A DNA stretch of 64,000 nt. Source: Candidatus Omnitrophota bacterium (GTDB taxonomy: Bacteria > Omnitrophota > Gorgyraeia > Tantalellales > Tantalellaceae). The notes under the pieces are model-generated. The model searched no databases, was not told the origin of the DNA, and saw only the letters and a list, made by a program, of their open reading frames with translations. The position numbers and the translations under genes were made by a program. Shown in pieces: positions 1 through 64,000 of this stretch. Location of the stretch: the NCBI GenBank assembly GCA_028715965.1, contig JAQUQS010000007.1, positions 17,644-81,643 on the forward strand, given 5' to 3'. The first letter of the stretch is position 1; every line of letters starts with the position of its first letter.

Positions 1-2937
1 TATGGGTATGGCCCCTATGATAGTGGATGCCCCTGTCATAAGTATAGGACGGAACCTGTCACGGCAGGCTTCGTATATAGCGTCAAAACTGTTCAGTCCT
101 TCTTCCATCCTCTGTTTAGCGAAATCCACCATAAGTATACCGTTCTTTGACACTATACCGAGCAACATGAACATCCCGATATAAGCATACAGCGAAAGTT
201 CGGCTCGACAGACAAGCAGAGTGGCAAGGCCACCGAAAGTAGCTACCGGCAGCGTGGTAATGACCGTAAAAGGATGTATATAGCTTTCGTACAGGATGCC
301 CAGCACCACATACATCAAGAACACCGAGAGCAACAGCAGTACGCCCAGGCTTTTTACTGAGTCCTCGAATTCCTGTGCCTCACCCTGGAAAGTCCCCGTA
401 ACGCCCTCGGGCAGGATCCCCGCCGCCGTTCTCTGCAAAGCATCAGTGGCCGTACCTACGGGCATGCTATCGGTCAGGTTGAACGAAATGGTCGCCGAAT
501 TGAGCTGGTCAGAATGCGGGACGTTCTGCGGCCCAATGGTCTCTTCCCATTCAGCCACGCTCTCCAGCGGAACCAGCTCACCGGTCACTCCGGAACGGAC
601 ATATATACGCGCAAGGTCCTCGGGCTTATCTTTGTACTCTTTATCCAGTTCAAGTATCACGTAGTATTGGTCCACATCGGTCTTGTATGTCGTCACTTTT
701 CCGCCGGCATATGCCAAAAGCAGCGCATTCTCTATATCGGCCGCTGTAAGCCCCAAAGTGGACGCCCTATCCCTCAGGATGTTCACCTTGAGCTGCGGCA
801 TGTTGAGCTTAACATTGTTCTGTATCCCCGTAAAGCCCGGCAACTTATACATCGCGTCCTGTAACTTGCTGGCCGCGGCATGTACATCATCCGCGTCCTC
901 TCCTTTAACAATATAAGAATACCTGCTTCCCGTTGCCGTGCTCTCTCCTCCCGTGCTTAGCTTTAACGATGGTATTGGCTGCAGGAACACCATGCCCGCC
1001 GGAAAACCCATAAGCTCATACATCAATCCCCTCGTTATTTTTTGTATGGTCGGTCTTTTGCCTTTTTTTAATATGGCTATTATCACTCCCGAGCTCTGGT
1101 CCGCGCCCGTACCGGTCCCGGTGACGGTAAGCACTTTTTCCACGAACTCATTATTCCTTAGCACGGCGTTTATCTGGTCCTGGAAACGCCTCATCTGCTC
1201 CGTGGAAGTCCCCTGCTGCATAAGGATACCACCCTGGATAGCGCCTGAGTCCCCTTCGGGCATGAATGTTTTCGGGAGCACACTGAAAAACCACATCGTC
1301 CCAACCATACAGAGTCCCCATCCGACAAGGGCGAGATGCCTGCGCAGTAAAAGCCACTTGAGCATGACCGTGTATCTGAGTATTACCGCCCCGATGTATT
1401 TGTCGATGAATTTCTGCATACTGGTCTTAGCGTCCTTCATCTCTTTGAGCATACGGGAGCACATCATTGGCGTGAGCGTGAGGGCTATTACCGTCGAGCA
1501 TGTTATCGCTATTATCACGGTGAGGGCGAATTCCTTGAAATTCCTCCCCACCACTCCCCCCATGAACACCAGCGGGATGAACACTATTATCAAGGCTATA
1601 CTGGTGGAGATGACCGCTCCCGTTATCTCCGACATGCTGTCTATGGACGCCCTCAGCGGCTTCTTCCCCATTTCTATATGTCTTGTCGTGTTCTCCAGTA
1701 TAACTATGGCATCGTCGACCAGGAACCCCACCGACAATGTAAGTGCCATAAGCGAAAGATTGTCCAGGCTAAAATCCCTGGCGAGCATAACAGCGAACGT
1801 AACACATATGGTGAATGGGAGCACCATGCCGGGGATTATGGTATCGTTAATACGACCAAGAAAAACGAAAATAACGAGAACGACGAGGATCAGCGCTATC
1901 ACGATAGTGGTCTTGACGTCGTCGATGGATTCGACTATATCCTCCGCCTTGTCGTAGAGCACGTCGACTTTCACCGAACCGGGTATCTCATCGCGAAGAC
2001 CTTCAAGCGTCTGCCTGACGCTGGCGGAAAGCGCTACCGTGTTGGCCCCGGTCGCCCTGGATATAGCCACAACGGCGACACCCGACTCCATCGGGTCACC
2101 CGCCTCCCCGGAATACATTACGTTCACGTTATCGTTCTGAAGCGAATCCAGGCTCTTTCCAATGTCCTTTATACGTACGGGAGCGCCGTCCACATACTTG
2201 ACGATCAGGTCGTCGTATTCTTCCGCTTTGAAAAGTTGCCCCTGCGGCTGGATGGAAAATGTGCGATCGGGACCGTTCAGGCTACCGCCGGGAATGGTCA
2301 CCGTACCAGCCTTCAGCACGTTCGCGACCTCGTTTATCCCCACCTTAAAAGCCGCCATCTTGTCCGGGTTCACCTGTACCCTGATAGCGGATTTAGCCCC
2401 GTATATCAGGACCTGCGATACCCCGTCAAGCATGCTCATGCGCTTTCCTATGGTCCTATTGCCAAAATCATAAAGGTCTCCCGCGGTGAGGGTATCGGAT
2501 GTGAGACTTATATATATGGTCGGCGCCTCCGAAGGATTGGTCTTCTCATATGAAGGGGGTTGAGGCAGGTCCCCTGGCAGGTTGGCTTGGGCCCTGGAGA
2601 TCGCTGCCTGCACATCGGGAGCGGCCAGGTCCACGTTACGGTTAAGATCGAAGGTCAATGTTATGGTCGTCTGGCTATCCACGTTATTAGATATGATCGA
2701 CTGCAGCCCCTGTATCTGCATACACTCGTTCTCCAGGGGGGAGGCTACGGTAGATGCCATCGTATCAGGGCTTGCCCCGGGATAAACAGCCGTGACCGTT
2801 ATAACAGGATAATCCACAACAGGCAGATCGCTCACGGGCAGTTTAAAATATGAGACTATTCCCAGGAACAGTACAGTGACCATGCAAAGTATGGTCATTA
2901 TAGGATTACGTATGAACCGTTCTGAAAATACAGCCAT
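1..2937 (-). CDS. RND multidrug efflux transporter permease (AcrB/HAE1 family), 3' end runs off the window start
   Basis: The reverse-strand frame reads MAVFSERFIRNPIMT... and stays open to position 1. I translated it by hand; it has typical RND motifs and TM segments. It is missing from the ORF track because no stop lies in the window. It sits downstream of the adaptor and tolC genes. Confidence 0.85.
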   Translation of the reverse strand, partial: MAVFSERFIRNPIMTILCMVTVLFLGIVSYFKLPVSDLPVVDYPVITVTAVYPGASPDTMASTVASPLENECMQIQGLQSIISNNVDSQTTITLTFDLNRNVDLAAPDVQAAISRAQANLPGDLPQPPSYEKTNPSEAPTIYISLTSDTLTAGDLYDFGNRTIGKRMSMLDGVSQVLIYGAKSAIRVQVNPDKMAAFKVGINEVANVLKAGTVTIPGGSLNGPDRTFSIQPQGQLFKAEEYDDLIVKYVDGAPVRIKDIGKSLDSLQNDNVNVMYSGEAGDPMESGVAVVAISRATGANTVALSASVRQTLEGLRDEIPGSVKVDVLYDKAEDIVESIDDVKTTIVIALILVVLVIFVFLGRINDTIIPGMVLPFTICVTFAVMLARDFSLDNLSLMALTLSVGFLVDDAIVILENTTRHIEMGKKPLRASIDSMSEITGAVISTSIALIIVFIPLVFMGGVVGRNFKEFALTVIIAITCSTVIALTLTPMMCSRMLKEMKDAKTSMQKFIDKYIGAVILRYTVMLKWLLLRRHLALVGWGLCMVGTMWFFSVLPKTFMPEGDSGAIQGGILMQQGTSTEQMRRFQDQINAVLRNNEFVEKVLTVTGTGTGADQSSGVIIAILKKGKRPTIQKITRGLMYELMGFPAGMVFLQPIPSLKLSTGGESTATGSRYSYIVKGEDADDVHAAASKLQDAMYKLPGFTGIQNNVKLNMPQLKVNILRDRASTLGLTAADIENALLLAYAGGKVTTYKTDVDQYYVILELDKEYKDKPEDLARIYVRSGVTGELVPLESVAEWEETIGPQNVPHSDQLNSATISFNLTDSMPVGTATDALQRTAAGILPEGVTGTFQGEAQEFEDSVKSLGVLLLLSVFLMYVVLGILYESYIHPFTVITTLPVATFGGLATLLVCRAELSLYAYIGMFMLLGIVSKNGILMVDFAKQRMEEGLNSFDAIYEACRDRFRPILMTGASTIIGAIPI

Positions 2938-2968
2938 TCGAGTTTTTACCTCAGGAGCCCGTTATATA

Positions 2969-4165
2969 TTATTTTTTCTTCCCTGCGGAGCCCTGCGTTC
3001 TTGGCGCCACATCCACGACCGGCATACCCGGAGAAAGACTCATCTGCCCCACCGTAACTACGGTCTCACCGCCATTAACGCCTTTTTCAACGACCACATT
3101 ATCTCCCTGCTTAGCCCCCAGGGTAACCTGCCGCAGATCGGCTTTATTCCCTTGTTGCACCACGAATATATAGTATCCTTTCTTCCCTATCTGTGGCGCG
3201 GCATAAGGAACTAGGACAGACCCTTTTCGCGTCCCCAGAACAAGCCTGACATTCACGAACTGCCCGGGCCAGAGTTCCTTTCCTTCATTCTTGACCGAAG
3301 CACGCAGGGCAAAACTGCCGGTCTTGTCGTCCACTTCGTTGTCTATAAGATCAAGTGTTCCCGTAAAGGTCTTCCCCTTTATCCCTGGAGCGCTGATCTG
3401 TGCCTCCAGGGTATGGTCGGCCATTGCCGTTCTTACCATATCGAGGTATTTCTCGGAAAGAGTGAAATCCACATAAAGATCGCTCATCATCTTCACGTTG
3501 ACCAGTACCGGACCGGCGTTAGCGGATACGATATTTCCCGGATCTACCATTCTTTTCCCCGCTATCCCGTCCACGGGGGACTTTATCCAACAATATTCAA
3601 GGTCTATCTTGGCGCTTTGCACCCCGGCTTTATCGAGCTCCAGTTTCGCCACGGCTGCCGCGGCTTCTGTCTGATATTGCTCGAACTCTTGCCTTGAAAT
3701 AAGGTCTTTTTCGAAAAGTATCTTATTCCTTTCCCTGGTATCTACCTTGAGTTGCACATTCACGGCATCTTCCGCCATTGCGGCCTCGGCCTTGTTAAGG
3801 GCGGCTTTGTATGGAGCCGCGTCTATAACAAAAAGGAGGTCGCCTTTCTTGACCGGACTACCTTGCTCAAAAAAAACCTCCATTATCTTACCTGTCACCT
3901 GGGATTTGATGTCTATGTTCCCGGGAGAGGAAAGCGTGCCAAATGAATCCACATATATCGGCGTATCTTCCACGAACGCTTTTGCCGTCCGCACTGGACG
4001 CGGGGCGACATGCGCCTTGTGGTGCCGGGCAATACACCCTTTCACCTGGGCCGTGAGGAACATGGCTATAAGCAGCACCGCTAAAAGCCTCAATATTCCT
4101 TTATTCTCTGGAATTGACCGTACTATTTGTTCCCATACGGACCGGATCTTTTCCTTATTTATCAT
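2969..4165 (-). CDS. RND efflux periplasmic adaptor subunit (membrane fusion protein, HlyD/AcrA family)
   Basis: 398 aa with an N-terminal TM helix, coiled-coil hairpin and beta-barrel pattern. It lies between the tolC-like and acrB-like genes. Confidence 0.85.
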   Translation of the reverse strand: MINKEKIRSVWEQIVRSIPENKGILRLLAVLLIAMFLTAQVKGCIARHHKAHVAPRPVRTAKAFVEDTPIYVDSFGTLSSPGNIDIKSQVTGKIMEVFFEQGSPVKKGDLLFVIDAAPYKAALNKAEAAMAEDAVNVQLKVDTRERNKILFEKDLISRQEFEQYQTEAAAAVAKLELDKAGVQSAKIDLEYCWIKSPVDGIAGKRMVDPGNIVSANAGPVLVNVKMMSDLYVDFTLSEKYLDMVRTAMADHTLEAQISAPGIKGKTFTGTLDLIDNEVDDKTGSFALRASVKNEGKELWPGQFVNVRLVLGTRKGSVLVPYAAPQIGKKGYYIFVVQQGNKADLRQVTLGAKQGDNVVVEKGVNGGETVVTVGQMSLSPGMPVVDVAPRTQGSAGKKK

Positions 4166-5630
4166 CGCGGCCTTCCTTATCGTTACCCGTCACTGTTAAA
4201 GCCCCTATGGCGTGGGCAAGTTCCGCCCGTGAGACAAAAAGACTTTCTCTGGAAGATATCATCCTGCTTCGAGCCTCTGAAAGCTGGCTCTGCGCCTGCA
4301 GCACATCAAGCATACTTTTAAGACCCGACGTGTAGGAATCGTAGGCTAATTCATATGATGTCTTTGAGGTCTCCAGGAAAGCTTTGCTGAAAGAATATTT
4401 TTTCTCTGCCGTCTTCAGGTCGAAATACTTCGTCCAGACCTCCGCGCTGGCGGCAAGTTCGACCTGTCTGAGCTTTTCGCGCTCAAGACCCAGCAAGGCC
4501 TTGGCCTCATTACGCTTGGAATACAGGTAGAACCCGTCAAAAACGTCCCATTCCACCGTCAAGAACGCGTTATAACTGTGGTCCCACTTGGAGTTGAACA
4601 CGCTCGGGTTCTTTTCCGACCCAAAGAACTTGTGCTCTCCGGCCCCTATACTTCCACCCGTACTTAGCGTTGGCCACAGATCGGAATTCGCCGCGGCAAG
4701 GTCCTCTTTTTTCGATTCCAGGCTGGCTTTTGCGGCGATCACCGACGGTCTTTCCTTGAGGGCCCTATCAATAAGGACGGTAACATCCTCCTCGGTCACG
4801 TCAACAAGTATATCACCAGAGGGTTCGTCTATCTCGAACTCGGTATCCGGTGGGACCCCGAGAGCCTGTGTCAATGTAGCCCGAGCGGTCTTTGACAACC
4901 CCCTGGCCTCCTCGAGGGAATAAAGCGAATCCTCGTAAGTTGACTCGGCCTGAAGAACATCCAACCTGGAAACAAGACCCGCTTTTGCCCTCTGGCGCGC
5001 GGCATCAAGAGAAGCCGTGCTATCGGCCAGGTTCGCTTCAGCGGCGACCACAGATGCTTCCGCGCTGTAAAGTCCGTAGTAAGCTTTCGTGGTATCGAGA
5101 AATACATCCTGTATTGCCTGGTTAAAACTGAAATTGGCCTCAAGTAACGCCTGTTTAGCCGATGACACCCTGGCGGCTCTCCCACCCAGGTCCAGCAGGA
5201 GAAGCTGGGCCTGGCCTAAAGCCGTATAGTCCGCCTGGTTAGCGTCCCCGACAGAATTATTTGTCACTTTTTTATTGAACGCCGTTTGGGCGGATACGGA
5301 GACCTGTGGATACCATCTGCTTTCGGCCTGTTTTATCCTCGCGTGGGCGGCTCGCGCACTCTCCCAAGCCTGCCTGGTTGACGGATTGTTCGTGAACGCT
5401 ATGTCCAGAAGAGCTGCAATGTCCAGCCTGTCCCCGCCAGTGAAAACATCCCCTTTGGCCCTTAAAGATCTCCAGACCTCATCTTTTGCCAGTTTTTTCT
5501 CCGCCCACTTGGACGGGGTCCAACTTTGGGACGGGTCTGTTGGCTGGGAAACAGTACTGCAACCGGAACACACTATTACCAGCAGCATAAGACAGTGAAA
5601 AAAGGAGTTCCTTTTATTCATATCTTTCAT
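4155..5630 (-). CDS. TolC-like outer membrane efflux protein (lipoprotein signal)
   Basis: 491 aa. The N-terminus MKDMNKRNSFFHCLMLLVIVCSGCS resembles a lipobox. It has two repeated alpha/beta halves typical of outer membrane factors. It overlaps the adaptor gene by 11 bp. Confidence 0.8.
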   Translation of the reverse strand: MKDMNKRNSFFHCLMLLVIVCSGCSTVSQPTDPSQSWTPSKWAEKKLAKDEVWRSLRAKGDVFTGGDRLDIAALLDIAFTNNPSTRQAWESARAAHARIKQAESRWYPQVSVSAQTAFNKKVTNNSVGDANQADYTALGQAQLLLLDLGGRAARVSSAKQALLEANFSFNQAIQDVFLDTTKAYYGLYSAEASVVAAEANLADSTASLDAARQRAKAGLVSRLDVLQAESTYEDSLYSLEEARGLSKTARATLTQALGVPPDTEFEIDEPSGDILVDVTEEDVTVLIDRALKERPSVIAAKASLESKKEDLAAANSDLWPTLSTGGSIGAGEHKFFGSEKNPSVFNSKWDHSYNAFLTVEWDVFDGFYLYSKRNEAKALLGLEREKLRQVELAASAEVWTKYFDLKTAEKKYSFSKAFLETSKTSYELAYDSYTSGLKSMLDVLQAQSQLSEARSRMISSRESLFVSRAELAHAIGALTVTGNDKEGRDDK

Positions 5631-5835
5631 ATTGGCAATATTATAGCGTGTTAACGTCTCTCCTACAACATATTTAAAGACATCCCGACAGGTAATATCC
5701 TATTACATCTATATGTTTGTCAAAAACCCCTTATTTTGCTAGAATATCTACCGCTATAACAATGTCCGGGGTCATCCTCGGTCGGATGAGTCCTGGTATT
5801 TATATAAGAGTTATAATAAATAGCAAAGTTAGTGT

Positions 5836-5923
5836 GGAGGAGTGGCTGAGTGGTCTAAAGCGGCGGTCTTGAAAACCGTTGTGGGGCAACCCACCGTGGG
5901 TTCGAATCCTACCTCCTCCGCCA
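5836..5923 (+). tRNA. tRNA-Ser (anticodon TGA), long variable arm, CCA encoded
   Basis: GGAGGAGTGGCTGAGTGG...GGTTCGAATCCTACCTCCTCCGCCA. The anticodon loop is CTTGAAA. The variable arm is GTTGTGGGGCAACCCACCGTG. Confidence 0.9.
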
Positions 5924-5934
5924 AATAAACTCAA

Positions 5935-5974
5935 AGCGGGATGATACCATGAATGGGTCATCCCGCTTTTTAGT
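5935..5974 (+). terminator. Rho-independent terminator downstream of tRNA-Ser
   Basis: agcgggatga...tcatcccgct hairpin followed by a T-run. Confidence 0.7.
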
Positions 5975-6036
5975 TTATCTGTTACGCCTTTGGCGTATGA
6001 TATTCGCTCACTCTGCGCGCCCAAAAACACGTTCTT

Positions 6037-6081
6037 GGCGCGCCTCGTTCTCTCGTATCTTGCGGAGAGGCAGGGATCCTG
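6037..6081. repeat. 45-bp perfect direct repeat, copy A (copy B at 6323..6367)
   Basis: ggcgcgcctcgttctctcgtatcttgcggagaggcagggatcctg is present twice, 286 bp apart. Confidence 0.9.
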
Positions 6082-6110
6082 CGCTCCTCGCATACGCTCA
6101 GAGCTGGTTG

Positions 6111-6127
6111 TCCTACCTCCTCCGCCA
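6111..6127 (+). repeat. 17-bp duplicate of the tRNA-Ser 3' end (att-like scar), followed by its own terminator hairpin
   Basis: tcctacctcctccgcca equals tRNA positions 5907..5923. More degenerate copies (cctacctcc / cctatctcc) lie at ~6303, ~6397 and ~6433. Confidence 0.7.
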
Positions 6128-6140
6128 GTTTAACAAAAAA

Positions 6141-6167
6141 GCCCTACTGAAAAGTAGGGTTTTTTTG
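6141..6167 (+). terminator. Rho-independent terminator-like hairpin
   Basis: gccctac tgaaaag tagggt followed by T7. Confidence 0.6.
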
Positions 6168-6322
6168 TTAACCGGCACGGAAGAGGATGAGGCGGCACCT
6201 ATATTCCCATTCACCTGCCGAATCTGACTGAATGCCGGAGGCATGAAGAAATGCCGTAATGGGCGTTAAGATATCCGACGAATAGGAGGATTCTAGCCCG
6301 TTACGGCCTACCTCCCATTTCC

Positions 6323-6367
6323 GGCGCGCCTCGTTCTCTCGTATCTTGCGGAGAGGCAGGGATCCTG
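6323..6367. repeat. 45-bp perfect direct repeat, copy B
   Basis: Identical to 6037..6081. Confidence 0.9.
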
Positions 6368-6456
6368 TAAGCTTAACAAAGAAGCAAAGCACGGTTTCCT
6401 ACCTCTTTAATAGAAGGATCTTAGCCGTGTACGGCCTATCTCCCGCATTCTTATCC

Positions 6457-6825
6457 CTATTTTCCAAATACTTTTTCCAAGGCTTCCAGTAATACTTTTC
6501 CCGCGTATGGCTTAGTAATGTACTCCGCCACCCCGTCGTACTTGGCTATCATTTTGTCGACATCGTCGTCAATACCTGTAAGAAATATCTTCGGGATATT
6601 GCCATAGACACCTCGCCTTCTGAACTCCTCGACGATGTCAAAGCCGGACCGGCCAGGCATATAGATATCTATTATCAGAACGTCGGGACCGAACTCTTCT
6701 ATGTTCTTTTCTATTTCCATAGGCTTGCTTATAGCGCGCACATCATACCCGTTACCTTCAAGGACACGTTTTTCAATGGTAAGGAAATCAACGTTGTCAT
6801 CAAGGATCAGTATGCGTTTGCTCAT
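6457..6825 (-). CDS. Response regulator, receiver domain only (CheY-like)
   Basis: MSKRILILDDN...DIYMPGRSGFD...KPY is a receiver-domain pattern. The start was moved to the internal ATG because it has a GGGGG Shine-Dalgarno. Confidence 0.75.
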   Translation of the reverse strand: MSKRILILDDNVDFLTIEKRVLEGNGYDVRAISKPMEIEKNIEEFGPDVLIIDIYMPGRSGFDIVEEFRRRGVYGNIPKIFLTGIDDDVDKMIAKYDGVAEYITKPYAGKVLLEALEKVFGK

Positions 6826-7280
6826 GACAACACCCCCTTCCCCACATACAGCATGGGGCATTTTCTTTTCAGCGAAAGAACAGCCCTGTCATACAGAACT
6901 GCCTGAAATGCGGTGTCCAAAAAGTGTCGTGTCCGAGGATGCTACAGGCGCGTTCGAGCGGCAGGCGCGTCTAGAACGAACATTAGTAATATTCATGCTC
7001 TCCGCGAATAGCTTCTTCACCGCTTATTAATGACTGGCCTGAGAAGATTGGAGTTATGTCCCTGCGGCCCATTATATCCTTGCGGCAAATATACCACGCA
7101 TAGGGGGTTACGCGCGGACGCGCGTTGTATGGATGGATATGCCTCGAAGATAAACGGCCTTGCCATTATCACAAAAAAATTGATCTTTGATGGCCGTCGG
7201 ATGTGCCGTGTGCGAGTTTGCCGATAGGCATGTCTGAGCAGCAGGCACATCTGCGGACAGATATCAGCTACAAACAGATA

Positions 7281-7571
7281 TCAACGCTTGTTTATTATCG
7301 GCCTGAGAAGATTGATGATAACCCCTACTAGTATGAACGGAAAAAGGAATGGAAGAAGCCACACGAAAAGGGCTACCGCCAGGATCGCGATCGATATGAG
7401 CGCGATCCAGATGACAACGCCCTGATCCAATCTCAGGGCACGAAACATATTCTTTCCCGACCGCGGCTTCCCGCGGCCGGAGGTTTTCCTGTTGCCGGAA
7501 CCATCTATAAGTTCAACTTCTACTTCCCGTCCATCGACGGTGGCTTTTAGTTTTTTCTCTTTATTCTCCAT
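7281..7571 (-). CDS. Small hypothetical membrane protein (96 aa)
   Basis: One C-terminal TM helix. The last 15 codons are duplicated non-codingly at 7036..7050. Confidence 0.4.
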   Translation of the reverse strand: MENKEKKLKATVDGREVEVELIDGSGNRKTSGRGKPRSGKNMFRALRLDQGVVIWIALISIAILAVALFVWLLPFLFPFILVGVIINLLRPIINKR

Positions 7572-7589
7572 AATATATACCCTGCCCGC

Positions 7590-8297
7590 CTAAAAACCGG
7601 CGCCCTGGTACCAGGTTTTTATGTTATCCATGATCTCAAGTATTTTTCCGTATATCAATGTGTAAACATCACCGGTATTAGCCGCGGCGTCCGAAAGGAA
7701 CCCTCGGAGCGATACGCTCTCAAAAAAAGGCGTGAAAATAGCCTCGATCACGACTATATTGGCCACGAATATCACTACAAGCGAGAAGATGAAGCCCGAT
7801 TTCATGAGGTCGGGCTGCTGCAACCGGAGCGCCTCATTGGTAAGCACGAAATGGAACGCCATCGTGAACCCGACAAGGAACAGGAATACCGCGGATACAC
7901 CCGGCCCACTTTTCCCCGCCATATGCATGCCCAGTGATAAAGGGCACAGCATGACCGTATAGATCGGCACGAAATATGGGCTTAACTCTATGAAAAAATT
8001 GGTCTTGGACGTAACTACCCCGCCGCCGGACGGCGTTACGTTGAACGATATGACTCGCCCGCCGCACAACCATGTCGCCAGGGCATGCACCGCTTCATGC
8101 CCCAACACGTAAACATAAACGGGCCGGAAGATAAAGATATGTATCAGTAGATACGCAAGCACTCCGCGTTCAAGTATACGGAACGTTCCGCTTAATACGC
8201 TTATACTGCTTATCGAGGTATAAAAAGCCTCGCCAACGGCGTAGGCCATTGGCAACAGCACTATGCCCGCTAAGGTCCTGAGCACTTTGCTTAACAT
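7590..8297 (-). CDS. Polytopic membrane protein with HExxH motif (putative zinc metalloprotease, M50/site-2-protease-like)
   Basis: YVLGHEAVHAL motif within a TM region. About 6 predicted TM helices. Confidence 0.5.
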   Translation of the reverse strand: MLSKVLRTLAGIVLLPMAYAVGEAFYTSISSISVLSGTFRILERGVLAYLLIHIFIFRPVYVYVLGHEAVHALATWLCGGRVISFNVTPSGGGVVTSKTNFFIELSPYFVPIYTVMLCPLSLGMHMAGKSGPGVSAVFLFLVGFTMAFHFVLTNEALRLQQPDLMKSGFIFSLVVIFVANIVVIEAIFTPFFESVSLRGFLSDAAANTGDVYTLIYGKILEIMDNIKTWYQGAGF

Positions 8298-8301
8298 ATT
8301 A

Positions 8302-9588
8302 TCAAGCCATCCCCGGTTCTATCTTGTCTTTCCCAAAATATGGACGTAACGCCTCGGGCACAAGTACCGAGCCGTCTTCCTGCTGGTATATCTCAAGTAT
8401 CGCTACAACAAGCCGTGGAAGGGCCACACCTGAAGCGTTCAGCGTATGCACAAACCGGGGTTTCCCGGTCCTGTCATCAGGCTGGTACTTTATGTTGGCG
8501 CGGCGGGCCTGGAAGTCCGAGAATACCGAACAACTGGACACCTCGAGCCATCTGTCCGATCCCGGAGCCCAGAGTTCTATATCATAACATTTATGGGCCG
8601 CGAAGCTCATATCCCCCGTACACAGGACCAACACCCTGTAAGGCAAGTCGAGCCTGAGGAGAATATCTTCCGCGTCGGCAAGAAGCTTCTCGTGCTCTTC
8701 CATCGATGTCTCCGGCGTGGTGAACTTTACCATCTCTACCTTGTCGAACTGGTGCACGCGGATAAGCCCCTTCGTGTCCTTCCCATAGGAGCCGGCCTCC
8801 CTCCGGAAACACGGGGTATACGCCGTATAGCACAGGGGCAGGCTGGTCTCCTCCAAAACTTCCCCGGCATGAAGATTGGTCACGGGTACTTCCGCCGTAG
8901 GGATAAGGTACATGTCCTCTTCCGAGAGTTTATACATGTCCTCGGCAAGCTTAGGCAGCTGTCCCGTTCCGTACATGGAAGCCTTGTTAACGATAAAAGG
9001 CGGGGAAAATTCCGTATATCCGTGCTCTTTAGTATGGATATCCAGCATGAAGTTTATAAGCGCTCTTTCAAGCCGCGCGCCCGGTCCACGGAAAACGGGG
9101 AAACCCGCGCCTGAGATCTTGGCTCCGCGTTCAAGGTCAAAAAGACCGTTCATCTTCCCGATCTCGACATGATCCCGTGGCTTGAACCGGAAAAGAGGCT
9201 TATCTCCCACCTCTTTCACCAGTTTATTATCCTCGGAACTCTTACCTATGGGAACACTTTCATGCGGCACATTGGGTATCATGGCCAGCACCGCGGAAAA
9301 TCCTTCCTCAACCTCTTTAAGCTTTTCGTCAAGCCCGGTTATCTTTTCCGTAAGCGTTTTTACCTCGGCTCTGGCCTCTTCCGCGTCCTGCCCGGCCTTT
9401 ATGAGTTCCCCTATCTTCTTGGAAGAAGCGTTCTTGCGGCATTTAAGATCCTCCACCTCTTTTATATAGGTTTTACGCTCTTCGTCCAGGACGAAAAAGC
9501 GGTCCAACCTGTCGACAGGATCGTTCCTGTCCTCCAGGGCTTTACGGATAACATCCCTGTTCTCTCTTATGAATTTCGGGTCCAGCAT
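8302..9588 (-). CDS. serS: Seryl-tRNA synthetase
   Basis: The N-terminal coiled coil MLDPKFIRENRD... and class II aaRS motifs are conserved. The start was set at the internal Met, giving 428 aa. Confidence 0.9.
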   Translation of the reverse strand: MLDPKFIRENRDVIRKALEDRNDPVDRLDRFFVLDEERKTYIKEVEDLKCRKNASSKKIGELIKAGQDAEEARAEVKTLTEKITGLDEKLKEVEEGFSAVLAMIPNVPHESVPIGKSSEDNKLVKEVGDKPLFRFKPRDHVEIGKMNGLFDLERGAKISGAGFPVFRGPGARLERALINFMLDIHTKEHGYTEFSPPFIVNKASMYGTGQLPKLAEDMYKLSEEDMYLIPTAEVPVTNLHAGEVLEETSLPLCYTAYTPCFRREAGSYGKDTKGLIRVHQFDKVEMVKFTTPETSMEEHEKLLADAEDILLRLDLPYRVLVLCTGDMSFAAHKCYDIELWAPGSDRWLEVSSCSVFSDFQARRANIKYQPDDRTGKPRFVHTLNASGVALPRLVVAILEIYQQEDGSVLVPEALRPYFGKDKIEPGMA

Positions 9589-9678
9589 GTTCTTTCCTTT
9601 CGATGTATCGTGTACTACACAGGCACGTCGTGATATCACCTATGTAATTATATATACTGACGCATGGAGTGGCAAGCC

Positions 9679-11169
9679 TTATCCTTTTATTACGCCCAGG
9701 GGCCTCATTTTAGCCACTTTCCCGGAGAGCCCGGCGGCCGTGACCACGTCTACGACATCAGAGACATCCTTATACGCTTCCGGCACCTCTTCGTGCAATG
9801 TATCCCTTCCGACATATCTTACAATAACGCCTTTTTGCTCCATTTCCCTGGCTATATGTCGACCGGCTGTGTGTTTTTTCGCGGCCGTTCTGGACATCAA
9901 GCGTCCGGCTCCGTGGCAAGTGGAATAAAATGTCTCCGAGGCTCCTTCTTTCCCAGACAGGACAAAAGAGCACCTCCCCATGTCCCCGGGGATCAGGACC
10001 GGCTGGCCTGTATCTTTATACCTGCCGGGCAGGTCCACATGCCCCGGAGGCAGGGCCCTTGTAGCGCCTTTACGATGAACGCAAAGCTCTTTCTCTCTGC
10101 CGTTATCCACATGCTTCTCTATCTTGGCGATGTTATGGGCGACATCATAGACAAGGTGCATCCCGAGCCTCTCCGCGCTGTCAGCGAACACACGTTCGAA
10201 CACCTCGCGGGTGAGATGTGTAAGTATCTGCCGGTTACACCACGCGTAATTAGCCGCGCATCTCATGGCACCAAGATAATCCTCACCTTCGGTGCTCTTC
10301 ACGGGAGCGCAAGCAAGCTGCCTGTCGGGCAAACGCAGGCCCGTATGGTTCGTAAGCCTGATCATTCTTTCAACATAGTCACCGCATACCTGATGTCCGA
10401 AACCGCGGCTACCCGTATGGATCATGACCGTAACAAGCCCTTTTTCCAGTCCGAATGCGCGAGCTGCGTCCGTGTCGTATATCTCCTCGACCACCTGGAC
10501 CTCCAGGAAATGGTTCCCTGACCCCAGGGTACCGGGCTGGTCCTTGCCTCTTTCAAAAGCCCTCGTTGAGACTTTCGATGGGTCCGCTCCGCAAATGGCC
10601 CCGTTCTCTTCCGAATATTCCAAGTCCTCAGACCATCCATAGCCCCTTTTCACGGCCCACTTCGCGCCTTTTAAAAGTATTTCCTGTTCCCTGGCAAGAT
10701 CCACCCTGATCTTACCGCTGGAACCGACTCCCGCCGGGACATACCCGAACAAAGCGTCCATAAGCTCCTTTATCCTGGGCTTGAGGTCCATGGCCGGGAT
10801 AGAGGTCCTAAGGAGGCGTACTCCGCAATTTATGTCGTACCCCACCCCTCCCGGCGTCACCACTCCATCGGAAACTATATCCGTAGCGATCACGCCGCCT
10901 ATGGGCAACCCGTATCCCCAGTGTATATCCGGCATCGCCATTGACGCGCGCACTATCCCGGGGAGACAAGCAGCGTTAGCCACTTGTTGAAGCGCGTTGT
11001 CGCTGACGATATCTTTCATCATCTTCTCGTCCGAGTATATGATGCCTTCCACTTTCATGCCGGGCATATATGAGGACGGGATCCGCCATCTTATCCCGTC
11101 CACGCGTTCAAGGGTTATCGTCCCATGTTTCCCCGTCATACGACCTTCCATACTTAATTCAAACATCAA
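9679..11169 (-). CDS. rtcB: RNA-splicing ligase RtcB
   Basis: 496 aa with the MPDIHWGYG, NHAGRG and HGAGR metal/GTP motifs characteristic of RtcB. Confidence 0.9.
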   Translation of the reverse strand: MMFELSMEGRMTGKHGTITLERVDGIRWRIPSSYMPGMKVEGIIYSDEKMMKDIVSDNALQQVANAACLPGIVRASMAMPDIHWGYGLPIGGVIATDIVSDGVVTPGGVGYDINCGVRLLRTSIPAMDLKPRIKELMDALFGYVPAGVGSSGKIRVDLAREQEILLKGAKWAVKRGYGWSEDLEYSEENGAICGADPSKVSTRAFERGKDQPGTLGSGNHFLEVQVVEEIYDTDAARAFGLEKGLVTVMIHTGSRGFGHQVCGDYVERMIRLTNHTGLRLPDRQLACAPVKSTEGEDYLGAMRCAANYAWCNRQILTHLTREVFERVFADSAERLGMHLVYDVAHNIAKIEKHVDNGREKELCVHRKGATRALPPGHVDLPGRYKDTGQPVLIPGDMGRCSFVLSGKEGASETFYSTCHGAGRLMSRTAAKKHTAGRHIAREMEQKGVIVRYVGRDTLHEEVPEAYKDVSDVVDVVTAAGLSGKVAKMRPLGVIKG

Positions 11170-11581
11170 AAACTATCGTAGCCTCATATCCTGACGATGT
11201 CCTTATTATTTCCAGATCATGGTAGGTAGCGGCCTTTATCTCCTTGAGGACCGCAGAAGCAGTCGCTGGATACTTTTCCCCGGCAGCTAAGGCCCTCATC
11301 CTGTTGCCATCGGTTATCTCCACGCTAAACCCGTGAAAGAAAACATTTTCTTTCACGGATCTATATAGAAGTTCATTCAGCCAGGAAATAAGCAGGCTTT
11401 CCGTATCCGGGGCATCCCTCTCGATAGGCAGGGCGAACTCCTCTCCCCGGATATCTCCCTTTCCCATCATGTCAAACATGGCAAAAGCCGCGTTCTCAAA
11501 AAGTCCCTTTAAGCTGCCGCCATATACCCTGGCCGCCAGATCCGCGGTATGCTCCACCTGTTCATATCGCTTCATCTTCAT
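11159..11581 (-). CDS. Archease (RtcB activator)
   Basis: 140 aa with the EHTAD motif (YEQVEHTADLAARVYG). It overlaps rtcB by 11 bp. Confidence 0.85.
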   Translation of the reverse strand: MKMKRYEQVEHTADLAARVYGGSLKGLFENAAFAMFDMMGKGDIRGEEFALPIERDAPDTESLLISWLNELLYRSVKENVFFHGFSVEITDGNRMRALAAGEKYPATASAVLKEIKAATYHDLEIIRTSSGYEATIVFDV

Positions 11582-11796
11582 ATATATATTATAAATCCCG
11601 CGAATGAGTATACAAATAGAAATATGGGGACTGGTACTGCCAAAGCTTATGCTCCCGCTGATGTGCCTGTTCGTTCAGGGGGTTTCGCGACACTTCCTCA
11701 GACATTGCGTCTTCGGTCGTCCCCGTTAAAAACGAGGGACTGGTTCAGTCTTGAAAACAGTGACCGGGATACCTTGCAGAACAAAAACGGCATTGA

Positions 11797-12297
11797 TCAG
11801 GGTTTGCGCGCTATTATATCTTTCGAATAGATAACGATACCGTCATCGTTAGAATAGAAATCGTCGATAAGACCGACCTCGCGGAATCCCTGGCCAACAT
11901 AGAACCTGCGTGCCAACAGATATTCTTTGCGTGAAGATGTTTCGACCCTGATTATTGCCCGGGGGACCTCTTTGAACATTTTTTCTTCGGCTTTCGCCAA
12001 TAGCTTCTTTCCTAGTCCCGTCCCCTGGTGCGCCTTATCAACAACAAGCCAGTATATATCCCATCCGAAGTCCGTAAGCGGGGTACGGCCGAATATCAGG
12101 TATCCCACGAGTTTTCCATCTACTTCTTCGCTTATGACCCGGTAAGCGCTTTCCTTGGCGGTCAACATGTCCGAGATGATCTCTCCCAGGACAACTATCT
12201 CTTTTTCCCTGAAGACCCCTGTTTGGTGGGCCATTTTAACCATTTGTTCCGAACATGGTACAGTAGCTATCATATGCGTCTCATTTCCCGGGGACAA
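11797..12297 (-). CDS. GNAT family N-acetyltransferase
   Basis: QGTGLGKKLL acetyl-CoA binding motif. It is the last gene of the KamA operon. Confidence 0.8.
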   Translation of the reverse strand: MSPGNETHMIATVPCSEQMVKMAHQTGVFREKEIVVLGEIISDMLTAKESAYRVISEEVDGKLVGYLIFGRTPLTDFGWDIYWLVVDKAHQGTGLGKKLLAKAEEKMFKEVPRAIIRVETSSRKEYLLARRFYVGQGFREVGLIDDFYSNDDGIVIYSKDIIARKP

Positions 12298-13279
12298 GCC
12301 CCGCTCCTAATATGCCCTCTATAATATCCTCGTACTTGAGCCCTTTTGAATATCCTTGACGCGCGAACCCGCTGTCAGTATTTATATCCGGGTTCGGATT
12401 AACGTCGAGAACATACAGTTTCCCATCTCGTTCCCTGAGGTCTACCCGGAAATATCCCCTGCATCCAAGAGCGTTCGCCGCCTCCCGGCTGACCTCAATG
12501 ACCTTATCCCTCCATTTTCTATCGTCCGGAAGGAGTACTTCCGGCATAAGACGTTTATATTCCGGCGAATCCGCTTTCCATTTGGACGAAAAATTCAGGT
12601 ACTGTCCGCGTCCCTTGGTAGTGCCGTAATCAAGCATCGATACCCCGATAACATCATAGGGGTATTCCCCTGTAAATCCGGCGTTGAACTCTATCCCGGG
12701 TATGAACTCCTCGACCATAAGCCCGGCGGGGAAGCGTTCCAATTTATCCAGGACATAGCTTGCCATCTCTTCATCGTTATAAGCCAGTGACATGCGGTCT
12801 ATGCCTACGCTCGCGTCCTCGGATACCGGTTTGATGAACACCGGAAGATCCCCGGTAAAAGTCCCCAGGTCGCCAAATGTCCTGACGACCACTCCTTCGG
12901 GGACATCTATCCCGTGTTCGGCCAATATCTTTTTGGCACCCCCCTTGTCAAGACACGCCTCAAGCGCGCCAGATCCGTTACCCGTGAACGGTATCTTTTC
13001 CTCCTCCAGCATCTTCACGAACACTATCTCCTGGAAAGTATTATCGGAAAAACCTTCGAAAAGGTTGAAAACGCGATCGGGGGCATATTCCCGTATGTCC
13101 CGGACCAGTTTATATGGATCGCGTGAAAACTCCTTCTGTGTGACATCGAGATAAGATACGGCATATCCCCGCGCCTCAAGGGCTCCTTTAACCGAATTAC
13201 GGCACCGCAGGGCGTCCAGAGTATCTTCTCTGGGCACTTCGTCTATTCCGGCGGATATCATTATTTTTTTTGTTTTCAT
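12281..13279 (-). CDS. D-Ala-D-Ala ligase family ATP-grasp enzyme (paralog 2)
   Basis: Ddl-like motifs: PYTGS-like, KP..GSS.G, E.F.PG.E, RVD and DVNP.PG. An ATG at 13279 has an AAGG Shine-Dalgarno. The alternative is a GTG at 13312 forming a GTGA overlap with the upstream gene. Confidence 0.75.
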   Translation of the reverse strand: MKTKKIMISAGIDEVPREDTLDALRCRNSVKGALEARGYAVSYLDVTQKEFSRDPYKLVRDIREYAPDRVFNLFEGFSDNTFQEIVFVKMLEEEKIPFTGNGSGALEACLDKGGAKKILAEHGIDVPEGVVVRTFGDLGTFTGDLPVFIKPVSEDASVGIDRMSLAYNDEEMASYVLDKLERFPAGLMVEEFIPGIEFNAGFTGEYPYDVIGVSMLDYGTTKGRGQYLNFSSKWKADSPEYKRLMPEVLLPDDRKWRDKVIEVSREAANALGCRGYFRVDLRERDGKLYVLDVNPNPDINTDSGFARQGYSKGLKYEDIIEGILGAGLVPGK

Positions 13280-13308
13280 GGTAACCTTACGACATCCAGG
13301 GGCAGGGG

Positions 13309-14337
13309 TCACACGACGATACCCGAACGTTTCACCTCGGTCATGCGCGCGCCATAACGGGCAAGGGCTTCTTCCACTATCCTTTTTATGAGCTCTCCGT
13401 AACTCCTGCCGGCCATACGGATCATTATCACAAGATCGCTGTAATGTGGGGATAGCCCCGGCAGCGGATTAACATCTATTATCCTTGGGATACCCAAGGC
13501 ATCCACCCTGAGATCTATACGCGCTATATCCCTAAGAGATAACGCCTTGAAAGCCGCGGTCGCGTACTCCGCTATCTTCCTCCTCACTTCAGCGGCCACC
13601 GCGTCCTCCCCTTCATAGAGTATCTTTTTCTTCCAATCCCGCTTTTGTTCTATGGAATATATGAATCTGTCCCGGTTTTCCCGGGGAGATATCTTCATCA
13701 TGCCCAGAAGCTCCGGCACGTCATTCCCGGAGACCGCGGCTGTTATCTCACTTCCCGGCATATACTCCTCGACAAGCACAGGTTGTCCATATCGCCCAAG
13801 TATCCTTGAGGCTTTTTCCACCAGTTCCACGGGCCCCGAGGCGATAGAATCGTCAAAAATGCCCCGGGAAGAGCCTTCCCATCTGGGCTTGATGACCCAG
13901 TACCCCTCCTTCTCGATAGCCTGGCTTATCCGGGATATGTCCTCCCGGTCCCCGGCGCTGAATGCGCGAGGCACAGGTACGCCAGCCTGGTGAAGGACCA
14001 CATTTGTCAGGTATTTATCAAGCGTTATCCCAAGTGCGATAGGGTCCGATCCCGTGTACGGGATATCCAGGCTTTCCAGGATACACGGCACCTGGGATTC
14101 CCTGGACCTTGTGTGCCCGATACCTTCGGCGATATTGAAGACCATATCCGGCCTCTTCCTAATAAGCTCTGAGGCCAGGTCCTCCTTCTGGTCGAACAGG
14201 GTGACCTCAAAACCAAGAGCCTCTATCTCATCTTTTATCGCCAGGATAGTCTCTATCTCATCGTACTCTTCATGGAGATCGTCCGTTCTTGTCTTGTCCT
14301 TTAAGTTATAGACTATCCCGATAGAACGTATATTCAT
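13309..14337 (-). CDS. D-Ala-D-Ala ligase family ATP-grasp enzyme (paralog 1)
   Basis: PYTGSDP, KPRWEGSSRGI, EEYMPGSEIT, RIDLRVD and DVNPLPG match the Ddl fold. Confidence 0.8.
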   Translation of the reverse strand: MNIRSIGIVYNLKDKTRTDDLHEEYDEIETILAIKDEIEALGFEVTLFDQKEDLASELIRKRPDMVFNIAEGIGHTRSRESQVPCILESLDIPYTGSDPIALGITLDKYLTNVVLHQAGVPVPRAFSAGDREDISRISQAIEKEGYWVIKPRWEGSSRGIFDDSIASGPVELVEKASRILGRYGQPVLVEEYMPGSEITAAVSGNDVPELLGMMKISPRENRDRFIYSIEQKRDWKKKILYEGEDAVAAEVRRKIAEYATAAFKALSLRDIARIDLRVDALGIPRIIDVNPLPGLSPHYSDLVIMIRMAGRSYGELIKRIVEEALARYGARMTEVKRSGIVV

Positions 14338-14352
14338 CTCTTCCCTGTTCCT

Positions 14353-15489
14353 TTATGCCGGGTTGTGGTATTCGAACACCTCTTTGGCGTAATTGCGCAG
14401 AAAAAGGCTTTTGTCCGTTACCGAGACTATATAATTCGGCGCTATAGGTATCTTCCCCTTACCATCGACCCCATCAACAACGAACGTCGGAAGGCACATC
14501 CCGCTTGTATGCCCTCTCATACTATCCATTATTTCCATACCCTTGAACACGGATGTCCTGAAATGCGCGGCACCTACCACGGGATCACACTGGAACAGGT
14601 AATATGGCCGTACCCGTATACTCTGGAGTTTATGGCAAAGCTCCGTCATCACACCCGGATCATCATTGATACCCTTTAAAAGGACGGATTGGTTGCTCAT
14701 GGGCACACCCGTCATCTGTATCCGCCGGCACGCCTCGGTGGCCTCCCCTGTAACTTCACGCGGATGATTGAACTGCACGTTGATCCATAGTTTTGGATAT
14801 TTCGAGAATACAGCACAAAGCTCAGAGTCTATCCTGTTAGGGAGCACTACCGGGGCCCTCGTCCCGATGCGAACTACCTCTATGGTGCTTATGGCTGAAA
14901 CGGCCGAAAGTATATGTTCGATCTTTTCCGTAGATAAGGTCAGTGGATCCCCGCCTGAAACTATTATTTCCCTTATCTGTTCGTTCTCACGCACATAATT
15001 CAGCGCCTCGTCTATATCCTCAAGTGACGGTTCGGCCACGGCGCATCTCCATAACCTTTTGCGGGTACAATGGCGGCAGTACATGAAACATCTACCCGTC
15101 ACGAGCAAAAGGGCCCTGTCGGGATACCGGTGTATAAGGTACCTCGTCGCTTCCGTCTTAACTTCTCCGAGCGGGTCCATCTTGTCATGTTCCGAGTATT
15201 TGATCTCTTCGGGCGATGGCACACACTGCATATATATAGGATCTTTAGTGTCTTCTATGTTCTTTATCAATGAAAGGTAATACTTCGGTATCCTTAAATG
15301 GAAGAGTTTCGCTACTTTTCGCAGGGTTTCTTTCCTGCCCTTAAGTAATGGGATGTTCCTGGAAAGGTCATCAATATTCTTTATCGAGTTCGCATCTTCA
15401 TCCTGCCACGTACTTGTTGCGGCCTCGCATAACGTACCGGGAGGCTCGTCCATCTCCGCGGCCAGACACAAACCTGTTTCTTTTTCCAT
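14353..15489 (-). CDS. Lysine 2,3-aminomutase family radical SAM enzyme (KamA/AblA/EpmB-like)
   Basis: CFMYCRHCTRKR is the CxxxCxxC motif. YLIHRYPDRALLLVTGRC and the C-terminal PLP-binding region match KamA. Confidence 0.85.
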   Translation of the reverse strand: MEKETGLCLAAEMDEPPGTLCEAATSTWQDEDANSIKNIDDLSRNIPLLKGRKETLRKVAKLFHLRIPKYYLSLIKNIEDTKDPIYMQCVPSPEEIKYSEHDKMDPLGEVKTEATRYLIHRYPDRALLLVTGRCFMYCRHCTRKRLWRCAVAEPSLEDIDEALNYVRENEQIREIIVSGGDPLTLSTEKIEHILSAVSAISTIEVVRIGTRAPVVLPNRIDSELCAVFSKYPKLWINVQFNHPREVTGEATEACRRIQMTGVPMSNQSVLLKGINDDPGVMTELCHKLQSIRVRPYYLFQCDPVVGAAHFRTSVFKGMEIMDSMRGHTSGMCLPTFVVDGVDGKGKIPIAPNYIVSVTDKSLFLRNYAKEVFEYHNPA

Positions 15490-15844
15490 AGACTCCTCCT
15501 AAAAAAAGACCCCTCAGATCACGAAGATATGAAGGGGTTCACTTGCGCAAATTGTTATTTTGCCTATGTCCTTTGCTTAGACACGTTTTATTTATGTATT
15601 CAACTGAAGAATATACAACAAAACGGCTTATTGTCAATTGAAATCACGTTTTTTATTGCAGGGGCCGTGTCTTCCTTTACGTCTATGCCATGCCTCCCCG
15701 CGCCGGTCATGGGCCGGACGCGCACTGTAATAATATGGGCCGTAGGGTACAAGTACAGATATTTACCCGGCCATAAGCATCCTAAGTCCCCCGACAAACA
15801 TGGCCACTGGCTCCCGGGTAATCTCCCTTCGGGCAAAATTTTTA

Positions 15845-16014
15845 AAGTGGTGAGCCGCCTCGACGCGGAGGTCTCGGCACCCGCTCGCACATTTCGTGTT
15901 CGCTTGCCTTGGTCGCTCAGGGCTACAATGCTCCTACTCGTCTCATTGTCCACGCCCTTCTCGACACTTCCTCGGCCATTACGGCCTCGGTCGGACTCGG
16001 GGCTTTACATCTAA
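15845..16014 (+). repeat. Repeat family copy 1 (~170 bp), 5' end matches the tRNA-Lys 3' end
   Basis: aagtggtgagccgcctcgacgcggaggtctcgg...ctaaagcttattcc is nearly identical to 23754..23934 and 23997..24178. Confidence 0.9.
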
Positions 16015-16083
16015 AGCTTATTCCCACTCGTCCTCGCCTAAAACCTATAGATCCCGCCCGGCTAACACAGTGCCGGCGGATAT

Positions 16084-19000
16084 TTATTCACCGCATATAT
16101 ACTCTTCCCCCTTGAACGTATAGCCGGTAAATGTTGACCGGTTCTTAAGGATGGCGTTATATTTGGAGAGGATCTCGCTCTCACTGACGCTTCCGGATGG
16201 AGCATTTCTATCCTCTTTCCCGGCAAGATCAAGCGTACCGTTCTCGAATATGGCCACGATCCCGCCTTCAGTATCGTATTCGTAAATACTCAACAGATCC
16301 TCCGGATCCCTGTCGGTAGAGGAATACGCGTACACGAAGTGTAATGCCCCATCGTCCTCACCCTCATAATACTCGAATTCAAGCGCGCGTTCCCCTTTTG
16401 AATTGGCTTCCGCATACATCGTTGAAACAAGTATCTTCCCTGCCATATCATACTCGTAAACCGCTACAAGCTCATTCGAAGCACATGAAGTCGCGGAATA
16501 CGAAGAAACCCTGCTCGGCTGTATGGAATCCGCGTAATATTCGTACTTGAACGCGATCTCCCCCTTAGCGTTCGTTGCCTCAAGATGGGCTTCATCCGCC
16601 CTGGGCGCGCCCTGTGTATTCCAGGCCTGGTCGATATCCTCGTCGATGTAATGGTAATAGACCATCCCGCAAACATCTGCTTTCGGCATGGTCCGTGATT
16701 TCATGCGCTTTTCATTATCGGACGCCTCCGGGTTATAATATTCTGTGCTGCTTCCGTTCCAATCCCCGTTGTATCTTAAAAACCCCGAGAACACGGGATT
16801 ATGCGGATCCGTTACGTCGATATTTTCCCATTCCCATTGCCCGTAACGTTGATATTCATCGCCTATGACACTGTAGACATGCGCTATCCCGTCATAATAT
16901 TCCATTAACTCCCTGCCATATCCACGAAACTCCCAGTTCTCGTCAAGATAGTACTTTATAGAAGTATCCGGATCTTCTATATACGCTTTCATGAACCAGG
17001 ATTCCGGGTAATATACTATCTCCCATGATGTTTCTTCCGGCAGAAGCTGGCCTTCCTGATCGAACGTTTCGGTCACCACAGGGTTTGATAGTACGGGTAT
17101 GGAAGTATCCAGCTTATACTCAGCGGTATGATATCCTTTTCTTACGCTGACTATGTCCGTACCCTCATGGTATTCATACGTATACGCTTTCACTCCATAT
17201 TTATCGCCCGCTTTCAGTATGGATACGTCTATTCTACCCTCTTCATCGTAGTGAAAATAAACATAAGCCGGATCATCAAGATCTGGCCCCCTGACCGATT
17301 CTATCTCTCCTGTATCCGGATAATACGTGTACACTGTCCCGTAAAACCAGTCTTGCAGGGCCTGGTAATCCATCGCGTCAAGCGCGTTACCCTTATCATC
17401 CCAGAAAAGAAGCCCGTCATATCCGTGGTCGGCCAGTGTATCAAGTTTATTCGTCACATACGTCGGATCTATTTCCCCGCCTATAACAGGTTTCCCTTTC
17501 AGGTAATTGGGAGAGTAAAAATACTGCATCTTATCGTTCTTGTAACCGAACAGGTTGAGGCTCGCTTTGTCATAATCGGGGCTCTCCGTATTATCACCCT
17601 GCCAGTACTTGTAACTGTCATAATAATGGAACTGATAAAGATCAAGCACGCTCAGGTCCCCGTCGGCGCAAGCGTTATCGTAACTGACCCAGTACTTCAT
17701 CATCTCGGATTTTGTCAGACTGCCTACCGTGACCAGCGCTTCTGGATCTTTCTGGTGTATCATCGTCACGAATTTCCTCACGAATACCTGCATCTCTTCC
17801 ATCGTTACGCCTGTTATGTCCCCCAAATGCCCTTCACATGAGATCTCCGGCTCATTGATGACATCCCACGCGTATATGGCGTCATAATTGGCCAGTTTCA
17901 TGACCTCGTCGAAAAACCAGTCGAAATGAGCCAGCAAGACAGCCGTCGCGTTCTCGTCCTTTATAAGATCGACGTGCTCGTGGTCGGAAACACTTTCCAC
18001 GCCATCGGCCATCCTGTAATCGAATAATGTCGGGATAAGTTTTATGTTAAGTTCTTTCGCCGTATTCAAAAGCGTCTCCATGTCCTGTATGACGAAATCG
18101 GTGAACCCCGTAAAAGACCCGTTAGCGTCGAACATCATGCCGGCCCTCATATCGGCGAACAGGAACAACCTTACATATCCGTCTTTCCACTTTTCAAGGC
18201 CCGCCCTCAGTTCCTCATATCCCGTAAGGTTCTCCCATCCGCTTCGTCCCCTCGAATACCCGCTATGCCAGCCATCGACCGACCTTACTCCGATCCCTTC
18301 CCCGTAACGTATCCATGGCAGGTTACCCATGCCTATGAATTCCTTATCTCCGGCCGCGGCTACACGCTTTTCCAAAAGAGCGCCGTCTATCCTGTATGTC
18401 CTGGTTTCCAGCAAAGTATCCGTATCGCCGTCGTACTCAAAAACGGTATAGGACCCGTCCGGGAAAGTTTTTTTAATAAGACGTCCGTGCGCCTCATACG
18501 GTTCCGATAAAGGTAATGATATCAATAGCCCCTTTACGTCATCCTGGGTAAACCCGTTTTCCGGCAAAGCGTTAGCGTTGATATACGCGATAAGCTCTCT
18601 TATGCCCAATGTCCCGGGATCCACACCGATAAGGAAATCCTTCAGATCGCTGGGCTCATCGGCATAGTAAATAAGATCACTTAAAAACTGCCCAGCCTCT
18701 TTATCCGCGTAAAAAGCTTCGTCAGCATACTCATAAGTTATCTCCGTAGCCTCCTCCGCCTTAGTGAACTCACCTGCCTTTGTAGCGCACTCGAACCTGG
18801 TGTGTACTCTTCCCGAATCATAATACGTAAAAGGATATTCGGGGCCGGCGTGATCTGGCATGCCATAGGGGAAATGCGGAATGATCTCGTAAACGCTGAA
18901 GTTATCGAGATATACCTCATATAGCGTACCGGTAGTGATCTCTTCACCTGTCTCGAGCATGTTGGTCGCGGCTTCCCAGTCGATAGCGGTCTCTATATCG

Positions 19001-21885
19001 AGATCGCCGTCATACACATAGATCAGTCTCCTGGTCACCTGCGTACCGCATATTACGTCTTTAATAAAGACCGTTTCACCGTTCCCGCCAAAGACAAATG
19101 ATCCCCATGGACTTCCGTCCGGATCGCTTTCATAATAGCGCATGGTGAGTGAAGGTGAGCCGGAAGTCCCGAACACTTTCCTGTATACGGCGTTTTTTTG
19201 ATCATCTATGACCTTGACCGGCAAGAGCACACCCTCGATATATTCCCTGACGATACCCATTTCATCTCCCCCCAGATATTGCTTTTCCCTTACCAGGGTT
19301 CCCGCGGCATCGTAGAAATATTCATACGCCTTGACCAGTCCATCGACAACAGGCTGCTCCGGATCGCTATGATCTATGCTACTGTACAGTTTTTTCCGTT
19401 TGACGAGGTCCGAGCCGGGATAATACTCGTAAACATACCCCATAGCCCCTTCACTGTCGGCGAATATCCTCGCCGAAACATCAACGCGGCCCTGTCCCGA
19501 ACCAAGCCAGTCCTCGTTCATGTAATGATAGTATATGTTCCTGTTATCATCGGATCCCGTTAACGTCTTGGACCGCATCATTCCGGTATCGTTCCAATAT
19601 GTTGTTGTTGCTTTCAAGTACTTGAACTCGGGATTAGCGGGGTCGATCACATTGTCAGTCGGGCTGAAAAGTTCCAGTAGAGACACGTCACCATCCAGGA
19701 AATTCACGATATAAGCGTGCTGGTCACCCGGAGAGATGACCAGGTCTTTCGGGAGATCGCCAACGGGTATGTCCTGCACAAGTTTCGTATTAGTGGACAG
19801 GTCTATTACGGACACGCTATCACCGACGCCATTCGTCACATAAGCGTATTTCCCGTCCGCCGTGATCTCGATGCCTTCGGGCCCGTCTCCCACGGGAATA
19901 TCATTTGTCAGTTTTGTGCGGCTGGCAATATCTATCACCGATACCGTACCTGAATAGTTGTTCACGACGTATAAATAAGCCCCGTCCGGGGTGATCGCGC
20001 TATGACAGGGCCGGTCCCCCACGATAATATCTTCCGCGAGCTTAGTATTGGTGCTGAGATCGATCACCGACACACTGTCGCTACCTCCATTCGTCACATA
20101 GGCATATTCACCGGACGGATCGATCCTGATATGATATGGGGACGATCCTACTTCTATCGTTTTTATCTTTTGTTTCGCCTGAAGATCGACTACCGACACG
20201 GATCCGGCCAACCAATCCACCGTATAGCAATATCTGTCGTCTCCCGTCAACTCCATGGCCCAGGGGTACCTGCCCACCTGGATCGTTTCCGCCAGGACCT
20301 CGTCGTTCTCAAGATCTATTATTCCTATATAATCGTCCCTGCAACTCGTATAGTACGCATACCGCCCGTCACTGCTGATCTTTATGTCCCCGGGGTCCCG
20401 GCCGACATCAAGATCCTCTCCTACCTTTAGTTTTGTCGCCATATCGATCTTGGATATAGTGTTGGCCCCGTAATTCGTAACATACGCGAACCGTGAATCC
20501 GGCGTTATCTCAACGTAACAAGGTAAGTTCCCCATGCTGACATCCATATCGAGGTTCACATTAGTCAATATCTGCCCGCCGTGATAGGCATACGATGTTC
20601 GCGAAACGATCCTATCGGTAGCCCCGTCGTATTCGACCTCATACGCGACGGCCCCGTCGGCATCCGCCTCTTGCGCGACATATTTGTCCATCCTGCCGGA
20701 GGCCTCATTGATATAATGGTAATAGATGTTCCCGTTCTCATCGGGAGCCGAGAATGTTCTACTCTCGATAAACCCCGTATCGGAATAATATGTTACGCTT
20801 TCACCGTCTTTTTCCGTCTTTTCCAGCAATGGCTCATGGGTCGCGCCGGAAACATTCGCGTATTTATAGACCGTATATCCCGTTGGCGCATATGCCCGGG
20901 AGTATCCCTCCTTGATCAAGGCCCCGTTCTGCGAATAATACATATCCTTAATGAGTGCTCCATTTGCATCATATAATTCCACGATCCGGGGAACATCCGA
21001 CCCTTCCCAGAAGGATATGACCTTTTCGACAGAACCGTCCGCGAGAAAGGTCCTGATCACCCTTCCCTGCTGATGGCCATTGTAAGGTTCATCCGAATAT
21101 TCGTAACCTAAATGCCCTTTTGAGTTCGCTTTATCATAATATTTGCCGCTTATTCTTCCCGAAGGGTAATACTCTACGCGATAATTCCTTTCTCCGTTAT
21201 CATCGTAATATTCGGTATCTTGTTTTTTCCCCGTATTTCCGTCATATGTGAACTTGATCCGCTGTATACCTTTGAAATTGAAATATATCTTACTTGTCTT
21301 GAGTCCCTTCTCGTTAAAAGACTCTTTTTTGATCATCTGTCCTGAATGCGCGCTATAATATGTCCTGTCTTTCACGGTACCATTATCATGGTATCTTTCG
21401 CTATAAGATGCCTTGCCCGTCGAGGTGTTATAATACGTGACCTTCCGAGGCTTGCCGTTGTCATTAAATTCTATCCGTTTACACTTTTTCCCAAAATGAT
21501 CATAGCTATCCATCATGGAATAAAACCCGGTCACAAGATCATAATAAAACTCACTTGAAAGTCTTCCATTATTACCGTATTCCACTACGCGTATGCTCTT
21601 TCCATTTTCAGCGCGATAGACTATCCTGGTTCCACCTTTGCCTCTGATCCCGTATCTGGGAGACCACACGATCCTTCCCGCGTCATTATAATAATTGACC
21701 GACCGGGTTTTTGGCCCTAACTCCTGATACAAATATGTATAATAAAACCCCTGGAATAGACCGTACCAACCTGAATTGTACCTTTTAAATAGGTCAATAC
21801 TATCAGCCGATCCAAGACTGGTTATCAGCATTACGCTGACTACCATTAAAGCTATTAAGAGATTATGTTTTGGATATTTTCTCAT
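16084..21885 (-). CDS. Giant secreted/surface protein (1933 aa) with YD/RHS-like repeats, YVTN beta-propeller repeats and a GH5-like (clan GH-A) domain
   Basis: N-terminal signal/TM. Six or more ~40-aa repeats of YAYVTN...SVSVIDL. A segment containing WDVINEPE (the NEP catalytic motif of GH5). Many YY.D.G / Y.YD repeats. Confidence 0.8.
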   Translation of the reverse strand: MRKYPKHNLLIALMVVSVMLITSLGSADSIDLFKRYNSGWYGLFQGFYYTYLYQELGPKTRSVNYYNDAGRIVWSPRYGIRGKGGTRIVYRAENGKSIRVVEYGNNGRLSSEFYYDLVTGFYSMMDSYDHFGKKCKRIEFNDNGKPRKVTYYNTSTGKASYSERYHDNGTVKDRTYYSAHSGQMIKKESFNEKGLKTSKIYFNFKGIQRIKFTYDGNTGKKQDTEYYDDNGERNYRVEYYPSGRISGKYYDKANSKGHLGYEYSDEPYNGHQQGRVIRTFLADGSVEKVISFWEGSDVPRIVELYDANGALIKDMYYSQNGALIKEGYSRAYAPTGYTVYKYANVSGATHEPLLEKTEKDGESVTYYSDTGFIESRTFSAPDENGNIYYHYINEASGRMDKYVAQEADADGAVAYEVEYDGATDRIVSRTSYAYHGGQILTNVNLDMDVSMGNLPCYVEITPDSRFAYVTNYGANTISKIDMATKLKVGEDLDVGRDPGDIKISSDGRYAYYTSCRDDYIGIIDLENDEVLAETIQVGRYPWAMELTGDDRYCYTVDWLAGSVSVVDLQAKQKIKTIEVGSSPYHIRIDPSGEYAYVTNGGSDSVSVIDLSTNTKLAEDIIVGDRPCHSAITPDGAYLYVVNNYSGTVSVIDIASRTKLTNDIPVGDGPEGIEITADGKYAYVTNGVGDSVSVIDLSTNTKLVQDIPVGDLPKDLVISPGDQHAYIVNFLDGDVSLLELFSPTDNVIDPANPEFKYLKATTTYWNDTGMMRSKTLTGSDDNRNIYYHYMNEDWLGSGQGRVDVSARIFADSEGAMGYVYEYYPGSDLVKRKKLYSSIDHSDPEQPVVDGLVKAYEYFYDAAGTLVREKQYLGGDEMGIVREYIEGVLLPVKVIDDQKNAVYRKVFGTSGSPSLTMRYYESDPDGSPWGSFVFGGNGETVFIKDVICGTQVTRRLIYVYDGDLDIETAIDWEAATNMLETGEEITTGTLYEVYLDNFSVYEIIPHFPYGMPDHAGPEYPFTYYDSGRVHTRFECATKAGEFTKAEEATEITYEYADEAFYADKEAGQFLSDLIYYADEPSDLKDFLIGVDPGTLGIRELIAYINANALPENGFTQDDVKGLLISLPLSEPYEAHGRLIKKTFPDGSYTVFEYDGDTDTLLETRTYRIDGALLEKRVAAAGDKEFIGMGNLPWIRYGEGIGVRSVDGWHSGYSRGRSGWENLTGYEELRAGLEKWKDGYVRLFLFADMRAGMMFDANGSFTGFTDFVIQDMETLLNTAKELNIKLIPTLFDYRMADGVESVSDHEHVDLIKDENATAVLLAHFDWFFDEVMKLANYDAIYAWDVINEPEISCEGHLGDITGVTMEEMQVFVRKFVTMIHQKDPEALVTVGSLTKSEMMKYWVSYDNACADGDLSVLDLYQFHYYDSYKYWQGDNTESPDYDKASLNLFGYKNDKMQYFYSPNYLKGKPVIGGEIDPTYVTNKLDTLADHGYDGLLFWDDKGNALDAMDYQALQDWFYGTVYTYYPDTGEIESVRGPDLDDPAYVYFHYDEEGRIDVSILKAGDKYGVKAYTYEYHEGTDIVSVRKGYHTAEYKLDTSIPVLSNPVVTETFDQEGQLLPEETSWEIVYYPESWFMKAYIEDPDTSIKYYLDENWEFRGYGRELMEYYDGIAHVYSVIGDEYQRYGQWEWENIDVTDPHNPVFSGFLRYNGDWNGSSTEYYNPEASDNEKRMKSRTMPKADVCGMVYYHYIDEDIDQAWNTQGAPRADEAHLEATNAKGEIAFKYEYYADSIQPSRVSSYSATSCASNELVAVYEYDMAGKILVSTMYAEANSKGERALEFEYYEGEDDGALHFVYAYSSTDRDPEDLLSIYEYDTEGGIVAIFENGTLDLAGKEDRNAPSGSVSESEILSKYNAILKNRSTFTGYTFKGEEYICGE

Positions 21886-22184
21886 GACCGTTCTCCCGTC
21901 TATGTTATTTCCGTAAAACCACTTACAAAGTGTAAAATTTAGTACATTATTATATCACATTATCCTTCCATATCTTACTTTTTATTTTTACACTGTGCCG
22001 GTTTTATGCAGTTTTGCTTGAACTGTCTATCAGCATTGGACTTATGCTTATACGGAGCATGGGAACATGTAGACAAAAGAAGAAAAACGGACTCTATAAC
22101 CAAAGCGAAATAGGTTTGCGCTTGAAAGACGATTAAAAGCAGTGTAATACTCTATTTGGAAGTGGTACTACAGATGGGGTAAGG

Positions 22185-22565
22185 TCACTCCTTGCCATAA
22201 TATTTTTTAATTCTCTCTCTGTCCTCATTTCCCTTGTCACCTTTGAAATATACCTCAATAAACTCAATTTTATCTTCCTCTTTGAAGTAGGCGTAAATAA
22301 TTCTAATCCCGCTTTTTGCTCCTCTTCCCTTCAATGCCTTACAAGCAAACCTCTTCACCTTGTATATTTCAGGATATTCAATGCCGAGATTGGAGATCCT
22401 CTCTATACCATTTACTTCCTTACCCTTCTTATGTTTCAGTTTCAATGCAACCTTAATAAATGTCTCAATATCATCGTCGAGAGTTCTAAACCTCTTTTTT
22501 AGAGCTTTTAGATCTTTTGCGTACTCAGCAAGATGAACTATTTTATTAAAAATGCTATTCGGCAT
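22185..22565 (-). CDS. RelE/ParE-superfamily toxin (type II TA)
   Basis: 126 aa with the C-terminal IRIIYAYFKEEDKIEFIEVYFKGDK pattern. It overlaps the upstream HTH gene by 11 bp. Confidence 0.55.
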   Translation of the reverse strand: MPNSIFNKIVHLAEYAKDLKALKKRFRTLDDDIETFIKVALKLKHKKGKEVNGIERISNLGIEYPEIYKVKRFACKALKGRGAKSGIRIIYAYFKEEDKIEFIEVYFKGDKGNEDRERIKKYYGKE

Positions 22566-23340
22566 ATTCCCTCACCGAGTAAGGTGCCTTTCTATAGAAC
22601 ACGGATTCATACTCTATAATTTCACCATCCTCTGTAGATTCCCACGGAACATCACCATGTGAGTAGTCACTGATCTGCGTAGCATTCATATCAGATAACC
22701 TGCTATTCAATACATCGTCTATTGTTTCCTTTTCACGCGCGCTCAAAAGAGAAAGATCCGGCTTTCTCAAAGGTAAATACTTTTTCTGTAAATGCTGAAA
22801 ATATTTGTTCTGTACTTTTACCACCTCTTCATTCTCGATCATTTCTTCTACGATTTTTATAAATTCTTTTGGCGTCGGTCCATGATGATTTTTTATATAA
22901 GTAGCACCCATGAGCTGCTCCTCATATTTCTCGTAGAAATTAAAATCCATGAAATATAAAAGCTTGTACAAGACTGTTTCTCCAATATTGGGCTTAGATC
23001 CAACTTTTTCAAGGATATATATCAACACCTCTTTGAATTTTTTCAGATTTTTCTGGGGGACACTGATCCTTATTTCTTCTTTATGTTCTGCCTTCTTCAA
23101 ACTCTTCTCAAAAACAACTTCGATATCCTTTTTGATGTTCAGTAATACATCTGTAGGTATATTGAACACTTTAGCTACTTTAGTAATTTCCTCAGCACTA
23201 ATCTTTCTGTCTCCTGTCTCTATCTGAGAAACGGCCACTCTATTCACTCCAAGTTTTTTAGCTAACTCTTCCTGGGACAACCCCATTCTTTCTCTTATCT
23301 TTTTAATTTTTATCCCAAGATCTTTATAAAATCTATCCAT
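22555..23340 (-). CDS. HTH XRE-family regulator with C-terminal Panacea/DUF4065-like domain (antitoxin)
   Basis: N-terminal LSQEELAKKLGVNRVAVSQIETG helix-turn-helix. The C-terminal ~150 aa resembles phage-associated Panacea domains. Confidence 0.6.
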   Translation of the reverse strand: MDRFYKDLGIKIKKIRERMGLSQEELAKKLGVNRVAVSQIETGDRKISAEEITKVAKVFNIPTDVLLNIKKDIEVVFEKSLKKAEHKEEIRISVPQKNLKKFKEVLIYILEKVGSKPNIGETVLYKLLYFMDFNFYEKYEEQLMGATYIKNHHGPTPKEFIKIVEEMIENEEVVKVQNKYFQHLQKKYLPLRKPDLSLLSAREKETIDDVLNSRLSDMNATQISDYSHGDVPWESTEDGEIIEYESVFYRKAPYSVREYAE

Positions 23341-23556
23341 AAATTATACCCCCTTGTTATATTAAGTTTAACATATGTTGGTTTTTATGTCAATGCGTTG
23401 TTGTGTTATCTAACATACGACCGCCACACCACCCCCTTTTTGGGGTCTCGCCCGGGTGCGAGGCTAAAGGTCACACAACCTTAAGATAATATTCCCATCT
23501 GTTTCGCGTCAGACATTAGCTAACTATTATCTTACATATGGGGGAAGGAGGCCGTT

Positions 23557-23634
23557 ATGGGGTTTATGGTCGAGAAATTAGAGGAAATAGCTAAAATGTT
23601 AACGGGTCTAATAAAAAGTACCGACACTAAGTAA
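23557..23634 (+). CDS. Small ORF (25 aa) with strong RBS, hypothetical
   Basis: GGAAGGAGG lies 6 nt upstream of the ATG. It encodes MGFMVEKLEEIAKMLTGLIKSTDTK and is followed by a terminator hairpin at ~23720..23752. Confidence 0.3.
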   Translation: MGFMVEKLEEIAKMLTGLIKSTDTK

Positions 23635-23753
23635 GATTACTGATCAATATTCGTTAGTCGTTAGTCGACCGCATTCACGGCTACTTGCGGATCTCGACTT
23701 ACAAATGCTCTGTTAAATAAAAAACCAGGGGAGTGTACCCTGGTTTTTTATTT

Positions 23754-23996
23754 AACTGGTGAGCCGCCCTCGACGCGGAGGTCTCGGCACCCGCTCGCAC
23801 ATTTCGTGTTCGCTTGCCTTGGTCGCTCAGGGCTACAATGCTCCTACTCGTCTCATTGTCCACGCCCTTCTCGACACTTCCTCGGCCATTACGGCCTCGG
23901 TCGGACTCGGGGCTTTACATCTAAAGCTTATTCCCCTTCGCCTTCGTTATCTTACCATTAAAAAAGGAGACATCCTCTCGGAATGTCTCCTTTTTT
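23754..23996 (+). repeat. Repeat family copy 2 (243 bp unit including 3' terminator hairpin)
   Basis: It starts aactggtgagccgccc and ends with the hairpin aaaaaaggagacatcctctcggaatgtctcctttttt. Confidence 0.9.
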
Positions 23997-24240
23997 AAAG
24001 TGGTGAGCCGGCCTCGACGCGGAGGTCTCGGCGCCCGCTCGCACATTTTGTGTTCGCTTGCCTTGGTCGCTCAGGGCTACAATGCTCCTACTCGTCTCAT
24101 TGTCCACGCCCTTCTCGACACTTCCTCGGCCATTACGGCCTCGGTCGGACTCGGGGCTTTACATCTAAAGCTTATTCCCCTTCGCCTTCGTTATCTTACC
24201 ATTAAAAAAGGAGACATCCTCTCGGAATGTCTCCTTTTTT
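23997..24240 (+). repeat. Repeat family copy 3 (244 bp), tandem to copy 2
   Basis: Near-identical to copy 2 with a few substitutions. A fourth partial start aaagtggtgag follows at 24241. Confidence 0.9.
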
Positions 24241-24524
24241 AAAGTGGTGAGGGGGGCGGGGGTATAGGACCAATTTATCTCTCTTCTGAGGAGCTAATTA
24301 ACGGGTGTTTACTATACGGTTAAATGCCCCATTTAACGGGATTCCCTATATAGATGGCTATTCAGAGATATGTTTCGAGGTGAATATAGCTACTTCAAGA
24401 TGGACTCGAACTATTATTTTGTCCAATTTGTCCGGGGTTTAAGGATCTTGTTTACGATAACTTTATATCAATAAATGTGTTAGGTTGTGTCCAAGCTGTT
24501 TAGGCGGACATGGTAGGCCTTATC

Positions 24525-25025
24525 TCAAATGACGTTATCATTTTGAGCATCTACAACAAACTTTTTTAGTTCTTCTAAATATTTTGTAGATAATGTCAGT
24601 ATATCTTCTTTCCCTGGATAGTCAGTAAACTCAAATTTGCTTGTTTTTGTGTTCGGGTTTACTTTCTCTGCTTTTTTACTGGGTGTGAAATACTTTTTCT
24701 CTTTTTTATCAACAACCAACTTTGTGCCAATAATAGAAATCGTAAGGTTAACATCTCTAGTTATTGGGACACTCTGTTCATGTATATTAAAATTCCTTTT
24801 ATCTCTGAAATACCCCATATATTGAGTATTACTTATATAGCTCTCATACCATCTTTCCTTTTGCCTTCTCCTAGCCTCTTCTAGTAGATACTGTGCAGTT
24901 GATCTTGAACTTGTCAAAAAAGCACTGAGATTAAATCTGAATTCTTCAGGCTTTTCTGAACACGCTCCCATCTGCCTTAAAAAATAAGATGCTTCCCTTA
25001 TCTTTGAAATTACATGTCCCCTCAT
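24525..25025 (-). CDS. Hypothetical protein, possible HEPN-like (Rx4H)
   Basis: 166 aa containing KRNFNIHE. The HEPN assignment is weak. Confidence 0.35.
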   Translation of the reverse strand: MRGHVISKIREASYFLRQMGACSEKPEEFRFNLSAFLTSSRSTAQYLLEEARRRQKERWYESYISNTQYMGYFRDKRNFNIHEQSVPITRDVNLTISIIGTKLVVDKKEKKYFTPSKKAEKVNPNTKTSKFEFTDYPGKEDILTLSTKYLEELKKFVVDAQNDNVI

Positions 25026-25035
25026 AATAATTCAT

Positions 25036-25431
25036 CTACCCCATCTTCCTATCTGATCCATTTTCATTCAACCCCTCAAGGCTTTTATAAGAATATGCTA
25101 CCGAAATGGTAACTTTAAATCCTTTTGGGATTCCCCCATATTCCCCTGCTGGTTTGGCTAAATCAAAATAGCTACCCTTTATCATCTCAGTTACTTTTCT
25201 TACAACCTGTGGGTCCCCAAGATATTTCGCTATGGCCTGCCTTATTTCTTTTGGCGGCAGTGGTTGTCTTTTATATTCAGCTTTTCCAGAAGCCATGTCA
25301 AAGTTGCCTAGTTTTTTACTTCCTTTCCAAATTTCAACATGCGGGGATGGAGTTCTTCCACAAACATGGTCATCTTTTCTAAAAGTTATTCTATATCTAC
25401 CGTATTGCCTCTCCAATGGACCATTGTTCAT
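25036..25431 (-). CDS. Hypothetical protein, DUF4160-like
   Basis: 131 aa. The N-terminal RITFRKDDHVCGRTPSPHVEIWKG resembles the DUF4160 pattern (H..PPH.H). Confidence 0.4.
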   Translation of the reverse strand: MNNGPLERQYGRYRITFRKDDHVCGRTPSPHVEIWKGSKKLGNFDMASGKAEYKRQPLPPKEIRQAIAKYLGDPQVVRKVTEMIKGSYFDLAKPAGEYGGIPKGFKVTISVAYSYKSLEGLNENGSDRKMG

Positions 25432-25452
25432 CTGTTTTTCCTTTCACACGTA

Positions 25453-25989
25453 TTACACAAACACAAGTTCATTATCTGCAATTTTTTGCCCCCCGTGAAA
25501 AATACTCCATCTAGCGTTTTCTCTATCTCTTCCAATAATAACGTGAAATCCATATTTATACCCATATTGTGATGTCATTACTTCTAAATTATTATAATCC
25601 TTAGCTATATTTCCAGAACTACAATTGTTCCATTTTTTAATCTCAAAACAAAGAAAATCATTGCTTCCACCTAAAATACGTCGGTGAATAATAATATCAA
25701 CAAATCTACCTGTTGTAGATCCATCTGGATTCGGAATAATCTTTCCATGACGCTCCATTATTTCTATCGGCACTCCTTTCTCATCATATATTATTTCCCA
25801 AGAAGAATTAAAGTCACAATCTACATGGTAAGAATCAAATTGCAACTGCAAATAATGTGCTAACCGGAAGGTTAGGCATCGCTCGCCAACCCCTTGCCCA
25901 TAATTTCGTTCAAATAAAAAAGCGTCTTCTCCATATAATCGCATTAAAGCTTCTCTTATTTGTCGTTTAATTACATTTATATTACTCAT
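25453..25989 (-). CDS. Hypothetical protein with PD-(D/E)xK-like motif
   Basis: 178 aa. FVDIIIH ... FLCFEIKKW gives a D...ExK arrangement. Confidence 0.4.
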   Translation of the reverse strand: MSNINVIKRQIREALMRLYGEDAFLFERNYGQGVGERCLTFRLAHYLQLQFDSYHVDCDFNSSWEIIYDEKGVPIEIMERHGKIIPNPDGSTTGRFVDIIIHRRILGGSNDFLCFEIKKWNNCSSGNIAKDYNNLEVMTSQYGYKYGFHVIIGRDRENARWSIFHGGQKIADNELVFV

Positions 25990-26007
25990 CCTTATACTCT
26001 CCGGCTT

Positions 26008-26466
26008 TTATGATTCTTTCAGATACAGTATCAACAAAAAAACCAAGGCTCCAACGACAACCCCGGCCCAAAACTTATCAATTTTTATTCTTTCGGCCAC
26101 ATTCTCAATGGCTTTATGTAATTTTTCCGGCGCCTGTTTAATATCAATTGCTTGGTGCCTATCTATCCATCCGGGTAATTCTTCGGGGCTTATGTCTATC
26201 AACAAAGGTACTATCGTTTTTTGCTGAACAAGCGCGCCGCCTAACTCTTGTTGCACTGCCTTGGAGTCGCAAGATATTTTTGACGCCAAGAAAAACACCC
26301 ACTTTGCTTCCCTTAACTTTTCAAATATCACCTCTGTCCATCTTTCTCCAGGCTCTATAGATATCCCTGCCATAAATGTCTCTATTCCTGCTCGAGTCAT
26401 AGCATAATGCAATTTTTCTGCCATCTCTTTATCTTCCACCGCATAACTGATAAAAGAATTAACCAT
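26008..26466 (-). CDS. TIR-domain protein with C-terminal transmembrane helix
   Basis: FISYAVEDKEMAEKL...AGIETFM...KWVFFLASKISCDSKAVQQELGGAL fits the bacterial TIR pattern with a putative catalytic Glu. The C-terminus FWAGVVVGALVFLLILYL is hydrophobic. The start was set at the Met preceded by an AAGGAGG Shine-Dalgarno. Confidence 0.7.
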   Translation of the reverse strand: MVNSFISYAVEDKEMAEKLHYAMTRAGIETFMAGISIEPGERWTEVIFEKLREAKWVFFLASKISCDSKAVQQELGGALVQQKTIVPLLIDISPEELPGWIDRHQAIDIKQAPEKLHKAIENVAERIKIDKFWAGVVVGALVFLLILYLKES

Positions 26467-26519
26467 CAATATCCTCCTTATTCTGAACACTATATATTGT
26501 ACCACTTTACATATAATTG

Positions 26520-28181
26520 TTACATACTCCGCAGGGAGTCCACCTTGGGAAGTGGCCATTGTGCCCTTGATGGCTCCTCAGGATATACATCCCAGGTATA
26601 AAGACAACAACCGCCCTTATAACTCTGCGCCAGAGTCACTGCCATCTCGAGAGCATCAGGACCATCATCGTGTCTTCCCTTCGGGTATTGCTTCAACTGC
26701 TCTAGTAGGGTTATATGCCGCCTCGAAAACTGCAGGGTTCCGCTCTTTATAAGCGGCTGGAGGGCTTCTATACGCTCATATTTATGGCTAGTGTGGTTGA
26801 CCCCTTCTATGCCTAGCCGTTGTTCATTAGCCTCGATCCGCTCTCGGAGATCGTCCAACATAAGAGCTTGAAACTGATTGCTCTCCACTCTAAATTTTTT
26901 ATACCCTCGCAAGTCATGATACTTAACAATAACACCTATGGTTTTATCCGGATGTAGCCTGTCAATGTGCGCATCCAGTACATACATCTTCTTGGTCTTC
27001 ATATCCTTGGCCACGGTAATGATCGCCGAAAAGTCCCCCTTGCGTTTACTGGTCCCCAGGCTTGGGTCACATGCACCGAAAAACAACGCATCTCCCTGGA
27101 ATGAGGCCAAGAGCTCCTCCTCGTTTTCAAATTTATCATCCCAGAAATGTATATCATCCAGATTAAAAATACAGTCCTTAGGATTGACGGGCTCATTTTG
27201 CATCTCGGCATCAAAGCTGACATGTCCCTCCTGCTCACGCATAACCATGAGCTCATAATATGATCTTCTCTCCGGCCACAGTACCTCCGTGCCCTTAAGC
27301 ATTTTTGATTTATAACGTTCAAAATATTGTTTGGCGGCTTCGGGGCCATATTCCCCTTTATACGACTCCCTGTTGTTGTAAATATGTGTCCATCTCTCCC
27401 ATCTTTTAGGACCGTCTGACCACTTAACAACAGCTCTATATACCTGTTTCCTCCATCCCGGATAAGCATCCTGGCTCGTAAACTGGGAAAGTAACGAATG
27501 ATAGTGATGTATGGTTCCTATTAGAACTATATTGGTCTCAGCGCTGCCCGCCTTAAAGACCGCGTTGGTCAAGGCACTCTGCAGCTTATCCATCACTTCG
27601 GGGTTAAGACAGGTGTCGTTATTTTCAACATCATCGGCAATAATAAGACTAGGTCTTATTTCCCGATTCCTTAATCCCCTAACCTGCTGACTTGCCCCTA
27701 AAGCCAGGATTTTAATGCCATTTTTCGTTATGATCTCCTTTCTCTGCCATTTAGCCGGAGTCGGCACTTTCCAATTTTCGCACACCTCAGGAAAATCCTC
27801 TAGCAGCCTCTCATTGTTCTCAATTTCACTTTTGATATTCTCGAGAAATGTCGCGGCCTGCTCCGAGGTGTTTGATACAATGAGAATAAATTTCTCGAGA
27901 TCATAACACACACAGTAAATAACATACTGAAGCGTTAATATGGTACTCTTGGCGCTTTCCCGGGGAGCAGCGATGGCCAGCTTAGACCCTCTATTGTCTT
28001 TGAGCTTTTGAAGATCCGCTGTAAACTCTGTCTGGAATGGACCATCTTTCAACTTGTTGTAATGTGAAAAATAATAGCTCCTAAAATCGGCAAAGTTTGT
28101 AAATTTCTCCCGCCTTTTCTTTATAAGTTCCGCCTGCATTAAAATTGTTATCTTATTTTTATTTATCTTTTTCATCTTCAT
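26520..28181 (-). CDS. Phage terminase large subunit (ATPase + nuclease)
   Basis: 553 aa with a Walker A-like APRESAKST motif and a C-terminal RNase H-like nuclease region. It overlaps the upstream small-subunit gene. Confidence 0.75.
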   Translation of the reverse strand: MKMKKINKNKITILMQAELIKKRREKFTNFADFRSYYFSHYNKLKDGPFQTEFTADLQKLKDNRGSKLAIAAPRESAKSTILTLQYVIYCVCYDLEKFILIVSNTSEQAATFLENIKSEIENNERLLEDFPEVCENWKVPTPAKWQRKEIITKNGIKILALGASQQVRGLRNREIRPSLIIADDVENNDTCLNPEVMDKLQSALTNAVFKAGSAETNIVLIGTIHHYHSLLSQFTSQDAYPGWRKQVYRAVVKWSDGPKRWERWTHIYNNRESYKGEYGPEAAKQYFERYKSKMLKGTEVLWPERRSYYELMVMREQEGHVSFDAEMQNEPVNPKDCIFNLDDIHFWDDKFENEEELLASFQGDALFFGACDPSLGTSKRKGDFSAIITVAKDMKTKKMYVLDAHIDRLHPDKTIGVIVKYHDLRGYKKFRVESNQFQALMLDDLRERIEANEQRLGIEGVNHTSHKYERIEALQPLIKSGTLQFSRRHITLLEQLKQYPKGRHDDGPDALEMAVTLAQSYKGGCCLYTWDVYPEEPSRAQWPLPKVDSLRSM

Positions 28182-28782
28182 CCTCCTTCATTAATATAGT
28201 TAACCCTTCTTTGATATCTGCCAGCTCTTCCTTCTCATCATCGCTCATGTAACTGCTAAGCTCTTCCATTTGCTTTTGTATAGATGCTATCTCCTCTTTG
28301 AGGCCATTAGTAGCATCCCCATGGTGATATATATCCCCCACCACTTTCTGTGGTGCCATGGGCATGTACCCAAGGGTTTGAAGCTTGGCGATGGTATCAA
28401 GTTCAAGGCGAGACGCATAATATATAGCTTGGGCTCTTTCACTTACAGAGGCTCCCTGTTGACGAGACAGTTTTATAAGATATTGAACATGTGACCTGGT
28501 ATTTTTAAGGAGTTCTCCAACCAACTGACATGCCAACTCCATATTGGGCACAATGGCGTTTTTTTGCCTGATCTCGTCCAAATCTCGCTTGATAGTTTTT
28601 TCACTTCTTCCAAGCAGTTTTGCCATTTGACTGTTTGAATATCCCTCGAGCTGCAGCGCCTCAACACACTCTTGCCGTTCTTCCTTAGACAAGGTAGCGG
28701 GGTTTATTTTGCCATCATGGATGTTTTGTATAATCCTCATAACAGGCTGTTCCTGTTTTTTCTGCGGTTTTTCTTTAGGCAT
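28159..28782 (-). CDS. Terminase small subunit-like HTH DNA-binding protein
   Basis: HTH at SNSQMAKLLGRSEKTIKRDL. It sits immediately upstream of the terminase large subunit. The start was set at MPKEKPQ with a G-rich Shine-Dalgarno. Confidence 0.55.
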   Translation of the reverse strand: MPKEKPQKKQEQPVMRIIQNIHDGKINPATLSKEERQECVEALQLEGYSNSQMAKLLGRSEKTIKRDLDEIRQKNAIVPNMELACQLVGELLKNTRSHVQYLIKLSRQQGASVSERAQAIYYASRLELDTIAKLQTLGYMPMAPQKVVGDIYHHGDATNGLKEEIASIQKQMEELSSYMSDDEKEELADIKEGLTILMKEDEDEKDK

Positions 28783-30037
28783 CTTCACCACCCCCTGAAT
28801 AGCGATCATACAGATCTTTAGCCACACTATCTGCCCCTGCATAGGCGATATATCGCCTAACTATGGCATCACAATATCGCGGGTCTATTTCAACTCCATA
28901 ACAGCGTCTTCCAAGAGACTCTGCCGCGATTAAAGTTGATCCGGATCCAAGAAATATATCCAAAACGATATCACCTCTGACGGAACTATTCTTGATGGCT
29001 CTCTGGGCAAGAGCGACAGGCTTCTGCGTGGGATGGATGTATGATTTTGTCAAATCGCGCTTTATCTGCCATACAGTTGACTCGTTAGCGGAGCCGAACC
29101 ATTTATGCGGACCGTTGCCTTCAAGCCAACCATAAAGGCAGAACTCGCTCTGCTGATTGTAGTCGCTATATCCGAGGGCAAAACTTTCCTTGACCCAGGT
29201 GATAACACAGGCTATATGGCATCCGACCCCTTGCAAGACCTTATGCATTAGACCGAACTGCTTATATCCATTCCACACATAAAAGGCGGCTCCTTCCGCC
29301 AGAGGCTTAATAGCTTCAGAAAATACACCCTTGAACCATTCATCATAGACTTCCTGATTCATAGCGTCAGCTTCTATCGGCTTCCATCTTCTTTCCCGTT
29401 TTGTTTTTGTGGGACGCAGGGTATCATCATAACCAACGTTGTATGGAGGATCAGTATGTAGCATTTCTGCGGCGGCACCATTAAGCAGCTTCTGATAAGT
29501 CCCGGGAACCAAAGCATCAGCGCAAATAAGCCTATGCTTCCCCAATTCCAAAATATCACCTGGCTTAGTGATGGGCTTTTTCTCTTCATCCATAAAGCTA
29601 TCAATGTCAGGATCTTCTTCTCCTGAGATGTTGAACTTGTCATAGAGCTGGCTGATCTCCGGCAAATCGAATCCTGTCAGGCTAATATCAATATCCGGTG
29701 TCTCCTCTATCTCCTTGAGAAGACTCGCCAACATTTCTTCATCCCATTTTCCAGTGATCTTATTAAGGGCTAGGTTAAGGGTCTTTTCTTTTTCTAAAGG
29801 AAGATCGACAACAACTACTTCTACAGATTCTACCCCCATCGCGATAAGAACCTTTAACCGTTGATGCCCTCCTATAATGTTTCCTGTTCGTTTATTCCAG
29901 ACAATGAGCTCCACACAACCAAACTCAGTTATACTGCGCTTGAGCTTTTCGTATTCCGGGTCTCCCGGCTTGAGGTCTTTGCGTGGGTTGTATCCGGCAG
30001 GCTTGAGCTTTTTGATCGGCACTTTTTGTATCTTCAT
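28775..30037 (-). CDS. ParB-like nuclease domain fused to DNA N6A/N4C methyltransferase
   Basis: N-terminal ParB/Srx fold with GGHQR. DPPY (motif IV) and C-terminal FLGSGST (motif I) indicate a beta-class amino methyltransferase. Confidence 0.8.
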   Translation of the reverse strand: MKIQKVPIKKLKPAGYNPRKDLKPGDPEYEKLKRSITEFGCVELIVWNKRTGNIIGGHQRLKVLIAMGVESVEVVVVDLPLEKEKTLNLALNKITGKWDEEMLASLLKEIEETPDIDISLTGFDLPEISQLYDKFNISGEEDPDIDSFMDEEKKPITKPGDILELGKHRLICADALVPGTYQKLLNGAAAEMLHTDPPYNVGYDDTLRPTKTKRERRWKPIEADAMNQEVYDEWFKGVFSEAIKPLAEGAAFYVWNGYKQFGLMHKVLQGVGCHIACVITWVKESFALGYSDYNQQSEFCLYGWLEGNGPHKWFGSANESTVWQIKRDLTKSYIHPTQKPVALAQRAIKNSSVRGDIVLDIFLGSGSTLIAAESLGRRCYGVEIDPRYCDAIVRRYIAYAGADSVAKDLYDRYSGGGEDA

Positions 30038-30059
30038 GTTTCCCTCCTTTTGTTTCAGT

Positions 30060-30170
30060 TGAAATAAAAAAAGAGGAAACCTGAAAGCTTCCGCTTTTGG
30101 TCTCCTCCCGAAACAAAAAGAGAGAAAACTGAAAACTTCTCGCTTTCAAATTTCCTCTCCAACAATTTGC
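30060..30170. repeat. Tandem ~22-bp direct repeats in intergenic region
   Basis: ggaaacctgaaagcttccgctttt and gaaaactgaaaacttctcgctttc, each preceded by ctcccgaaacaaaaagag-like sequence. Confidence 0.6.
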
Positions 30171-30251
30171 CCCTCCGGTTTTCTCCCCAGAGGATTGCAG
30201 AGTAAACTAACAATATATAGTATACCTAATTAACCGTATTTAATCAATCTG

Positions 30252-30902
30252 CTATTTTACAGTTACCTGTCCTTTATTATAAGATCCTATATATCCTTCC
30301 TCCAGCGCTCCCGGATGTTGGCTTGAGTATGCTGCAGAATTGTCCGCCTTATATGCTTCCTTAGTAGCATAGAAGCTTGCCTGTAAGAATCCATGTTTTT
30401 TACTTATTTTCCTTATAATATCTTCTGCCTTAGCCTTATCGTCCTTAATATATCCTGGGATCAATACTTCCCCCATCTTATCCTGAAGCAATCTGCCATT
30501 GACCATTAATGGGTATACGCCTAAAACCTCATGGGCAGGTAGCCCGCTATCTCCACTTACCTTAGCTTTCTTTGCTTGTGGGCTACCCTGATTCATGCGG
30601 CTAAAGATCTTAGTTCTGGACCCATCTTTTTCATGCCGATAAACTGCCTCAATATCGTGCCCCTTTAGTAGGAATAGGTATGTGGCCTTGCTTGTAGCTA
30701 TCTCCTGCCTCTTTCCCATAGCCCAGTCAGGCATAGCAGTTGCACTGAAAGGTGTGCCCAGATCTTGGTGGTTCTGAAGGAACCGTATAATAACCGGATT
30801 AATGGGTTCTTCCTCTGCCAGAAGTGTATTCGCGCAAAGAATGCCCCAAAATAACGCTATAATTAACAAAAATAATGGTCTTCTCTTCATTTTTCCTCCC
30901 AT
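30252..30902 (-). CDS. Secreted hypothetical protein (signal peptide)
   Basis: MKRRPLFLLIIALFWGILCANTLLA signal peptide. No recognisable domain. Confidence 0.5.
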   Translation of the reverse strand: MGGKMKRRPLFLLIIALFWGILCANTLLAEEEPINPVIIRFLQNHQDLGTPFSATAMPDWAMGKRQEIATSKATYLFLLKGHDIEAVYRHEKDGSRTKIFSRMNQGSPQAKKAKVSGDSGLPAHEVLGVYPLMVNGRLLQDKMGEVLIPGYIKDDKAKAEDIIRKISKKHGFLQASFYATKEAYKADNSAAYSSQHPGALEEGYIGSYNKGQVTVK

Positions 30903-30967
30903 TTAAGCATAATTTTGTAGACTATCATCTGTAGTGTTATCGTCTACATTATGCGATTATAGCTCTC

Positions 30968-31210
30968 ATGGGAAGGGATATCAAGTCATATAAGTTCAGG
31001 AAAGCATTTGGAATAGCCGTGCGTAAACACAGGCACAAAATGAACTTATCTCAAGAGGATTTTGCTGATAAGGCAAATATACATAGAACCTATGTTAGCT
31101 CTATAGAACTAGGTAAGGTCGACGTAGGCATCGGTGTGGCCTATAAGATGGCGGGGGCCTTGAATATAACTTTTAGCAAACTCGCCAAAGAAGCTGAGAA
31201 GAATTTGTAA
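30968..31210 (+). CDS. HTH XRE-family transcriptional regulator
   Basis: LSQEDFADKANIHRTYVSSIELGK helix-turn-helix. Confidence 0.7.
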   Translation: MGRDIKSYKFRKAFGIAVRKHRHKMNLSQEDFADKANIHRTYVSSIELGKVDVGIGVAYKMAGALNITFSKLAKEAEKNL

Positions 31211-31230
31211 CAAAATTCTTTTCCTTAATC

Positions 31231-32148
31231 TTATATTTCTTCATCTCCGAATGTGACATATGGATCTCCTATTACATCCAACTGGGTAAATCTTTCCTTG
31301 ACATTATCAACCTTATCTTCATAGCTAGCTTCTAACTCATCAAAATGTTCCATTTTAATCTGATCATTTTGAAAAGCAGTTATATATTCCTGATTCATAC
31401 CCGGATCAAATTTTAAAGGTTTTATACCCTTTATTAATCCTATGACCCCTTTATCCGTTTCGTTATTGATAAAATATATTAATAATTCCTTCCACAATAA
31501 CTTTTCTTTAGAAAAATCATATTCTTTTCTCATAAATATCTTAAACGCCTTTGAATTATATCTTACTTCATAAGTATAAAGATTTTTTGCTCTAGATTCG
31601 CTATAAATTATCTGATATAAGGCTTCCACTATCCTGCCAATAATCTTACCAATAAATTTTTTATATCTTTTGTCATTCGTTCGAATTTCCTCTTCAATAT
31701 TTAAATATTTACGAAGAAAATCAAGCAATGCAGTTTTCTCTTTGGAAATATTCTGTATCTTATTCAAACAATATCTATCGTATCTGATTGTTTTATAAAA
31801 ATTAGTTGTCATTTGCAGAAACGCATTATGAATATTTTCTAATTTCAAAGATTTTATTTTTTCCAACCTTTGCAACAGCTCTAAATGGCTATGTGTTATT
31901 AATCCTTTTTCGAATAATTCTTGTTCAAGATCATCATTGTATTCAAGTAAAATTATTGCTATTTTTTGCAGTCTTTCTACTCCACAAGAAATATTATATA
32001 AAAAATCAAAAATTGCTCCTTCAGCTTCGAAATCCTTAATTTCATCAAAAGCTTTTAAGCCGTTATATATAAAATTGCCCGCAATATCTAGCTCAATGCC
32101 TAAACTAAAATTTTGCCAAAATTCTTCTTTTGTCATTGATTTATTCAT
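31231..32148 (-). CDS. Hypothetical protein (305 aa), last gene of the hsd-linked array
   Basis: Lies 15 bp downstream of the Cas4-like nuclease gene. No confident domain; possibly Abi-like. Confidence 0.45.
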   Translation of the reverse strand: MNKSMTKEEFWQNFSLGIELDIAGNFIYNGLKAFDEIKDFEAEGAIFDFLYNISCGVERLQKIAIILLEYNDDLEQELFEKGLITHSHLELLQRLEKIKSLKLENIHNAFLQMTTNFYKTIRYDRYCLNKIQNISKEKTALLDFLRKYLNIEEEIRTNDKRYKKFIGKIIGRIVEALYQIIYSESRAKNLYTYEVRYNSKAFKIFMRKEYDFSKEKLLWKELLIYFINNETDKGVIGLIKGIKPLKFDPGMNQEYITAFQNDQIKMEHFDELEASYEDKVDNVKERFTQLDVIGDPYVTFGDEEI

Positions 32149-32163
32149 AATAATCCTTTTTCA

Positions 32164-33660
32164 CTATTTACTCATTCGTTCCAGTTCTTGTTTTATAACC
32201 ATCGACGCCTTGCAGTCATCCTCATTATATTCAAGTATCCTATTCAGGATACTTTCATCTTTCGTTTCACAATATTCGTTATACCACTTGATTGATAACG
32301 CCCCGGATGGGGTTTCGTCCCGCCACTTGAAACCAAGATATGTAGCGATTTCTTTTAATGAATAACTCGGTAATGGCCAGTCTGTTTTACTGTAAATGGC
32401 CTCATAATATAAATCTATAATATGAGGCTGATTGAAATATGTTTCCACTTCTTCCGGAGTTACTATGTCCGGATAAAGACCAGCTAAAGCTTTATATGTA
32501 GTTTTCTCGTGACTAGAATAGTAATAAACAGCATGAGATTTATCTTCAAAGGACTTCAGATAATCCCATAGTTCTTTAAAGGCTTGTTTCTCTCCTACTT
32601 CATCTGTACTTTTTGCAACAAATGCAACAAACCTTTCTTTGTCTCCAATCTTCTCGTAAATACCATGCAGATAAACTATACCCCTCATTGGATCATCTTC
32701 TATATCAAGATATAGCTCAGCATCAACTTCAGGAAAAGATATCGGCTCATAGAAAACAGGTTTCTGTTCATTATTTAAGACCTGTGCTCTTTTGTGAATC
32801 TGGGTTAATGTCTTATCACCAAGCTGCATGCCTTTGAGCTTATCTTTTTCTAGTTTCTTGGTGGTAAGAATGGTTTCTAGATCTATCTCTGACATTTGCT
32901 TAGTCGTCATAATTCCAAATACATCATTTAATGCATCGCGTTTACTTCGCCCCAAATAAAATAACTTTGTAAGGTCATCTTTTCCATAGCACCACTTTTT
33001 ACAACTCGTATACCATATACACATCTTGCATACAGATCCTAACGCTGGTATATTTTGAACCTCGTCAGCAATTAACTTTCTTGTCTCTGCCTTTATTTCT
33101 TCATAATATTGCCAATAAGTCCTCAAGTCCTTTTTCCCCATAGGCAGGTCTAAATCATACTCTACCTCTTCTCCATGACCATCTATTATGATTCCTTTAT
33201 TTTTAGAAGCATATCCAAGCTTTTGCAGAATATCAACATATAGACATAATTGAACTGCATAATGTTTCTTTAGTTTTTCTTCTCCATTTTCTGAAAAATC
33301 GCCATAGCCCCTACCTGATTTGATATCAATTGGTATATATTTGTCCCCGTCCTTTTTTAGTAGATCAGGTATACCCATCATATCCTCATATTCGATTACA
33401 CCCTGATATATGAGCTCGGCGCCTTCATCCATTGCTTTTTTTGTTTTTTCAATCCTTTCCTCAAAGGTTCCGCCTGAAATATCTGTATATTTACCAATAG
33501 ATTCAATTATTTCTTTCTCATGCAGAACCCCTCTATCCCAGATAAGCTGCAAGAAGGCATTTTCCTCATCTTGCTTCTCATTCTGAGGTCCATAAATATC
33601 CCGCCACACCCTGTGCGGACATTGGATATAGTTATACAATTTAGAGGCTGTTATGGTCAT
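32164..33660 (-). CDS. RecB/Cas4-family PD-(D/E)xK nuclease with 4-Cys cluster and C-terminal RNase H-like domain (TM0106-like)
   Basis: N-terminal YNYIQCPHRVWRD, IPDLL...IDIKSG, QLCLY and CKMCIWYTSCKKWC match the Cas4-like nuclease pattern. C-terminal YLDIEDD...YYYSSHE...NEDDC matches a DEDD-like exonuclease pattern. The start forms an ATGA overlap with the upstream OLD-family gene. Confidence 0.65.
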   Translation of the reverse strand: MTITASKLYNYIQCPHRVWRDIYGPQNEKQDEENAFLQLIWDRGVLHEKEIIESIGKYTDISGGTFEERIEKTKKAMDEGAELIYQGVIEYEDMMGIPDLLKKDGDKYIPIDIKSGRGYGDFSENGEEKLKKHYAVQLCLYVDILQKLGYASKNKGIIIDGHGEEVEYDLDLPMGKKDLRTYWQYYEEIKAETRKLIADEVQNIPALGSVCKMCIWYTSCKKWCYGKDDLTKLFYLGRSKRDALNDVFGIMTTKQMSEIDLETILTTKKLEKDKLKGMQLGDKTLTQIHKRAQVLNNEQKPVFYEPISFPEVDAELYLDIEDDPMRGIVYLHGIYEKIGDKERFVAFVAKSTDEVGEKQAFKELWDYLKSFEDKSHAVYYYSSHEKTTYKALAGLYPDIVTPEEVETYFNQPHIIDLYYEAIYSKTDWPLPSYSLKEIATYLGFKWRDETPSGALSIKWYNEYCETKDESILNRILEYNEDDCKASMVIKQELERMSK

Positions 33661-35513
33661 TTTTCTTTAACAATATGCTCAATAATTGCTTCTATCTCAC
33701 CATCTGAGACTTCTTTCCATTCATCGGGAGACATCTCATTATAAACATCCTTATTCCCTTTTATCTTTATATTCTTTTTAGTCTCTTTGTTGATTTTCTT
33801 TAGATGATTTATTACGTCTTTGTTGTTTGGAAATATATCCTGTTCAATGTCTTGATCAGACAAACCATAAGCTCTTCTGATAGCTTTAGGATGATAGTAA
33901 TTTTCAATACACTGTTTTTTAAGAATGCAGCATTTAGCGTTTTTATTCTTTTCAAATTCAGTTTTCAAAGCTTCGTTATTTTTGATCAACTTCACTAGTG
34001 ACTTTTGTTTGTCTTCCGAACACTCAGATTCATCAAAAACATTACCATCTAACAACAAAACTAATGCCCTTCTTGACTTTGAAAAGTAATGAATATCTAT
34101 AAAATTGGCTAAAGTATTCCCTCCACCAAAGAGAAACAAATATTTGTTTCTCTTTTCGTCATCGTCAAAATCAATACCTTTCAACTTTTGAGCAGCTATT
34201 TTTAAAAAATCGATATCATCTTTTCCTTCCACGAAAATGATTTTTTCAAAGCTATCTCTAAGATTATAGGATGGTTTGATCCCCAGTTCTTCAATTATCT
34301 CCTCTACTAAATCAACACCCTGTTCATAAATAGACTGAATGTTATGTCTGCATAAAATAATATTTGTTTTTTTAGTGGTTCCAGCGAAAACTGGAGAATG
34401 CGTTGTAACCAGAATTTGATTATTGCTTGAAATCTCTGATAAAGAATCTAATAAATCAACCTGTGCTGAGGGATGCAAAAATGTTTCTGGCTCTTCTATT
34501 GCATAAATAACATCTTCACTTTTCTTTTTCTCTGCCAAATACCGAAAACGTCCAACCATAAACAATCTTCGATACCCTGCCCCTTTATTTTCCATCGGCA
34601 AAGCCTCTTTGTCTTTGCTAAATTTCAACTTAACAGTTACATCCTTGATAGCATCAACCCAGTTAAATTGTGGTTCGATTTCAACTTTTTCCAAATCTGA
34701 CACATGCATCTTCATATACTTTTCTATCTCTCTAGCCTCTGTTTGCATCCTCTCAGCAACATCTTTTTCAATTCTTAGCAATTTTGATTCTTCATGATGC
34801 TGCTCTTCACGAAAATATTCTATAGTTTCTGCTTTCATGCTTGTATTAAATTTTGTGTCTGTGCTTATCGCATGATCTGATGGAAAAAACTCCATCTGAG
34901 GCAATACTCCATCAATTTTTGGATCTTCTTTCCATATAACACATTTATTATGACCATTGCTATCTAGGTATTCTTTTATATACTTAATCTTTTCAAGCTT
35001 TGAATTCCTACCCGGCACATCTGCTGGCACACTTATCTTCAGCTGTTTTATTATTCTATCTATGTCTTTATCTGCCTTATCGCTTAATTGTTGATATGCT
35101 TCCTCTTCATAATCTACAACACAAACTTCACTCCGCGTTGGTTTTTTGTCTGGTTTTTCCCAGGTTTTTCTTACAACTAGGTGTTCTCCTTCCTGCAAAA
35201 TAGAAAACACTTCTTCTTCTATCCCAATATCCTTCTTCCGTGTATCCTTCAAATACTCTGCCATCTTTGCCCTCATATCTTCATCTGAAAATGTGCAGAC
35301 CATCTGGATGGGCTCTTCTGCTTTCCTATTTATATTAAAGTCCTTTTCACAAACAGGATAACTTTTATTATCTAAAAATGAGGCTATTGCATTCAATACT
35401 ATAGATTTTCCACTATCATTTTTCCCAACAATCGTTGTAAGATCTGAAAGCATAACCTCCTGGTCTTTAAATATTCCTCGGAAATTTTTTATTTTAATCT
35501 TTGTCAATCTCAT
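33657..35513 (-). CDS. OLD-family ATP-dependent nuclease (ABC-type ATPase + C-terminal TOPRIM)
   Basis: Walker A IVGKNDSGKS, Walker B/D-loop IYAIEEPETFLHPS, and H-loop TTHSP. C-terminal IIFVEGKDDIDFL...LLLDGNVFDE matches the TOPRIM E and DxD pattern. 618 aa, similar in size to P2 Old. Confidence 0.7.
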   Translation of the reverse strand: MRLTKIKIKNFRGIFKDQEVMLSDLTTIVGKNDSGKSIVLNAIASFLDNKSYPVCEKDFNINRKAEEPIQMVCTFSDEDMRAKMAEYLKDTRKKDIGIEEEVFSILQEGEHLVVRKTWEKPDKKPTRSEVCVVDYEEEAYQQLSDKADKDIDRIIKQLKISVPADVPGRNSKLEKIKYIKEYLDSNGHNKCVIWKEDPKIDGVLPQMEFFPSDHAISTDTKFNTSMKAETIEYFREEQHHEESKLLRIEKDVAERMQTEAREIEKYMKMHVSDLEKVEIEPQFNWVDAIKDVTVKLKFSKDKEALPMENKGAGYRRLFMVGRFRYLAEKKKSEDVIYAIEEPETFLHPSAQVDLLDSLSEISSNNQILVTTHSPVFAGTTKKTNIILCRHNIQSIYEQGVDLVEEIIEELGIKPSYNLRDSFEKIIFVEGKDDIDFLKIAAQKLKGIDFDDDEKRNKYLFLFGGGNTLANFIDIHYFSKSRRALVLLLDGNVFDESECSEDKQKSLVKLIKNNEALKTEFEKNKNAKCCILKKQCIENYYHPKAIRRAYGLSDQDIEQDIFPNNKDVINHLKKINKETKKNIKIKGNKDVYNEMSPDEWKEVSDGEIEAIIEHIVKEK

Positions 35514-36790
35514 ACGTTCTCCTCGTCATCTTGATTGTCATCATTTACATACGCTTCCGGCAACTCTAATATCTCTATCTTAGGCAGACTCATACCTGCT
35601 AAGCCTTCAATATCTCCCTGCATGCCACCGATATTGAGAACAACTCGTTCTATCTGTTTTTCCCGTTTATCCCAAATCTTATTCATGGCACGCTTCTCTC
35701 TATCAAGATCCTCTTTCATGCCAACAAAAGATTCTACAATTGCCTCTACCCTGTTTCTGAATTCCGGGCCTGTAAGGTAGTTATAAACTAGTTCTTTCTT
35801 CTCAGCCTTGCCTTCTTGTAGGCTTTTTTCTACCGCCACTTTTGTCAAAATAACACGCAAGGCTAGAGCAAGACTATTTGCCGCGCCTAAGGAAGCTACC
35901 CACACTCCTTCTATTTGTCTAAAATGAGTAAGCCCTGGGGGGAGAACTTCGGAAACTATAACCGCCACATCAGCTTTAGCATCCCTTTGGTCATCTTTTA
36001 GCTTTTGAAGCCACTTATCGCTCCATGTTTTTGTCCTCTTAGTCTCCCAGAGTATTTTTCCACAAACTCTGCCAGACTGTGTTTTTACCGTTTGTATAAC
36101 ATCGCCGCCTTTAACGCCTTTTGATACAGGGTCTATTTCATCAAAGACAAACTCTTCTTTCAGCATATCCTCAAGTTCAAGTTCTAGGACCTCCCCCTGG
36201 TTCTGTTGAGACCCCTGTTCTGCTTTTCTCTTCAGATCGTCTATCTGCTTACGCATATCAGCAAGTTGTTTATCTTTCTCCGCATCTTTCAGGCGGTGCT
36301 CTTCTTCATAGGTCTTAAGTGTTACTTCCTTAATTTTAGAACGTTCCTCGTCAAGCTTCCTTGCCATTTCAAGTTCAGCAGCCTTTTCTCTTTCTTCGAG
36401 TTCTCGTTGTTTCTTTCGAAGTTCTAACTCCTGTTTTTGACCTTCCGCTAGCTTGTCATCTTTTTCCTGAAGCTGCGCTTTAAGATCTTCTAATTCAAGT
36501 TTTATGGACTCTTCTGCCTTCTTCTTTGCCTTATCCTCAGCCTCTTTCTTCGCTGCTTCTATCTGATCGGAAAGCTCTTTTTCCTTCTTGTTAAATTTTT
36601 CCCTTTCATCCTGAAGCTTTTTGTTAAGCTCTTGTTCCTTTACTTCAGTCTCTTTGCTGGCCTTTTCTTCAAGGTCTTTTATTTGCTTCTGATACTTCTT
36701 TGCAACCTCAACCTCTATATCATGTGATACGGCCTGTGAAAGCTCAAACTCAGCTCCACACTCCGGGCATTTAATTAATCCTTTAGACAT
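35510..36790 (-). CDS. Zinc-ribbon + long coiled-coil protein with C-terminal PD-(D/E)xK-like domain (DUF2130-like)
   Basis: N-terminal CPECG...(ribbon). About 200 aa of Lys/Glu-rich heptads. C-terminal GGDVIQTV...ILWETKRTK gives a D..ExK arrangement. The DUF2130 name is from memory. It overlaps the OLD-family gene by 4 bp. Confidence 0.5.
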   Translation of the reverse strand: MSKGLIKCPECGAEFELSQAVSHDIEVEVAKKYQKQIKDLEEKASKETEVKEQELNKKLQDEREKFNKKEKELSDQIEAAKKEAEDKAKKKAEESIKLELEDLKAQLQEKDDKLAEGQKQELELRKKQRELEEREKAAELEMARKLDEERSKIKEVTLKTYEEEHRLKDAEKDKQLADMRKQIDDLKRKAEQGSQQNQGEVLELELEDMLKEEFVFDEIDPVSKGVKGGDVIQTVKTQSGRVCGKILWETKRTKTWSDKWLQKLKDDQRDAKADVAVIVSEVLPPGLTHFRQIEGVWVASLGAANSLALALRVILTKVAVEKSLQEGKAEKKELVYNYLTGPEFRNRVEAIVESFVGMKEDLDREKRAMNKIWDKREKQIERVVLNIGGMQGDIEGLAGMSLPKIEILELPEAYVNDDNQDDEENV

Positions 36791-36808
36791 AATATCCTCC
36801 CAAATATA

Positions 36809-37573
36809 TTATTTTTCCTTATCTTTTTCTGCCTTTTTAGAAAGCAGCAATAACAATGCAACTATCAAATGAACCACCCATGACAACAATAATATAATTC
36901 CAATACCTATCAATATTAAAATCAATGGGAAGAGGATAGCCGCTATTAAATATGTCGTGAAAAATACGATCTTCTTACAATGCCATATAATCTTATTCTC
37001 TTTTTTAGGAAATTCTAAAATGGCGATTTTTTCAAAAAGTAATGTATTAAAATAATCTATGGGCATTACTTTATACGGTTCTCTTTCGAAACAATAAACT
37101 CCAGCCTCCTCAAATCCTGTCGCTATTAATTCTGAGCAAAAGTAGGCTTCTTCAACGTTAAACCGTCCACCCATAAACTTATTATCTAGAAGAAAATGAA
37201 ACTGATGCGGCAAGAGATTAAACAGCAAAAAATATACTAACCCTCTGAAATCGTACTTTTCTCCTTTTTCATTAACACAAAAATCTATCATCTTCCCGAG
37301 GCTCTCTTGCGTAATGTTTTTTCTTCTCAAGACTAAAAGTTCAAAATTGCCACCCAAATAAGCCTCGGTGAAGTTTCGTCTTACAATACCCCCAGGAAAA
37401 GCTTCTACTACCTCGTCTTTCCCGAGATACAAAGCAGCGTGTGTCCATCCCCTTGAGGCATATCCTCTTTTGAAGAAATTTGCAACTTTGATCAATAACG
37501 ACGATAGAACAACCCCTTTACCACAAGTTAAAATGACATCTCCTGGCTGAATTTTATCTTTAAGATCTGACAT
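36809..37573 (-). CDS. Permuted papain-like (YiiX/DUF830-type) peptidase with C-terminal TM anchor
   Basis: HAALYLG ... CSELIA motifs. C-terminal hydrophobic stretch IIWHCKKIVFFTTYLIAAILFPLILILIGIGIILLLSWVVHLIVALLLLL. Confidence 0.45.
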   Translation of the reverse strand: MSDLKDKIQPGDVILTCGKGVVLSSLLIKVANFFKRGYASRGWTHAALYLGKDEVVEAFPGGIVRRNFTEAYLGGNFELLVLRRKNITQESLGKMIDFCVNEKGEKYDFRGLVYFLLFNLLPHQFHFLLDNKFMGGRFNVEEAYFCSELIATGFEEAGVYCFEREPYKVMPIDYFNTLLFEKIAILEFPKKENKIIWHCKKIVFFTTYLIAAILFPLILILIGIGIILLLSWVVHLIVALLLLLSKKAEKDKEK

Positions 37574-37582
37574 AATATCTCC

Positions 37583-38149
37583 TCACAAAACCTGTTTCTG
37601 TATCAAAAACCAATACATCATCAGATCTTGTTCTTTTAATTTTGGGTTTTTAAATTTCTTTTCAATAATATTCCAGAAATGTTTATTGTGTTTTCGCTCC
37701 TCTAAGTGAGCGATCTCATGAAAAAGAACATATTTCACAAGGTTATCCGGCAAATACCGCATTAGGGCATTGACTGTTATAATCCTATTCTGCGAACAAC
37801 TTGCCCATTTTGTTTTCATGGTTTTGAAATCTAGTCTTTTAATCTCTATCTTCAAGGGCTTCAGATATTCATCAAGTGTTTTCCTTACAAAACCTTTAAA
37901 GCTGTCGATGTCTCTTTTGACTTTTAACTGTTCTCCCTCGCTTCTATCCAGAGAGGCTTCTATCTGATCATGTTTGGACATGATCCATTTCTCATGTTTC
38001 AATAAGAGTTCGGCTTCAGTCTCCTTCCAATCCTTGGGTACAATTAATTTTAAGATACCTGTCTTGAACTCAAGCCGTGGATGTTTAACTTTCCTGTACT
38101 CGGTCTGGTAAAACACAACCTTGTTATATGCTTTTATCGGTTTATCCAT
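37583..38149 (-). CDS. DUF45/YgjP-like (M48/WLM-type) metal-dependent hydrolase commonly linked to hsdR
   Basis: YVLFHEIAHLEERKHNKHFW is an HExxH motif at the characteristic position. It overlaps the hsdR stop by 8 bp. Confidence 0.7.
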   Translation of the reverse strand: MDKPIKAYNKVVFYQTEYRKVKHPRLEFKTGILKLIVPKDWKETEAELLLKHEKWIMSKHDQIEASLDRSEGEQLKVKRDIDSFKGFVRKTLDEYLKPLKIEIKRLDFKTMKTKWASCSQNRIITVNALMRYLPDNLVKYVLFHEIAHLEERKHNKHFWNIIEKKFKNPKLKEQDLMMYWFLIQKQVL

Positions 38150-41100
38150 GCTTCACCACGTGATCAATAAGTTTCTGATAAAGCTGTTCCATCGCATCAA
38201 TGCTCAGTCCATATTCTCGAACGTATTTCCTTATAAACTTCCGGATGGTTTTTTCTACATTTTTCCGTACAGTTACTTGCGTAGCCCAGTTTGGAAACTT
38301 CCTTGCTTTAAGCCCAATAATGTCATCAAGGTTATCGTACAACTCTTTGACATCGTCAATTAGGGCCTTTTGCTTGCCAAATTGTTTTTCCAAGATAAGG
38401 AGCAAATTATAAGAAATGTCATCAAATCCGATATCTCTTTGCCTCTTCTTGATGGACATCATATCGTCCCATATGGCCAAGCCCTCATTATATATTTCTT
38501 CGAAATTCTTGGCCTTTTGTTTCCATGTATCCAGAAGTTTCTCTACTCTTTCGGCTACGGTCTCGTAAATAGTATTTTTCTGCCGGTCAACAAGAACATA
38601 TCTATTGAGCGTGAAGACAAGATTTGCGGCTTTTTCTTCTTTGCCTTTTGCCTTTGCATCTAGCACTTCGATGTACTTTTCATTAAACTCAATAGCAGGC
38701 AAGGCATCATCAAGCTCTTTCAACTCTGTCGTCTTGTGGATAAATTCAACTGTTTGTTTGTAGTATTGTTCGATATAGAGCTTCTCATCCTCTCCACGCG
38801 CTAAAACAATCTTGAGATAGCTAGCATATATCTGACTCAGCCATCCATACTCAAGGGCTTTCTCTGCTTTTATGGTTTCAGATCCCAGCAGCTCAAACAG
38901 CTTCCTTAATGTTTTAAATTCACTCAGGAAATGTTTACAAAGGACTTCATCGGCCGTTAGAACCTCTATCGCCTTAAGCAAAGTTTTTCTGTCTACCTTA
39001 TCTTTTGGTAAGGCCTCAAAGATGCCCAGAAGCTGACTCAGTTTTTCAAAAAATTCCTTTTTTAGCTCATCAGCGCTATAAAGAACCCCTTTCACTTCTT
39101 CCTGCGTATATATCTCAAAAGCCCTATTGAAGTCTTTCAGTATTCCTATATAGTCGACAATAAGACCCGCTTCTTTTACTCCCTTATAAGGTCTATTTGT
39201 TCTTGCTATGGCCTGTAGCAATCTATGTTCTTTAAGTGGTTGATCCAAGTACATTGTCTGTAAAATAGGAGCATTAAAGCCTGTTAGGAGCATGTCTTTC
39301 ACGATAAAGATCTTCGGCAAGTCCTCTTCTTTGTACTTATTTATGAGCTCTTTCTTAATATCATCTATTTCCTTACCATTATGCCTTTTAACTAATTCCG
39401 ATTTATACTTCTTAATAGCATCGGAATCTTTTTTTTCTGAATAGCTCATTACTGCTTCCGAATACTCGGGAGGCAAATGCTTATCAAGCTCTCTTTTATA
39501 CATAACACATGCCTCCCGGCTAACTGCCACAACAAGAGCTTTATATTTACCATTCACATTTTTCTTGAAATGTTTAGCGATATTCTCTGCCACTATCTTT
39601 ATTCTTTCGGGGTTTTCAAGATAGGCTTTTACTATGCTGAGTTTCTCTTTTATGCCCTCTTCCACGCTTTCCCTGATGTCATCAGGAATCTCTTGGTATT
39701 TTTCCTTAAGAAAATTGTCTAACATCTCAGCGTTAAGATGTATTCCTTCCTTATCTGCAAGTGCAGGTTTATATGCTATCCTTACAGTAAACTCATCCTG
39801 CCAGGATTCCGTAATAAAATATTTGTCGATATATTTTTCCTCCGGGAGATAACTAAAATCCCTGTAGGTATCTATGCCTCTTTCGGGCTTACATATCGGA
39901 GTTCCTGTAAACGCAAAGAAGAAAGTCGTATCCTCACCGAGCAAGCTCTTCATCTGCGCAGCCATGCCACCGGACTGCGATCTATGCCCTTCATCTATGA
40001 AAGCTACAACATTCCCCCGTGTTTTAAGCGTTTCTTGTTTCTCTGACAACTCAGCAAGATACTTGTCAAGTTCTGCCAATTCTTCCGGCCTGAATTTATG
40101 GACAAGCGTTATAAACAAACCTCTTCTGCCTTTATAGCCATCATGCGAAACTATTTTTTTGAGCTCATCAATGGAACTGATTACTTCCGGCTTTGTGATA
40201 TCAAGGGCATTGAATTCGTCACTAAGCTGCTCTTCGAGCTCTTTTCTATCAACAATAAAGAATATCGTTGGGTTTTCTAAGACTGGGTTGTGGTACAGCT
40301 TATATGCAGCAAATATCATCTCCAGCGTCTTACCCGACCCTTGCCAATGCCATATAAGCCCCCTTCGCTTTTCGTCTTTGCTTGAAATGAAGGCCTTAAC
40401 CCTTTCCTCTATTTTGTTAACTGCTCTAAACTGCATATACCTGGTAATGACTTTGGTCGCATTTCCGAACTCGATACGATAGAAAATAAAATTTCGGATA
40501 ATATCAAGTAAGTTCTGGCAAGAAAGCATGCCTACGGTCGCGTCTATCGAATCTAAACCTTCCTCTTTCCATTCACCAACCTTTAATTGCCTAATATCAT
40601 CCTGCCATGGCACTATTGGAAAATATCGCGCTACTTCAGCGGCAGCCACCCCTATCTGAGCATATTTATATAATTCAGGCACAGCATTCTCATAATCTTT
40701 TACATCTTTAAAGGCATTAGTCCAGTCCTCGGAAAATGAAGTTGGATTCTTGCATTCAATATTAACAAGCGGAATACCATTAACATAAAGCACTATGTCC
40801 ATGATCTTGTGTTCTTCCCCATTTATATAGTGGATCTGCCTGGTCACGATAAACTCATTGTTCTTGATGTTGTCGTAATCAAAGAGCTGAATTCGCTCGA
40901 GGGTTCTCTCCCTTTCAAGTTTTATCGAAACTCCATTCTTAAGGTAGTTCAATATTTCTTTGATACCATCCTGAGTGGCTCCTTTAAACTTAAGGGCCTT
41001 AACTACGCTGTTAAGGTCCTCATTGGTTAAACTAGCCTTATTAATTTCCTTAATTTTACGCATGAGGTTTCTTAATAAAAGTGGTTCTTCAAAACTATCC

Positions 41101-41213
41101 CTCTCCAGATCATCAGCAGAAATAAATGTCCACCCTGCATCAGGGCCAATTAATTGTTCTATAATATACTTCTCTAAAGTTTCTTTTTCGTTAAACCTGG
41201 CCATATTAATCAC
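38142..41213 (-). CDS. hsdR: Type I restriction enzyme R subunit
   Basis: 1023 aa with a Walker A GSGKT-like motif, a DEAH box (IDEGHRSQ), helicase motifs and an N-terminal nuclease domain. Confidence 0.85.
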   Translation of the reverse strand: MINMARFNEKETLEKYIIEQLIGPDAGWTFISADDLERDSFEEPLLLRNLMRKIKEINKASLTNEDLNSVVKALKFKGATQDGIKEILNYLKNGVSIKLERERTLERIQLFDYDNIKNNEFIVTRQIHYINGEEHKIMDIVLYVNGIPLVNIECKNPTSFSEDWTNAFKDVKDYENAVPELYKYAQIGVAAAEVARYFPIVPWQDDIRQLKVGEWKEEGLDSIDATVGMLSCQNLLDIIRNFIFYRIEFGNATKVITRYMQFRAVNKIEERVKAFISSKDEKRRGLIWHWQGSGKTLEMIFAAYKLYHNPVLENPTIFFIVDRKELEEQLSDEFNALDITKPEVISSIDELKKIVSHDGYKGRRGLFITLVHKFRPEELAELDKYLAELSEKQETLKTRGNVVAFIDEGHRSQSGGMAAQMKSLLGEDTTFFFAFTGTPICKPERGIDTYRDFSYLPEEKYIDKYFITESWQDEFTVRIAYKPALADKEGIHLNAEMLDNFLKEKYQEIPDDIRESVEEGIKEKLSIVKAYLENPERIKIVAENIAKHFKKNVNGKYKALVVAVSREACVMYKRELDKHLPPEYSEAVMSYSEKKDSDAIKKYKSELVKRHNGKEIDDIKKELINKYKEEDLPKIFIVKDMLLTGFNAPILQTMYLDQPLKEHRLLQAIARTNRPYKGVKEAGLIVDYIGILKDFNRAFEIYTQEEVKGVLYSADELKKEFFEKLSQLLGIFEALPKDKVDRKTLLKAIEVLTADEVLCKHFLSEFKTLRKLFELLGSETIKAEKALEYGWLSQIYASYLKIVLARGEDEKLYIEQYYKQTVEFIHKTTELKELDDALPAIEFNEKYIEVLDAKAKGKEEKAANLVFTLNRYVLVDRQKNTIYETVAERVEKLLDTWKQKAKNFEEIYNEGLAIWDDMMSIKKRQRDIGFDDISYNLLLILEKQFGKQKALIDDVKELYDNLDDIIGLKARKFPNWATQVTVRKNVEKTIRKFIRKYVREYGLSIDAMEQLYQKLIDHVVKHG

Positions 41214-42420
41214 CTTTTATTCTTTTCTTTCCCGTTAAAAGATCGTTCATAAGTCCTTGCTTTATTCTCTTCAGTTTGTCTCTTCTATCTTTTTCTAAAT
41301 TCATTTTCTGTTCTACAAGCCTTATTTGATCTGCAACTTTATTTTGATAATCAATATCAACTTGTGGAACATTGAACTTTTCTAACATAGTTTTTGATAG
41401 CTCTTTAAAGGTGCTTTGTCCCGCTCTATTTTCGAGCGCATATCTTTTAGAACTCAGATAATAGGAATAAAATAAAGGATTAACCTCTTCCTCTTTTCTT
41501 GGCAATAACCCTTTGCATCCTTGATTAAAAGTACTTTCAATTTGAAGCAGTGCGACATAACCAACCGGAGCCCTTGTGGACATTACTATTGAATTTGCTG
41601 GCATAATATTTAGATTGGCATCCTTCACGGCTTTATCAGATACCTTTCTCTTGCTTTCTCCCACATAGACATCTCCCTCAAGCTGGCCAAGATCGGCAGG
41701 AGTCAACCAGTTTACTTTTCCATCTTTCCAGTACTTTTTATTTTTTGTTGATGGCGTACTTCCGCTTTTAACTTCAAAGATATTGATGAGTGGGACAAAT
41801 TTAAGCTTCTCATTTTTCAAAAAATATTTATTCACTAACCCTTGTTTTATATGTTCCAACTCCTGAACAATCATATCTGTTTTTTCAATTACCAAATCAA
41901 GAATTGTTAAAATTTTTGATATTTCCTCTTGTTCTTTCAGTGGAGGCATTATGATATGTAGCTTATTCATATCTCTTTGGAAAATATGCGGGATCTGCCC
42001 CCCTGACACTTTTTGGCGTAATAGTCTTTTAAAGAAAGGACCTTGAAAAAAATAGAATAAGTACTTTGGCAAAAGATCTTCTTTTTCACTCCTTATTAGC
42101 ATCATTGTGCTATTTATTGTCGCCTGTTCCGGCAAGTTATCAATAAAGGCAAGCTGCCCAATGGTCCCGTCCTTAGACATAATAATGTCTTCTTTTTTTA
42201 ATTGTATTTCAGGAGATTCATCATAACGCTGCTTTGATATATGATCACATTCTCGCCAAAGCACTTTCCCGTTATTTAGATGTTTATTTGCAACAAGACT
42301 AGGCCCTTTTTTGGTATATTCCGAAGCCTTTAGGCCTCGCCATCCTATCCTTCCTTTAATATAGGCATAGTTTTCAAGAATATCTATTTTCCATTCTCCG
42401 GGTAATCTAAGGCTCTTCAT
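41206..42420 (-). CDS. hsdS: Type I restriction-modification specificity subunit
   Basis: 404 aa with two target-recognition-domain halves separated by conserved coiled regions. It lies between hsdM and hsdR. Confidence 0.8.
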   Translation of the reverse strand: MKSLRLPGEWKIDILENYAYIKGRIGWRGLKASEYTKKGPSLVANKHLNNGKVLWRECDHISKQRYDESPEIQLKKEDIIMSKDGTIGQLAFIDNLPEQATINSTMMLIRSEKEDLLPKYLFYFFQGPFFKRLLRQKVSGGQIPHIFQRDMNKLHIIMPPLKEQEEISKILTILDLVIEKTDMIVQELEHIKQGLVNKYFLKNEKLKFVPLINIFEVKSGSTPSTKNKKYWKDGKVNWLTPADLGQLEGDVYVGESKRKVSDKAVKDANLNIMPANSIVMSTRAPVGYVALLQIESTFNQGCKGLLPRKEEEVNPLFYSYYLSSKRYALENRAGQSTFKELSKTMLEKFNVPQVDIDYQNKVADQIRLVEQKMNLEKDRRDKLKRIKQGLMNDLLTGKKRIKGD

Positions 42421-42429
42421 TGGCTTCCT

Positions 42430-44184
42430 TTATTTGATGTTATTAATAACTGTCTCTATATCTTCTTCAAGAGCATCTATTTCGGATTTTAATTTTTTAT
42501 ATTTCCCCCACTCTTCCTTAATATCTATTTCTTCGATTTCATCCTCTGGAAAAACATACAAAGAAACATTTAGGTTATACTCATTTTCTTTTATTTCAAC
42601 GAGTTCAACACTTCTAGCAAACCCATCCTTTTCTTTGAAATCTTTATAAGCTTCAGCGATATTCCCAATATGTTCTTTTCCCAAAATTTTAAGCTTTCGT
42701 ACATCCGGATGCTGTCCGTACTCATTTGTTGCATTAATAAAAAGTACTTTTCCCTTGCGTTCCTTGGATTTCTTTTTATTAAGTATCATTATCGCCCCTG
42801 GTGCCCCTGTGTTGTAGAAAAGCTTTTCTGGAAGAAGCATTACACACTCTATTAGATCTTCATCAACAATCTTTGTTCGTATTATCTTTTCAGCTCCTCC
42901 ACGGAACAAACACCCGTTATCTATTACAACTCCCACCTTTCCTTTTGATGATGCAAGCATATGTTGTATCCATATCCAGTCAGCCGATTGCTTCGTTGCA
43001 AACCCATATGTGAAGCGCTTCTTCCAAAAATCACCTTTCTTTATAACGTTCTCATCATATCCATCCTGATTCCAGGGTGGATTCGCAATGACCATATCAA
43101 ATTGATTAACCATGTCTTCTTCTTTAAACTTCGGGTAAAGAAGAGTATCTCCATATGCTAACTGAGCGTTACGTATCTCATGCATGTACAGGTTCATTTT
43201 CCCAAAAGCTAAAGTTTTGTGATTTGCCTCTTGTCCAAAAAGAAAAAGTTTTTCCGCGTCCTCTCTTCCGTATTTCTCTTCTACATATTGATGCGCAATT
43301 ATGAGCATTCCACTCGATGCGACCGCAGGATCATAAACACTTTCATTGGGCTTAGGGTCTAATATCTCCACCAATAACCGGATAACTTCTCTAGGGGTGT
43401 ACACTTCCCCCTCTTTTGCTTTTTGCGGAGCAAAATACCCTAAAACCCATTCATATGCATCGCCCAGAATATCTGGCGCTACGTGATGAAGTTTTCTTTC
43501 GCTGAAAAGCTCTACCAGCTGTCTCAAAATTTCAGCGTTCTCACGGTTGTTGGTAAACTGTATGAAATCTGTTGTATCCAAAATATCTTTTAGCTCGGGG
43601 TTCTTCTCTGCTAAGATTTTGAGCCCTTTTGAAAAATTCTCGGGCAAACTATTTACGTCCTTCCTTATATTCTCCCAAAGATACTTTTCCGGTATTACGA
43701 AGTCGTGATATGTTTCGTTGGTTGCTTCTTTCTTGGCCTCGGCTTCGCTGAACCCATCATCTATTGCTTCCTTATACGCCTTTTCATATTCCAGTTCCCA
43801 TTTATCACTTATTCTTTTGAGGAACAACAGTATTAAAATAAACTTATAATCCACCCTGGTTCTTATAAGATCAGCTGCTTTCTTTAATATCCCCTCGAGA
43901 TCTCCTCTTGATATCTTCTGAAAGGCTTCCCCCATAACCTGGTCGAAAGATTTAAGGTTATATATTCTTTTTCTGGAATCGTCCGGATCTAGCTTTACCT
44001 CCAACCAGCCAGCCTTTTTTAATTCTGAAATAAGAACAGGTATCCCTTGCATGCTCTGTTTCTCTACATCTTTATCTTTGAGAATTTTCTCGACATCCTC
44101 CATGCCAAATTCACGATCTCCTAGCTCTTTCCATAAAAGTTCATATCTTGTCTTCACCCAGTTTGGCAAATTTGTCTGCACCAT
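42430..44184 (-). CDS. hsdM: Type I restriction-modification DNA methyltransferase subunit
   Basis: NPPW (motif IV), SAM-binding DPAVASSGML, and an N-terminal HsdM_N domain. Confidence 0.85.
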   Translation of the reverse strand: MVQTNLPNWVKTRYELLWKELGDREFGMEDVEKILKDKDVEKQSMQGIPVLISELKKAGWLEVKLDPDDSRKRIYNLKSFDQVMGEAFQKISRGDLEGILKKAADLIRTRVDYKFILILLFLKRISDKWELEYEKAYKEAIDDGFSEAEAKKEATNETYHDFVIPEKYLWENIRKDVNSLPENFSKGLKILAEKNPELKDILDTTDFIQFTNNRENAEILRQLVELFSERKLHHVAPDILGDAYEWVLGYFAPQKAKEGEVYTPREVIRLLVEILDPKPNESVYDPAVASSGMLIIAHQYVEEKYGREDAEKLFLFGQEANHKTLAFGKMNLYMHEIRNAQLAYGDTLLYPKFKEEDMVNQFDMVIANPPWNQDGYDENVIKKGDFWKKRFTYGFATKQSADWIWIQHMLASSKGKVGVVIDNGCLFRGGAEKIIRTKIVDEDLIECVMLLPEKLFYNTGAPGAIMILNKKKSKERKGKVLFINATNEYGQHPDVRKLKILGKEHIGNIAEAYKDFKEKDGFARSVELVEIKENEYNLNVSLYVFPEDEIEEIDIKEEWGKYKKLKSEIDALEEDIETVINNIK

Positions 44185-44438
44185 AAGTCTCTCCTATATT
44201 AGTTGTTTTTCTGTTGGCTTATTGTATAAGCTCTTTTCTTTTTTGCTTATGTAAATTATATCTTTTTTCAGGTTTTTGTCAATAAGTTTTTTTAACATTT
44301 TTTCGCTTCCGCATGTAAGCCTTTTATATATAACAATTTAAGACACAAATATTTATCGCTTTTTTCCTTGATATATCTCGTTTTCTATGGCTATATGTGT
44401 ACTAGCTTGAGATATAACATATTTAAAAACAAGGAGTT

Positions 44439-44759
44439 ATGATGGAAAATGAGAAAAAGCAGGGCCCTACAGGGTTATCTGACGAGGCCAAAGCCAGGCT
44501 GGACGAGTTTATTAAGGCCTATGACCCCATTAACAATAAGGCTTTACGGCAAAATGGGACTGGAGCATTACGGATCCGAGACAGGCGGCTGCCAATCCCC
44601 GGAACGGTCATATCTAAGGTATATAAAGGTACTACTATTGATGTTAAGGTGCTGGATAAGGGATTTGAGTATGACGGTAAGGCTTACCGTTCATTAAGTG
44701 CCATTGCCGGAGCGGTAACTGATCAACATTGGAATGGTTACCTATTTTTCGGTCTATAA
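44439..44759 (+). CDS. Small protein upstream of serine recombinase (DUF2924-like)
   Basis: 106 aa ending ...AVTDQHWNGYLFFGL. Position and size are typical of recombinase-associated small proteins. The family name is from memory. Confidence 0.45.
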   Translation: MMENEKKQGPTGLSDEAKARLDEFIKAYDPINNKALRQNGTGALRIRDRRLPIPGTVISKVYKGTTIDVKVLDKGFEYDGKAYRSLSAIAGAVTDQHWNGYLFFGL

Positions 44760-44773
44760 ACGAGGAGAGTTCA

Positions 44774-46075
44774 ATGGAAAAGAAGATTTATTGCGCTATT
44801 TATACCAGAAAATCTACTAATGAGGGGCTTGAAAAGGACTTTACTACCTTAGACGCCCAGCGGGAGTCGGCTGAGAACTATATTAAAAGTCAGAAATCTA
44901 CTGGGTGGACGGTCTTAAGGGAGAAGTATAATGACGGTGGTTTTACAGGAGCTAATACTGAACGGCCGGCTCTTAAAAGGTTATTGGATGATATCCGGGG
45001 AGGAAAGATTAACTGCGTGGTAGTATATAAGGTAGATAGGCTCTCCCGTTCCCTCCTGGACTTCACTAAACTCCTGGAATTCTTTGATCAAAATAATGTG
45101 ACATTCGTATCAGTAACTCAACATTTTAATACACAGTCGTCCATGGGAAGATTAACGCTCAACATCCTCCTCTCTTTCGCCCAGTTCGAAAGGGAGATGA
45201 TCTCAGAAAGAACAAAGGATAAAATGGGCGCTGCCAGGAAGAAAGGCAAGTGGGTTGGCGGGCAACCTCTTCTTGGATACGATCTTGATAGAGAAAACCG
45301 AAGGATCATCATTAACGAGCAGGAAGCCAAATTAGTAAGAAAGATATTTGACATATATCTCAGAGAGAATTCGATGCTTAAGACAACCAGCATTCTAAAT
45401 GAGGAAGGATTTACTACAAAGAAATATGTAGCCAAATCCGGCAGGATAACCGGTGGTAAGCAATTCGTAAAAAATACCATACAACAGACACTTAATAATC
45501 CCATCTATACGGGCCGGGTGTTTTATGAGAAGAAAATGTATCCGGCGGAGCATGAAGCGATCATCTCGGTAGAGTTATTTGATAAGGTGCAGGAACGCAT
45601 TACATATAACCGGGTTAATCGGAAGATAAAGAAAAACGCGCAGTGTGCCGGGTTATTGTCACAGATCATTCGATGCCAAGCATGCAACTCTCCCATGTTC
45701 CATTCATATTCGGTTAAGGATAAGGTGAAAAAATATAGGTATTACGTATGTGTGAACGCGCAGAAGAAAGGTTATGCTGTCTGCCCTACCAGGAGCGTTA
45801 ATGCGCAGGAGATGGAAGATGCGGTATATGATCTTTTGCCGAAACAAGAGATAAAGGATTCTCTCCTCTCGGAAAGATACCGATCAGTTTTAGAAAAAAC
45901 GCGAGAGAGATGGCAAGAATTAACCGCGGATGAGAAGCACCACATAATGAAACATCTTCTAAGTGAGATTGATTATAACGGTGAGACTGGCACGCTTGGA
46001 ATGACGGTTAATGAGAAAGGTATTGAAGAACTATACGAAGAGCTGAAAGGAGAAGAAAATGAGATCAGAGTTTAA
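44774..46075 (+). CDS. Large serine recombinase (resolvase/invertase N-domain + recombinase domain + zinc ribbon/coiled-coil)
   Basis: N-terminal CAIYTRKSTNEG (catalytic Ser region) and VVYKVDRLSRS. C-terminal Cys pairs CQAC...CVNAQKKGYAVC. The start was set at the ATG with a GAGGAG Shine-Dalgarno. Confidence 0.85.
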   Translation: MEKKIYCAIYTRKSTNEGLEKDFTTLDAQRESAENYIKSQKSTGWTVLREKYNDGGFTGANTERPALKRLLDDIRGGKINCVVVYKVDRLSRSLLDFTKLLEFFDQNNVTFVSVTQHFNTQSSMGRLTLNILLSFAQFEREMISERTKDKMGAARKKGKWVGGQPLLGYDLDRENRRIIINEQEAKLVRKIFDIYLRENSMLKTTSILNEEGFTTKKYVAKSGRITGGKQFVKNTIQQTLNNPIYTGRVFYEKKMYPAEHEAIISVELFDKVQERITYNRVNRKIKKNAQCAGLLSQIIRCQACNSPMFHSYSVKDKVKKYRYYVCVNAQKKGYAVCPTRSVNAQEMEDAVYDLLPKQEIKDSLLSERYRSVLEKTRERWQELTADEKHHIMKHLLSEIDYNGETGTLGMTVNEKGIEELYEELKGEENEIRV

Positions 46076-46415
46076 TATTGGCATTAAACAACCACGGAAA
46101 AGATCGCATACGGCTATAAGTAAACATATTAGGAAGGAGCCGGTTATAAGACAATACTTGGTCTTGGCTTATCAGATCAAGCAATACCTGGAGGAAAACC
46201 CTGATAAAACCGCAAGCGCTATCGCGTCCTGGCTGGGACTTTCCCCTTCGCGGATATCGCAGATATTGAATTTGCCATTACTTTGTCCGGAGGTACAGGA
46301 AGAGATTTTGTTGTCTGAGGATAAGAAATTGTATTCTATTCCTGAACATAAGGTCCGAGTTATTACTAAAGAAAAGAATTGGGAGAAGCAGTGGGATATG
46401 TGGCAGGTGTTTTAG
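46059..46415 (+). CDS. Small HTH protein overlapping recombinase 3' end (possible directionality/regulatory factor)
   Basis: 118 aa containing AIASWLGLSPSRISQILNL. It overlaps the recombinase gene by 17 bp. Confidence 0.45.
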   Translation: MRSEFNIGIKQPRKRSHTAISKHIRKEPVIRQYLVLAYQIKQYLEENPDKTASAIASWLGLSPSRISQILNLPLLCPEVQEEILLSEDKKLYSIPEHKVRVITKEKNWEKQWDMWQVF

Positions 46416-46432
46416 ATCATTATTTTCAAAGC

Positions 46433-47953
46433 TTAGTTTATGTCACGCTTCTTCGACATCTCCAATTTAAACTTATTTTCACAATATTTAAATAGCATTA
46501 AATCACACATTATTTTACATTTAGCAGCTTCCTCGAAATTTAACGTCTGCTCATTACCTCTTGAATGCATTGCATCCCGGCCACGAACAATATAAATATT
46601 TTTAACCTCTTCAGCAAGTTCATTATCTATACCTAATTTTTTTAATTCACTCTGCATTTTTTTGACATCAAGTTTTTTCCCGTCTGGTTTATTAAGTATT
46701 TCAACTTTAATAAATCGTTCCATTAACAGAAAATAATTTGAAAAAGCTTCTGTATAAAAATTGTTTTCGAAAGTATCAGATCCCATTAAGGTAGTTGCCT
46801 TTATATACAGTTCAAAATATCTTTCATGCAATTTACCCATTGCACCAAAAACCATCATAGTTCTATGCATATCATCACGCGTTAATTCCCTATTTTCTAT
46901 TCTCTCATCCTTTGACCTTTTAATTTTAATTTTCACATCCCGCTTGTTTTTTAAATCATATAGTTTCGTAAATCTAAATGGCCATGCTGGAGGCGTCCAC
47001 CAAAAATGACCGAATGTCCCCACGTTTAACGCAACAACATGAATCATAGTCACCATCATGGCTTTTACATAGAGCTCATCATCTTTTTGAAATTCTGGCA
47101 ATGCTTGGCGTATTTCGACCTCGCGATCACTTATCCTCTTCATTTTCAAACAATCACAAGTGTCATTCCAATATTCCAGGGCTTCTGTAGTCCATATATG
47201 CGAATATGAGAATATTTTCGATTCTACGTACCACCTCTTATCTATGAGTTTTTCATCCTTTATTCTAGTTTTATCTTGCTTACAAATTTTTCCCCATTTT
47301 GTTTTTATATAGTTTATCCAGGCCAAAGAGTCTTTTAATTCGGCAAACTTTTCAATGGATTCCTTACTATTAATGAATGTTAAAAAATCTTTATCATCTG
47401 AGTTCTCATACAACCACTGAACACTATCTCTTATTTCAAGAAATCCATCTTCGGTATTTCTAACTTTATGAGATTTATCAACTTCAATCCTTGCCTTGGC
47501 AAGATCAATCAAGCTTTTTACTTGGTTCTTTTCAATGCGGTCATCCGGATATGTAAAGCCTGTTTTATCGTATACCTCAACACCCATCGCATCTTGGCTT
47601 TGTATTGACCAAAGCCTCGAAAGGTTTATGAAATTCAATAATTCTTCCCTACTAAATCGTTCCATATTACCCGTCATAAGCGAAAGGACAAGACACTGTT
47701 CGGTAGATAGCCACCGCTTATGAAACCGCTCAAGCATTTTGTTATCATTAAGGACTCCTCCCATATTAATGATTAAAAGATTCCGTTTCCCCAATTCAGC
47801 AATTGCCCTAATAGCCAAACAGTATGCCCTGGGATATCTTCCTGCATCATAAAGAAGATTTGCCTCCATCAAAAGATTACTTGCATTCTGCAAGCAATAC
47901 TCAATCGCTTGTTTTATGTCTTCGTCCTTAAAAATCATTTGGTCATCCTCCAT
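46433..47953 (-). CDS. Large hypothetical protein (506 aa), possible HEPN/Abi-like
   Basis: C-terminal RGRDAMHSRGNE gives an Rx5H arrangement. No other recognisable motif. AT-rich gene. Confidence 0.4.
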   Translation of the reverse strand: MEDDQMIFKDEDIKQAIEYCLQNASNLLMEANLLYDAGRYPRAYCLAIRAIAELGKRNLLIINMGGVLNDNKMLERFHKRWLSTEQCLVLSLMTGNMERFSREELLNFINLSRLWSIQSQDAMGVEVYDKTGFTYPDDRIEKNQVKSLIDLAKARIEVDKSHKVRNTEDGFLEIRDSVQWLYENSDDKDFLTFINSKESIEKFAELKDSLAWINYIKTKWGKICKQDKTRIKDEKLIDKRWYVESKIFSYSHIWTTEALEYWNDTCDCLKMKRISDREVEIRQALPEFQKDDELYVKAMMVTMIHVVALNVGTFGHFWWTPPAWPFRFTKLYDLKNKRDVKIKIKRSKDERIENRELTRDDMHRTMMVFGAMGKLHERYFELYIKATTLMGSDTFENNFYTEAFSNYFLLMERFIKVEILNKPDGKKLDVKKMQSELKKLGIDNELAEEVKNIYIVRGRDAMHSRGNEQTLNFEEAAKCKIMCDLMLFKYCENKFKLEMSKKRDIN

Positions 47954-48283
47954 CTTAGAATCAATTATAATGTATTTAGGTCAATCCCTCAACCTACAGA
48001 GATAAACTAGAGATAAATAGGCCCAAATATATGGCCGGTTTTTAGTTAATATCCGCTTTTATCTCTATTGTTCCTCATTATCTCTATCAACTTATGCCCA
48101 TTATAGTAAGGATACGGGATTGACTACGGATAGTTGACTAAAGGCCCTTTTAGAGATAAAGAGATAACCAAGTTCGCATATGGGATTGCTTTAGGGCCTT
48201 TGGCCCTTCGCAATGACGGTGACGCGGGGGCAATAGTCGCGTAAGTCTTTAGGACGTAGGGATATGCGACATATCCAGGAAAG

Positions 48284-48321
48284 CAAAAAGCCCCGTAACA
48301 TTTTCATGCTACGAGGCTTTT
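48284..48321 (-). terminator. Hairpin + T-run downstream of tRNA-Lys
   Basis: gccccgtaac attttcat gctacgaggc is an imperfect 10-bp stem followed by Ts on the minus strand. Confidence 0.5.
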
Positions 48322-48325
48322 ATAA

Positions 48326-48401
48326 GTGGTGAGCCGCCTTGGACTCGAACCAAGCACAACCACATTAAAAGTGTGGTGCTCTACCTGATGAGCTAGCGGC
48401 C
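48326..48401 (-). tRNA. tRNA-Lys (anticodon TTT), CCA encoded
   Basis: The reverse complement is GGGCCGCTAGCTCATCAGGTAGAGCACCACACTTTTAATGTGGTTGTGCTTGGTTCGAGTCCAAGGCGGCTCACCA. The anticodon loop is CTTTTAA. Confidence 0.9.
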
Positions 48402-48410
48402 CTTATTCCT

Positions 48411-48977
48411 TTATCCCTTTATTTCTTTTTGTTTCTCAGCGAAAAGTTCGTCGAGCTTTTTCGAATATTGTTCGGTAAGCTTCTGCACCCGGTCCCTGGT
48501 GAGGAACTTATCGTCTTCAGTCATTTTCTTGTCCTTTTCGAGCTTCGCGGCCTCGTCGTTGGCGTTGTGGCGAGCGTTGCGTATGGAGACCTTACCCTCT
48601 TCTTCCATCTTATGCAGCACTTTTACAAGCTCCTGCCGTCGTTCTTCCGTAAGCTGCGGCATTGAAAGCCTTATTACCCTGCCGTCGTTCATTGGCGTGA
48701 TCCCCAGGTCGGAAGAAAGTATGGCCTTCTCGACCATGGACATCGACGCCTTATCCCACGGCTGTATCACAATAAGACGCGGCTCCGGTACGCTTATGTT
48801 GGCCAGCTGTTTAAGCGGCGTCATCGTACCGTAATAGTCCACCTTCATATGCTCTACAAGTCCTGGATGGGCGCGCCCTGTACGAACCGTGGCGAAATGT
48901 TTCTTTACCGCATCGAGTGCACCTTGCATTTTCTCTTCCGTCACCCTGACTATCCTGTCGGTCTCAGTAGTAAGCAT
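48411..48977 (-). CDS. frr: Ribosome recycling factor
   Basis: MLTTETDRIV...VRTGRA...RNARHNAN motifs. The start was set at the internal Met, giving 188 aa. Confidence 0.85.
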   Translation of the reverse strand: MLTTETDRIVRVTEEKMQGALDAVKKHFATVRTGRAHPGLVEHMKVDYYGTMTPLKQLANISVPEPRLIVIQPWDKASMSMVEKAILSSDLGITPMNDGRVIRLSMPQLTEERRQELVKVLHKMEEEGKVSIRNARHNANDEAAKLEKDKKMTEDDKFLTRDRVQKLTEQYSKKLDELFAEKQKEIKG

Positions 48978-48991
48978 GGTCCACCACCTTT

Positions 48992-49711
48992 TCAGCTTAT
49001 TGTAGTGCCTATTTTTTGCCCGTTTATCGCTTTTTTGATGTTTCCTTTTTTCTTTATACTGAACACCACTATCGGCAGCGAGTTGTCCATGCAAAGGCTT
49101 ATCGCGGTCGCGTCCATCACTTTCAGCTGCTTTTCCAGGACTTCCCAATATCCCATTTTTTCGAATTTTTTCGCGTTCTTGAACTTCAGCGGGTCCTTGG
49201 AATATACCCCATCGACCTTGGTCGCCTTAAGTATCATGTCGGCCCCGATCTCGACGGCCCTCAACGCGGCAGCGGTATCGGTCGTAAAATAAGGATTGCC
49301 CGTTCCGCACACAAAGATAACTATCCTGCCTTTTTCAAGGTGTCTTATAGCTCGCCTGCGTATATACGGTTCCGCCAGCTGGTGCATCTCAATAGCCGTC
49401 ATGACACGTGTGTGCACATCGATCTTCTCGAGCGCGTCCTGCAGGGCCATCCCGTTGAGCATAGTCGCGAGCATCCCCATGTAATCAGCGTTAGCCCTGT
49501 CCATGCCCGACGCGGCCGCGCTCAGTCCCCTGAAGATATTCCCTCCTCCAATGACTATCGCGATCTCCGCGCCACCGGCGTGAGCTTCTTTTATCTGCTG
49601 TGCGAAAGAACGGTTGACATTAGGATCTATCCCATATCCAGTCGACCCCATGAGGGCCTCGCCGCTTATCTTCAGCAGGACCCTTCTTTTCTTCTTATGG
49701 GACTTAGCCAT
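48992..49711 (-). CDS. pyrH: UMP kinase
   Basis: [11 protein letters not shown]...GGGNIFRG motifs. 239 aa. Confidence 0.9.
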
Positions 49712-49729
49712 AGATCCCCTGTCTTTAAG

Positions 49730-50323
49730 TTATAATTGTTCGCCTACTTCGAACCGGGCGTATCTCCTTACCACTATGTTCTCTCCTATGGCCGCTATGG
49801 TCTGCGTTACCAGGTCTTTCACCGAGATATTCGGGTCCTTTATGAACGGCTGTTCCATAAGGCAAACTTCCCCGAAGAACTTCTCTATTTTCCCGTTCAG
49901 TATCTTCTCGACCACCTCGGCCGGCTTATTCCCTTCTATCTGAGTACGGAATATCTCTTTTTCCTTCTCGATGATCTCTTCCGGAACATCCTCCCTGGAA
50001 AGATACATAGGGTTGGCGGCCGCTACCTGCATAGCGAGATCATTGGTCATTTTCCTGAAATTCTCGTTCCTGGCCACAAAATCCGTCTCGCAGTTGACCT
50101 CGACCATAACGCCTATACGATTTCCTGTGTGTATGTAGCTTTCTATCACGCCCTGGCTGGCCACTCTCGAGGATTTTTTTGCCGCCTTGGCTATGCCTTT
50201 TTTCCTGAGTATCTCGACAGCCTTGTCCATATCGCCATTCGCTTCTTTAAGCGCGCTGTTACATTCCATCATACCGGCTGATGTCTTATACCTGAGGTTC
50301 TTTACCGCTTCCTTGAAATCCAT
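49730..50323 (-). CDS. tsf: Elongation factor Ts
   Basis: N-terminal UBA-like AVKNLRYKTSAGMMECNSALKEANGDMDKAVEILRKKG. Short-form EF-Ts of 197 aa. Confidence 0.9.
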   Translation of the reverse strand: MDFKEAVKNLRYKTSAGMMECNSALKEANGDMDKAVEILRKKGIAKAAKKSSRVASQGVIESYIHTGNRIGVMVEVNCETDFVARNENFRKMTNDLAMQVAAANPMYLSREDVPEEIIEKEKEIFRTQIEGNKPAEVVEKILNGKIEKFFGEVCLMEQPFIKDPNISVKDLVTQTIAAIGENIVVRRYARFEVGEQL

Positions 50324-50376
50324 GATATTTTCTCCTCTTTATCTTATTTTCTCTTTTTACCGGCGACCGTAGTTAC

Positions 50377-51273
50377 TTATTTGCCTGCCTCAAGATTGAT
50401 ATCGCCTTCAACGGCGTTCTCAGCCGGCTTTTCTTCCTGCTTTTCCTGCACACTTTCGGTCTCGGGTTTTTTCGGCTCTTCTTTCACCTCGACCCTGGCC
50501 GGCTTTTCCTTAGGAGCTTCGGTTCCCGCGGCCTTAGGCAACGATTCGGCCTTGCTGGCGGCCGCTGCCTTGCGTTTGGACGCGAATTCCTGGCTTCCCT
50601 TCAGGGCGGCATCCGCTACCTTGGATATTACGCACTTTATCGATCGGATAGCGTCATCATTACCGGGTATAGGGAAATTTATCATATCCGGGTCGGAATT
50701 CGTGTCTATAAGAGCCACTATTGGTATGCCTATTTTATTGGCTTCCCGTATAGCTATGTGTTCCGCCTCGGCATCTACAGCTACCAGACAATCGGGAAGC
50801 GTCTTCATTTCCCTGATGCCCTCAAGGTTCTTTAACAGCTTGTATTCCTCGTGGTCCACACGTGCTTTTTCCTTTTTCGACATCGTTCCCAGCACGCCAC
50901 TGGTCTTCTGTTCCTGTATGAGGTTCAACCTTTCCACACTCTTACGTATGGTAGTGAAATTGGTAAGACATCCGCCCAACCAGCGTTCATCGACATAATA
51001 CATGCCGCATTTCTGGGCTTCTTCTTTCACGATATCCTGCGCCTGCTTTTTCGTGCCTACGAAAAGTACTTTTTTGCCCGAAGCGGTAAGTTCTCTTACC
51101 GCGTCAACGGCTTTCTGAAGTGCTTCTTCCGTCTTCCTGAGGTCGATGATGTATATCCCGCTTTTTTCTCCGAAGATATACTTCTTCATTTTGGGGTTCC
51201 ATTTATTGGTCTGGTGCCCGAAATGTACCCCGTTCTCCAAAAGCTGTTTCAATGTTTCCGTCGCGACTGTCAT
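50377..51273 (-). CDS. rpsB: 30S ribosomal protein S2 with Lys/Glu/Ala-rich C-terminal extension
   Basis: VHFGHQTNKWNPKM and LVGTKKQAQ motifs. 298 aa. Confidence 0.9.
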   Translation of the reverse strand: MTVATETLKQLLENGVHFGHQTNKWNPKMKKYIFGEKSGIYIIDLRKTEEALQKAVDAVRELTASGKKVLFVGTKKQAQDIVKEEAQKCGMYYVDERWLGGCLTNFTTIRKSVERLNLIQEQKTSGVLGTMSKKEKARVDHEEYKLLKNLEGIREMKTLPDCLVAVDAEAEHIAIREANKIGIPIVALIDTNSDPDMINFPIPGNDDAIRSIKCVISKVADAALKGSQEFASKRKAAAASKAESLPKAAGTEAPKEKPARVEVKEEPKKPETESVQEKQEEKPAENAVEGDINLEAGK

Positions 51274-51503
51274 ATACTTTCTCCTCCTTGCTACCCGCCG
51301 GTACCTGCCTTTGTGCGATTATAAAACCCAACTCAGGCTCATCGCACGCATCGGTTAGGCGGCTTAATAAATAGTCTTCCGCTAAAGACTTGAACGATTA
51401 TTATATATATTTCATGCATAAATGCAAGTATTTTATTCCGTTTCCCCGTAAAGAGAGTATTTACAGCCACTTGCCGCTTGCGGGATATATTTGTGGGCCG
51501 GGT

Positions 51504-53333
51504 TCAGGAGGATTGTTTGCTGGAAAACTGCATTTCATAAAGCTTTTTATATAAAGCACTTCTGGCAATAAGATCCTCGTGCTTGCCGGAATCCGTTATT
51601 CTCCCCCGGTCTATTACGATGATCTTGTCCGCGTGTTTCACCGTGCTCAACCTATGGGCAATAACTATGACCGTACGGCCCTTCATAAGGTTGTTAATAG
51701 CTTCCTGTACAAGCTGCTCGCTTTCCGTATCCAGCTGGGAAGTAGCTTCATCGAATATCAGTATCGGGGGATTCTTGTATATGGCCCTCGCAATGGCTAT
51801 CCTTTGCCTTTGCCCCCCGGAGATCTTGAGGCCACGTTCACCTATTATCGTATCATACCCTTCCGGGAAATCCTTGATGAACATATGGGCGTTCGCCGCT
51901 TTAGCCACTTTAACGAGCTGTTCTTCGTCTATCTCCTCATGGCCATAACTTATATTTGCTTTCACGGTATCGTTAAAAAGCAGGGTCTCCTGGGTGACCA
52001 GGCCTATTTTGCTGCGAAGTGAAGCAAGGGACACGGTCCGAAGAGCATGTCCGTCTATCTTTATGGTACCTCCATTCGGGTCATAGAACCTGGGGATAAG
52101 GTTCACAAGGGTACTTTTTCCCCCTCCGGACGGCCCCACAAGCGCCACGATCTCCCCCTTCTTTATGGTAAGATCTATGTCCTTGAGCACCTCTTCCTTT
52201 TTCTCATCATATTTGAACGACACGCCCTTGAACTCTATCTCCCCGCTGAAACTCTCTAACTCAACAGCATTTACGGGATCCTGTATAGTAACGGGTTCAT
52301 CCAATATCTCGAATATACGCTCTGTCGCGGCCAATGCCTGCTGGTTTATGCCATATACGTTACTGAGCCTCTTGACCGGTTTCATGAGCGAAAAGACCGC
52401 TCCCAGGAATGCCGTAAAAACGCCCGCCGAAAGCACGCCAGTAACTATGCTCTTGCCTGCCATCCAGATGATAACCGCCACACAAAGCACGCCCATGGCT
52501 TCGGTAAGAGGGCTGACTATTTTTATACGTTTTTCGGATTTCATGTTCAGCTTGTAGAAGGAATGGTTCTCGTCCCGGAAACGTCCGAGCTCGTAATCTT
52601 CCATACCGAACGACTGTACCAGTTTCACCCCGGATATGGTCTCGAGAAGCATGTTGTTTATATCGCCGATCTTCTCCTGGGACCTTTTGCTGATCTTCCT
52701 CAGTTTCTTGCCGATAAGCACTACGGGATATAGTATTAACGGGAATATTATAAGGCTTACCAGTATGATGCTCCATGGTATGCCGAAGAACAGCTTGATA
52801 CCTATAAGAAGCACGGTATAAACTACGATCTGTATGGGCTGATAAAATGTATCCGCCAGCCCCGTGGAGATGGCGTCCCGGATAATACCGGCATCATAGG
52901 TTATGCGGGACATCAGCTGGCCGGTGGGATTCCTGTTGTAAAAATCCATGGAAAGTTCCTGGAGTTTTTCATATATCATGTTCTTGACTTCCCTTATGAC
53001 CCTCTGGCCCACATCCGTCATAAGGTATGACTGCAGAAAAAGGAATATCCCCTTCAATATGAAAAATATCACCACCAGAAGGCTTAGGACATTCAGTAGT
53101 TCCAGGTTATCCATAGCATTGACCCGGGAGACAAGATCCGTCAACATTTGCGGTGCTTTTATCCCTGACGGGATAGTTATCTCGCGCCCGGATATGATCT
53201 TATCCACCATGGGTATGATAAGTCCAAGCGGCGATGCGCTGAATATGGTGGACAACATCATGCAGACGACCGCGGCGGCAAAAACGCCGCTATGCGGTAG
53301 TATAAGCTTGATAAATCTCAGGTAGTTCTTCAT
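51504..53333 (-). CDS. ABC transporter permease/ATPase fusion (MsbA-like exporter)
   Basis: Six TM helices, then Walker A GPSGGGKST, signature LSGGQRQR and Walker B ILIFDEATS. Confidence 0.85.
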   Translation of the reverse strand: MKNYLRFIKLILPHSGVFAAAVVCMMLSTIFSASPLGLIIPMVDKIISGREITIPSGIKAPQMLTDLVSRVNAMDNLELLNVLSLLVVIFFILKGIFLFLQSYLMTDVGQRVIREVKNMIYEKLQELSMDFYNRNPTGQLMSRITYDAGIIRDAISTGLADTFYQPIQIVVYTVLLIGIKLFFGIPWSIILVSLIIFPLILYPVVLIGKKLRKISKRSQEKIGDINNMLLETISGVKLVQSFGMEDYELGRFRDENHSFYKLNMKSEKRIKIVSPLTEAMGVLCVAVIIWMAGKSIVTGVLSAGVFTAFLGAVFSLMKPVKRLSNVYGINQQALAATERIFEILDEPVTIQDPVNAVELESFSGEIEFKGVSFKYDEKKEEVLKDIDLTIKKGEIVALVGPSGGGKSTLVNLIPRFYDPNGGTIKIDGHALRTVSLASLRSKIGLVTQETLLFNDTVKANISYGHEEIDEEQLVKVAKAANAHMFIKDFPEGYDTIIGERGLKISGGQRQRIAIARAIYKNPPILIFDEATSQLDTESEQLVQEAINNLMKGRTVIVIAHRLSTVKHADKIIVIDRGRITDSGKHEDLIARSALYKKLYEMQFSSKQSS

Positions 53334-53406
53334 AATATGTCGCCGATCCTTTGTTCATTCAGGAATAAGCGTAGATTCTAGCACACATGCCATGTCTTGT
53401 CGAGTT

Positions 53407-53805
53407 TCACTTCCCGGCCACTCTCAATTCTATCTCCTCGGAGAAAAAGCCTTTTTTCCTCATATATCCGCCTGCCAGGAAGAATGACAGGACCGTGATC
53501 GCCATGCCTCCCGCAAAACCCGCAAGTGGTGACCCCGTAATAATATACACGCTTACCGTACCCAGAAAAAAACCCGCCAAGGGAAGCCCGTATACCAGGG
53601 AGTAAGCCTTGAGCACCGGACCGGTCCCTATGCCGATCTCTACGATATCTCCAGGCCGTATGGTCATTCCTCCCGGCACGTCCACCGTCATACGGGTCAT
53701 CTTACCCGATCCACAGCTACAACATTTGCTACAGGCTTCTTCCGGGCCCACTTCAAGAACGGCCTTTCCGCCTGCTATTTCGACCACTTTTCCGGTCCTT
53801 TTCAT
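53407..53805 (-). CDS. RseC/MucC-family (SoxR-reducing system-like) membrane protein
   Basis: N-terminal OB-like region with CSKCCSCGSG, followed by 2 TM helices. Confidence 0.6.
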   Translation of the reverse strand: MKRTGKVVEIAGGKAVLEVGPEEACSKCCSCGSGKMTRMTVDVPGGMTIRPGDIVEIGIGTGPVLKAYSLVYGLPLAGFFLGTVSVYIITGSPLAGFAGGMAITVLSFFLAGGYMRKKGFFSEEIELRVAGK

Positions 53806-53833
53806 GAGGCTACCATCTTTTCCCGCGCGATCA

Positions 53834-54832
53834 TCATACCCTGAGGTCTTCTATCTCTTCCCGGGACAAAGCCACGGTGGATATCTGCCTGGGGCTCCCG
53901 ACTCCCGAAAGAAGTTCCACGTTCGCCGTCCGCTCTTTTCTATATCTGGAATGGCTCACAACAAGCCCGGCGGCTTTTTCTATATTCCCCTCGGTCGCTT
54001 TTCCCCTTAAAATGGCATATGGCCCGGGTGTTTTAGCCCCGAACCATAGGACCACATCGCTTTTCTTTTTCATCCCCTTAAGGCTCTCGTTGTCGTCCTT
54101 GTTCCTGCCTACCACCACTTTAGTTCCGTCATCCAGCCGGAAATGCCTGCCGTACTTGAGAAGCAGCGCGTTGTCCTTGTCCAGCGGACCTTTTTTCGCC
54201 AATTCACGCAGCTTCCGGGAGAACATGGGATCGGTCAAAAGACAACCTCCTCCGGGCGAGAAATATCTGGTGAGCCCATATTCCTTCGCGAGCTTTAGCT
54301 GCTTTTCCCTGCCCCGTCCATGTATCTTCCACAACTTCTTCCGGTCCAGGACGCCTTTCTCTTCCGGAAGCGTCTGTTCCATGAACCCGGCCGAAAGAGG
54401 CCGGAGCAAAAGACCTTCTAGCCCGGAACATTTCTCTATCCGGTCGAGTGCCCGCCTATGCTGTGACATAGGCCTTTCGCCCAGCACTTCTCCTGTGACC
54501 ACAAAAGAGGCCCCCAGTTCTTTCATCATATCTTTAGCCACTTTAAGCATCAAAATTTTGCAATCTATACACGGGTTCATGTTCGACCCATATCCATGAC
54601 CCGGGTCTTTCAGCACGTTAAAGAATTTTTCGGAGATATCAACGAACTTTACCTGGATACCGGCTTCCTCGGAGGCGCATAGCACCTTCCGTATGAAACT
54701 ATCGGTATCGCGTGAAGCGAACTGCAGGATAAAACAGACCCCCTGCACTTCGACCCCCTGGTCCATGACGACACGGGCCGCCAAAAGACTGTCAAGTCCT
54801 CCGGATATCAGCGCTATCGCCTTTTTTTCCAT
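53834..54832 (-). CDS. PP-loop ATP pyrophosphatase (MnmA/ThiI-like tRNA thiolation enzyme)
   Basis: ALISGGLDS is the SGGxDS PP-loop. NPCIDCK and FVVTGEVLGERP resemble MnmA motifs. Exact subfamily unresolved. Confidence 0.5.
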   Translation of the reverse strand: MEKKAIALISGGLDSLLAARVVMDQGVEVQGVCFILQFASRDTDSFIRKVLCASEEAGIQVKFVDISEKFFNVLKDPGHGYGSNMNPCIDCKILMLKVAKDMMKELGASFVVTGEVLGERPMSQHRRALDRIEKCSGLEGLLLRPLSAGFMEQTLPEEKGVLDRKKLWKIHGRGREKQLKLAKEYGLTRYFSPGGGCLLTDPMFSRKLRELAKKGPLDKDNALLLKYGRHFRLDDGTKVVVGRNKDDNESLKGMKKKSDVVLWFGAKTPGPYAILRGKATEGNIEKAAGLVVSHSRYRKERTANVELLSGVGSPRQISTVALSREEIEDLRV

Positions 54833-56129
54833 GCGTGAGTCTCTCCATCCATTCTTTGATCTTCTTCTCGTAACCCATATCAGTAGGTATATAGTATTTC
54901 CGGGCGGTCCTCATGTATTCCTGTTCCACATAATGGCCGTCGTAAGCATGGGCATATTTATATCCCTCGCCCCTTCCGAGACGGGCCGCGCCTTTGTAAT
55001 GCGCGTCCTTCAGGTGGTCCGGAACTTCCTGGGTGCGTTCATTCTCGACATCCTTCATCGCCGCGTCTATCCCGAGATACGAAGCGTTGCTCTTGGGCGC
55101 GCAGGCGATATAAACCGTGGCTTGCGCCAGAGGGATACGCGCTTCCGGATATCCCGTCATATCCGCCGCCTGCATCGCGGCCACCGCCACCTGTAAGGCC
55201 CGGGGATCCGCGTTACCAACATCTTCCGAAGCGCATATTATAAGCCTTCTGGCTATAAAACGGATGTCCTCGCCAGCGGTTATCATCTTCGCGAGCCAGT
55301 AGAGCGCGGCATCGGGATCGGACCCCCTCAGGCTTTTTATAAAAGCGCTTATCGTGTCATAATGCGCGTCACCGGCGCGATCATATACAACGGCTTTTTT
55401 CTGTATGGATTCCTGCGCGACCTCGGATGTTATCCTGACCCTGCCATCCGTTCCCGGTCTCGTGGTCAAAGCCGCTATTTCCAGGGCGCTCAAAGCCTTA
55501 CGCGCGTCACCATCCGACAGCCTTGCCAAAAGGTCCAGGGCATCTTCATCCGCGTCTATTTCCCTGTCACCGAGACCTTTTTCCCCATCATCCAGGGATC
55601 TTTTCAAGAGCCATTTTATATCCTCTTTTTTCAACGGTTTGAACTCGAAGATCTGGCTGCGTGAAACAAGCGCCGGATTGACCGAAAAGAACGGGTTCTC
55701 AGTGGTGGTCCCGATAAGCACAAGGTGCCCCTCTTCCACTTCCGGGAGTAATATATCCTGCTGCGCCTTGTTGAACCTGTGGATCTCATCCAGGAGCAGT
55801 ATGGTCCGCTTACCGGTAAGGGACCTTTTCTTTTTAGCTATATCTATTATCTTCCTTACATCCGTAACGTTGCTCGACACCGCGTTCCTGCGGATAAAAT
55901 CCGAACCTGTCTTTTTCGAGATGACCATGGCAAGAGCCGTTTTACCGACCCCCGGGGGACCGTAAAAAATAACGGAACTTAACCTGTCGGCTTCTATCGC
56001 CCTGTTCAAAAGCCGGCCGGGGCCCACGATGTGTTCCTGACCCGCGAAATCTTCCAGCTTTACCGGGCACATACGCGCGGCTAGAGGAGCCTCCTGATAT
56101 CCTTCGTTCTCGTTTTGGAAAAGGTCCAT
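54792..56129 (-). CDS. rarA: Replication-associated recombination protein A (AAA+ ATPase)
   Basis: GPPGVGKT Walker A, LLDEIHRFNK, and a C-terminal MgsA domain. Confidence 0.9.
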   Translation of the reverse strand: MDLFQNENEGYQEAPLAARMCPVKLEDFAGQEHIVGPGRLLNRAIEADRLSSVIFYGPPGVGKTALAMVISKKTGSDFIRRNAVSSNVTDVRKIIDIAKKKRSLTGKRTILLLDEIHRFNKAQQDILLPEVEEGHLVLIGTTTENPFFSVNPALVSRSQIFEFKPLKKEDIKWLLKRSLDDGEKGLGDREIDADEDALDLLARLSDGDARKALSALEIAALTTRPGTDGRVRITSEVAQESIQKKAVVYDRAGDAHYDTISAFIKSLRGSDPDAALYWLAKMITAGEDIRFIARRLIICASEDVGNADPRALQVAVAAMQAADMTGYPEARIPLAQATVYIACAPKSNASYLGIDAAMKDVENERTQEVPDHLKDAHYKGAARLGRGEGYKYAHAYDGHYVEQEYMRTARKYYIPTDMGYEKKIKEWMERLTHGKKGDSADIRRT

Positions 56130-56136
56130 TGCCCTA

Positions 56137-56166
56137 CCTTAAAATAAAGAGGGCCGGAATGATCCG
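56137..56166 (-). terminator. Rho-independent terminator downstream of pheT
   Basis: gggccggaatgatccggccc is a perfect hairpin followed by a T-run on the minus strand. Confidence 0.7.
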
Positions 56167-56382
56167 GCCCTCAAATCCATCAAGCCGTTAACAGGAGAGA
56201 ATTGGTGGCCTGGGAATCCAGGTGGGTGCTCTCCTGACGCTCCCAAGGGAATATCAGAGTTAAGCTCCCGTTTTATTTCTGTTGGCCCAATTCATTTTCC
56301 CGCTTCACGCACTCAACAGACGTTCATTAAGTTCATTATAGCACTGTGCGCGGCCGGCACAAACAAAAAGTGGTGTTTTTTC

Positions 56383-58419
56383 TTAACGGAAAGTCACATT
56401 AAGTTCGCGGACAAGCTCTTCTTTGACTTTCGCGTGTGCGCCTTCTATCTCATCTTCCGTAAGTGTACGCGATCCCAGGCCATATTTTATGCTGAAAGTC
56501 AGGCTTTTCTTCCCGCTCCCTATATGTTCCCCCTCATACATGTCGACAAGCCCGGCATCTACCAGGAGCTCCCCTCCTGAGGACCTGATGACCGAGAACA
56601 GGCGCGCGGCGGGGATATCCTTATCGCACAACACCGAGACGTCCCTGACGGAGAACGGGAATCTTGGTATAGGCCGTACCCTTTTTTCCAGAGATACCGT
56701 TTTGAACACACCGTCAAGCCTGATCTGCGCTATGTGAACAGGCTGGGTGATATCATACATATCGGCTATCCTGGCATCTATTTCCCCCATGAATCCCGCG
56801 TCTTCCTGCCCGGGGATGGAAAGTGAAGAACATACACTGAATCCTTTTTTGTCGGCAGGTCCGAACGCTACTTCAAGCCCCAGGCCGTGTAACATTTCCT
56901 CAACTATGCCCTTAAGATCGAACAATGTAGCTTCCCTCGCGCCTTCTTTCCAGTTCTGCCTCAAAAGACCCGTAAGACCGATACACAGGGCCGGGACCTC
57001 CATATATCCCGCGCCTTTTTCCTCCGGCGCATACAGCTTTCCCAGTTCAAAAAAACCCAGGTCCTTGTTCTTGCGGCTTACGTTCCAGGAAAAAGCCCTG
57101 ACCATACCGTGGACGAGCTGAGGCGTAAGGACCTTATGCTCTTCCGACATATACCTGGTAAGTGCCGCCTGTCTACCCAGAACACATGGGAACCTTCCCG
57201 CGGCCTCCTCGCTGATAAGGCTATATGTCATGATCTCGCAGACCCCGGCTGCCGGAAGCAGGACCTTTATCTTATCCTTTATCCTGCGGGTGCGGTCCTT
57301 CCTTTCGATCTCGGGTGTTATCTTCTCGCATCTCGCCGGGATATTGTCATATCCGTATATCCTGGCTATCTCCTCTACCAGGTCTATCTCCGCCGTTATA
57401 TCCTCACGGGAAGATGGCACCTTTATCTTGAATTGCCCTTTTTCCCGAACCTCCACATCCATGCCCAGAGCGCGTAAAATGGCTTCGATCCTCTCCCCCG
57501 GTATCGTCGCACCCAGGATACTTGATACCTCCTGAGCGTCCAGTTCGATCTCAGTTACGGATCGCGCAAGCGACCCCACATCATACATCTCACATATTGT
57601 GCCTCCGGCCTTCTCGACGATAAGGGCCGCGGCCCTGTCCGATGCCGGAACTATCCCTTCTTTATCGACCCCCCGCTCAAACCTGTAGCTGGCATCCGAC
57701 GATAACGCTAGTTTTCGCGCGGTACGCCTTACGGAGACCGGATCAAAATACGCGCTTTCCAGCAATATGTTTTTGGTCGTTCCCGTGACCTCGGTCTCTT
57801 TGCCGCCCATTACACCTGCTATGGCTATAGGTTGTTTCTGGTCGGCGATCACCAACATGCCGGCCTCGAGTTCCCTTTCCACCCCATCTATCGTCAGTAT
57901 CTTCTCGCCTTTCTCCGCTTCCCTTATGATCACCTTCCCGCCTTCGATCTTGTCCAGGTCGAACGCGTGCATGGGCTGGCCAAGCTCCATAAGACAAAAA
58001 TTGGTGATATCCACGATATTGTTCACGGGCCTCATATCCACGGAAACGATATGTTCACTGACCCCGGGAGTAAGGCCTTTGACTTTCACTCCGGTAACAA
58101 CACGCGCGGTATATCTGGGGCAAAGTCCCGGCGCCTTTATCTCGCATTTTATGGCCTTCCCACTTTTCCCTGCGGCGGTCACCCTGCTATCCGGATATTT
58201 CACCTTATTCCCGGTAAGCGCGCATATCTCGCGGGCTATCCCGGTCACGCTCAGGCAATCGGGCCTATTGGAGGTTATTTCCAGAGAAAGGACCTTGTCG
58301 CCGCCTTTTTCCGTTATGGTCTCCACCGCGGAACCTGACATCGTCAGGATCTCGGCAAGCTCTTCCGCCGACAGGTCTATATCAATGTATTCCTTAAGCC
58401 ATTTATAACTCAGTTTCAT
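56383..58419 (-). CDS. pheT: Phenylalanyl-tRNA synthetase beta subunit (short form)
   Basis: 678 aa with B3/B4, B5 and FDX-ACB domain patterns. It follows pheS. Confidence 0.85.
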   Translation of the reverse strand: MKLSYKWLKEYIDIDLSAEELAEILTMSGSAVETITEKGGDKVLSLEITSNRPDCLSVTGIAREICALTGNKVKYPDSRVTAAGKSGKAIKCEIKAPGLCPRYTARVVTGVKVKGLTPGVSEHIVSVDMRPVNNIVDITNFCLMELGQPMHAFDLDKIEGGKVIIREAEKGEKILTIDGVERELEAGMLVIADQKQPIAIAGVMGGKETEVTGTTKNILLESAYFDPVSVRRTARKLALSSDASYRFERGVDKEGIVPASDRAAALIVEKAGGTICEMYDVGSLARSVTEIELDAQEVSSILGATIPGERIEAILRALGMDVEVREKGQFKIKVPSSREDITAEIDLVEEIARIYGYDNIPARCEKITPEIERKDRTRRIKDKIKVLLPAAGVCEIMTYSLISEEAAGRFPCVLGRQAALTRYMSEEHKVLTPQLVHGMVRAFSWNVSRKNKDLGFFELGKLYAPEEKGAGYMEVPALCIGLTGLLRQNWKEGAREATLFDLKGIVEEMLHGLGLEVAFGPADKKGFSVCSSLSIPGQEDAGFMGEIDARIADMYDITQPVHIAQIRLDGVFKTVSLEKRVRPIPRFPFSVRDVSVLCDKDIPAARLFSVIRSSGGELLVDAGLVDMYEGEHIGSGKKSLTFSIKYGLGSRTLTEDEIEGAHAKVKEELVRELNVTFR

Positions 58420-58437
58420 GTCGCCTCTCCACAGCGG

Positions 58438-59460
58438 TTACCTGAACTGTTCCAGGAACCTTATATCGTTCTCAAAAAATAGTCTTATGTCGTCTATGCC
58501 ATATAAAAGCATGGCTATGCGCTCAGCCCCTATGCCGAACGCGAATCCTGTCACCTCGGATGGATCGTATCCAACAGCCTTGAAGACCTTCGGGTTCACC
58601 ATGCCGGCTCCCAGGACTTCAAGCCATCCGGACGAAGAACATATCCTGCACCCTTTGCCTCCACACATTATGCATGATATGTCCACCTCGGTACTGGGTT
58701 CGGTAAAAGGGAAAAATGACGGGCGCATGCGCATTTTTATGGCATCCCCGAACATGCTTTTGCAGAACGCTTCCAGGACACCCTTAAGGTCCGAGAAGGC
58801 TATGCCTTTGTCCACCATCAGCCCCTCTACCTGGTGGAACATGAAAGAATGGGTCGCGTCCACGGCGTCCGGCCGATAGACCCTGCCGGGCATTATCGCC
58901 TGTATAGGCGGCTTTTTGCCCTGCATCAGATGTATCTGGACATTGGAAGTGTGGCTCCGGAGGAGATGTTTCCCTCCCACATAGAACGTATCGAACCCGT
59001 CCCGGGACGGATGTTCCAAGGGGATATTGAGCGCTTCGAAATTATAGAATTCCGTTTCGATCTCGGGGCCGTCGGCTATGCTGAACCCGAGCGAAACGAA
59101 TATCTCGCTTATCCTGTCCATGGTCTGTGTTATCGGATGGAGAAAGCCCGTCCTGCCGGAGATCCCGGGCATGGTGATGTCCACACTCTGGCTTTTCTCT
59201 TCCAGCCCCTTCGATACGAACTTATCCTTCATTCCCTCAATGCTGGCGGTGAATTCGCTCTTCATGGCGTTGGCCGCGCTGCCTATTTTTTTCTTGTCTT
59301 CGGGAGACAAGGAACTGATAGACCTCAAGATGCCCGTCAGGGCTCCTTTCCGCCCGACATATTTGGTCCTTATCTCCTCCAGCGCCGCGATATCCGCGCA
59401 CGAGGCCGTTTCGGCGTCAAAATCAGCTCTTATCCTGTCTAGTTCTTTATATGCATCCAT
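58438..59460 (-). CDS. pheS: Phenylalanyl-tRNA synthetase alpha subunit
   Basis: Class II motifs FRPSFFPFTEPS and GAGMV. 340 aa. Confidence 0.9.
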   Translation of the reverse strand: MDAYKELDRIRADFDAETASCADIAALEEIRTKYVGRKGALTGILRSISSLSPEDKKKIGSAANAMKSEFTASIEGMKDKFVSKGLEEKSQSVDITMPGISGRTGFLHPITQTMDRISEIFVSLGFSIADGPEIETEFYNFEALNIPLEHPSRDGFDTFYVGGKHLLRSHTSNVQIHLMQGKKPPIQAIMPGRVYRPDAVDATHSFMFHQVEGLMVDKGIAFSDLKGVLEAFCKSMFGDAIKMRMRPSFFPFTEPSTEVDISCIMCGGKGCRICSSSGWLEVLGAGMVNPKVFKAVGYDPSEVTGFAFGIGAERIAMLLYGIDDIRLFFENDIRFLEQFR

Positions 59461-59479
59461 CGCACGCGCACCTTTTCCC

Positions 59480-60196
59480 TTAACTCTTGTTCTTGAATTC
59501 TTCCTTGGCCTTGAGCTCTTCTATCATATCATTAGCCCCGAAAACTATGAGTATATCGCCTTTCGCTATCACGTCATCCGCCTGTGGGGTGACATTGACC
59601 TGCTCCTCCACGATCTCTTCCTCTCCCTGGTACGTCGTGAGATTTTTCTTTATCGCTATCACGTTCACTCCGTACTCGCTCCTGATATCAAGGTCCCTCA
59701 GGGTCTTCCCCACGAATTCCTCCGGCACTCTTACCTCGATTATGCTGGAATTGCCGGAAAGCCCTATGTGGTCAAGGACGGTGTCCGTCACGGAGATAAG
59801 CGTTTCCGCGAGCCTTTCTCCCGTATCCTTTTCCGGCAGGATGACCTTTGTCGCCCCGATCTTCTCGAGCACTTTCTTATGGGCTACGCTATCCGCCTTG
59901 GAGACTATCATGGGTATGCCAAGGTCCTTCAGCATGAGGGTTACCAGTATGCTGGAATCCATATCAGTGCCTATGCCGCATATGGCCACATCCACGTTCT
60001 GCAGCCCTATGGATCTGACGGCCTTCTCGTCGGTGGCGTCAAGGCATACGGCCTTGGTCACGTTGTCCATTATATCGTGTACGAATTCCTCGTTCTTGTC
60101 GATAGCGATGACCTGCTGCCCCTTTTCGGCCAAAGTACGAGCTACACTGGACCCGAACCTTCCAAGACCAATAACAGCGAAGTACTTCATGTTCAC
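59480..60196 (-). CDS. trkA: Potassium uptake protein TrkA/KtrA (RCK_N + RCK_C)
   Basis: VIGLGRFGSSVARTL is a Rossmann GxGxxG motif. C-terminal RCK_C region. Confidence 0.8.
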   Translation of the reverse strand: MNMKYFAVIGLGRFGSSVARTLAEKGQQVIAIDKNEEFVHDIMDNVTKAVCLDATDEKAVRSIGLQNVDVAICGIGTDMDSSILVTLMLKDLGIPMIVSKADSVAHKKVLEKIGATKVILPEKDTGERLAETLISVTDTVLDHIGLSGNSSIIEVRVPEEFVGKTLRDLDIRSEYGVNVIAIKKNLTTYQGEEEIVEEQVNVTPQADDVIAKGDILIVFGANDMIEELKAKEEFKNKS

Positions 60197-60241
60197 TCCC
60201 TTCCCTGGCGGACAGGCTCAAGGCCCCCGTCAAGTATACGC

Positions 60242-61594
60242 CTATCCCACCATTACGTTCTCTTCGGGATAGGAAAAATTATCCTTCTTTTCACGGAACG
60301 CTATAGCCAGGGCCAGCGTTAGCGGCCCCACCCTTCCGGCGAACATTGTCGCGATGATACAAAGCTTGCTGGCCGTATCAAGGTCTCCCGTTATACCTGT
60401 GGACAACCCTACGGTCCCGAAAGCGGATACCGTCTCGAAAAGCGACCTTATCAGGCTTCCGCTACCGGCGGGATTGTTCCTGCCCAGATAGACCATAGCC
60501 ACCGTGAAAACGAATACCCAGGTAAGGGCCAGGAAAAATATCCCCATGGATTCCCTTATTATTTTCCCGGGCACCGCCCTCCCGAACGCCATGACCTTCT
60601 TTTTATCCTTAAGGCCGGTGAGGACCGTCATTACTATGAGAGCGAATGTCGTGGTCTTTATCCCACCCCCGGTCGATCCCGGAGACGCCCCAACGAACAT
60701 AAGGAAAATAAGCCCCAAAAGCGACGGGACCGAAAGCCGCCCGATATCAAGCGTATTGAACCCGGCCGTCCTTGCCGTTACTGACTGGAAGAGCGACGTC
60801 AGCACCCTGTCCCCCCACGACAGGCCTTTCATGACCCCGTCTTTTTCAAAGAAAAGCAGCATTACCGCTCCCGCCACCACGAGGATCAACGAAACCGTAA
60901 GGACAAGCTTCGTGTGCAAACTTATCATACGCGGGCGGTTCTTCCTGAAAAGAAGTCCCAACATGTCCATTATCACTATGAACCCTATACCGCCGAAAAA
61001 TATAAGAAGTACCATCGTGGTATTTATGAACGGGTCGGCCTTGAACCCCGTAAAGCTGTAACCATAGAACAGGGAAAATCCGGCGTTACAGAAAGCGGAG
61101 ACCGAGTGAAAAATGGAATACTCCGCAAGCTGTCCTATGCTCCAGTCGGTTATAGCCCGCCACCTTAGGAACAACGCCAGCGCCCCGAGCATCTCGGCGA
61201 TAAAGGTAATGCTGATTATATAAAAGATGAGCTTGCTAAGCCCGAGTATCTTGTTCTGCCTGTCAAGGGTGCTCCGGATCACATCCGTTTCCTTGAACCC
61301 GACCTTACGGCCAAGCATTACGGCGAACAATGTGGAAAGCGTCATTATCCCGAGTCCGCCGGCCTGGAAAAGAACGAATATCACCCATCTGCCGAAGTCC
61401 GAAAAATTCGTAGCGGTGTCCTTTACGACAAGGCCCGTCACACATACCGCGCTGGTAGCCGTAAAAAGCCCGTCTACCAGGGATATCCCGCTTTCCCCGC
61501 GCGTCGCGGCAGGCAGGGACAAAGCCGCCGTGCCTACCAGGATAGCGCAGACAAAACTTAATATCAAAAGCTGCGGAGGTGTTAACCTTCCCAT
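60242..61594 (-). CDS. trkH: Potassium transporter TrkH/KtrB
   Basis: Polytopic protein with repeated selectivity-filter-like GxG segments (TGL, TAGF, GFN). The start was set at the internal Met to avoid a 65-bp overlap with rplT. Confidence 0.75.
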   Translation of the reverse strand: MGRLTPPQLLILSFVCAILVGTAALSLPAATRGESGISLVDGLFTATSAVCVTGLVVKDTATNFSDFGRWVIFVLFQAGGLGIMTLSTLFAVMLGRKVGFKETDVIRSTLDRQNKILGLSKLIFYIISITFIAEMLGALALFLRWRAITDWSIGQLAEYSIFHSVSAFCNAGFSLFYGYSFTGFKADPFINTTMVLLIFFGGIGFIVIMDMLGLLFRKNRPRMISLHTKLVLTVSLILVVAGAVMLLFFEKDGVMKGLSWGDRVLTSLFQSVTARTAGFNTLDIGRLSVPSLLGLIFLMFVGASPGSTGGGIKTTTFALIVMTVLTGLKDKKKVMAFGRAVPGKIIRESMGIFFLALTWVFVFTVAMVYLGRNNPAGSGSLIRSLFETVSAFGTVGLSTGITGDLDTASKLCIIATMFAGRVGPLTLALAIAFREKKDNFSYPEENVMVG

Positions 61595-61607
61595 ATTAAG
61601 GATATTG

Positions 61608-61955
61608 TCAGATATTCGCTTTTTTGACGACCGCTTTGAAAGCGCGGATATCGTTGGCCGCCAGGTCGGCAAGTACCTTGCGGTTAAGCTCTATATTGGC
61701 TTTCTTAAGCGCCGCTATGAACTTACTGTACGATATCCCTTCGGCCTTACATGCCGCTGAGATACGGGTTATCCAGAGTGACCTGTAATCACGTTTCTTT
61801 TTCTTCCTGTTGATATAACTGGATATCATGCTTTTCCGGGTAGCCTCCTTGGCTATCCTGAAAAGTTTTGACCGTGACCCTCTCTGCCCCTTGGTATGTT
61901 TAAGTATCTTCTTTCTTCTTCTAAGCGAACTTGGTGCGTGTTTAACTTTGGTCAT
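61608..61955 (-). CDS. rplT: 50S ribosomal protein L20
   Basis: MTKVKHAPSSLRRRKKILK... 115 aa. Confidence 0.9.
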   Translation of the reverse strand: MTKVKHAPSSLRRRKKILKHTKGQRGSRSKLFRIAKEATRKSMISSYINRKKKKRDYRSLWITRISAACKAEGISYSKFIAALKKANIELNRKVLADLAANDIRAFKAVVKKANI

Positions 61956-61997
61956 GTCTTCTCCTCACTCCTAACATAGATAGTTTGTTCTGCCTTA

Positions 61998-62195
61998 TCA
62001 TCCGTAAGGCAGGAGTTTTTTTATCTTCTTCTGGAAAGTCGGGTCCACGGTCGTAGCCGTTTTGAGCGCCCGTTTCCGTTTGCTGTTCTTCTTGGTCAAT
62101 ATGTGCCTGGCCCCTTCTTTCTGTCTTTTTATCTTCCCGGAACTGGTCACCGAGAACCTTTTTGCCACACCTTTTTTTGTTTTCATTTTAGGCAT
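61998..62195 (-). CDS. rpmI: 50S ribosomal protein L35
   Basis: MPKMKTKKGVAKRF... 65 aa. Confidence 0.9.
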   Translation of the reverse strand: MPKMKTKKGVAKRFSVTSSGKIKRQKEGARHILTKKNSKRKRALKTATTVDPTFQKKIKKLLPYG

Positions 62196-62243
62196 TTTTC
62201 CTCACCGTTCTCCTTTTTATACTCTCTTGTATTTTATCTCTTT

Positions 62244-62792
62244 TCAGCCTTTAGGCACCAGCGTCATAAAAATAGTGCGACCCATGGCCTTGGGAGGCGC
62301 TTCCATCTCCCCCAGAGAAGCCACATCCGCGGCTATCCTGTTCAAGAGTTCTACCCCGAACTCCTTATGCGCGTTCTCTCTTCCCCTGAACCTTACGGAT
62401 ACTTTGACCTTATCCTTTTCCCCCAGGAAATCCTTTATATGGGTGACCTTGACCTGGTAATCATGTTCTTCTATCTTGGGATTGAACCTGATCTCCTTGA
62501 TGTGCGTCACATGTTGTTTCTTCTTGGCCAGCTTCTGTTTCTTTTCCTGTTCATACTTGTATTTGCTGTAATCCATTATCCGGCATACTGGCGGGTCCAC
62601 GTTCGGGGCTACTTCCACCCGGTCAAGTCCCGCTTCTTTCGCCTTACGAAGAGCCTCATCTATGGGCACCACCCCCCACTGGTTCCCTTCCTCATCGACC
62701 AGGCGCACTTTCGGTACCCTTATGAACTGGTTGACCCTGGTCCTGAACTTCGAACTGTCCCTGCCCCTACTATAAGATTGCGGATATGAAAT
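62244..62792 (-). CDS. infC: Translation initiation factor IF-3 (ATT start codon)
   Basis: The upstream in-frame extension reads ISYPQSYSRGRDSSKFRTRVNQFIRVPKVRLVDEEG. An ATT codon lies 4 nt after GGAGGT, the classic infC non-canonical start. The ORF track begins only at an internal GTG. Confidence 0.8.
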   Translation of the reverse strand: MSYPQSYSRGRDSSKFRTRVNQFIRVPKVRLVDEEGNQWGVVPIDEALRKAKEAGLDRVEVAPNVDPPVCRIMDYSKYKYEQEKKQKLAKKKQHVTHIKEIRFNPKIEEHDYQVKVTHIKDFLGEKDKVKVSVRFRGRENAHKEFGVELLNRIAADVASLGEMEAPPKAMGRTIFMTLVPKG

Positions 62793-62819
62793 AACTACCT
62801 CCTTGTTTTTGTCGTAAGG

Positions 62820-64000
62820 TCACGCTTTGTCCCTGGTCTTGGCGGACAAAAGCCCCAGGAAATCCTCTTTGCTCATCACGCCGAGGTCTCCTTCCTTTTT
62901 GGACCTTACCGACACCGTTCCGTTCTGCATTTCTTTATTTCCAAGTATAGCCATATATGGTACTTTTGCCAACTCCGCGTCCCTTATTTTACGCTGCATC
63001 TTCTCGTTCCTCGAATCGATCTCCACCCTGAACCCGTTATCGATGAGTTGTGCTCCCAGCTCAGACGCGTATTCCACGTGGGCATCGCTTATCGGGATAA
63101 GCTTGGCCTGTACCGGGGCAAGCCATACGGGAAACTCCCCTCCGTAATGCTCTATGACCGCGCCCATGAACCTCTCCAGGCTTCCCAGTATCACCCTGTG
63201 TAACATGATCGGGCGTTTTTCGCTGCCGTCATTGTCCACATACTTAAGGTCGAACCTCTCCGGAAGGGCAAAATCACATTGTATGGTCGCGCATTGCCAG
63301 GCCCGGCCGAGGGCGTCCTTAAGCTTGATATCTATCTTGGGGCCATAGAACGCCCCGTCACCCTCGTTTATGTCATATTTAAGCCCTTTTTTCTCAAGAG
63401 CGTTCGTAAGCGCCTTTGTGGCCTCTTCCCAACCTTCGTCCGTACCGATGGATTTTTCGGGCCTTGTGCTCAGTTCCACTTCAAATTCGGAAAAACCGAA
63501 CACCTTAAGAGTATCTTCCACAAAATCTATGACCTTCAGGACCTCATCCTCCACCTGTTCTTTCAAACAGAAAATGTGAGCGTCGTCCTGGGTAAATCCC
63601 CTGACCCTAAGAAGTCCGTGAAGCACTCCGGATTTCTCGTGCCTGTATACGTTCCCCAGCTCGAAATACCTCTTTGGAAGCTCTTTATAGCTTCTCATCC
63701 TGGATGAATACACCAGTATGTGCCCAGGGCAATTCATGGGTTTTACCGCGAACTCCTGGCCTTCGATGTCAAAGATATACATGTTCTCTTTATAGTAATC
63801 GTAATGCCCTGACTTCACCCATATGTCGCTTTTCAGGACATGGGGACTGTATATCAATTCATATCCACGCCTTATATGCTGCCTTGTTATATAATCGACT
63901 ATCGTCTGGCGGAGCATGGCTCCCTTGGGATGGTACAATACCAGACCCGCGCCCATCACGTCGTTGAAACTGAAAAGGTCGAGCTCCTTCCCGAGTTTCC
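62820..64000 (-). CDS. thrS: Threonyl-tRNA synthetase, C-terminal part (5' end beyond window)
   Basis: Class II catalytic core KPMNCPGH and FRRDE... plus a C-terminal anticodon-binding domain. The frame is open to the window end. Confidence 0.85.
   Translation of the reverse strand, partial: KLGKELDLFSFNDVMGAGLVLYHPKGAMLRQTIVDYITRQHIRRGYELIYSPHVLKSDIWVKSGHYDYYKENMYIFDIEGQEFAVKPMNCPGHILVYSSRMRSYKELPKRYFELGNVYRHEKSGVLHGLLRVRGFTQDDAHIFCLKEQVEDEVLKVIDFVEDTLKVFGFSEFEVELSTRPEKSIGTDEGWEEATKALTNALEKKGLKYDINEGDGAFYGPKIDIKLKDALGRAWQCATIQCDFALPERFDLKYVDNDGSEKRPIMLHRVILGSLERFMGAVIEHYGGEFPVWLAPVQAKLIPISDAHVEYASELGAQLIDNGFRVEIDSRNEKMQRKIRDAELAKVPYMAILGNKEMQNGTVSVRSKKEGDLGVMSKEDFLGLLSAKTRDKA

Follow-up and report, generated by a model that had tools for sequence, protein, structure and literature searches.

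A type I restriction-modification row with exchangeable downstream genes on a mobile island of an Omnitrophota bacterium, probably a layered defence locus

Introduction

Restriction-modification (RM) systems of type I often contain embedded defence genes (bioRxiv 10.1101/2024.01.29.577857; PMC11411939), and cassettes of an ABC-ATPase and a nuclease are the commonest type embedded in RM loci (bioRxiv 10.1101/2024.01.29.577857; PMC11411939; PMC12707154). The locus described here lies in a 64,000-nucleotide stretch of contig JAQUQS010000007.1 from a Candidatus Omnitrophota bacterium, the whole of which we call the window. It raises the question whether a type I RM set and the nuclease- and peptidase-like genes behind it make up one machine, as suggested by a first-pass annotation that spoke of a ten-gene array fusing the RM system with its cargo, or whether they are separable modules.

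Results

The row at 31231-44184 consists of nine consecutive minus-strand open reading frames (ORFs) in the order hsdM, hsdS, hsdR, DUF45/YgjP, YiiX-like, DUF2130, OLD-type ATPase, TM0106 RecB/Cas4-like and 305-aa orphan. Every gap is too small for the tenth gene of the first-pass annotation, which itself listed nine names. The junctions from hsdM to the 305-aa gene measure +9, -8, -8, +9, +18, -4, -4 and +15 bp, in agreement with the earlier statement that the genes are separated by 18 bp or less or else overlap by 4 to 8 bp; the hsdS/hsdR junction becomes +1 bp instead of -8 if hsdR begins at the ATG three codons in, the start called in assembly L001. Since the same arrangement was found in two further assemblies (L001 and L002), the row is not an assembly chimera. 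The family assignments made in the first pass hold on profile searches (Pfam, PADLOC and NCBIfam). The common orientation was also described correctly but is not special: nearly every long ORF of the window lies on the minus strand, the GC skew is negative throughout, and the adjoining block 24525-30037 is as tightly packed as the hsd row.

The type I RM set is complete, with its catalytic motifs present. hsdM (42430..44184, minus strand) encodes an N6-adenine DNA methyltransferase of 584 aa (Pfam N6_Mtase 357 bits, HsdM_N 59 bits; PADLOC MTase_I 6.6e-101) that shows DPAxxSSG and NPPW motifs and carries ~95 N-terminal residues without domain assignment. The 404-aa specificity subunit encoded by hsdS (41206..42420, minus strand) has two target-recognition domains, with Methylase_S matching in two stretches (PADLOC Specificity_I 8.7e-59). 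Because the first of these domains (42523-41935) is not alignable with its counterpart in the sister island L003 (see below), the sequences indicate that the two islands differ in HsdS specificity. hsdR (38142..41213, minus strand) encodes a restriction/translocase subunit of 1023 aa from a GTG, or 1020 aa from the ATG at 41204 (TIGR00348 641 bits, cut-off 285), with HSDR_N, SWI2_SNF2 and T1R_D3 domains and D...ECK nuclease and DEGH helicase motifs in the translation.

The next gene (37583..38149, minus strand) encodes a soluble DUF45/YgjP-like zinc metallopeptidase of 188 aa (PF01863 84.5 bits; HEIAH motif) and overlaps hsdR by 8 bp, an overlap that is identical in L004 and in the second sister island, L276. 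Homologues adjoin hsdR on unrelated plasmids of Synechocystis, Geobacillus and Acetobacter. DUF45 is thus a recurrent HsdR companion rather than part of the downstream cargo, to which it had been assigned. It was also one of two peptidase-like proteins taken to be membrane-anchored, but no hydrophobic segment was found in it (KD19 max 0.68); the anchor is confined to the YiiX-like protein, whose C-terminus is hydrophobic over residues 199-248 (KD19 max 3.17). This 254-aa protein (36809..37573, minus strand) is a YiiX/YaeF-like permuted papain-fold (NlpC/P60) hydrolase with matches below cut-off to NCBIfam YaeF (9.6e-14) and, weakly, to Pfam C92 (Peptidase_C92; 20.8 bits, cut-off 27), and its residues His45, Glu57 and Cys146-Ser-Glu are invariant in 18 aligned homologues. 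The gene is a single-gene cassette, missing from L003 as an exact gene-sized indel, and the family is also present in other defence islands.

The protein of 426 aa encoded at 35510..36790 (minus strand), introduced as merely DUF2130-like, is in fact a full DUF2130 member (PF09903 243 bits). It is composed of a CPxCG zinc-ribbon, ~190 residues of coiled coil and a PD-(D/E)XK-type core, in which D230 and E249-x-K251 are invariant in two homologue alignments; the family has been placed in the PD-(D/E)XK superfamily (PMC3424549). The AF2 model has one long helix, and its alpha/beta core is predicted with low confidence.

The following gene (33657..35513, minus strand) encodes an OLD-type ABC ATPase of 618 aa with a degenerate Toprim half. 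AAA_15 covers residues 1-377 over the full profile (4.5e-43), and the protein matches AriA, Old and GajA in PADLOC and Ts OLD (6p74) and GajA in the PDB; a weak match to PADLOC HEC-01A arises via the ATPase. In the Toprim half, Glu429-Gly is retained, DxD has become D489-G-N and GGK has become GGN, and the OLD-like_TOPRIM profile scores 14.1 bits, below its cut-off of 23.2. Neither a UvrD helicase nor a retron nor a separate AriB was found beside the gene. Its neighbour (32164..33660, minus strand) encodes a PD-(D/E)XK nuclease of 498 aa, as the earlier call of a Cas4-like nuclease implied, although it belongs specifically to the RecB-like TM0106 family (TIGR03491 246.5 bits, cut-off 97.45) and combines PDDEXK_1 with an additional C-terminal RNase_H_2 domain (RNase H-like exonuclease). 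An LDIEDD motif can be seen in the translation, as can the cysteines C14, C211, C214 and C220. This family was met in DUF2130-centred loci only, and OLD relatives outside the DUF2130-centred sample had no type I RM set nearby.

The last gene of the row (31231..32148, minus strand) encodes an all-alpha orphan of 305 aa with no match in Pfam, NCBIfam, PADLOC or PHROG. It has ~130 homologues and an AF2 model of pLDDT 91.6, for which the fold search gave no significant match. Weak Pfam HEPN matches in 8 of 41 relatives suggest that the protein is possibly HEPN-like. Like the YiiX-like gene, it is a single-gene cassette missing from L003 as an exact indel; elsewhere, the family occurs alone beside integrases and toxin-antitoxin genes or as an accessory gene within a prophage structural module. 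Between the stops of this gene and of a convergent HTH_3 regulator gene (30968..31210, plus strand; HTH_3 1.2e-12) spans an AT-rich inverted repeat (31196..31223; 11-nt arms, 91% complementary, 6-nt loop), a possible weak bidirectional terminator that was not picked up by our terminator scan.

The AT-rich region 44185-44438, predicted before to hold the promoter of the row, contains a sigma-70-type promoter upstream of hsdM (44255..44282, minus strand; TTGACA-16-TATAAT), the sole 12/12 consensus match in 29500-45500. L003 has conserved it with an identical -35 hexamer, equal spacing and TAAAAT as -10. The hsdM 5' leader also contains the perfect palindrome GCTTATnnnATAAGC (44217..44231), which occurs once in the window compared to 0.01 expected, is kept in L003 and may be an operator. 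A purine-rich Shine-Dalgarno-like stretch precedes 8 of the 9 starts. With its single strong promoter, the row is operon-like in layout, and co-transcription of the nine genes is plausible.

The row sits on an island of ~24 kb with a GC content of 0.30-0.46 compared to ~0.50 in the flanks. Further island cargo comprises a large serine recombinase, DUF2924, a terminase (TerL), a ParB-methylase, TIR and AbiV. The DUF2924 protein and the recombinase, encoded divergently from hsdM (44439..46075, plus strand; Resolvase, Recombinase, Zn_ribbon_recom and DUF2924 domains), are the mobility genes of the island and are conserved in both L003 and L276. A tRNA-Lys(UUU) gene (48327..48402, minus strand; ARAGORN and Rfam) abuts the island end, and its 3' end has 10-13-nt copies at 23757, 23998 and 24242.

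All three islands share hsdMSR-DUF45-DUF2130, and they differ by whole genes after hsdR-DUF45, which directly bears out the idea that the genes following the type I RM core are variable cargo. The backbone of L003 is 74-87% identical to that of the window island. Between retained DUF2130 (82%) and RecB-like (84%) genes, however, L003 has a different OLD gene, with a product just 22% identical to the window OLD. In L276, the breakpoint lies at the DUF2130 3' end (window 35555), as in L003, and the whole stretch beyond it has given way to PDC-S46, a PADLOC candidate (4e-268), together with a Cas4-like protein of the PDDEXK_1 type. The ATPase position is occupied by unrelated proteins among the sister islands. 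The stretch from the DUF2130 3' end to the convergent HTH gene, the conserved distal edge (31204-30884, 87% identical to L003), is a hypervariable slot.

Discussion

What the sequences show, namely gene content, catalytic motifs, a promoter, a mosaic structure and modules that occur independently, points to an ordinary defence island holding a few candidate immunity genes. We consider it probable that the row is a layered defence operon with separable modules and a hypervariable slot, and not one fused machine. The fusion of RM system and cargo proposed in the first pass, which implies a functional unit, is not supported by the distribution of the DUF2130, YiiX-like and 305-aa families, which mostly occur elsewhere without hsd genes nearby; among ~146 non-identical DUF2130 loci, the sister islands aside, HsdM- or HsdR-like genes lie within 5-10 kb in ~5. 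Since the only PADLOC matches in the cargo come from the OLD-type ATPase and from the Cas4-like domain, a defence role of the cargo would be a case of guilt by association.

In such a layered locus, HsdM2-HsdS would methylate the target and HsdR would translocate and cut unmodified DNA as the first line of defence, with the DUF45 peptidase as companion. Behind this module would follow swappable cassettes, namely the YiiX-like Cys-His hydrolase with its membrane tether, DUF2130 as a PD-(D/E)XK protein, the possibly HEPN-like orphan, and the OLD-type ABC ATPase paired with the RecB/Cas4-like nuclease and its 3'-5' exonuclease domain. The ATPase-nuclease cassette might act as an independent second line, in which, by our assignment of sensor and cutter roles, the OLD ATPase would sense infection and the partner nucleases, perhaps together with OLD's own weakened Toprim, would degrade nucleic acid. 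The two single-gene cassettes (YiiX-like and 305-aa) could add more independent lines. Recombination at gene boundaries would swap whole genes in the slot and leave them under the hsdM promoter.

The functional coupling could nevertheless be closer than assumed here, given that starts overlap at hsdR/DUF45 and along DUF2130/OLD/RecB-like and that all three islands retain hsdMSR-DUF45-DUF2130. PrrC inside EcoprrI and PARIS, which responds to Ocr, are examples of guard-type abortive infection, and DUF2130, OLD and the RecB-like nuclease might likewise sense inhibition of HsdMSR, or phage anti-restriction proteins, and set off abortive infection. The concept of an RM guard is established (PMC12707154), the cargo stands directly behind the RM genes under one promoter, DUF2130 is attached to them in every sister island, and the ATPase half of OLD covers the full length of the PADLOC AriA model (4.8e-42). 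We regard a guard as unlikely, however: close DUF2130 homologues (72-91% identical) adjoin OLD genes with no hsd nearby in L005, L014 and L093, a window-type OLD lies next to DUF2130 without hsd genes in L105, unrelated proteins fill the ATPase position in sister islands, and Pfam and PADLOC searches gave neither an AriB/DUF4435 nor a PrrC-like domain. Of the leads from this locus, the recurrent pairing of DUF2130 with OLD is the most novel. Where hsd genes are absent, the pair must have its own promoter, and this, together with weak 9/12 promoter-like sites on the minus strand of the row (36913..36886, just upstream of DUF2130, and 33236..33208), would fit several abutting transcription units whose tight spacing has no regulatory meaning. 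Such an arrangement is unlikely in view of the overlaps of 4-8 bp at four junctions and of cassette insertions that are exact to a few bases and retain the Shine-Dalgarno-like stretch and spacing. Promoter-like sites are, moreover, fewer than in shuffled sequence (37 versus 47.2 +/- 5.7), and the terminator scan called just three weak minus-strand hairpins within the row, all inside hsdS or hsdR, terminator-like sites being no commoner than chance (12 versus 10.2 expected in shuffled sequence).

Alternatively, the downstream genes might serve the mobile element instead of immunity, by processing, recombining or repairing DNA as the element excises, replicates or is packaged, or by countering the defences of a new host. 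The island's terminase, ParB-methylase and serine recombinase would fit such a role, and to our knowledge no function has been assigned to TM0106 nucleases. DUF2130 lies near relaxase, ParA, ArdC-like, DUF736 and zincin-like peptidase genes on the conjugative plasmid pMLa and stands by itself in the housekeeping surroundings of L010, settings that fit non-defence roles. We find this account unlikely as well, given that the slot turns over between close sister islands, as defence hotspots typically do and core element functions do not, that its occupants include OLD-family proteins and a defence candidate from PADLOC, and that nucleases, STAND NTPases and ABC ATPases make up most of the same-strand neighbours of DUF2130, where it has any.

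The layered locus resembles the P2/P4-type defence hotspots known from phages and satellites (Rousset et al. 2022, PMC9122126), of which OLD and PARIS-type genes are typical occupants (PMC9122126), in its conserved mobile-element flanks and in slot content that is fully different between close relatives. It differs in that one flank of the slot is the defence gene row itself, and in being no relative of P2 or P4 but an island from Omnitrophota that adjoins tRNA-Lys and carries a large serine recombinase. With OLD classes 1-4 (P2 Old/Ts OLD; Gabija GajA-GajB; retron Eco8; PARIS AriA-AriB), the window OLD shares the N-terminal ABC ATPase with dimerisation insert and the Toprim Glu-Gly, and among solved structures Ts OLD and GajA are closest to it; unlike in these classes, the Toprim DxD is DGN, the conserved Lys is Asn, and two PD-(D/E)XK neighbours take the place of an adjoining UvrD helicase, retron or AriB. 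HEC-02 (ABC ATPase plus NERD PD-(D/E)XK; Payne et al. 2024) is likewise an ATPase/PD-(D/E)XK pair embedded in larger defence systems, but the nucleases of the window are DUF2130 and TM0106, not NERD, and no row protein matched a HEC-02 model in PADLOC.

Type I RM loci with embedded or appended defence genes include PrrC in EcoprrI, TgvAB in V. cholerae VPI-2 and, from Payne et al. 2024, the 'guilt-by-embedding' candidates. In the window, the cargo is appended after hsdR-DUF45 and not placed between hsd genes, and DUF2130, the YiiX-like membrane protein and the 305-aa orphan are without a PADLOC model. Like these loci, the row combines a complete hsdMSR in an operon-like cluster with unrelated nuclease and ATPase genes of probable defence function, and the sister island L276 holds PDC-S46, already a PADLOC candidate.

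Gene row and type I restriction core

Nine consecutive ORFs occupy the minus strand between 31231 and 44184, and the gaps between them are too small for the tenth gene claimed in the first-pass annotation. The row consists of hsdM (42430-44184, 584 aa), hsdS (41206-42420, 404 aa), hsdR (38142-41213, 1023 aa), a DUF45/YgjP-like gene (37583-38149, 188 aa), a gene for a YiiX-like papain-fold hydrolase (36809-37573, 254 aa), a DUF2130 gene (35510-36790, 426 aa), an OLD gene (33657-35513, 618 aa), a RecB-like nuclease gene (32164-33660, 498 aa) and a gene for a protein of 305 aa (31231-32148). The junctions of +9, -8, -8, +9, +18, -4, -4 and +15 bp agree with the tight packing reported in that annotation. 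The identical gene arrangement is also present in two further metagenome assemblies, so the row is no assembly artefact. Since the GC skew is negative over the entire window, nearly all long ORFs lie on the minus strand and the adjoining block 24525-30037 is packed equally tightly, the co-orientation of the row by itself means little. Searched by megablast in E. coli genomes, in phages and in plasmids, the 13-kb row gave no match.

The assignments of HsdM, HsdS and HsdR are solid at the level of domains and motifs. HsdM matches the Pfam families N6_Mtase (357 bits) and HsdM_N (59 bits), its translation contains the motifs DPAVASSG (DPAxxSSG) and NPPW, and it scores 182 bits on TIGR00497, under the equivalog cut-off of 243. 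HsdS has two Methylase_S stretches (1.1e-42), i.e. two target-recognition domains, and PADLOC Specificity_I covers residues 6-398. HsdR reaches 641 bits on TIGR00348 (cut-off 285) and is composed of HSDR_N, SWI2_SNF2 and T1R_D3 domains, corresponding to a PD-(D/E)XK nuclease and an SF2 translocase; the D...ECK and DEGH motifs are visible in the translation. As a separate observation, HsdM residues 1-96 (43897-44184) form an N-terminal extension of about 95 residues ahead of the HsdM_N domain, for which a Pfam search gave nothing significant and faint winged-helix hints only.

The 188-aa protein belongs to the YgjP-like/DUF45 zinc peptidases (PF01863, 84.5 bits versus a cut-off of 26), and its HEIAH sequence fits HExxH. 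In order to test the DUF45-hsdR link, we inspected six diverse DUF45 homologues on annotated plasmids. Three of the six were immediately adjacent to hsdR: directly downstream of it on Synechocystis pSYSX and in an Acetobacter plasmid, and convergent with it on Geobacillus pLDW-2. One of the six lay next to an N6 methylase. The pairing was likewise found in L049, a locus sampled around DUF2130 (see below). A literature search for work tying DUF45, YgjP or COG1451 to type I restriction returned nothing useful. From its gene linkage, we assign DUF45 to the RM core and not to the cargo, and the locus shows that DUF45 accompanies HsdR across phyla. Of the proposed link between the hsd genes and the genes downstream, the DUF45 part is thus borne out elsewhere by its recurrence beside hsdR; DUF2130, the YiiX-like protein and the 305-aa protein are mostly found in other contexts.

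Sister islands and the cargo slot

Two pairs of loci, L003/L004 and L276/L277, represent the same kind of island. By blastn, the window and L003 share a collinear backbone of 74-87% identity that is broken by gene-sized differences only. One of them covers the first recognition domain within hsdS. L003 has only 3 bp where the window has the YiiX-like gene (37578-36795) and 18 bp in place of the 305-aa gene (32168-31205). The OLD gene is swapped for a gene encoding a 641-aa OLD of 22% identity, accompanied by a small WYL-like ORF. The products of the genes flanking the swapped OLD, DUF2130 and the RecB-like nuclease, are 82% and 84% identical to those of the window. L003 is without the terminase. 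The earlier distinction between an hsd core and variable cargo is upheld by this comparison, in which gene-sized exchanges occur behind hsdR-DUF45.

The similarity between the window and L276 stops at window position 35555, the 3' end of DUF2130, which is the same point as with L003. Right behind DUF2130, L276 encodes a 734-aa protein (L276:11263-13467) with an end-to-end match to PADLOC PDC-S46 (4e-268) and a sub-threshold match only to SMC_N. It is followed by a 148-aa ORF, a gene for a Cas4-like protein with a PDDEXK_1 domain and three further ORFs, after which the HTH, ParB-methylase and terminase genes appear again. The OLD and RecB-like proteins of the window are not similar in sequence to PDC-S46 or the Cas4-like protein of L276. 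The YiiX-like protein and DUF2130 of L276 are 92% and 97% identical to those of the window, compared to 77% for HsdM and HsdR and 69% for DUF45, which is further evidence of block exchange.

The gene-sized differences to L003 and the breakpoint to L276 thus define a hypervariable slot that extends from the 3' end of DUF2130 up to the convergent HTH gene. In the window and L003, the slot contains genes for an OLD-type ABC ATPase and a Cas4-like nuclease; in L276, it contains those for PDC-S46 and a Cas4-like nuclease. The three sister islands represent a clean natural experiment, with the same flanks and three fillings of one slot; since the same flanks hold three different fillings, the cargo is exchangeable and probably defensive. 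L276 also provides natural evidence that PDC-S46, an untested PADLOC candidate, occupies a defence slot. A second variable slot lies between the island end and the recombinase gene (window 48039-46403) and contains AbiV-HEPN in the window; its occupants in L003 and L276 are DUF5677 and a SEC-C-motif protein, respectively.

DUF2130 and the OLD-type ATPase

The 426-aa protein is a full member of DUF2130 (PF09903, 243 bits versus a cut-off of 26.7). Its CPxCG zinc ribbon is followed by a variable coiled-coil segment (about 190 residues) and then by the conserved core, where D230 and E249-x-K251 are invariant in 55 sequences. The family has been placed within the PD-(D/E)XK superfamily (PMC3424549). 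The AF2 model is confident for the long helix only (core pLDDT 42-64), and Foldseek matches to Hjc resolvases and SPARDA nucleases in the PDB were below significance. Because of this low core confidence, the predicted nuclease fold is unconfirmed and the PDB matches are only suggestive. Profile searches of PDB sequences with the DUF2130, YiiX-like and 305-aa proteins gave nothing significant.

DUF2130 is a very large and highly conserved family (more than 7000 matches and more than 592 genome loci). We fetched 172 of these loci, about 146 of them non-identical, and searched by tblastn for HsdM/HsdR-like genes within 5-10 kb. Beyond the sister islands, such genes were found in only about five loci (L015, L049, L086, L095 and L263). 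Other surroundings include a defence island with OLD, nSTAND3/Mrr and a PLD restriction enzyme (L008), a housekeeping region (L010) and the transfer/maintenance region of the conjugative plasmid pMLa. In a Pfam scan of 114 immediate same-strand neighbours, OLD-type ABC ATPases were the commonest (AAA_21/SMC_N 18, AAA_15 11, OLD-like_TOPRIM 8), followed by PDDEXK_1 with 5. By the OLD profile, an OLD-like gene was adjacent to DUF2130 in 14 of the 146 loci; since these neighbourhood counts depend on our own ORF calls and on tblastn and HMM thresholds, they are lower bounds, and since the loci were sampled around DUF2130, they give OLD beside DUF2130 and not DUF2130 beside OLD. Adjacent OLD genes were present in 5/18 loci whose DUF2130 is at least 70% identical to that of the window and in 0/23 loci with a DUF2130 of less than 45% identity. 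Two OLD lineages, 22-24% identical to each other, take part in such pairs, and both gene orders occur; in L105, an OLD of the window type (64% identical) lies upstream of DUF2130. As a control, an OLD-profile scan of viral contigs detected DUF2130 within 5 kb in 0/75 OLD-like loci, and single-protein scans of viral contigs with the OLD and RecB-like queries gave no match. L276 keeps DUF2130 without OLD. We conclude that the DUF2130-OLD association is real but facultative. There is no PADLOC model for DUF2130, and our literature search on DUF2130 found no mention in a defence context. L105:8132-12285 is a further defence cluster around a DUF2130-OLD pair, in which the two genes are followed by one for a 303-aa protein matching a retron type II-A NDT effector (PADLOC, 5.6e-80).

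The ATPase half of the OLD protein is complete, with AAA_15 at residues 1-377 (profile 1-374/374) and intact GKNDSGKS, IEEPE and THSP motifs (Walker A, Walker B and H-loop) conserved in the alignment. PADLOC matches are AriA, Old and GajA, and the nearest solved structures are Ts OLD (6p74) and GajA. In the Toprim half, Glu429-Gly430 is retained. The DxD motif, present as such in eight other OLDs, is D489-G-N in the window protein and its L105 homologue (64% identical), and the conserved lysine of GGK is Asn in the window. Since these motifs are altered and the score on Pfam OLD-like_TOPRIM is sub-threshold (14.1 bits versus 23.2), nuclease activity of this Toprim half appears doubtful.

Known OLD systems were compared with the pair. 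Gabija (class 2) was rejected, as no UvrD/PcrA/Rep-like GajB helicase lies beside OLD, whose neighbours are DUF2130 and the TM0106 nuclease. A retron-associated OLD (class 3) was rejected on the basis of 0/9 row products with a reverse-transcriptase domain and no Rfam match in the region. PARIS (class 4) was rejected since a single protein carries both the ATPase and the Toprim-like half, the match to the AriA model is confined to the generic ATPase half and there is no DUF4435 (AriB) match. The MADS equivalogs MAD2, MAD3 and MAD5 scored 62.6 versus 720, 51.3 versus 420 and 59 versus 400, respectively, and MADS was rejected as well.

Remaining cargo proteins

The RecB-like protein, previously labelled Cas4-like, belongs to the TM0106 family TIGR03491 (246.5 bits versus a cut-off of 97.45, positions 1-460 of 462) and consists of two halves, a Cas4-like PD-(D/E)XK domain containing four cysteines and an exonuclease domain of the RNase_H_2 family. 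A CRISPR-associated Cas4 was rejected based on 35 bits on TIGR00372 (cut-off 65), no CRISPR-like array in 21000-48500 and no cas genes among the scanned products.

The YiiX-like protein is best described as a below-threshold relative of the permuted papain-like Peptidase_C92/YaeF proteins and not as a scored member, with 20.8 bits on Pfam Peptidase_C92 (cut-off 27) and 51 on NCBIfam YaeF (cut-off 279; E 9.6e-14). It has about 50 homologues of 240-285 aa, many of which, at 50-60% identity, are assigned to C92 (PF05708) by Pfam, and His45, Glu57 and Cys146-Ser-Glu are invariant in an alignment of 18 homologues. Two membrane-anchored peptidase-like proteins had been proposed for the row. In a Kyte-Doolittle scan, only the YiiX-like protein shows a membrane segment (residues 199-248, maximum 3.17), the maximum for DUF45 being 0.68, so that one such protein is anchored and not two. 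Elsewhere, members of the YiiX-like family were seen in two defence islands, in one case behind SMODS genes and in the other surrounded by Mrr, NucS and HsdR-like genes.

The 305-aa protein had no match in Pfam, NCBIfam, PADLOC or PHROGs. Its family of about 130 members is found alone beside integrases and toxin-antitoxin genes and between prophage head and tail genes. The AF2 model is all-alpha and confident (pLDDT 91.6); a Foldseek search of the PDB and BFVD with this model gave no significant match. A weak Pfam HEPN match in 8 of 41 relatives (best 0.002) and HEPN domains at low probability in the Foldseek list are a hint, and only a hint, that the protein is HEPN-like. Kinship to the 303-aa product encoded behind DUF2130 in L105 and to the AbiV protein of the island was rejected, as both are unrelated to it.

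Transcription signals

A TTGACA-16-TATAAT sequence at 44282..44255 (minus strand), 70 bp upstream of hsdM, is the sole 12/12 sigma-70 consensus in 29500-45500; in L003, the -35 hexamer is identical, the -10 is TAAAAT and the spacing is unchanged. The hsdM leader contains a perfect palindrome, GCTTATnnnATAAGC, at 44217-44231, which is unique in the window (0.01 expected) and conserved in L003. This palindrome (GCTTATTGTATAAGC) is a candidate operator controlling the RM operon. Promoter-like sites are rarer than in shuffles (37 versus 47.2 +/- 5.7) and terminator-like sites equal expectation. Purine-rich SD-like stretches precede 8/9 starts, minus-strand terminator-like hairpins inside the row are only three, weak, and located within hsdS and hsdR, and an AT-rich inverted repeat lies between the row end and the stop of the convergent HTH gene (30968-31210), 20 bp away. 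Given the promoter, the SD-like stretches, the few weak hairpins and this inverted repeat, a single transcript of the whole row is plausible. A 9/12 promoter-like site at 36913..36886 could drive DUF2130 separately. Just beyond the HTH gene, 30252-30902 encodes a protein of 216 aa that starts with a signal-like hydrophobic segment and has no family match; this gene has its own promoter-like site (11/12) at 30984..30956.

The surrounding element

The row lies within a low-GC island (GC 0.30-0.46 versus about 0.50), which also contains a DUF2924 gene and a large serine recombinase gene divergent from the row (44439-46075), an AbiV-HEPN gene (46433-47953), a large terminase gene (26520-28181; phrog_38, 2e-100) and genes for a ParB-N6/N4 methylase, a TIR protein and an HTH protein that may be the small terminase. 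A tRNA-Lys(UUU) gene (48327-48402) abuts the island, and 10-13 nt of its 3' end are repeated at 23757, 23998 and 24242. The abutting tRNA gene and these repeats suggest that the row is carried on an element of about 24 kb (about 24250-48325) integrated beside tRNA-Lys. It has terminase and recombinase genes but none for capsid or tail proteins, and resembles a satellite-like element or the remnant of a prophage.

The region 23757-24251 comprises two tandem GC-rich units of 244 bp, 98% identical, within low-GC surroundings. Each starts with the 10-13 nt of the tRNA-Lys 3' end and is followed by a strong hairpin with flanking runs of A and T. Read on the minus strand, each would end in ...GGCGGCUCACCA, similar to the acceptor end of a tRNA. 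Folding of one unit gave z = -3.9, and there was no Rfam match; the two units may represent attachment sites that were duplicated or an RNA not yet annotated. A further low-GC stretch (21000-23700) lies outside the putative att repeats; it contains an HTH plus SocA/Panacea antitoxin-like gene (22555-23340) and a 126-aa ORF and may be the remnant of another insertion at the same site. A gene for a 1933-aa beta-propeller (lactonase/YNCE-like) protein (16084-21885) ends at the start of the low-GC region, and a 6S RNA gene lies at 56170-56325 (minus strand, 61.8 bits).

Discussion

As established for the family, the type I enzyme would methylate its own target and cut unmodified incoming DNA after ATP-driven translocation, and DUF45, given its linkage, probably acts on or with HsdR. 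The cargo most likely adds independent layers of defence. The ATPase and the Cas4-like nuclease, possibly with DUF2130, would form a cassette in which the ABC ATPase senses infection and nucleic acid is then degraded, resembling OLD, Gabija, PARIS and HEC-02-type systems. A single-gene system would be formed by the membrane-tethered Cys-His hydrolase, and another by the 305-aa protein. Alternatively, the cargo might guard the RM system by sensing inhibition of HsdMSR, for which PrrC and PARIS are precedents. We consider this relation less likely than independent layers because the same cargo modules occur without hsd genes. A more far-reaching proposal is that DUF2130 and OLD, here together with the Cas4/RNase H-like nuclease, constitute an undescribed multi-nuclease immunity module and a fifth OLD context class, which may back up restriction behind the type I system. 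Since part of the metal-binding motif has been lost from the Toprim of this OLD lineage, the main role of the ATPase would in this case be that of infection sensor or motor, and the PD-(D/E)XK partners would cut; we regard this proposal as rather unlikely.

The defence island at this locus is real and of an ordinary kind. Its cargo slot is well resolved and it offers a few candidates of value, and it leaves the understanding of defence islands unchanged. The DUF2130-OLD pairing, the membrane-tethered YiiX-like hydrolase and the 305-aa family are concrete candidates absent from current defence catalogues, and they come from a candidate phylum, Omnitrophota, known here from metagenome-assembled genomes only. 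OLD proteins have been sorted into context classes 1-4 (PMC10568477), none of which fits the DUF2130-OLD pairing. Unrelated defence genes within type I RM loci, such as PrrC and TgvAB, are well documented, and Payne et al. described thousands of genes embedded in RM, BREX and DISARM loci (bioRxiv 10.1101/2024.01.29.577857). Phages and satellites are known to have hotspots in which conserved flanks enclose a variable filling (PMC9122126). The locus is a new Omnitrophota instance of both, the RM-embedded defence genes and the conserved-flank hotspots.
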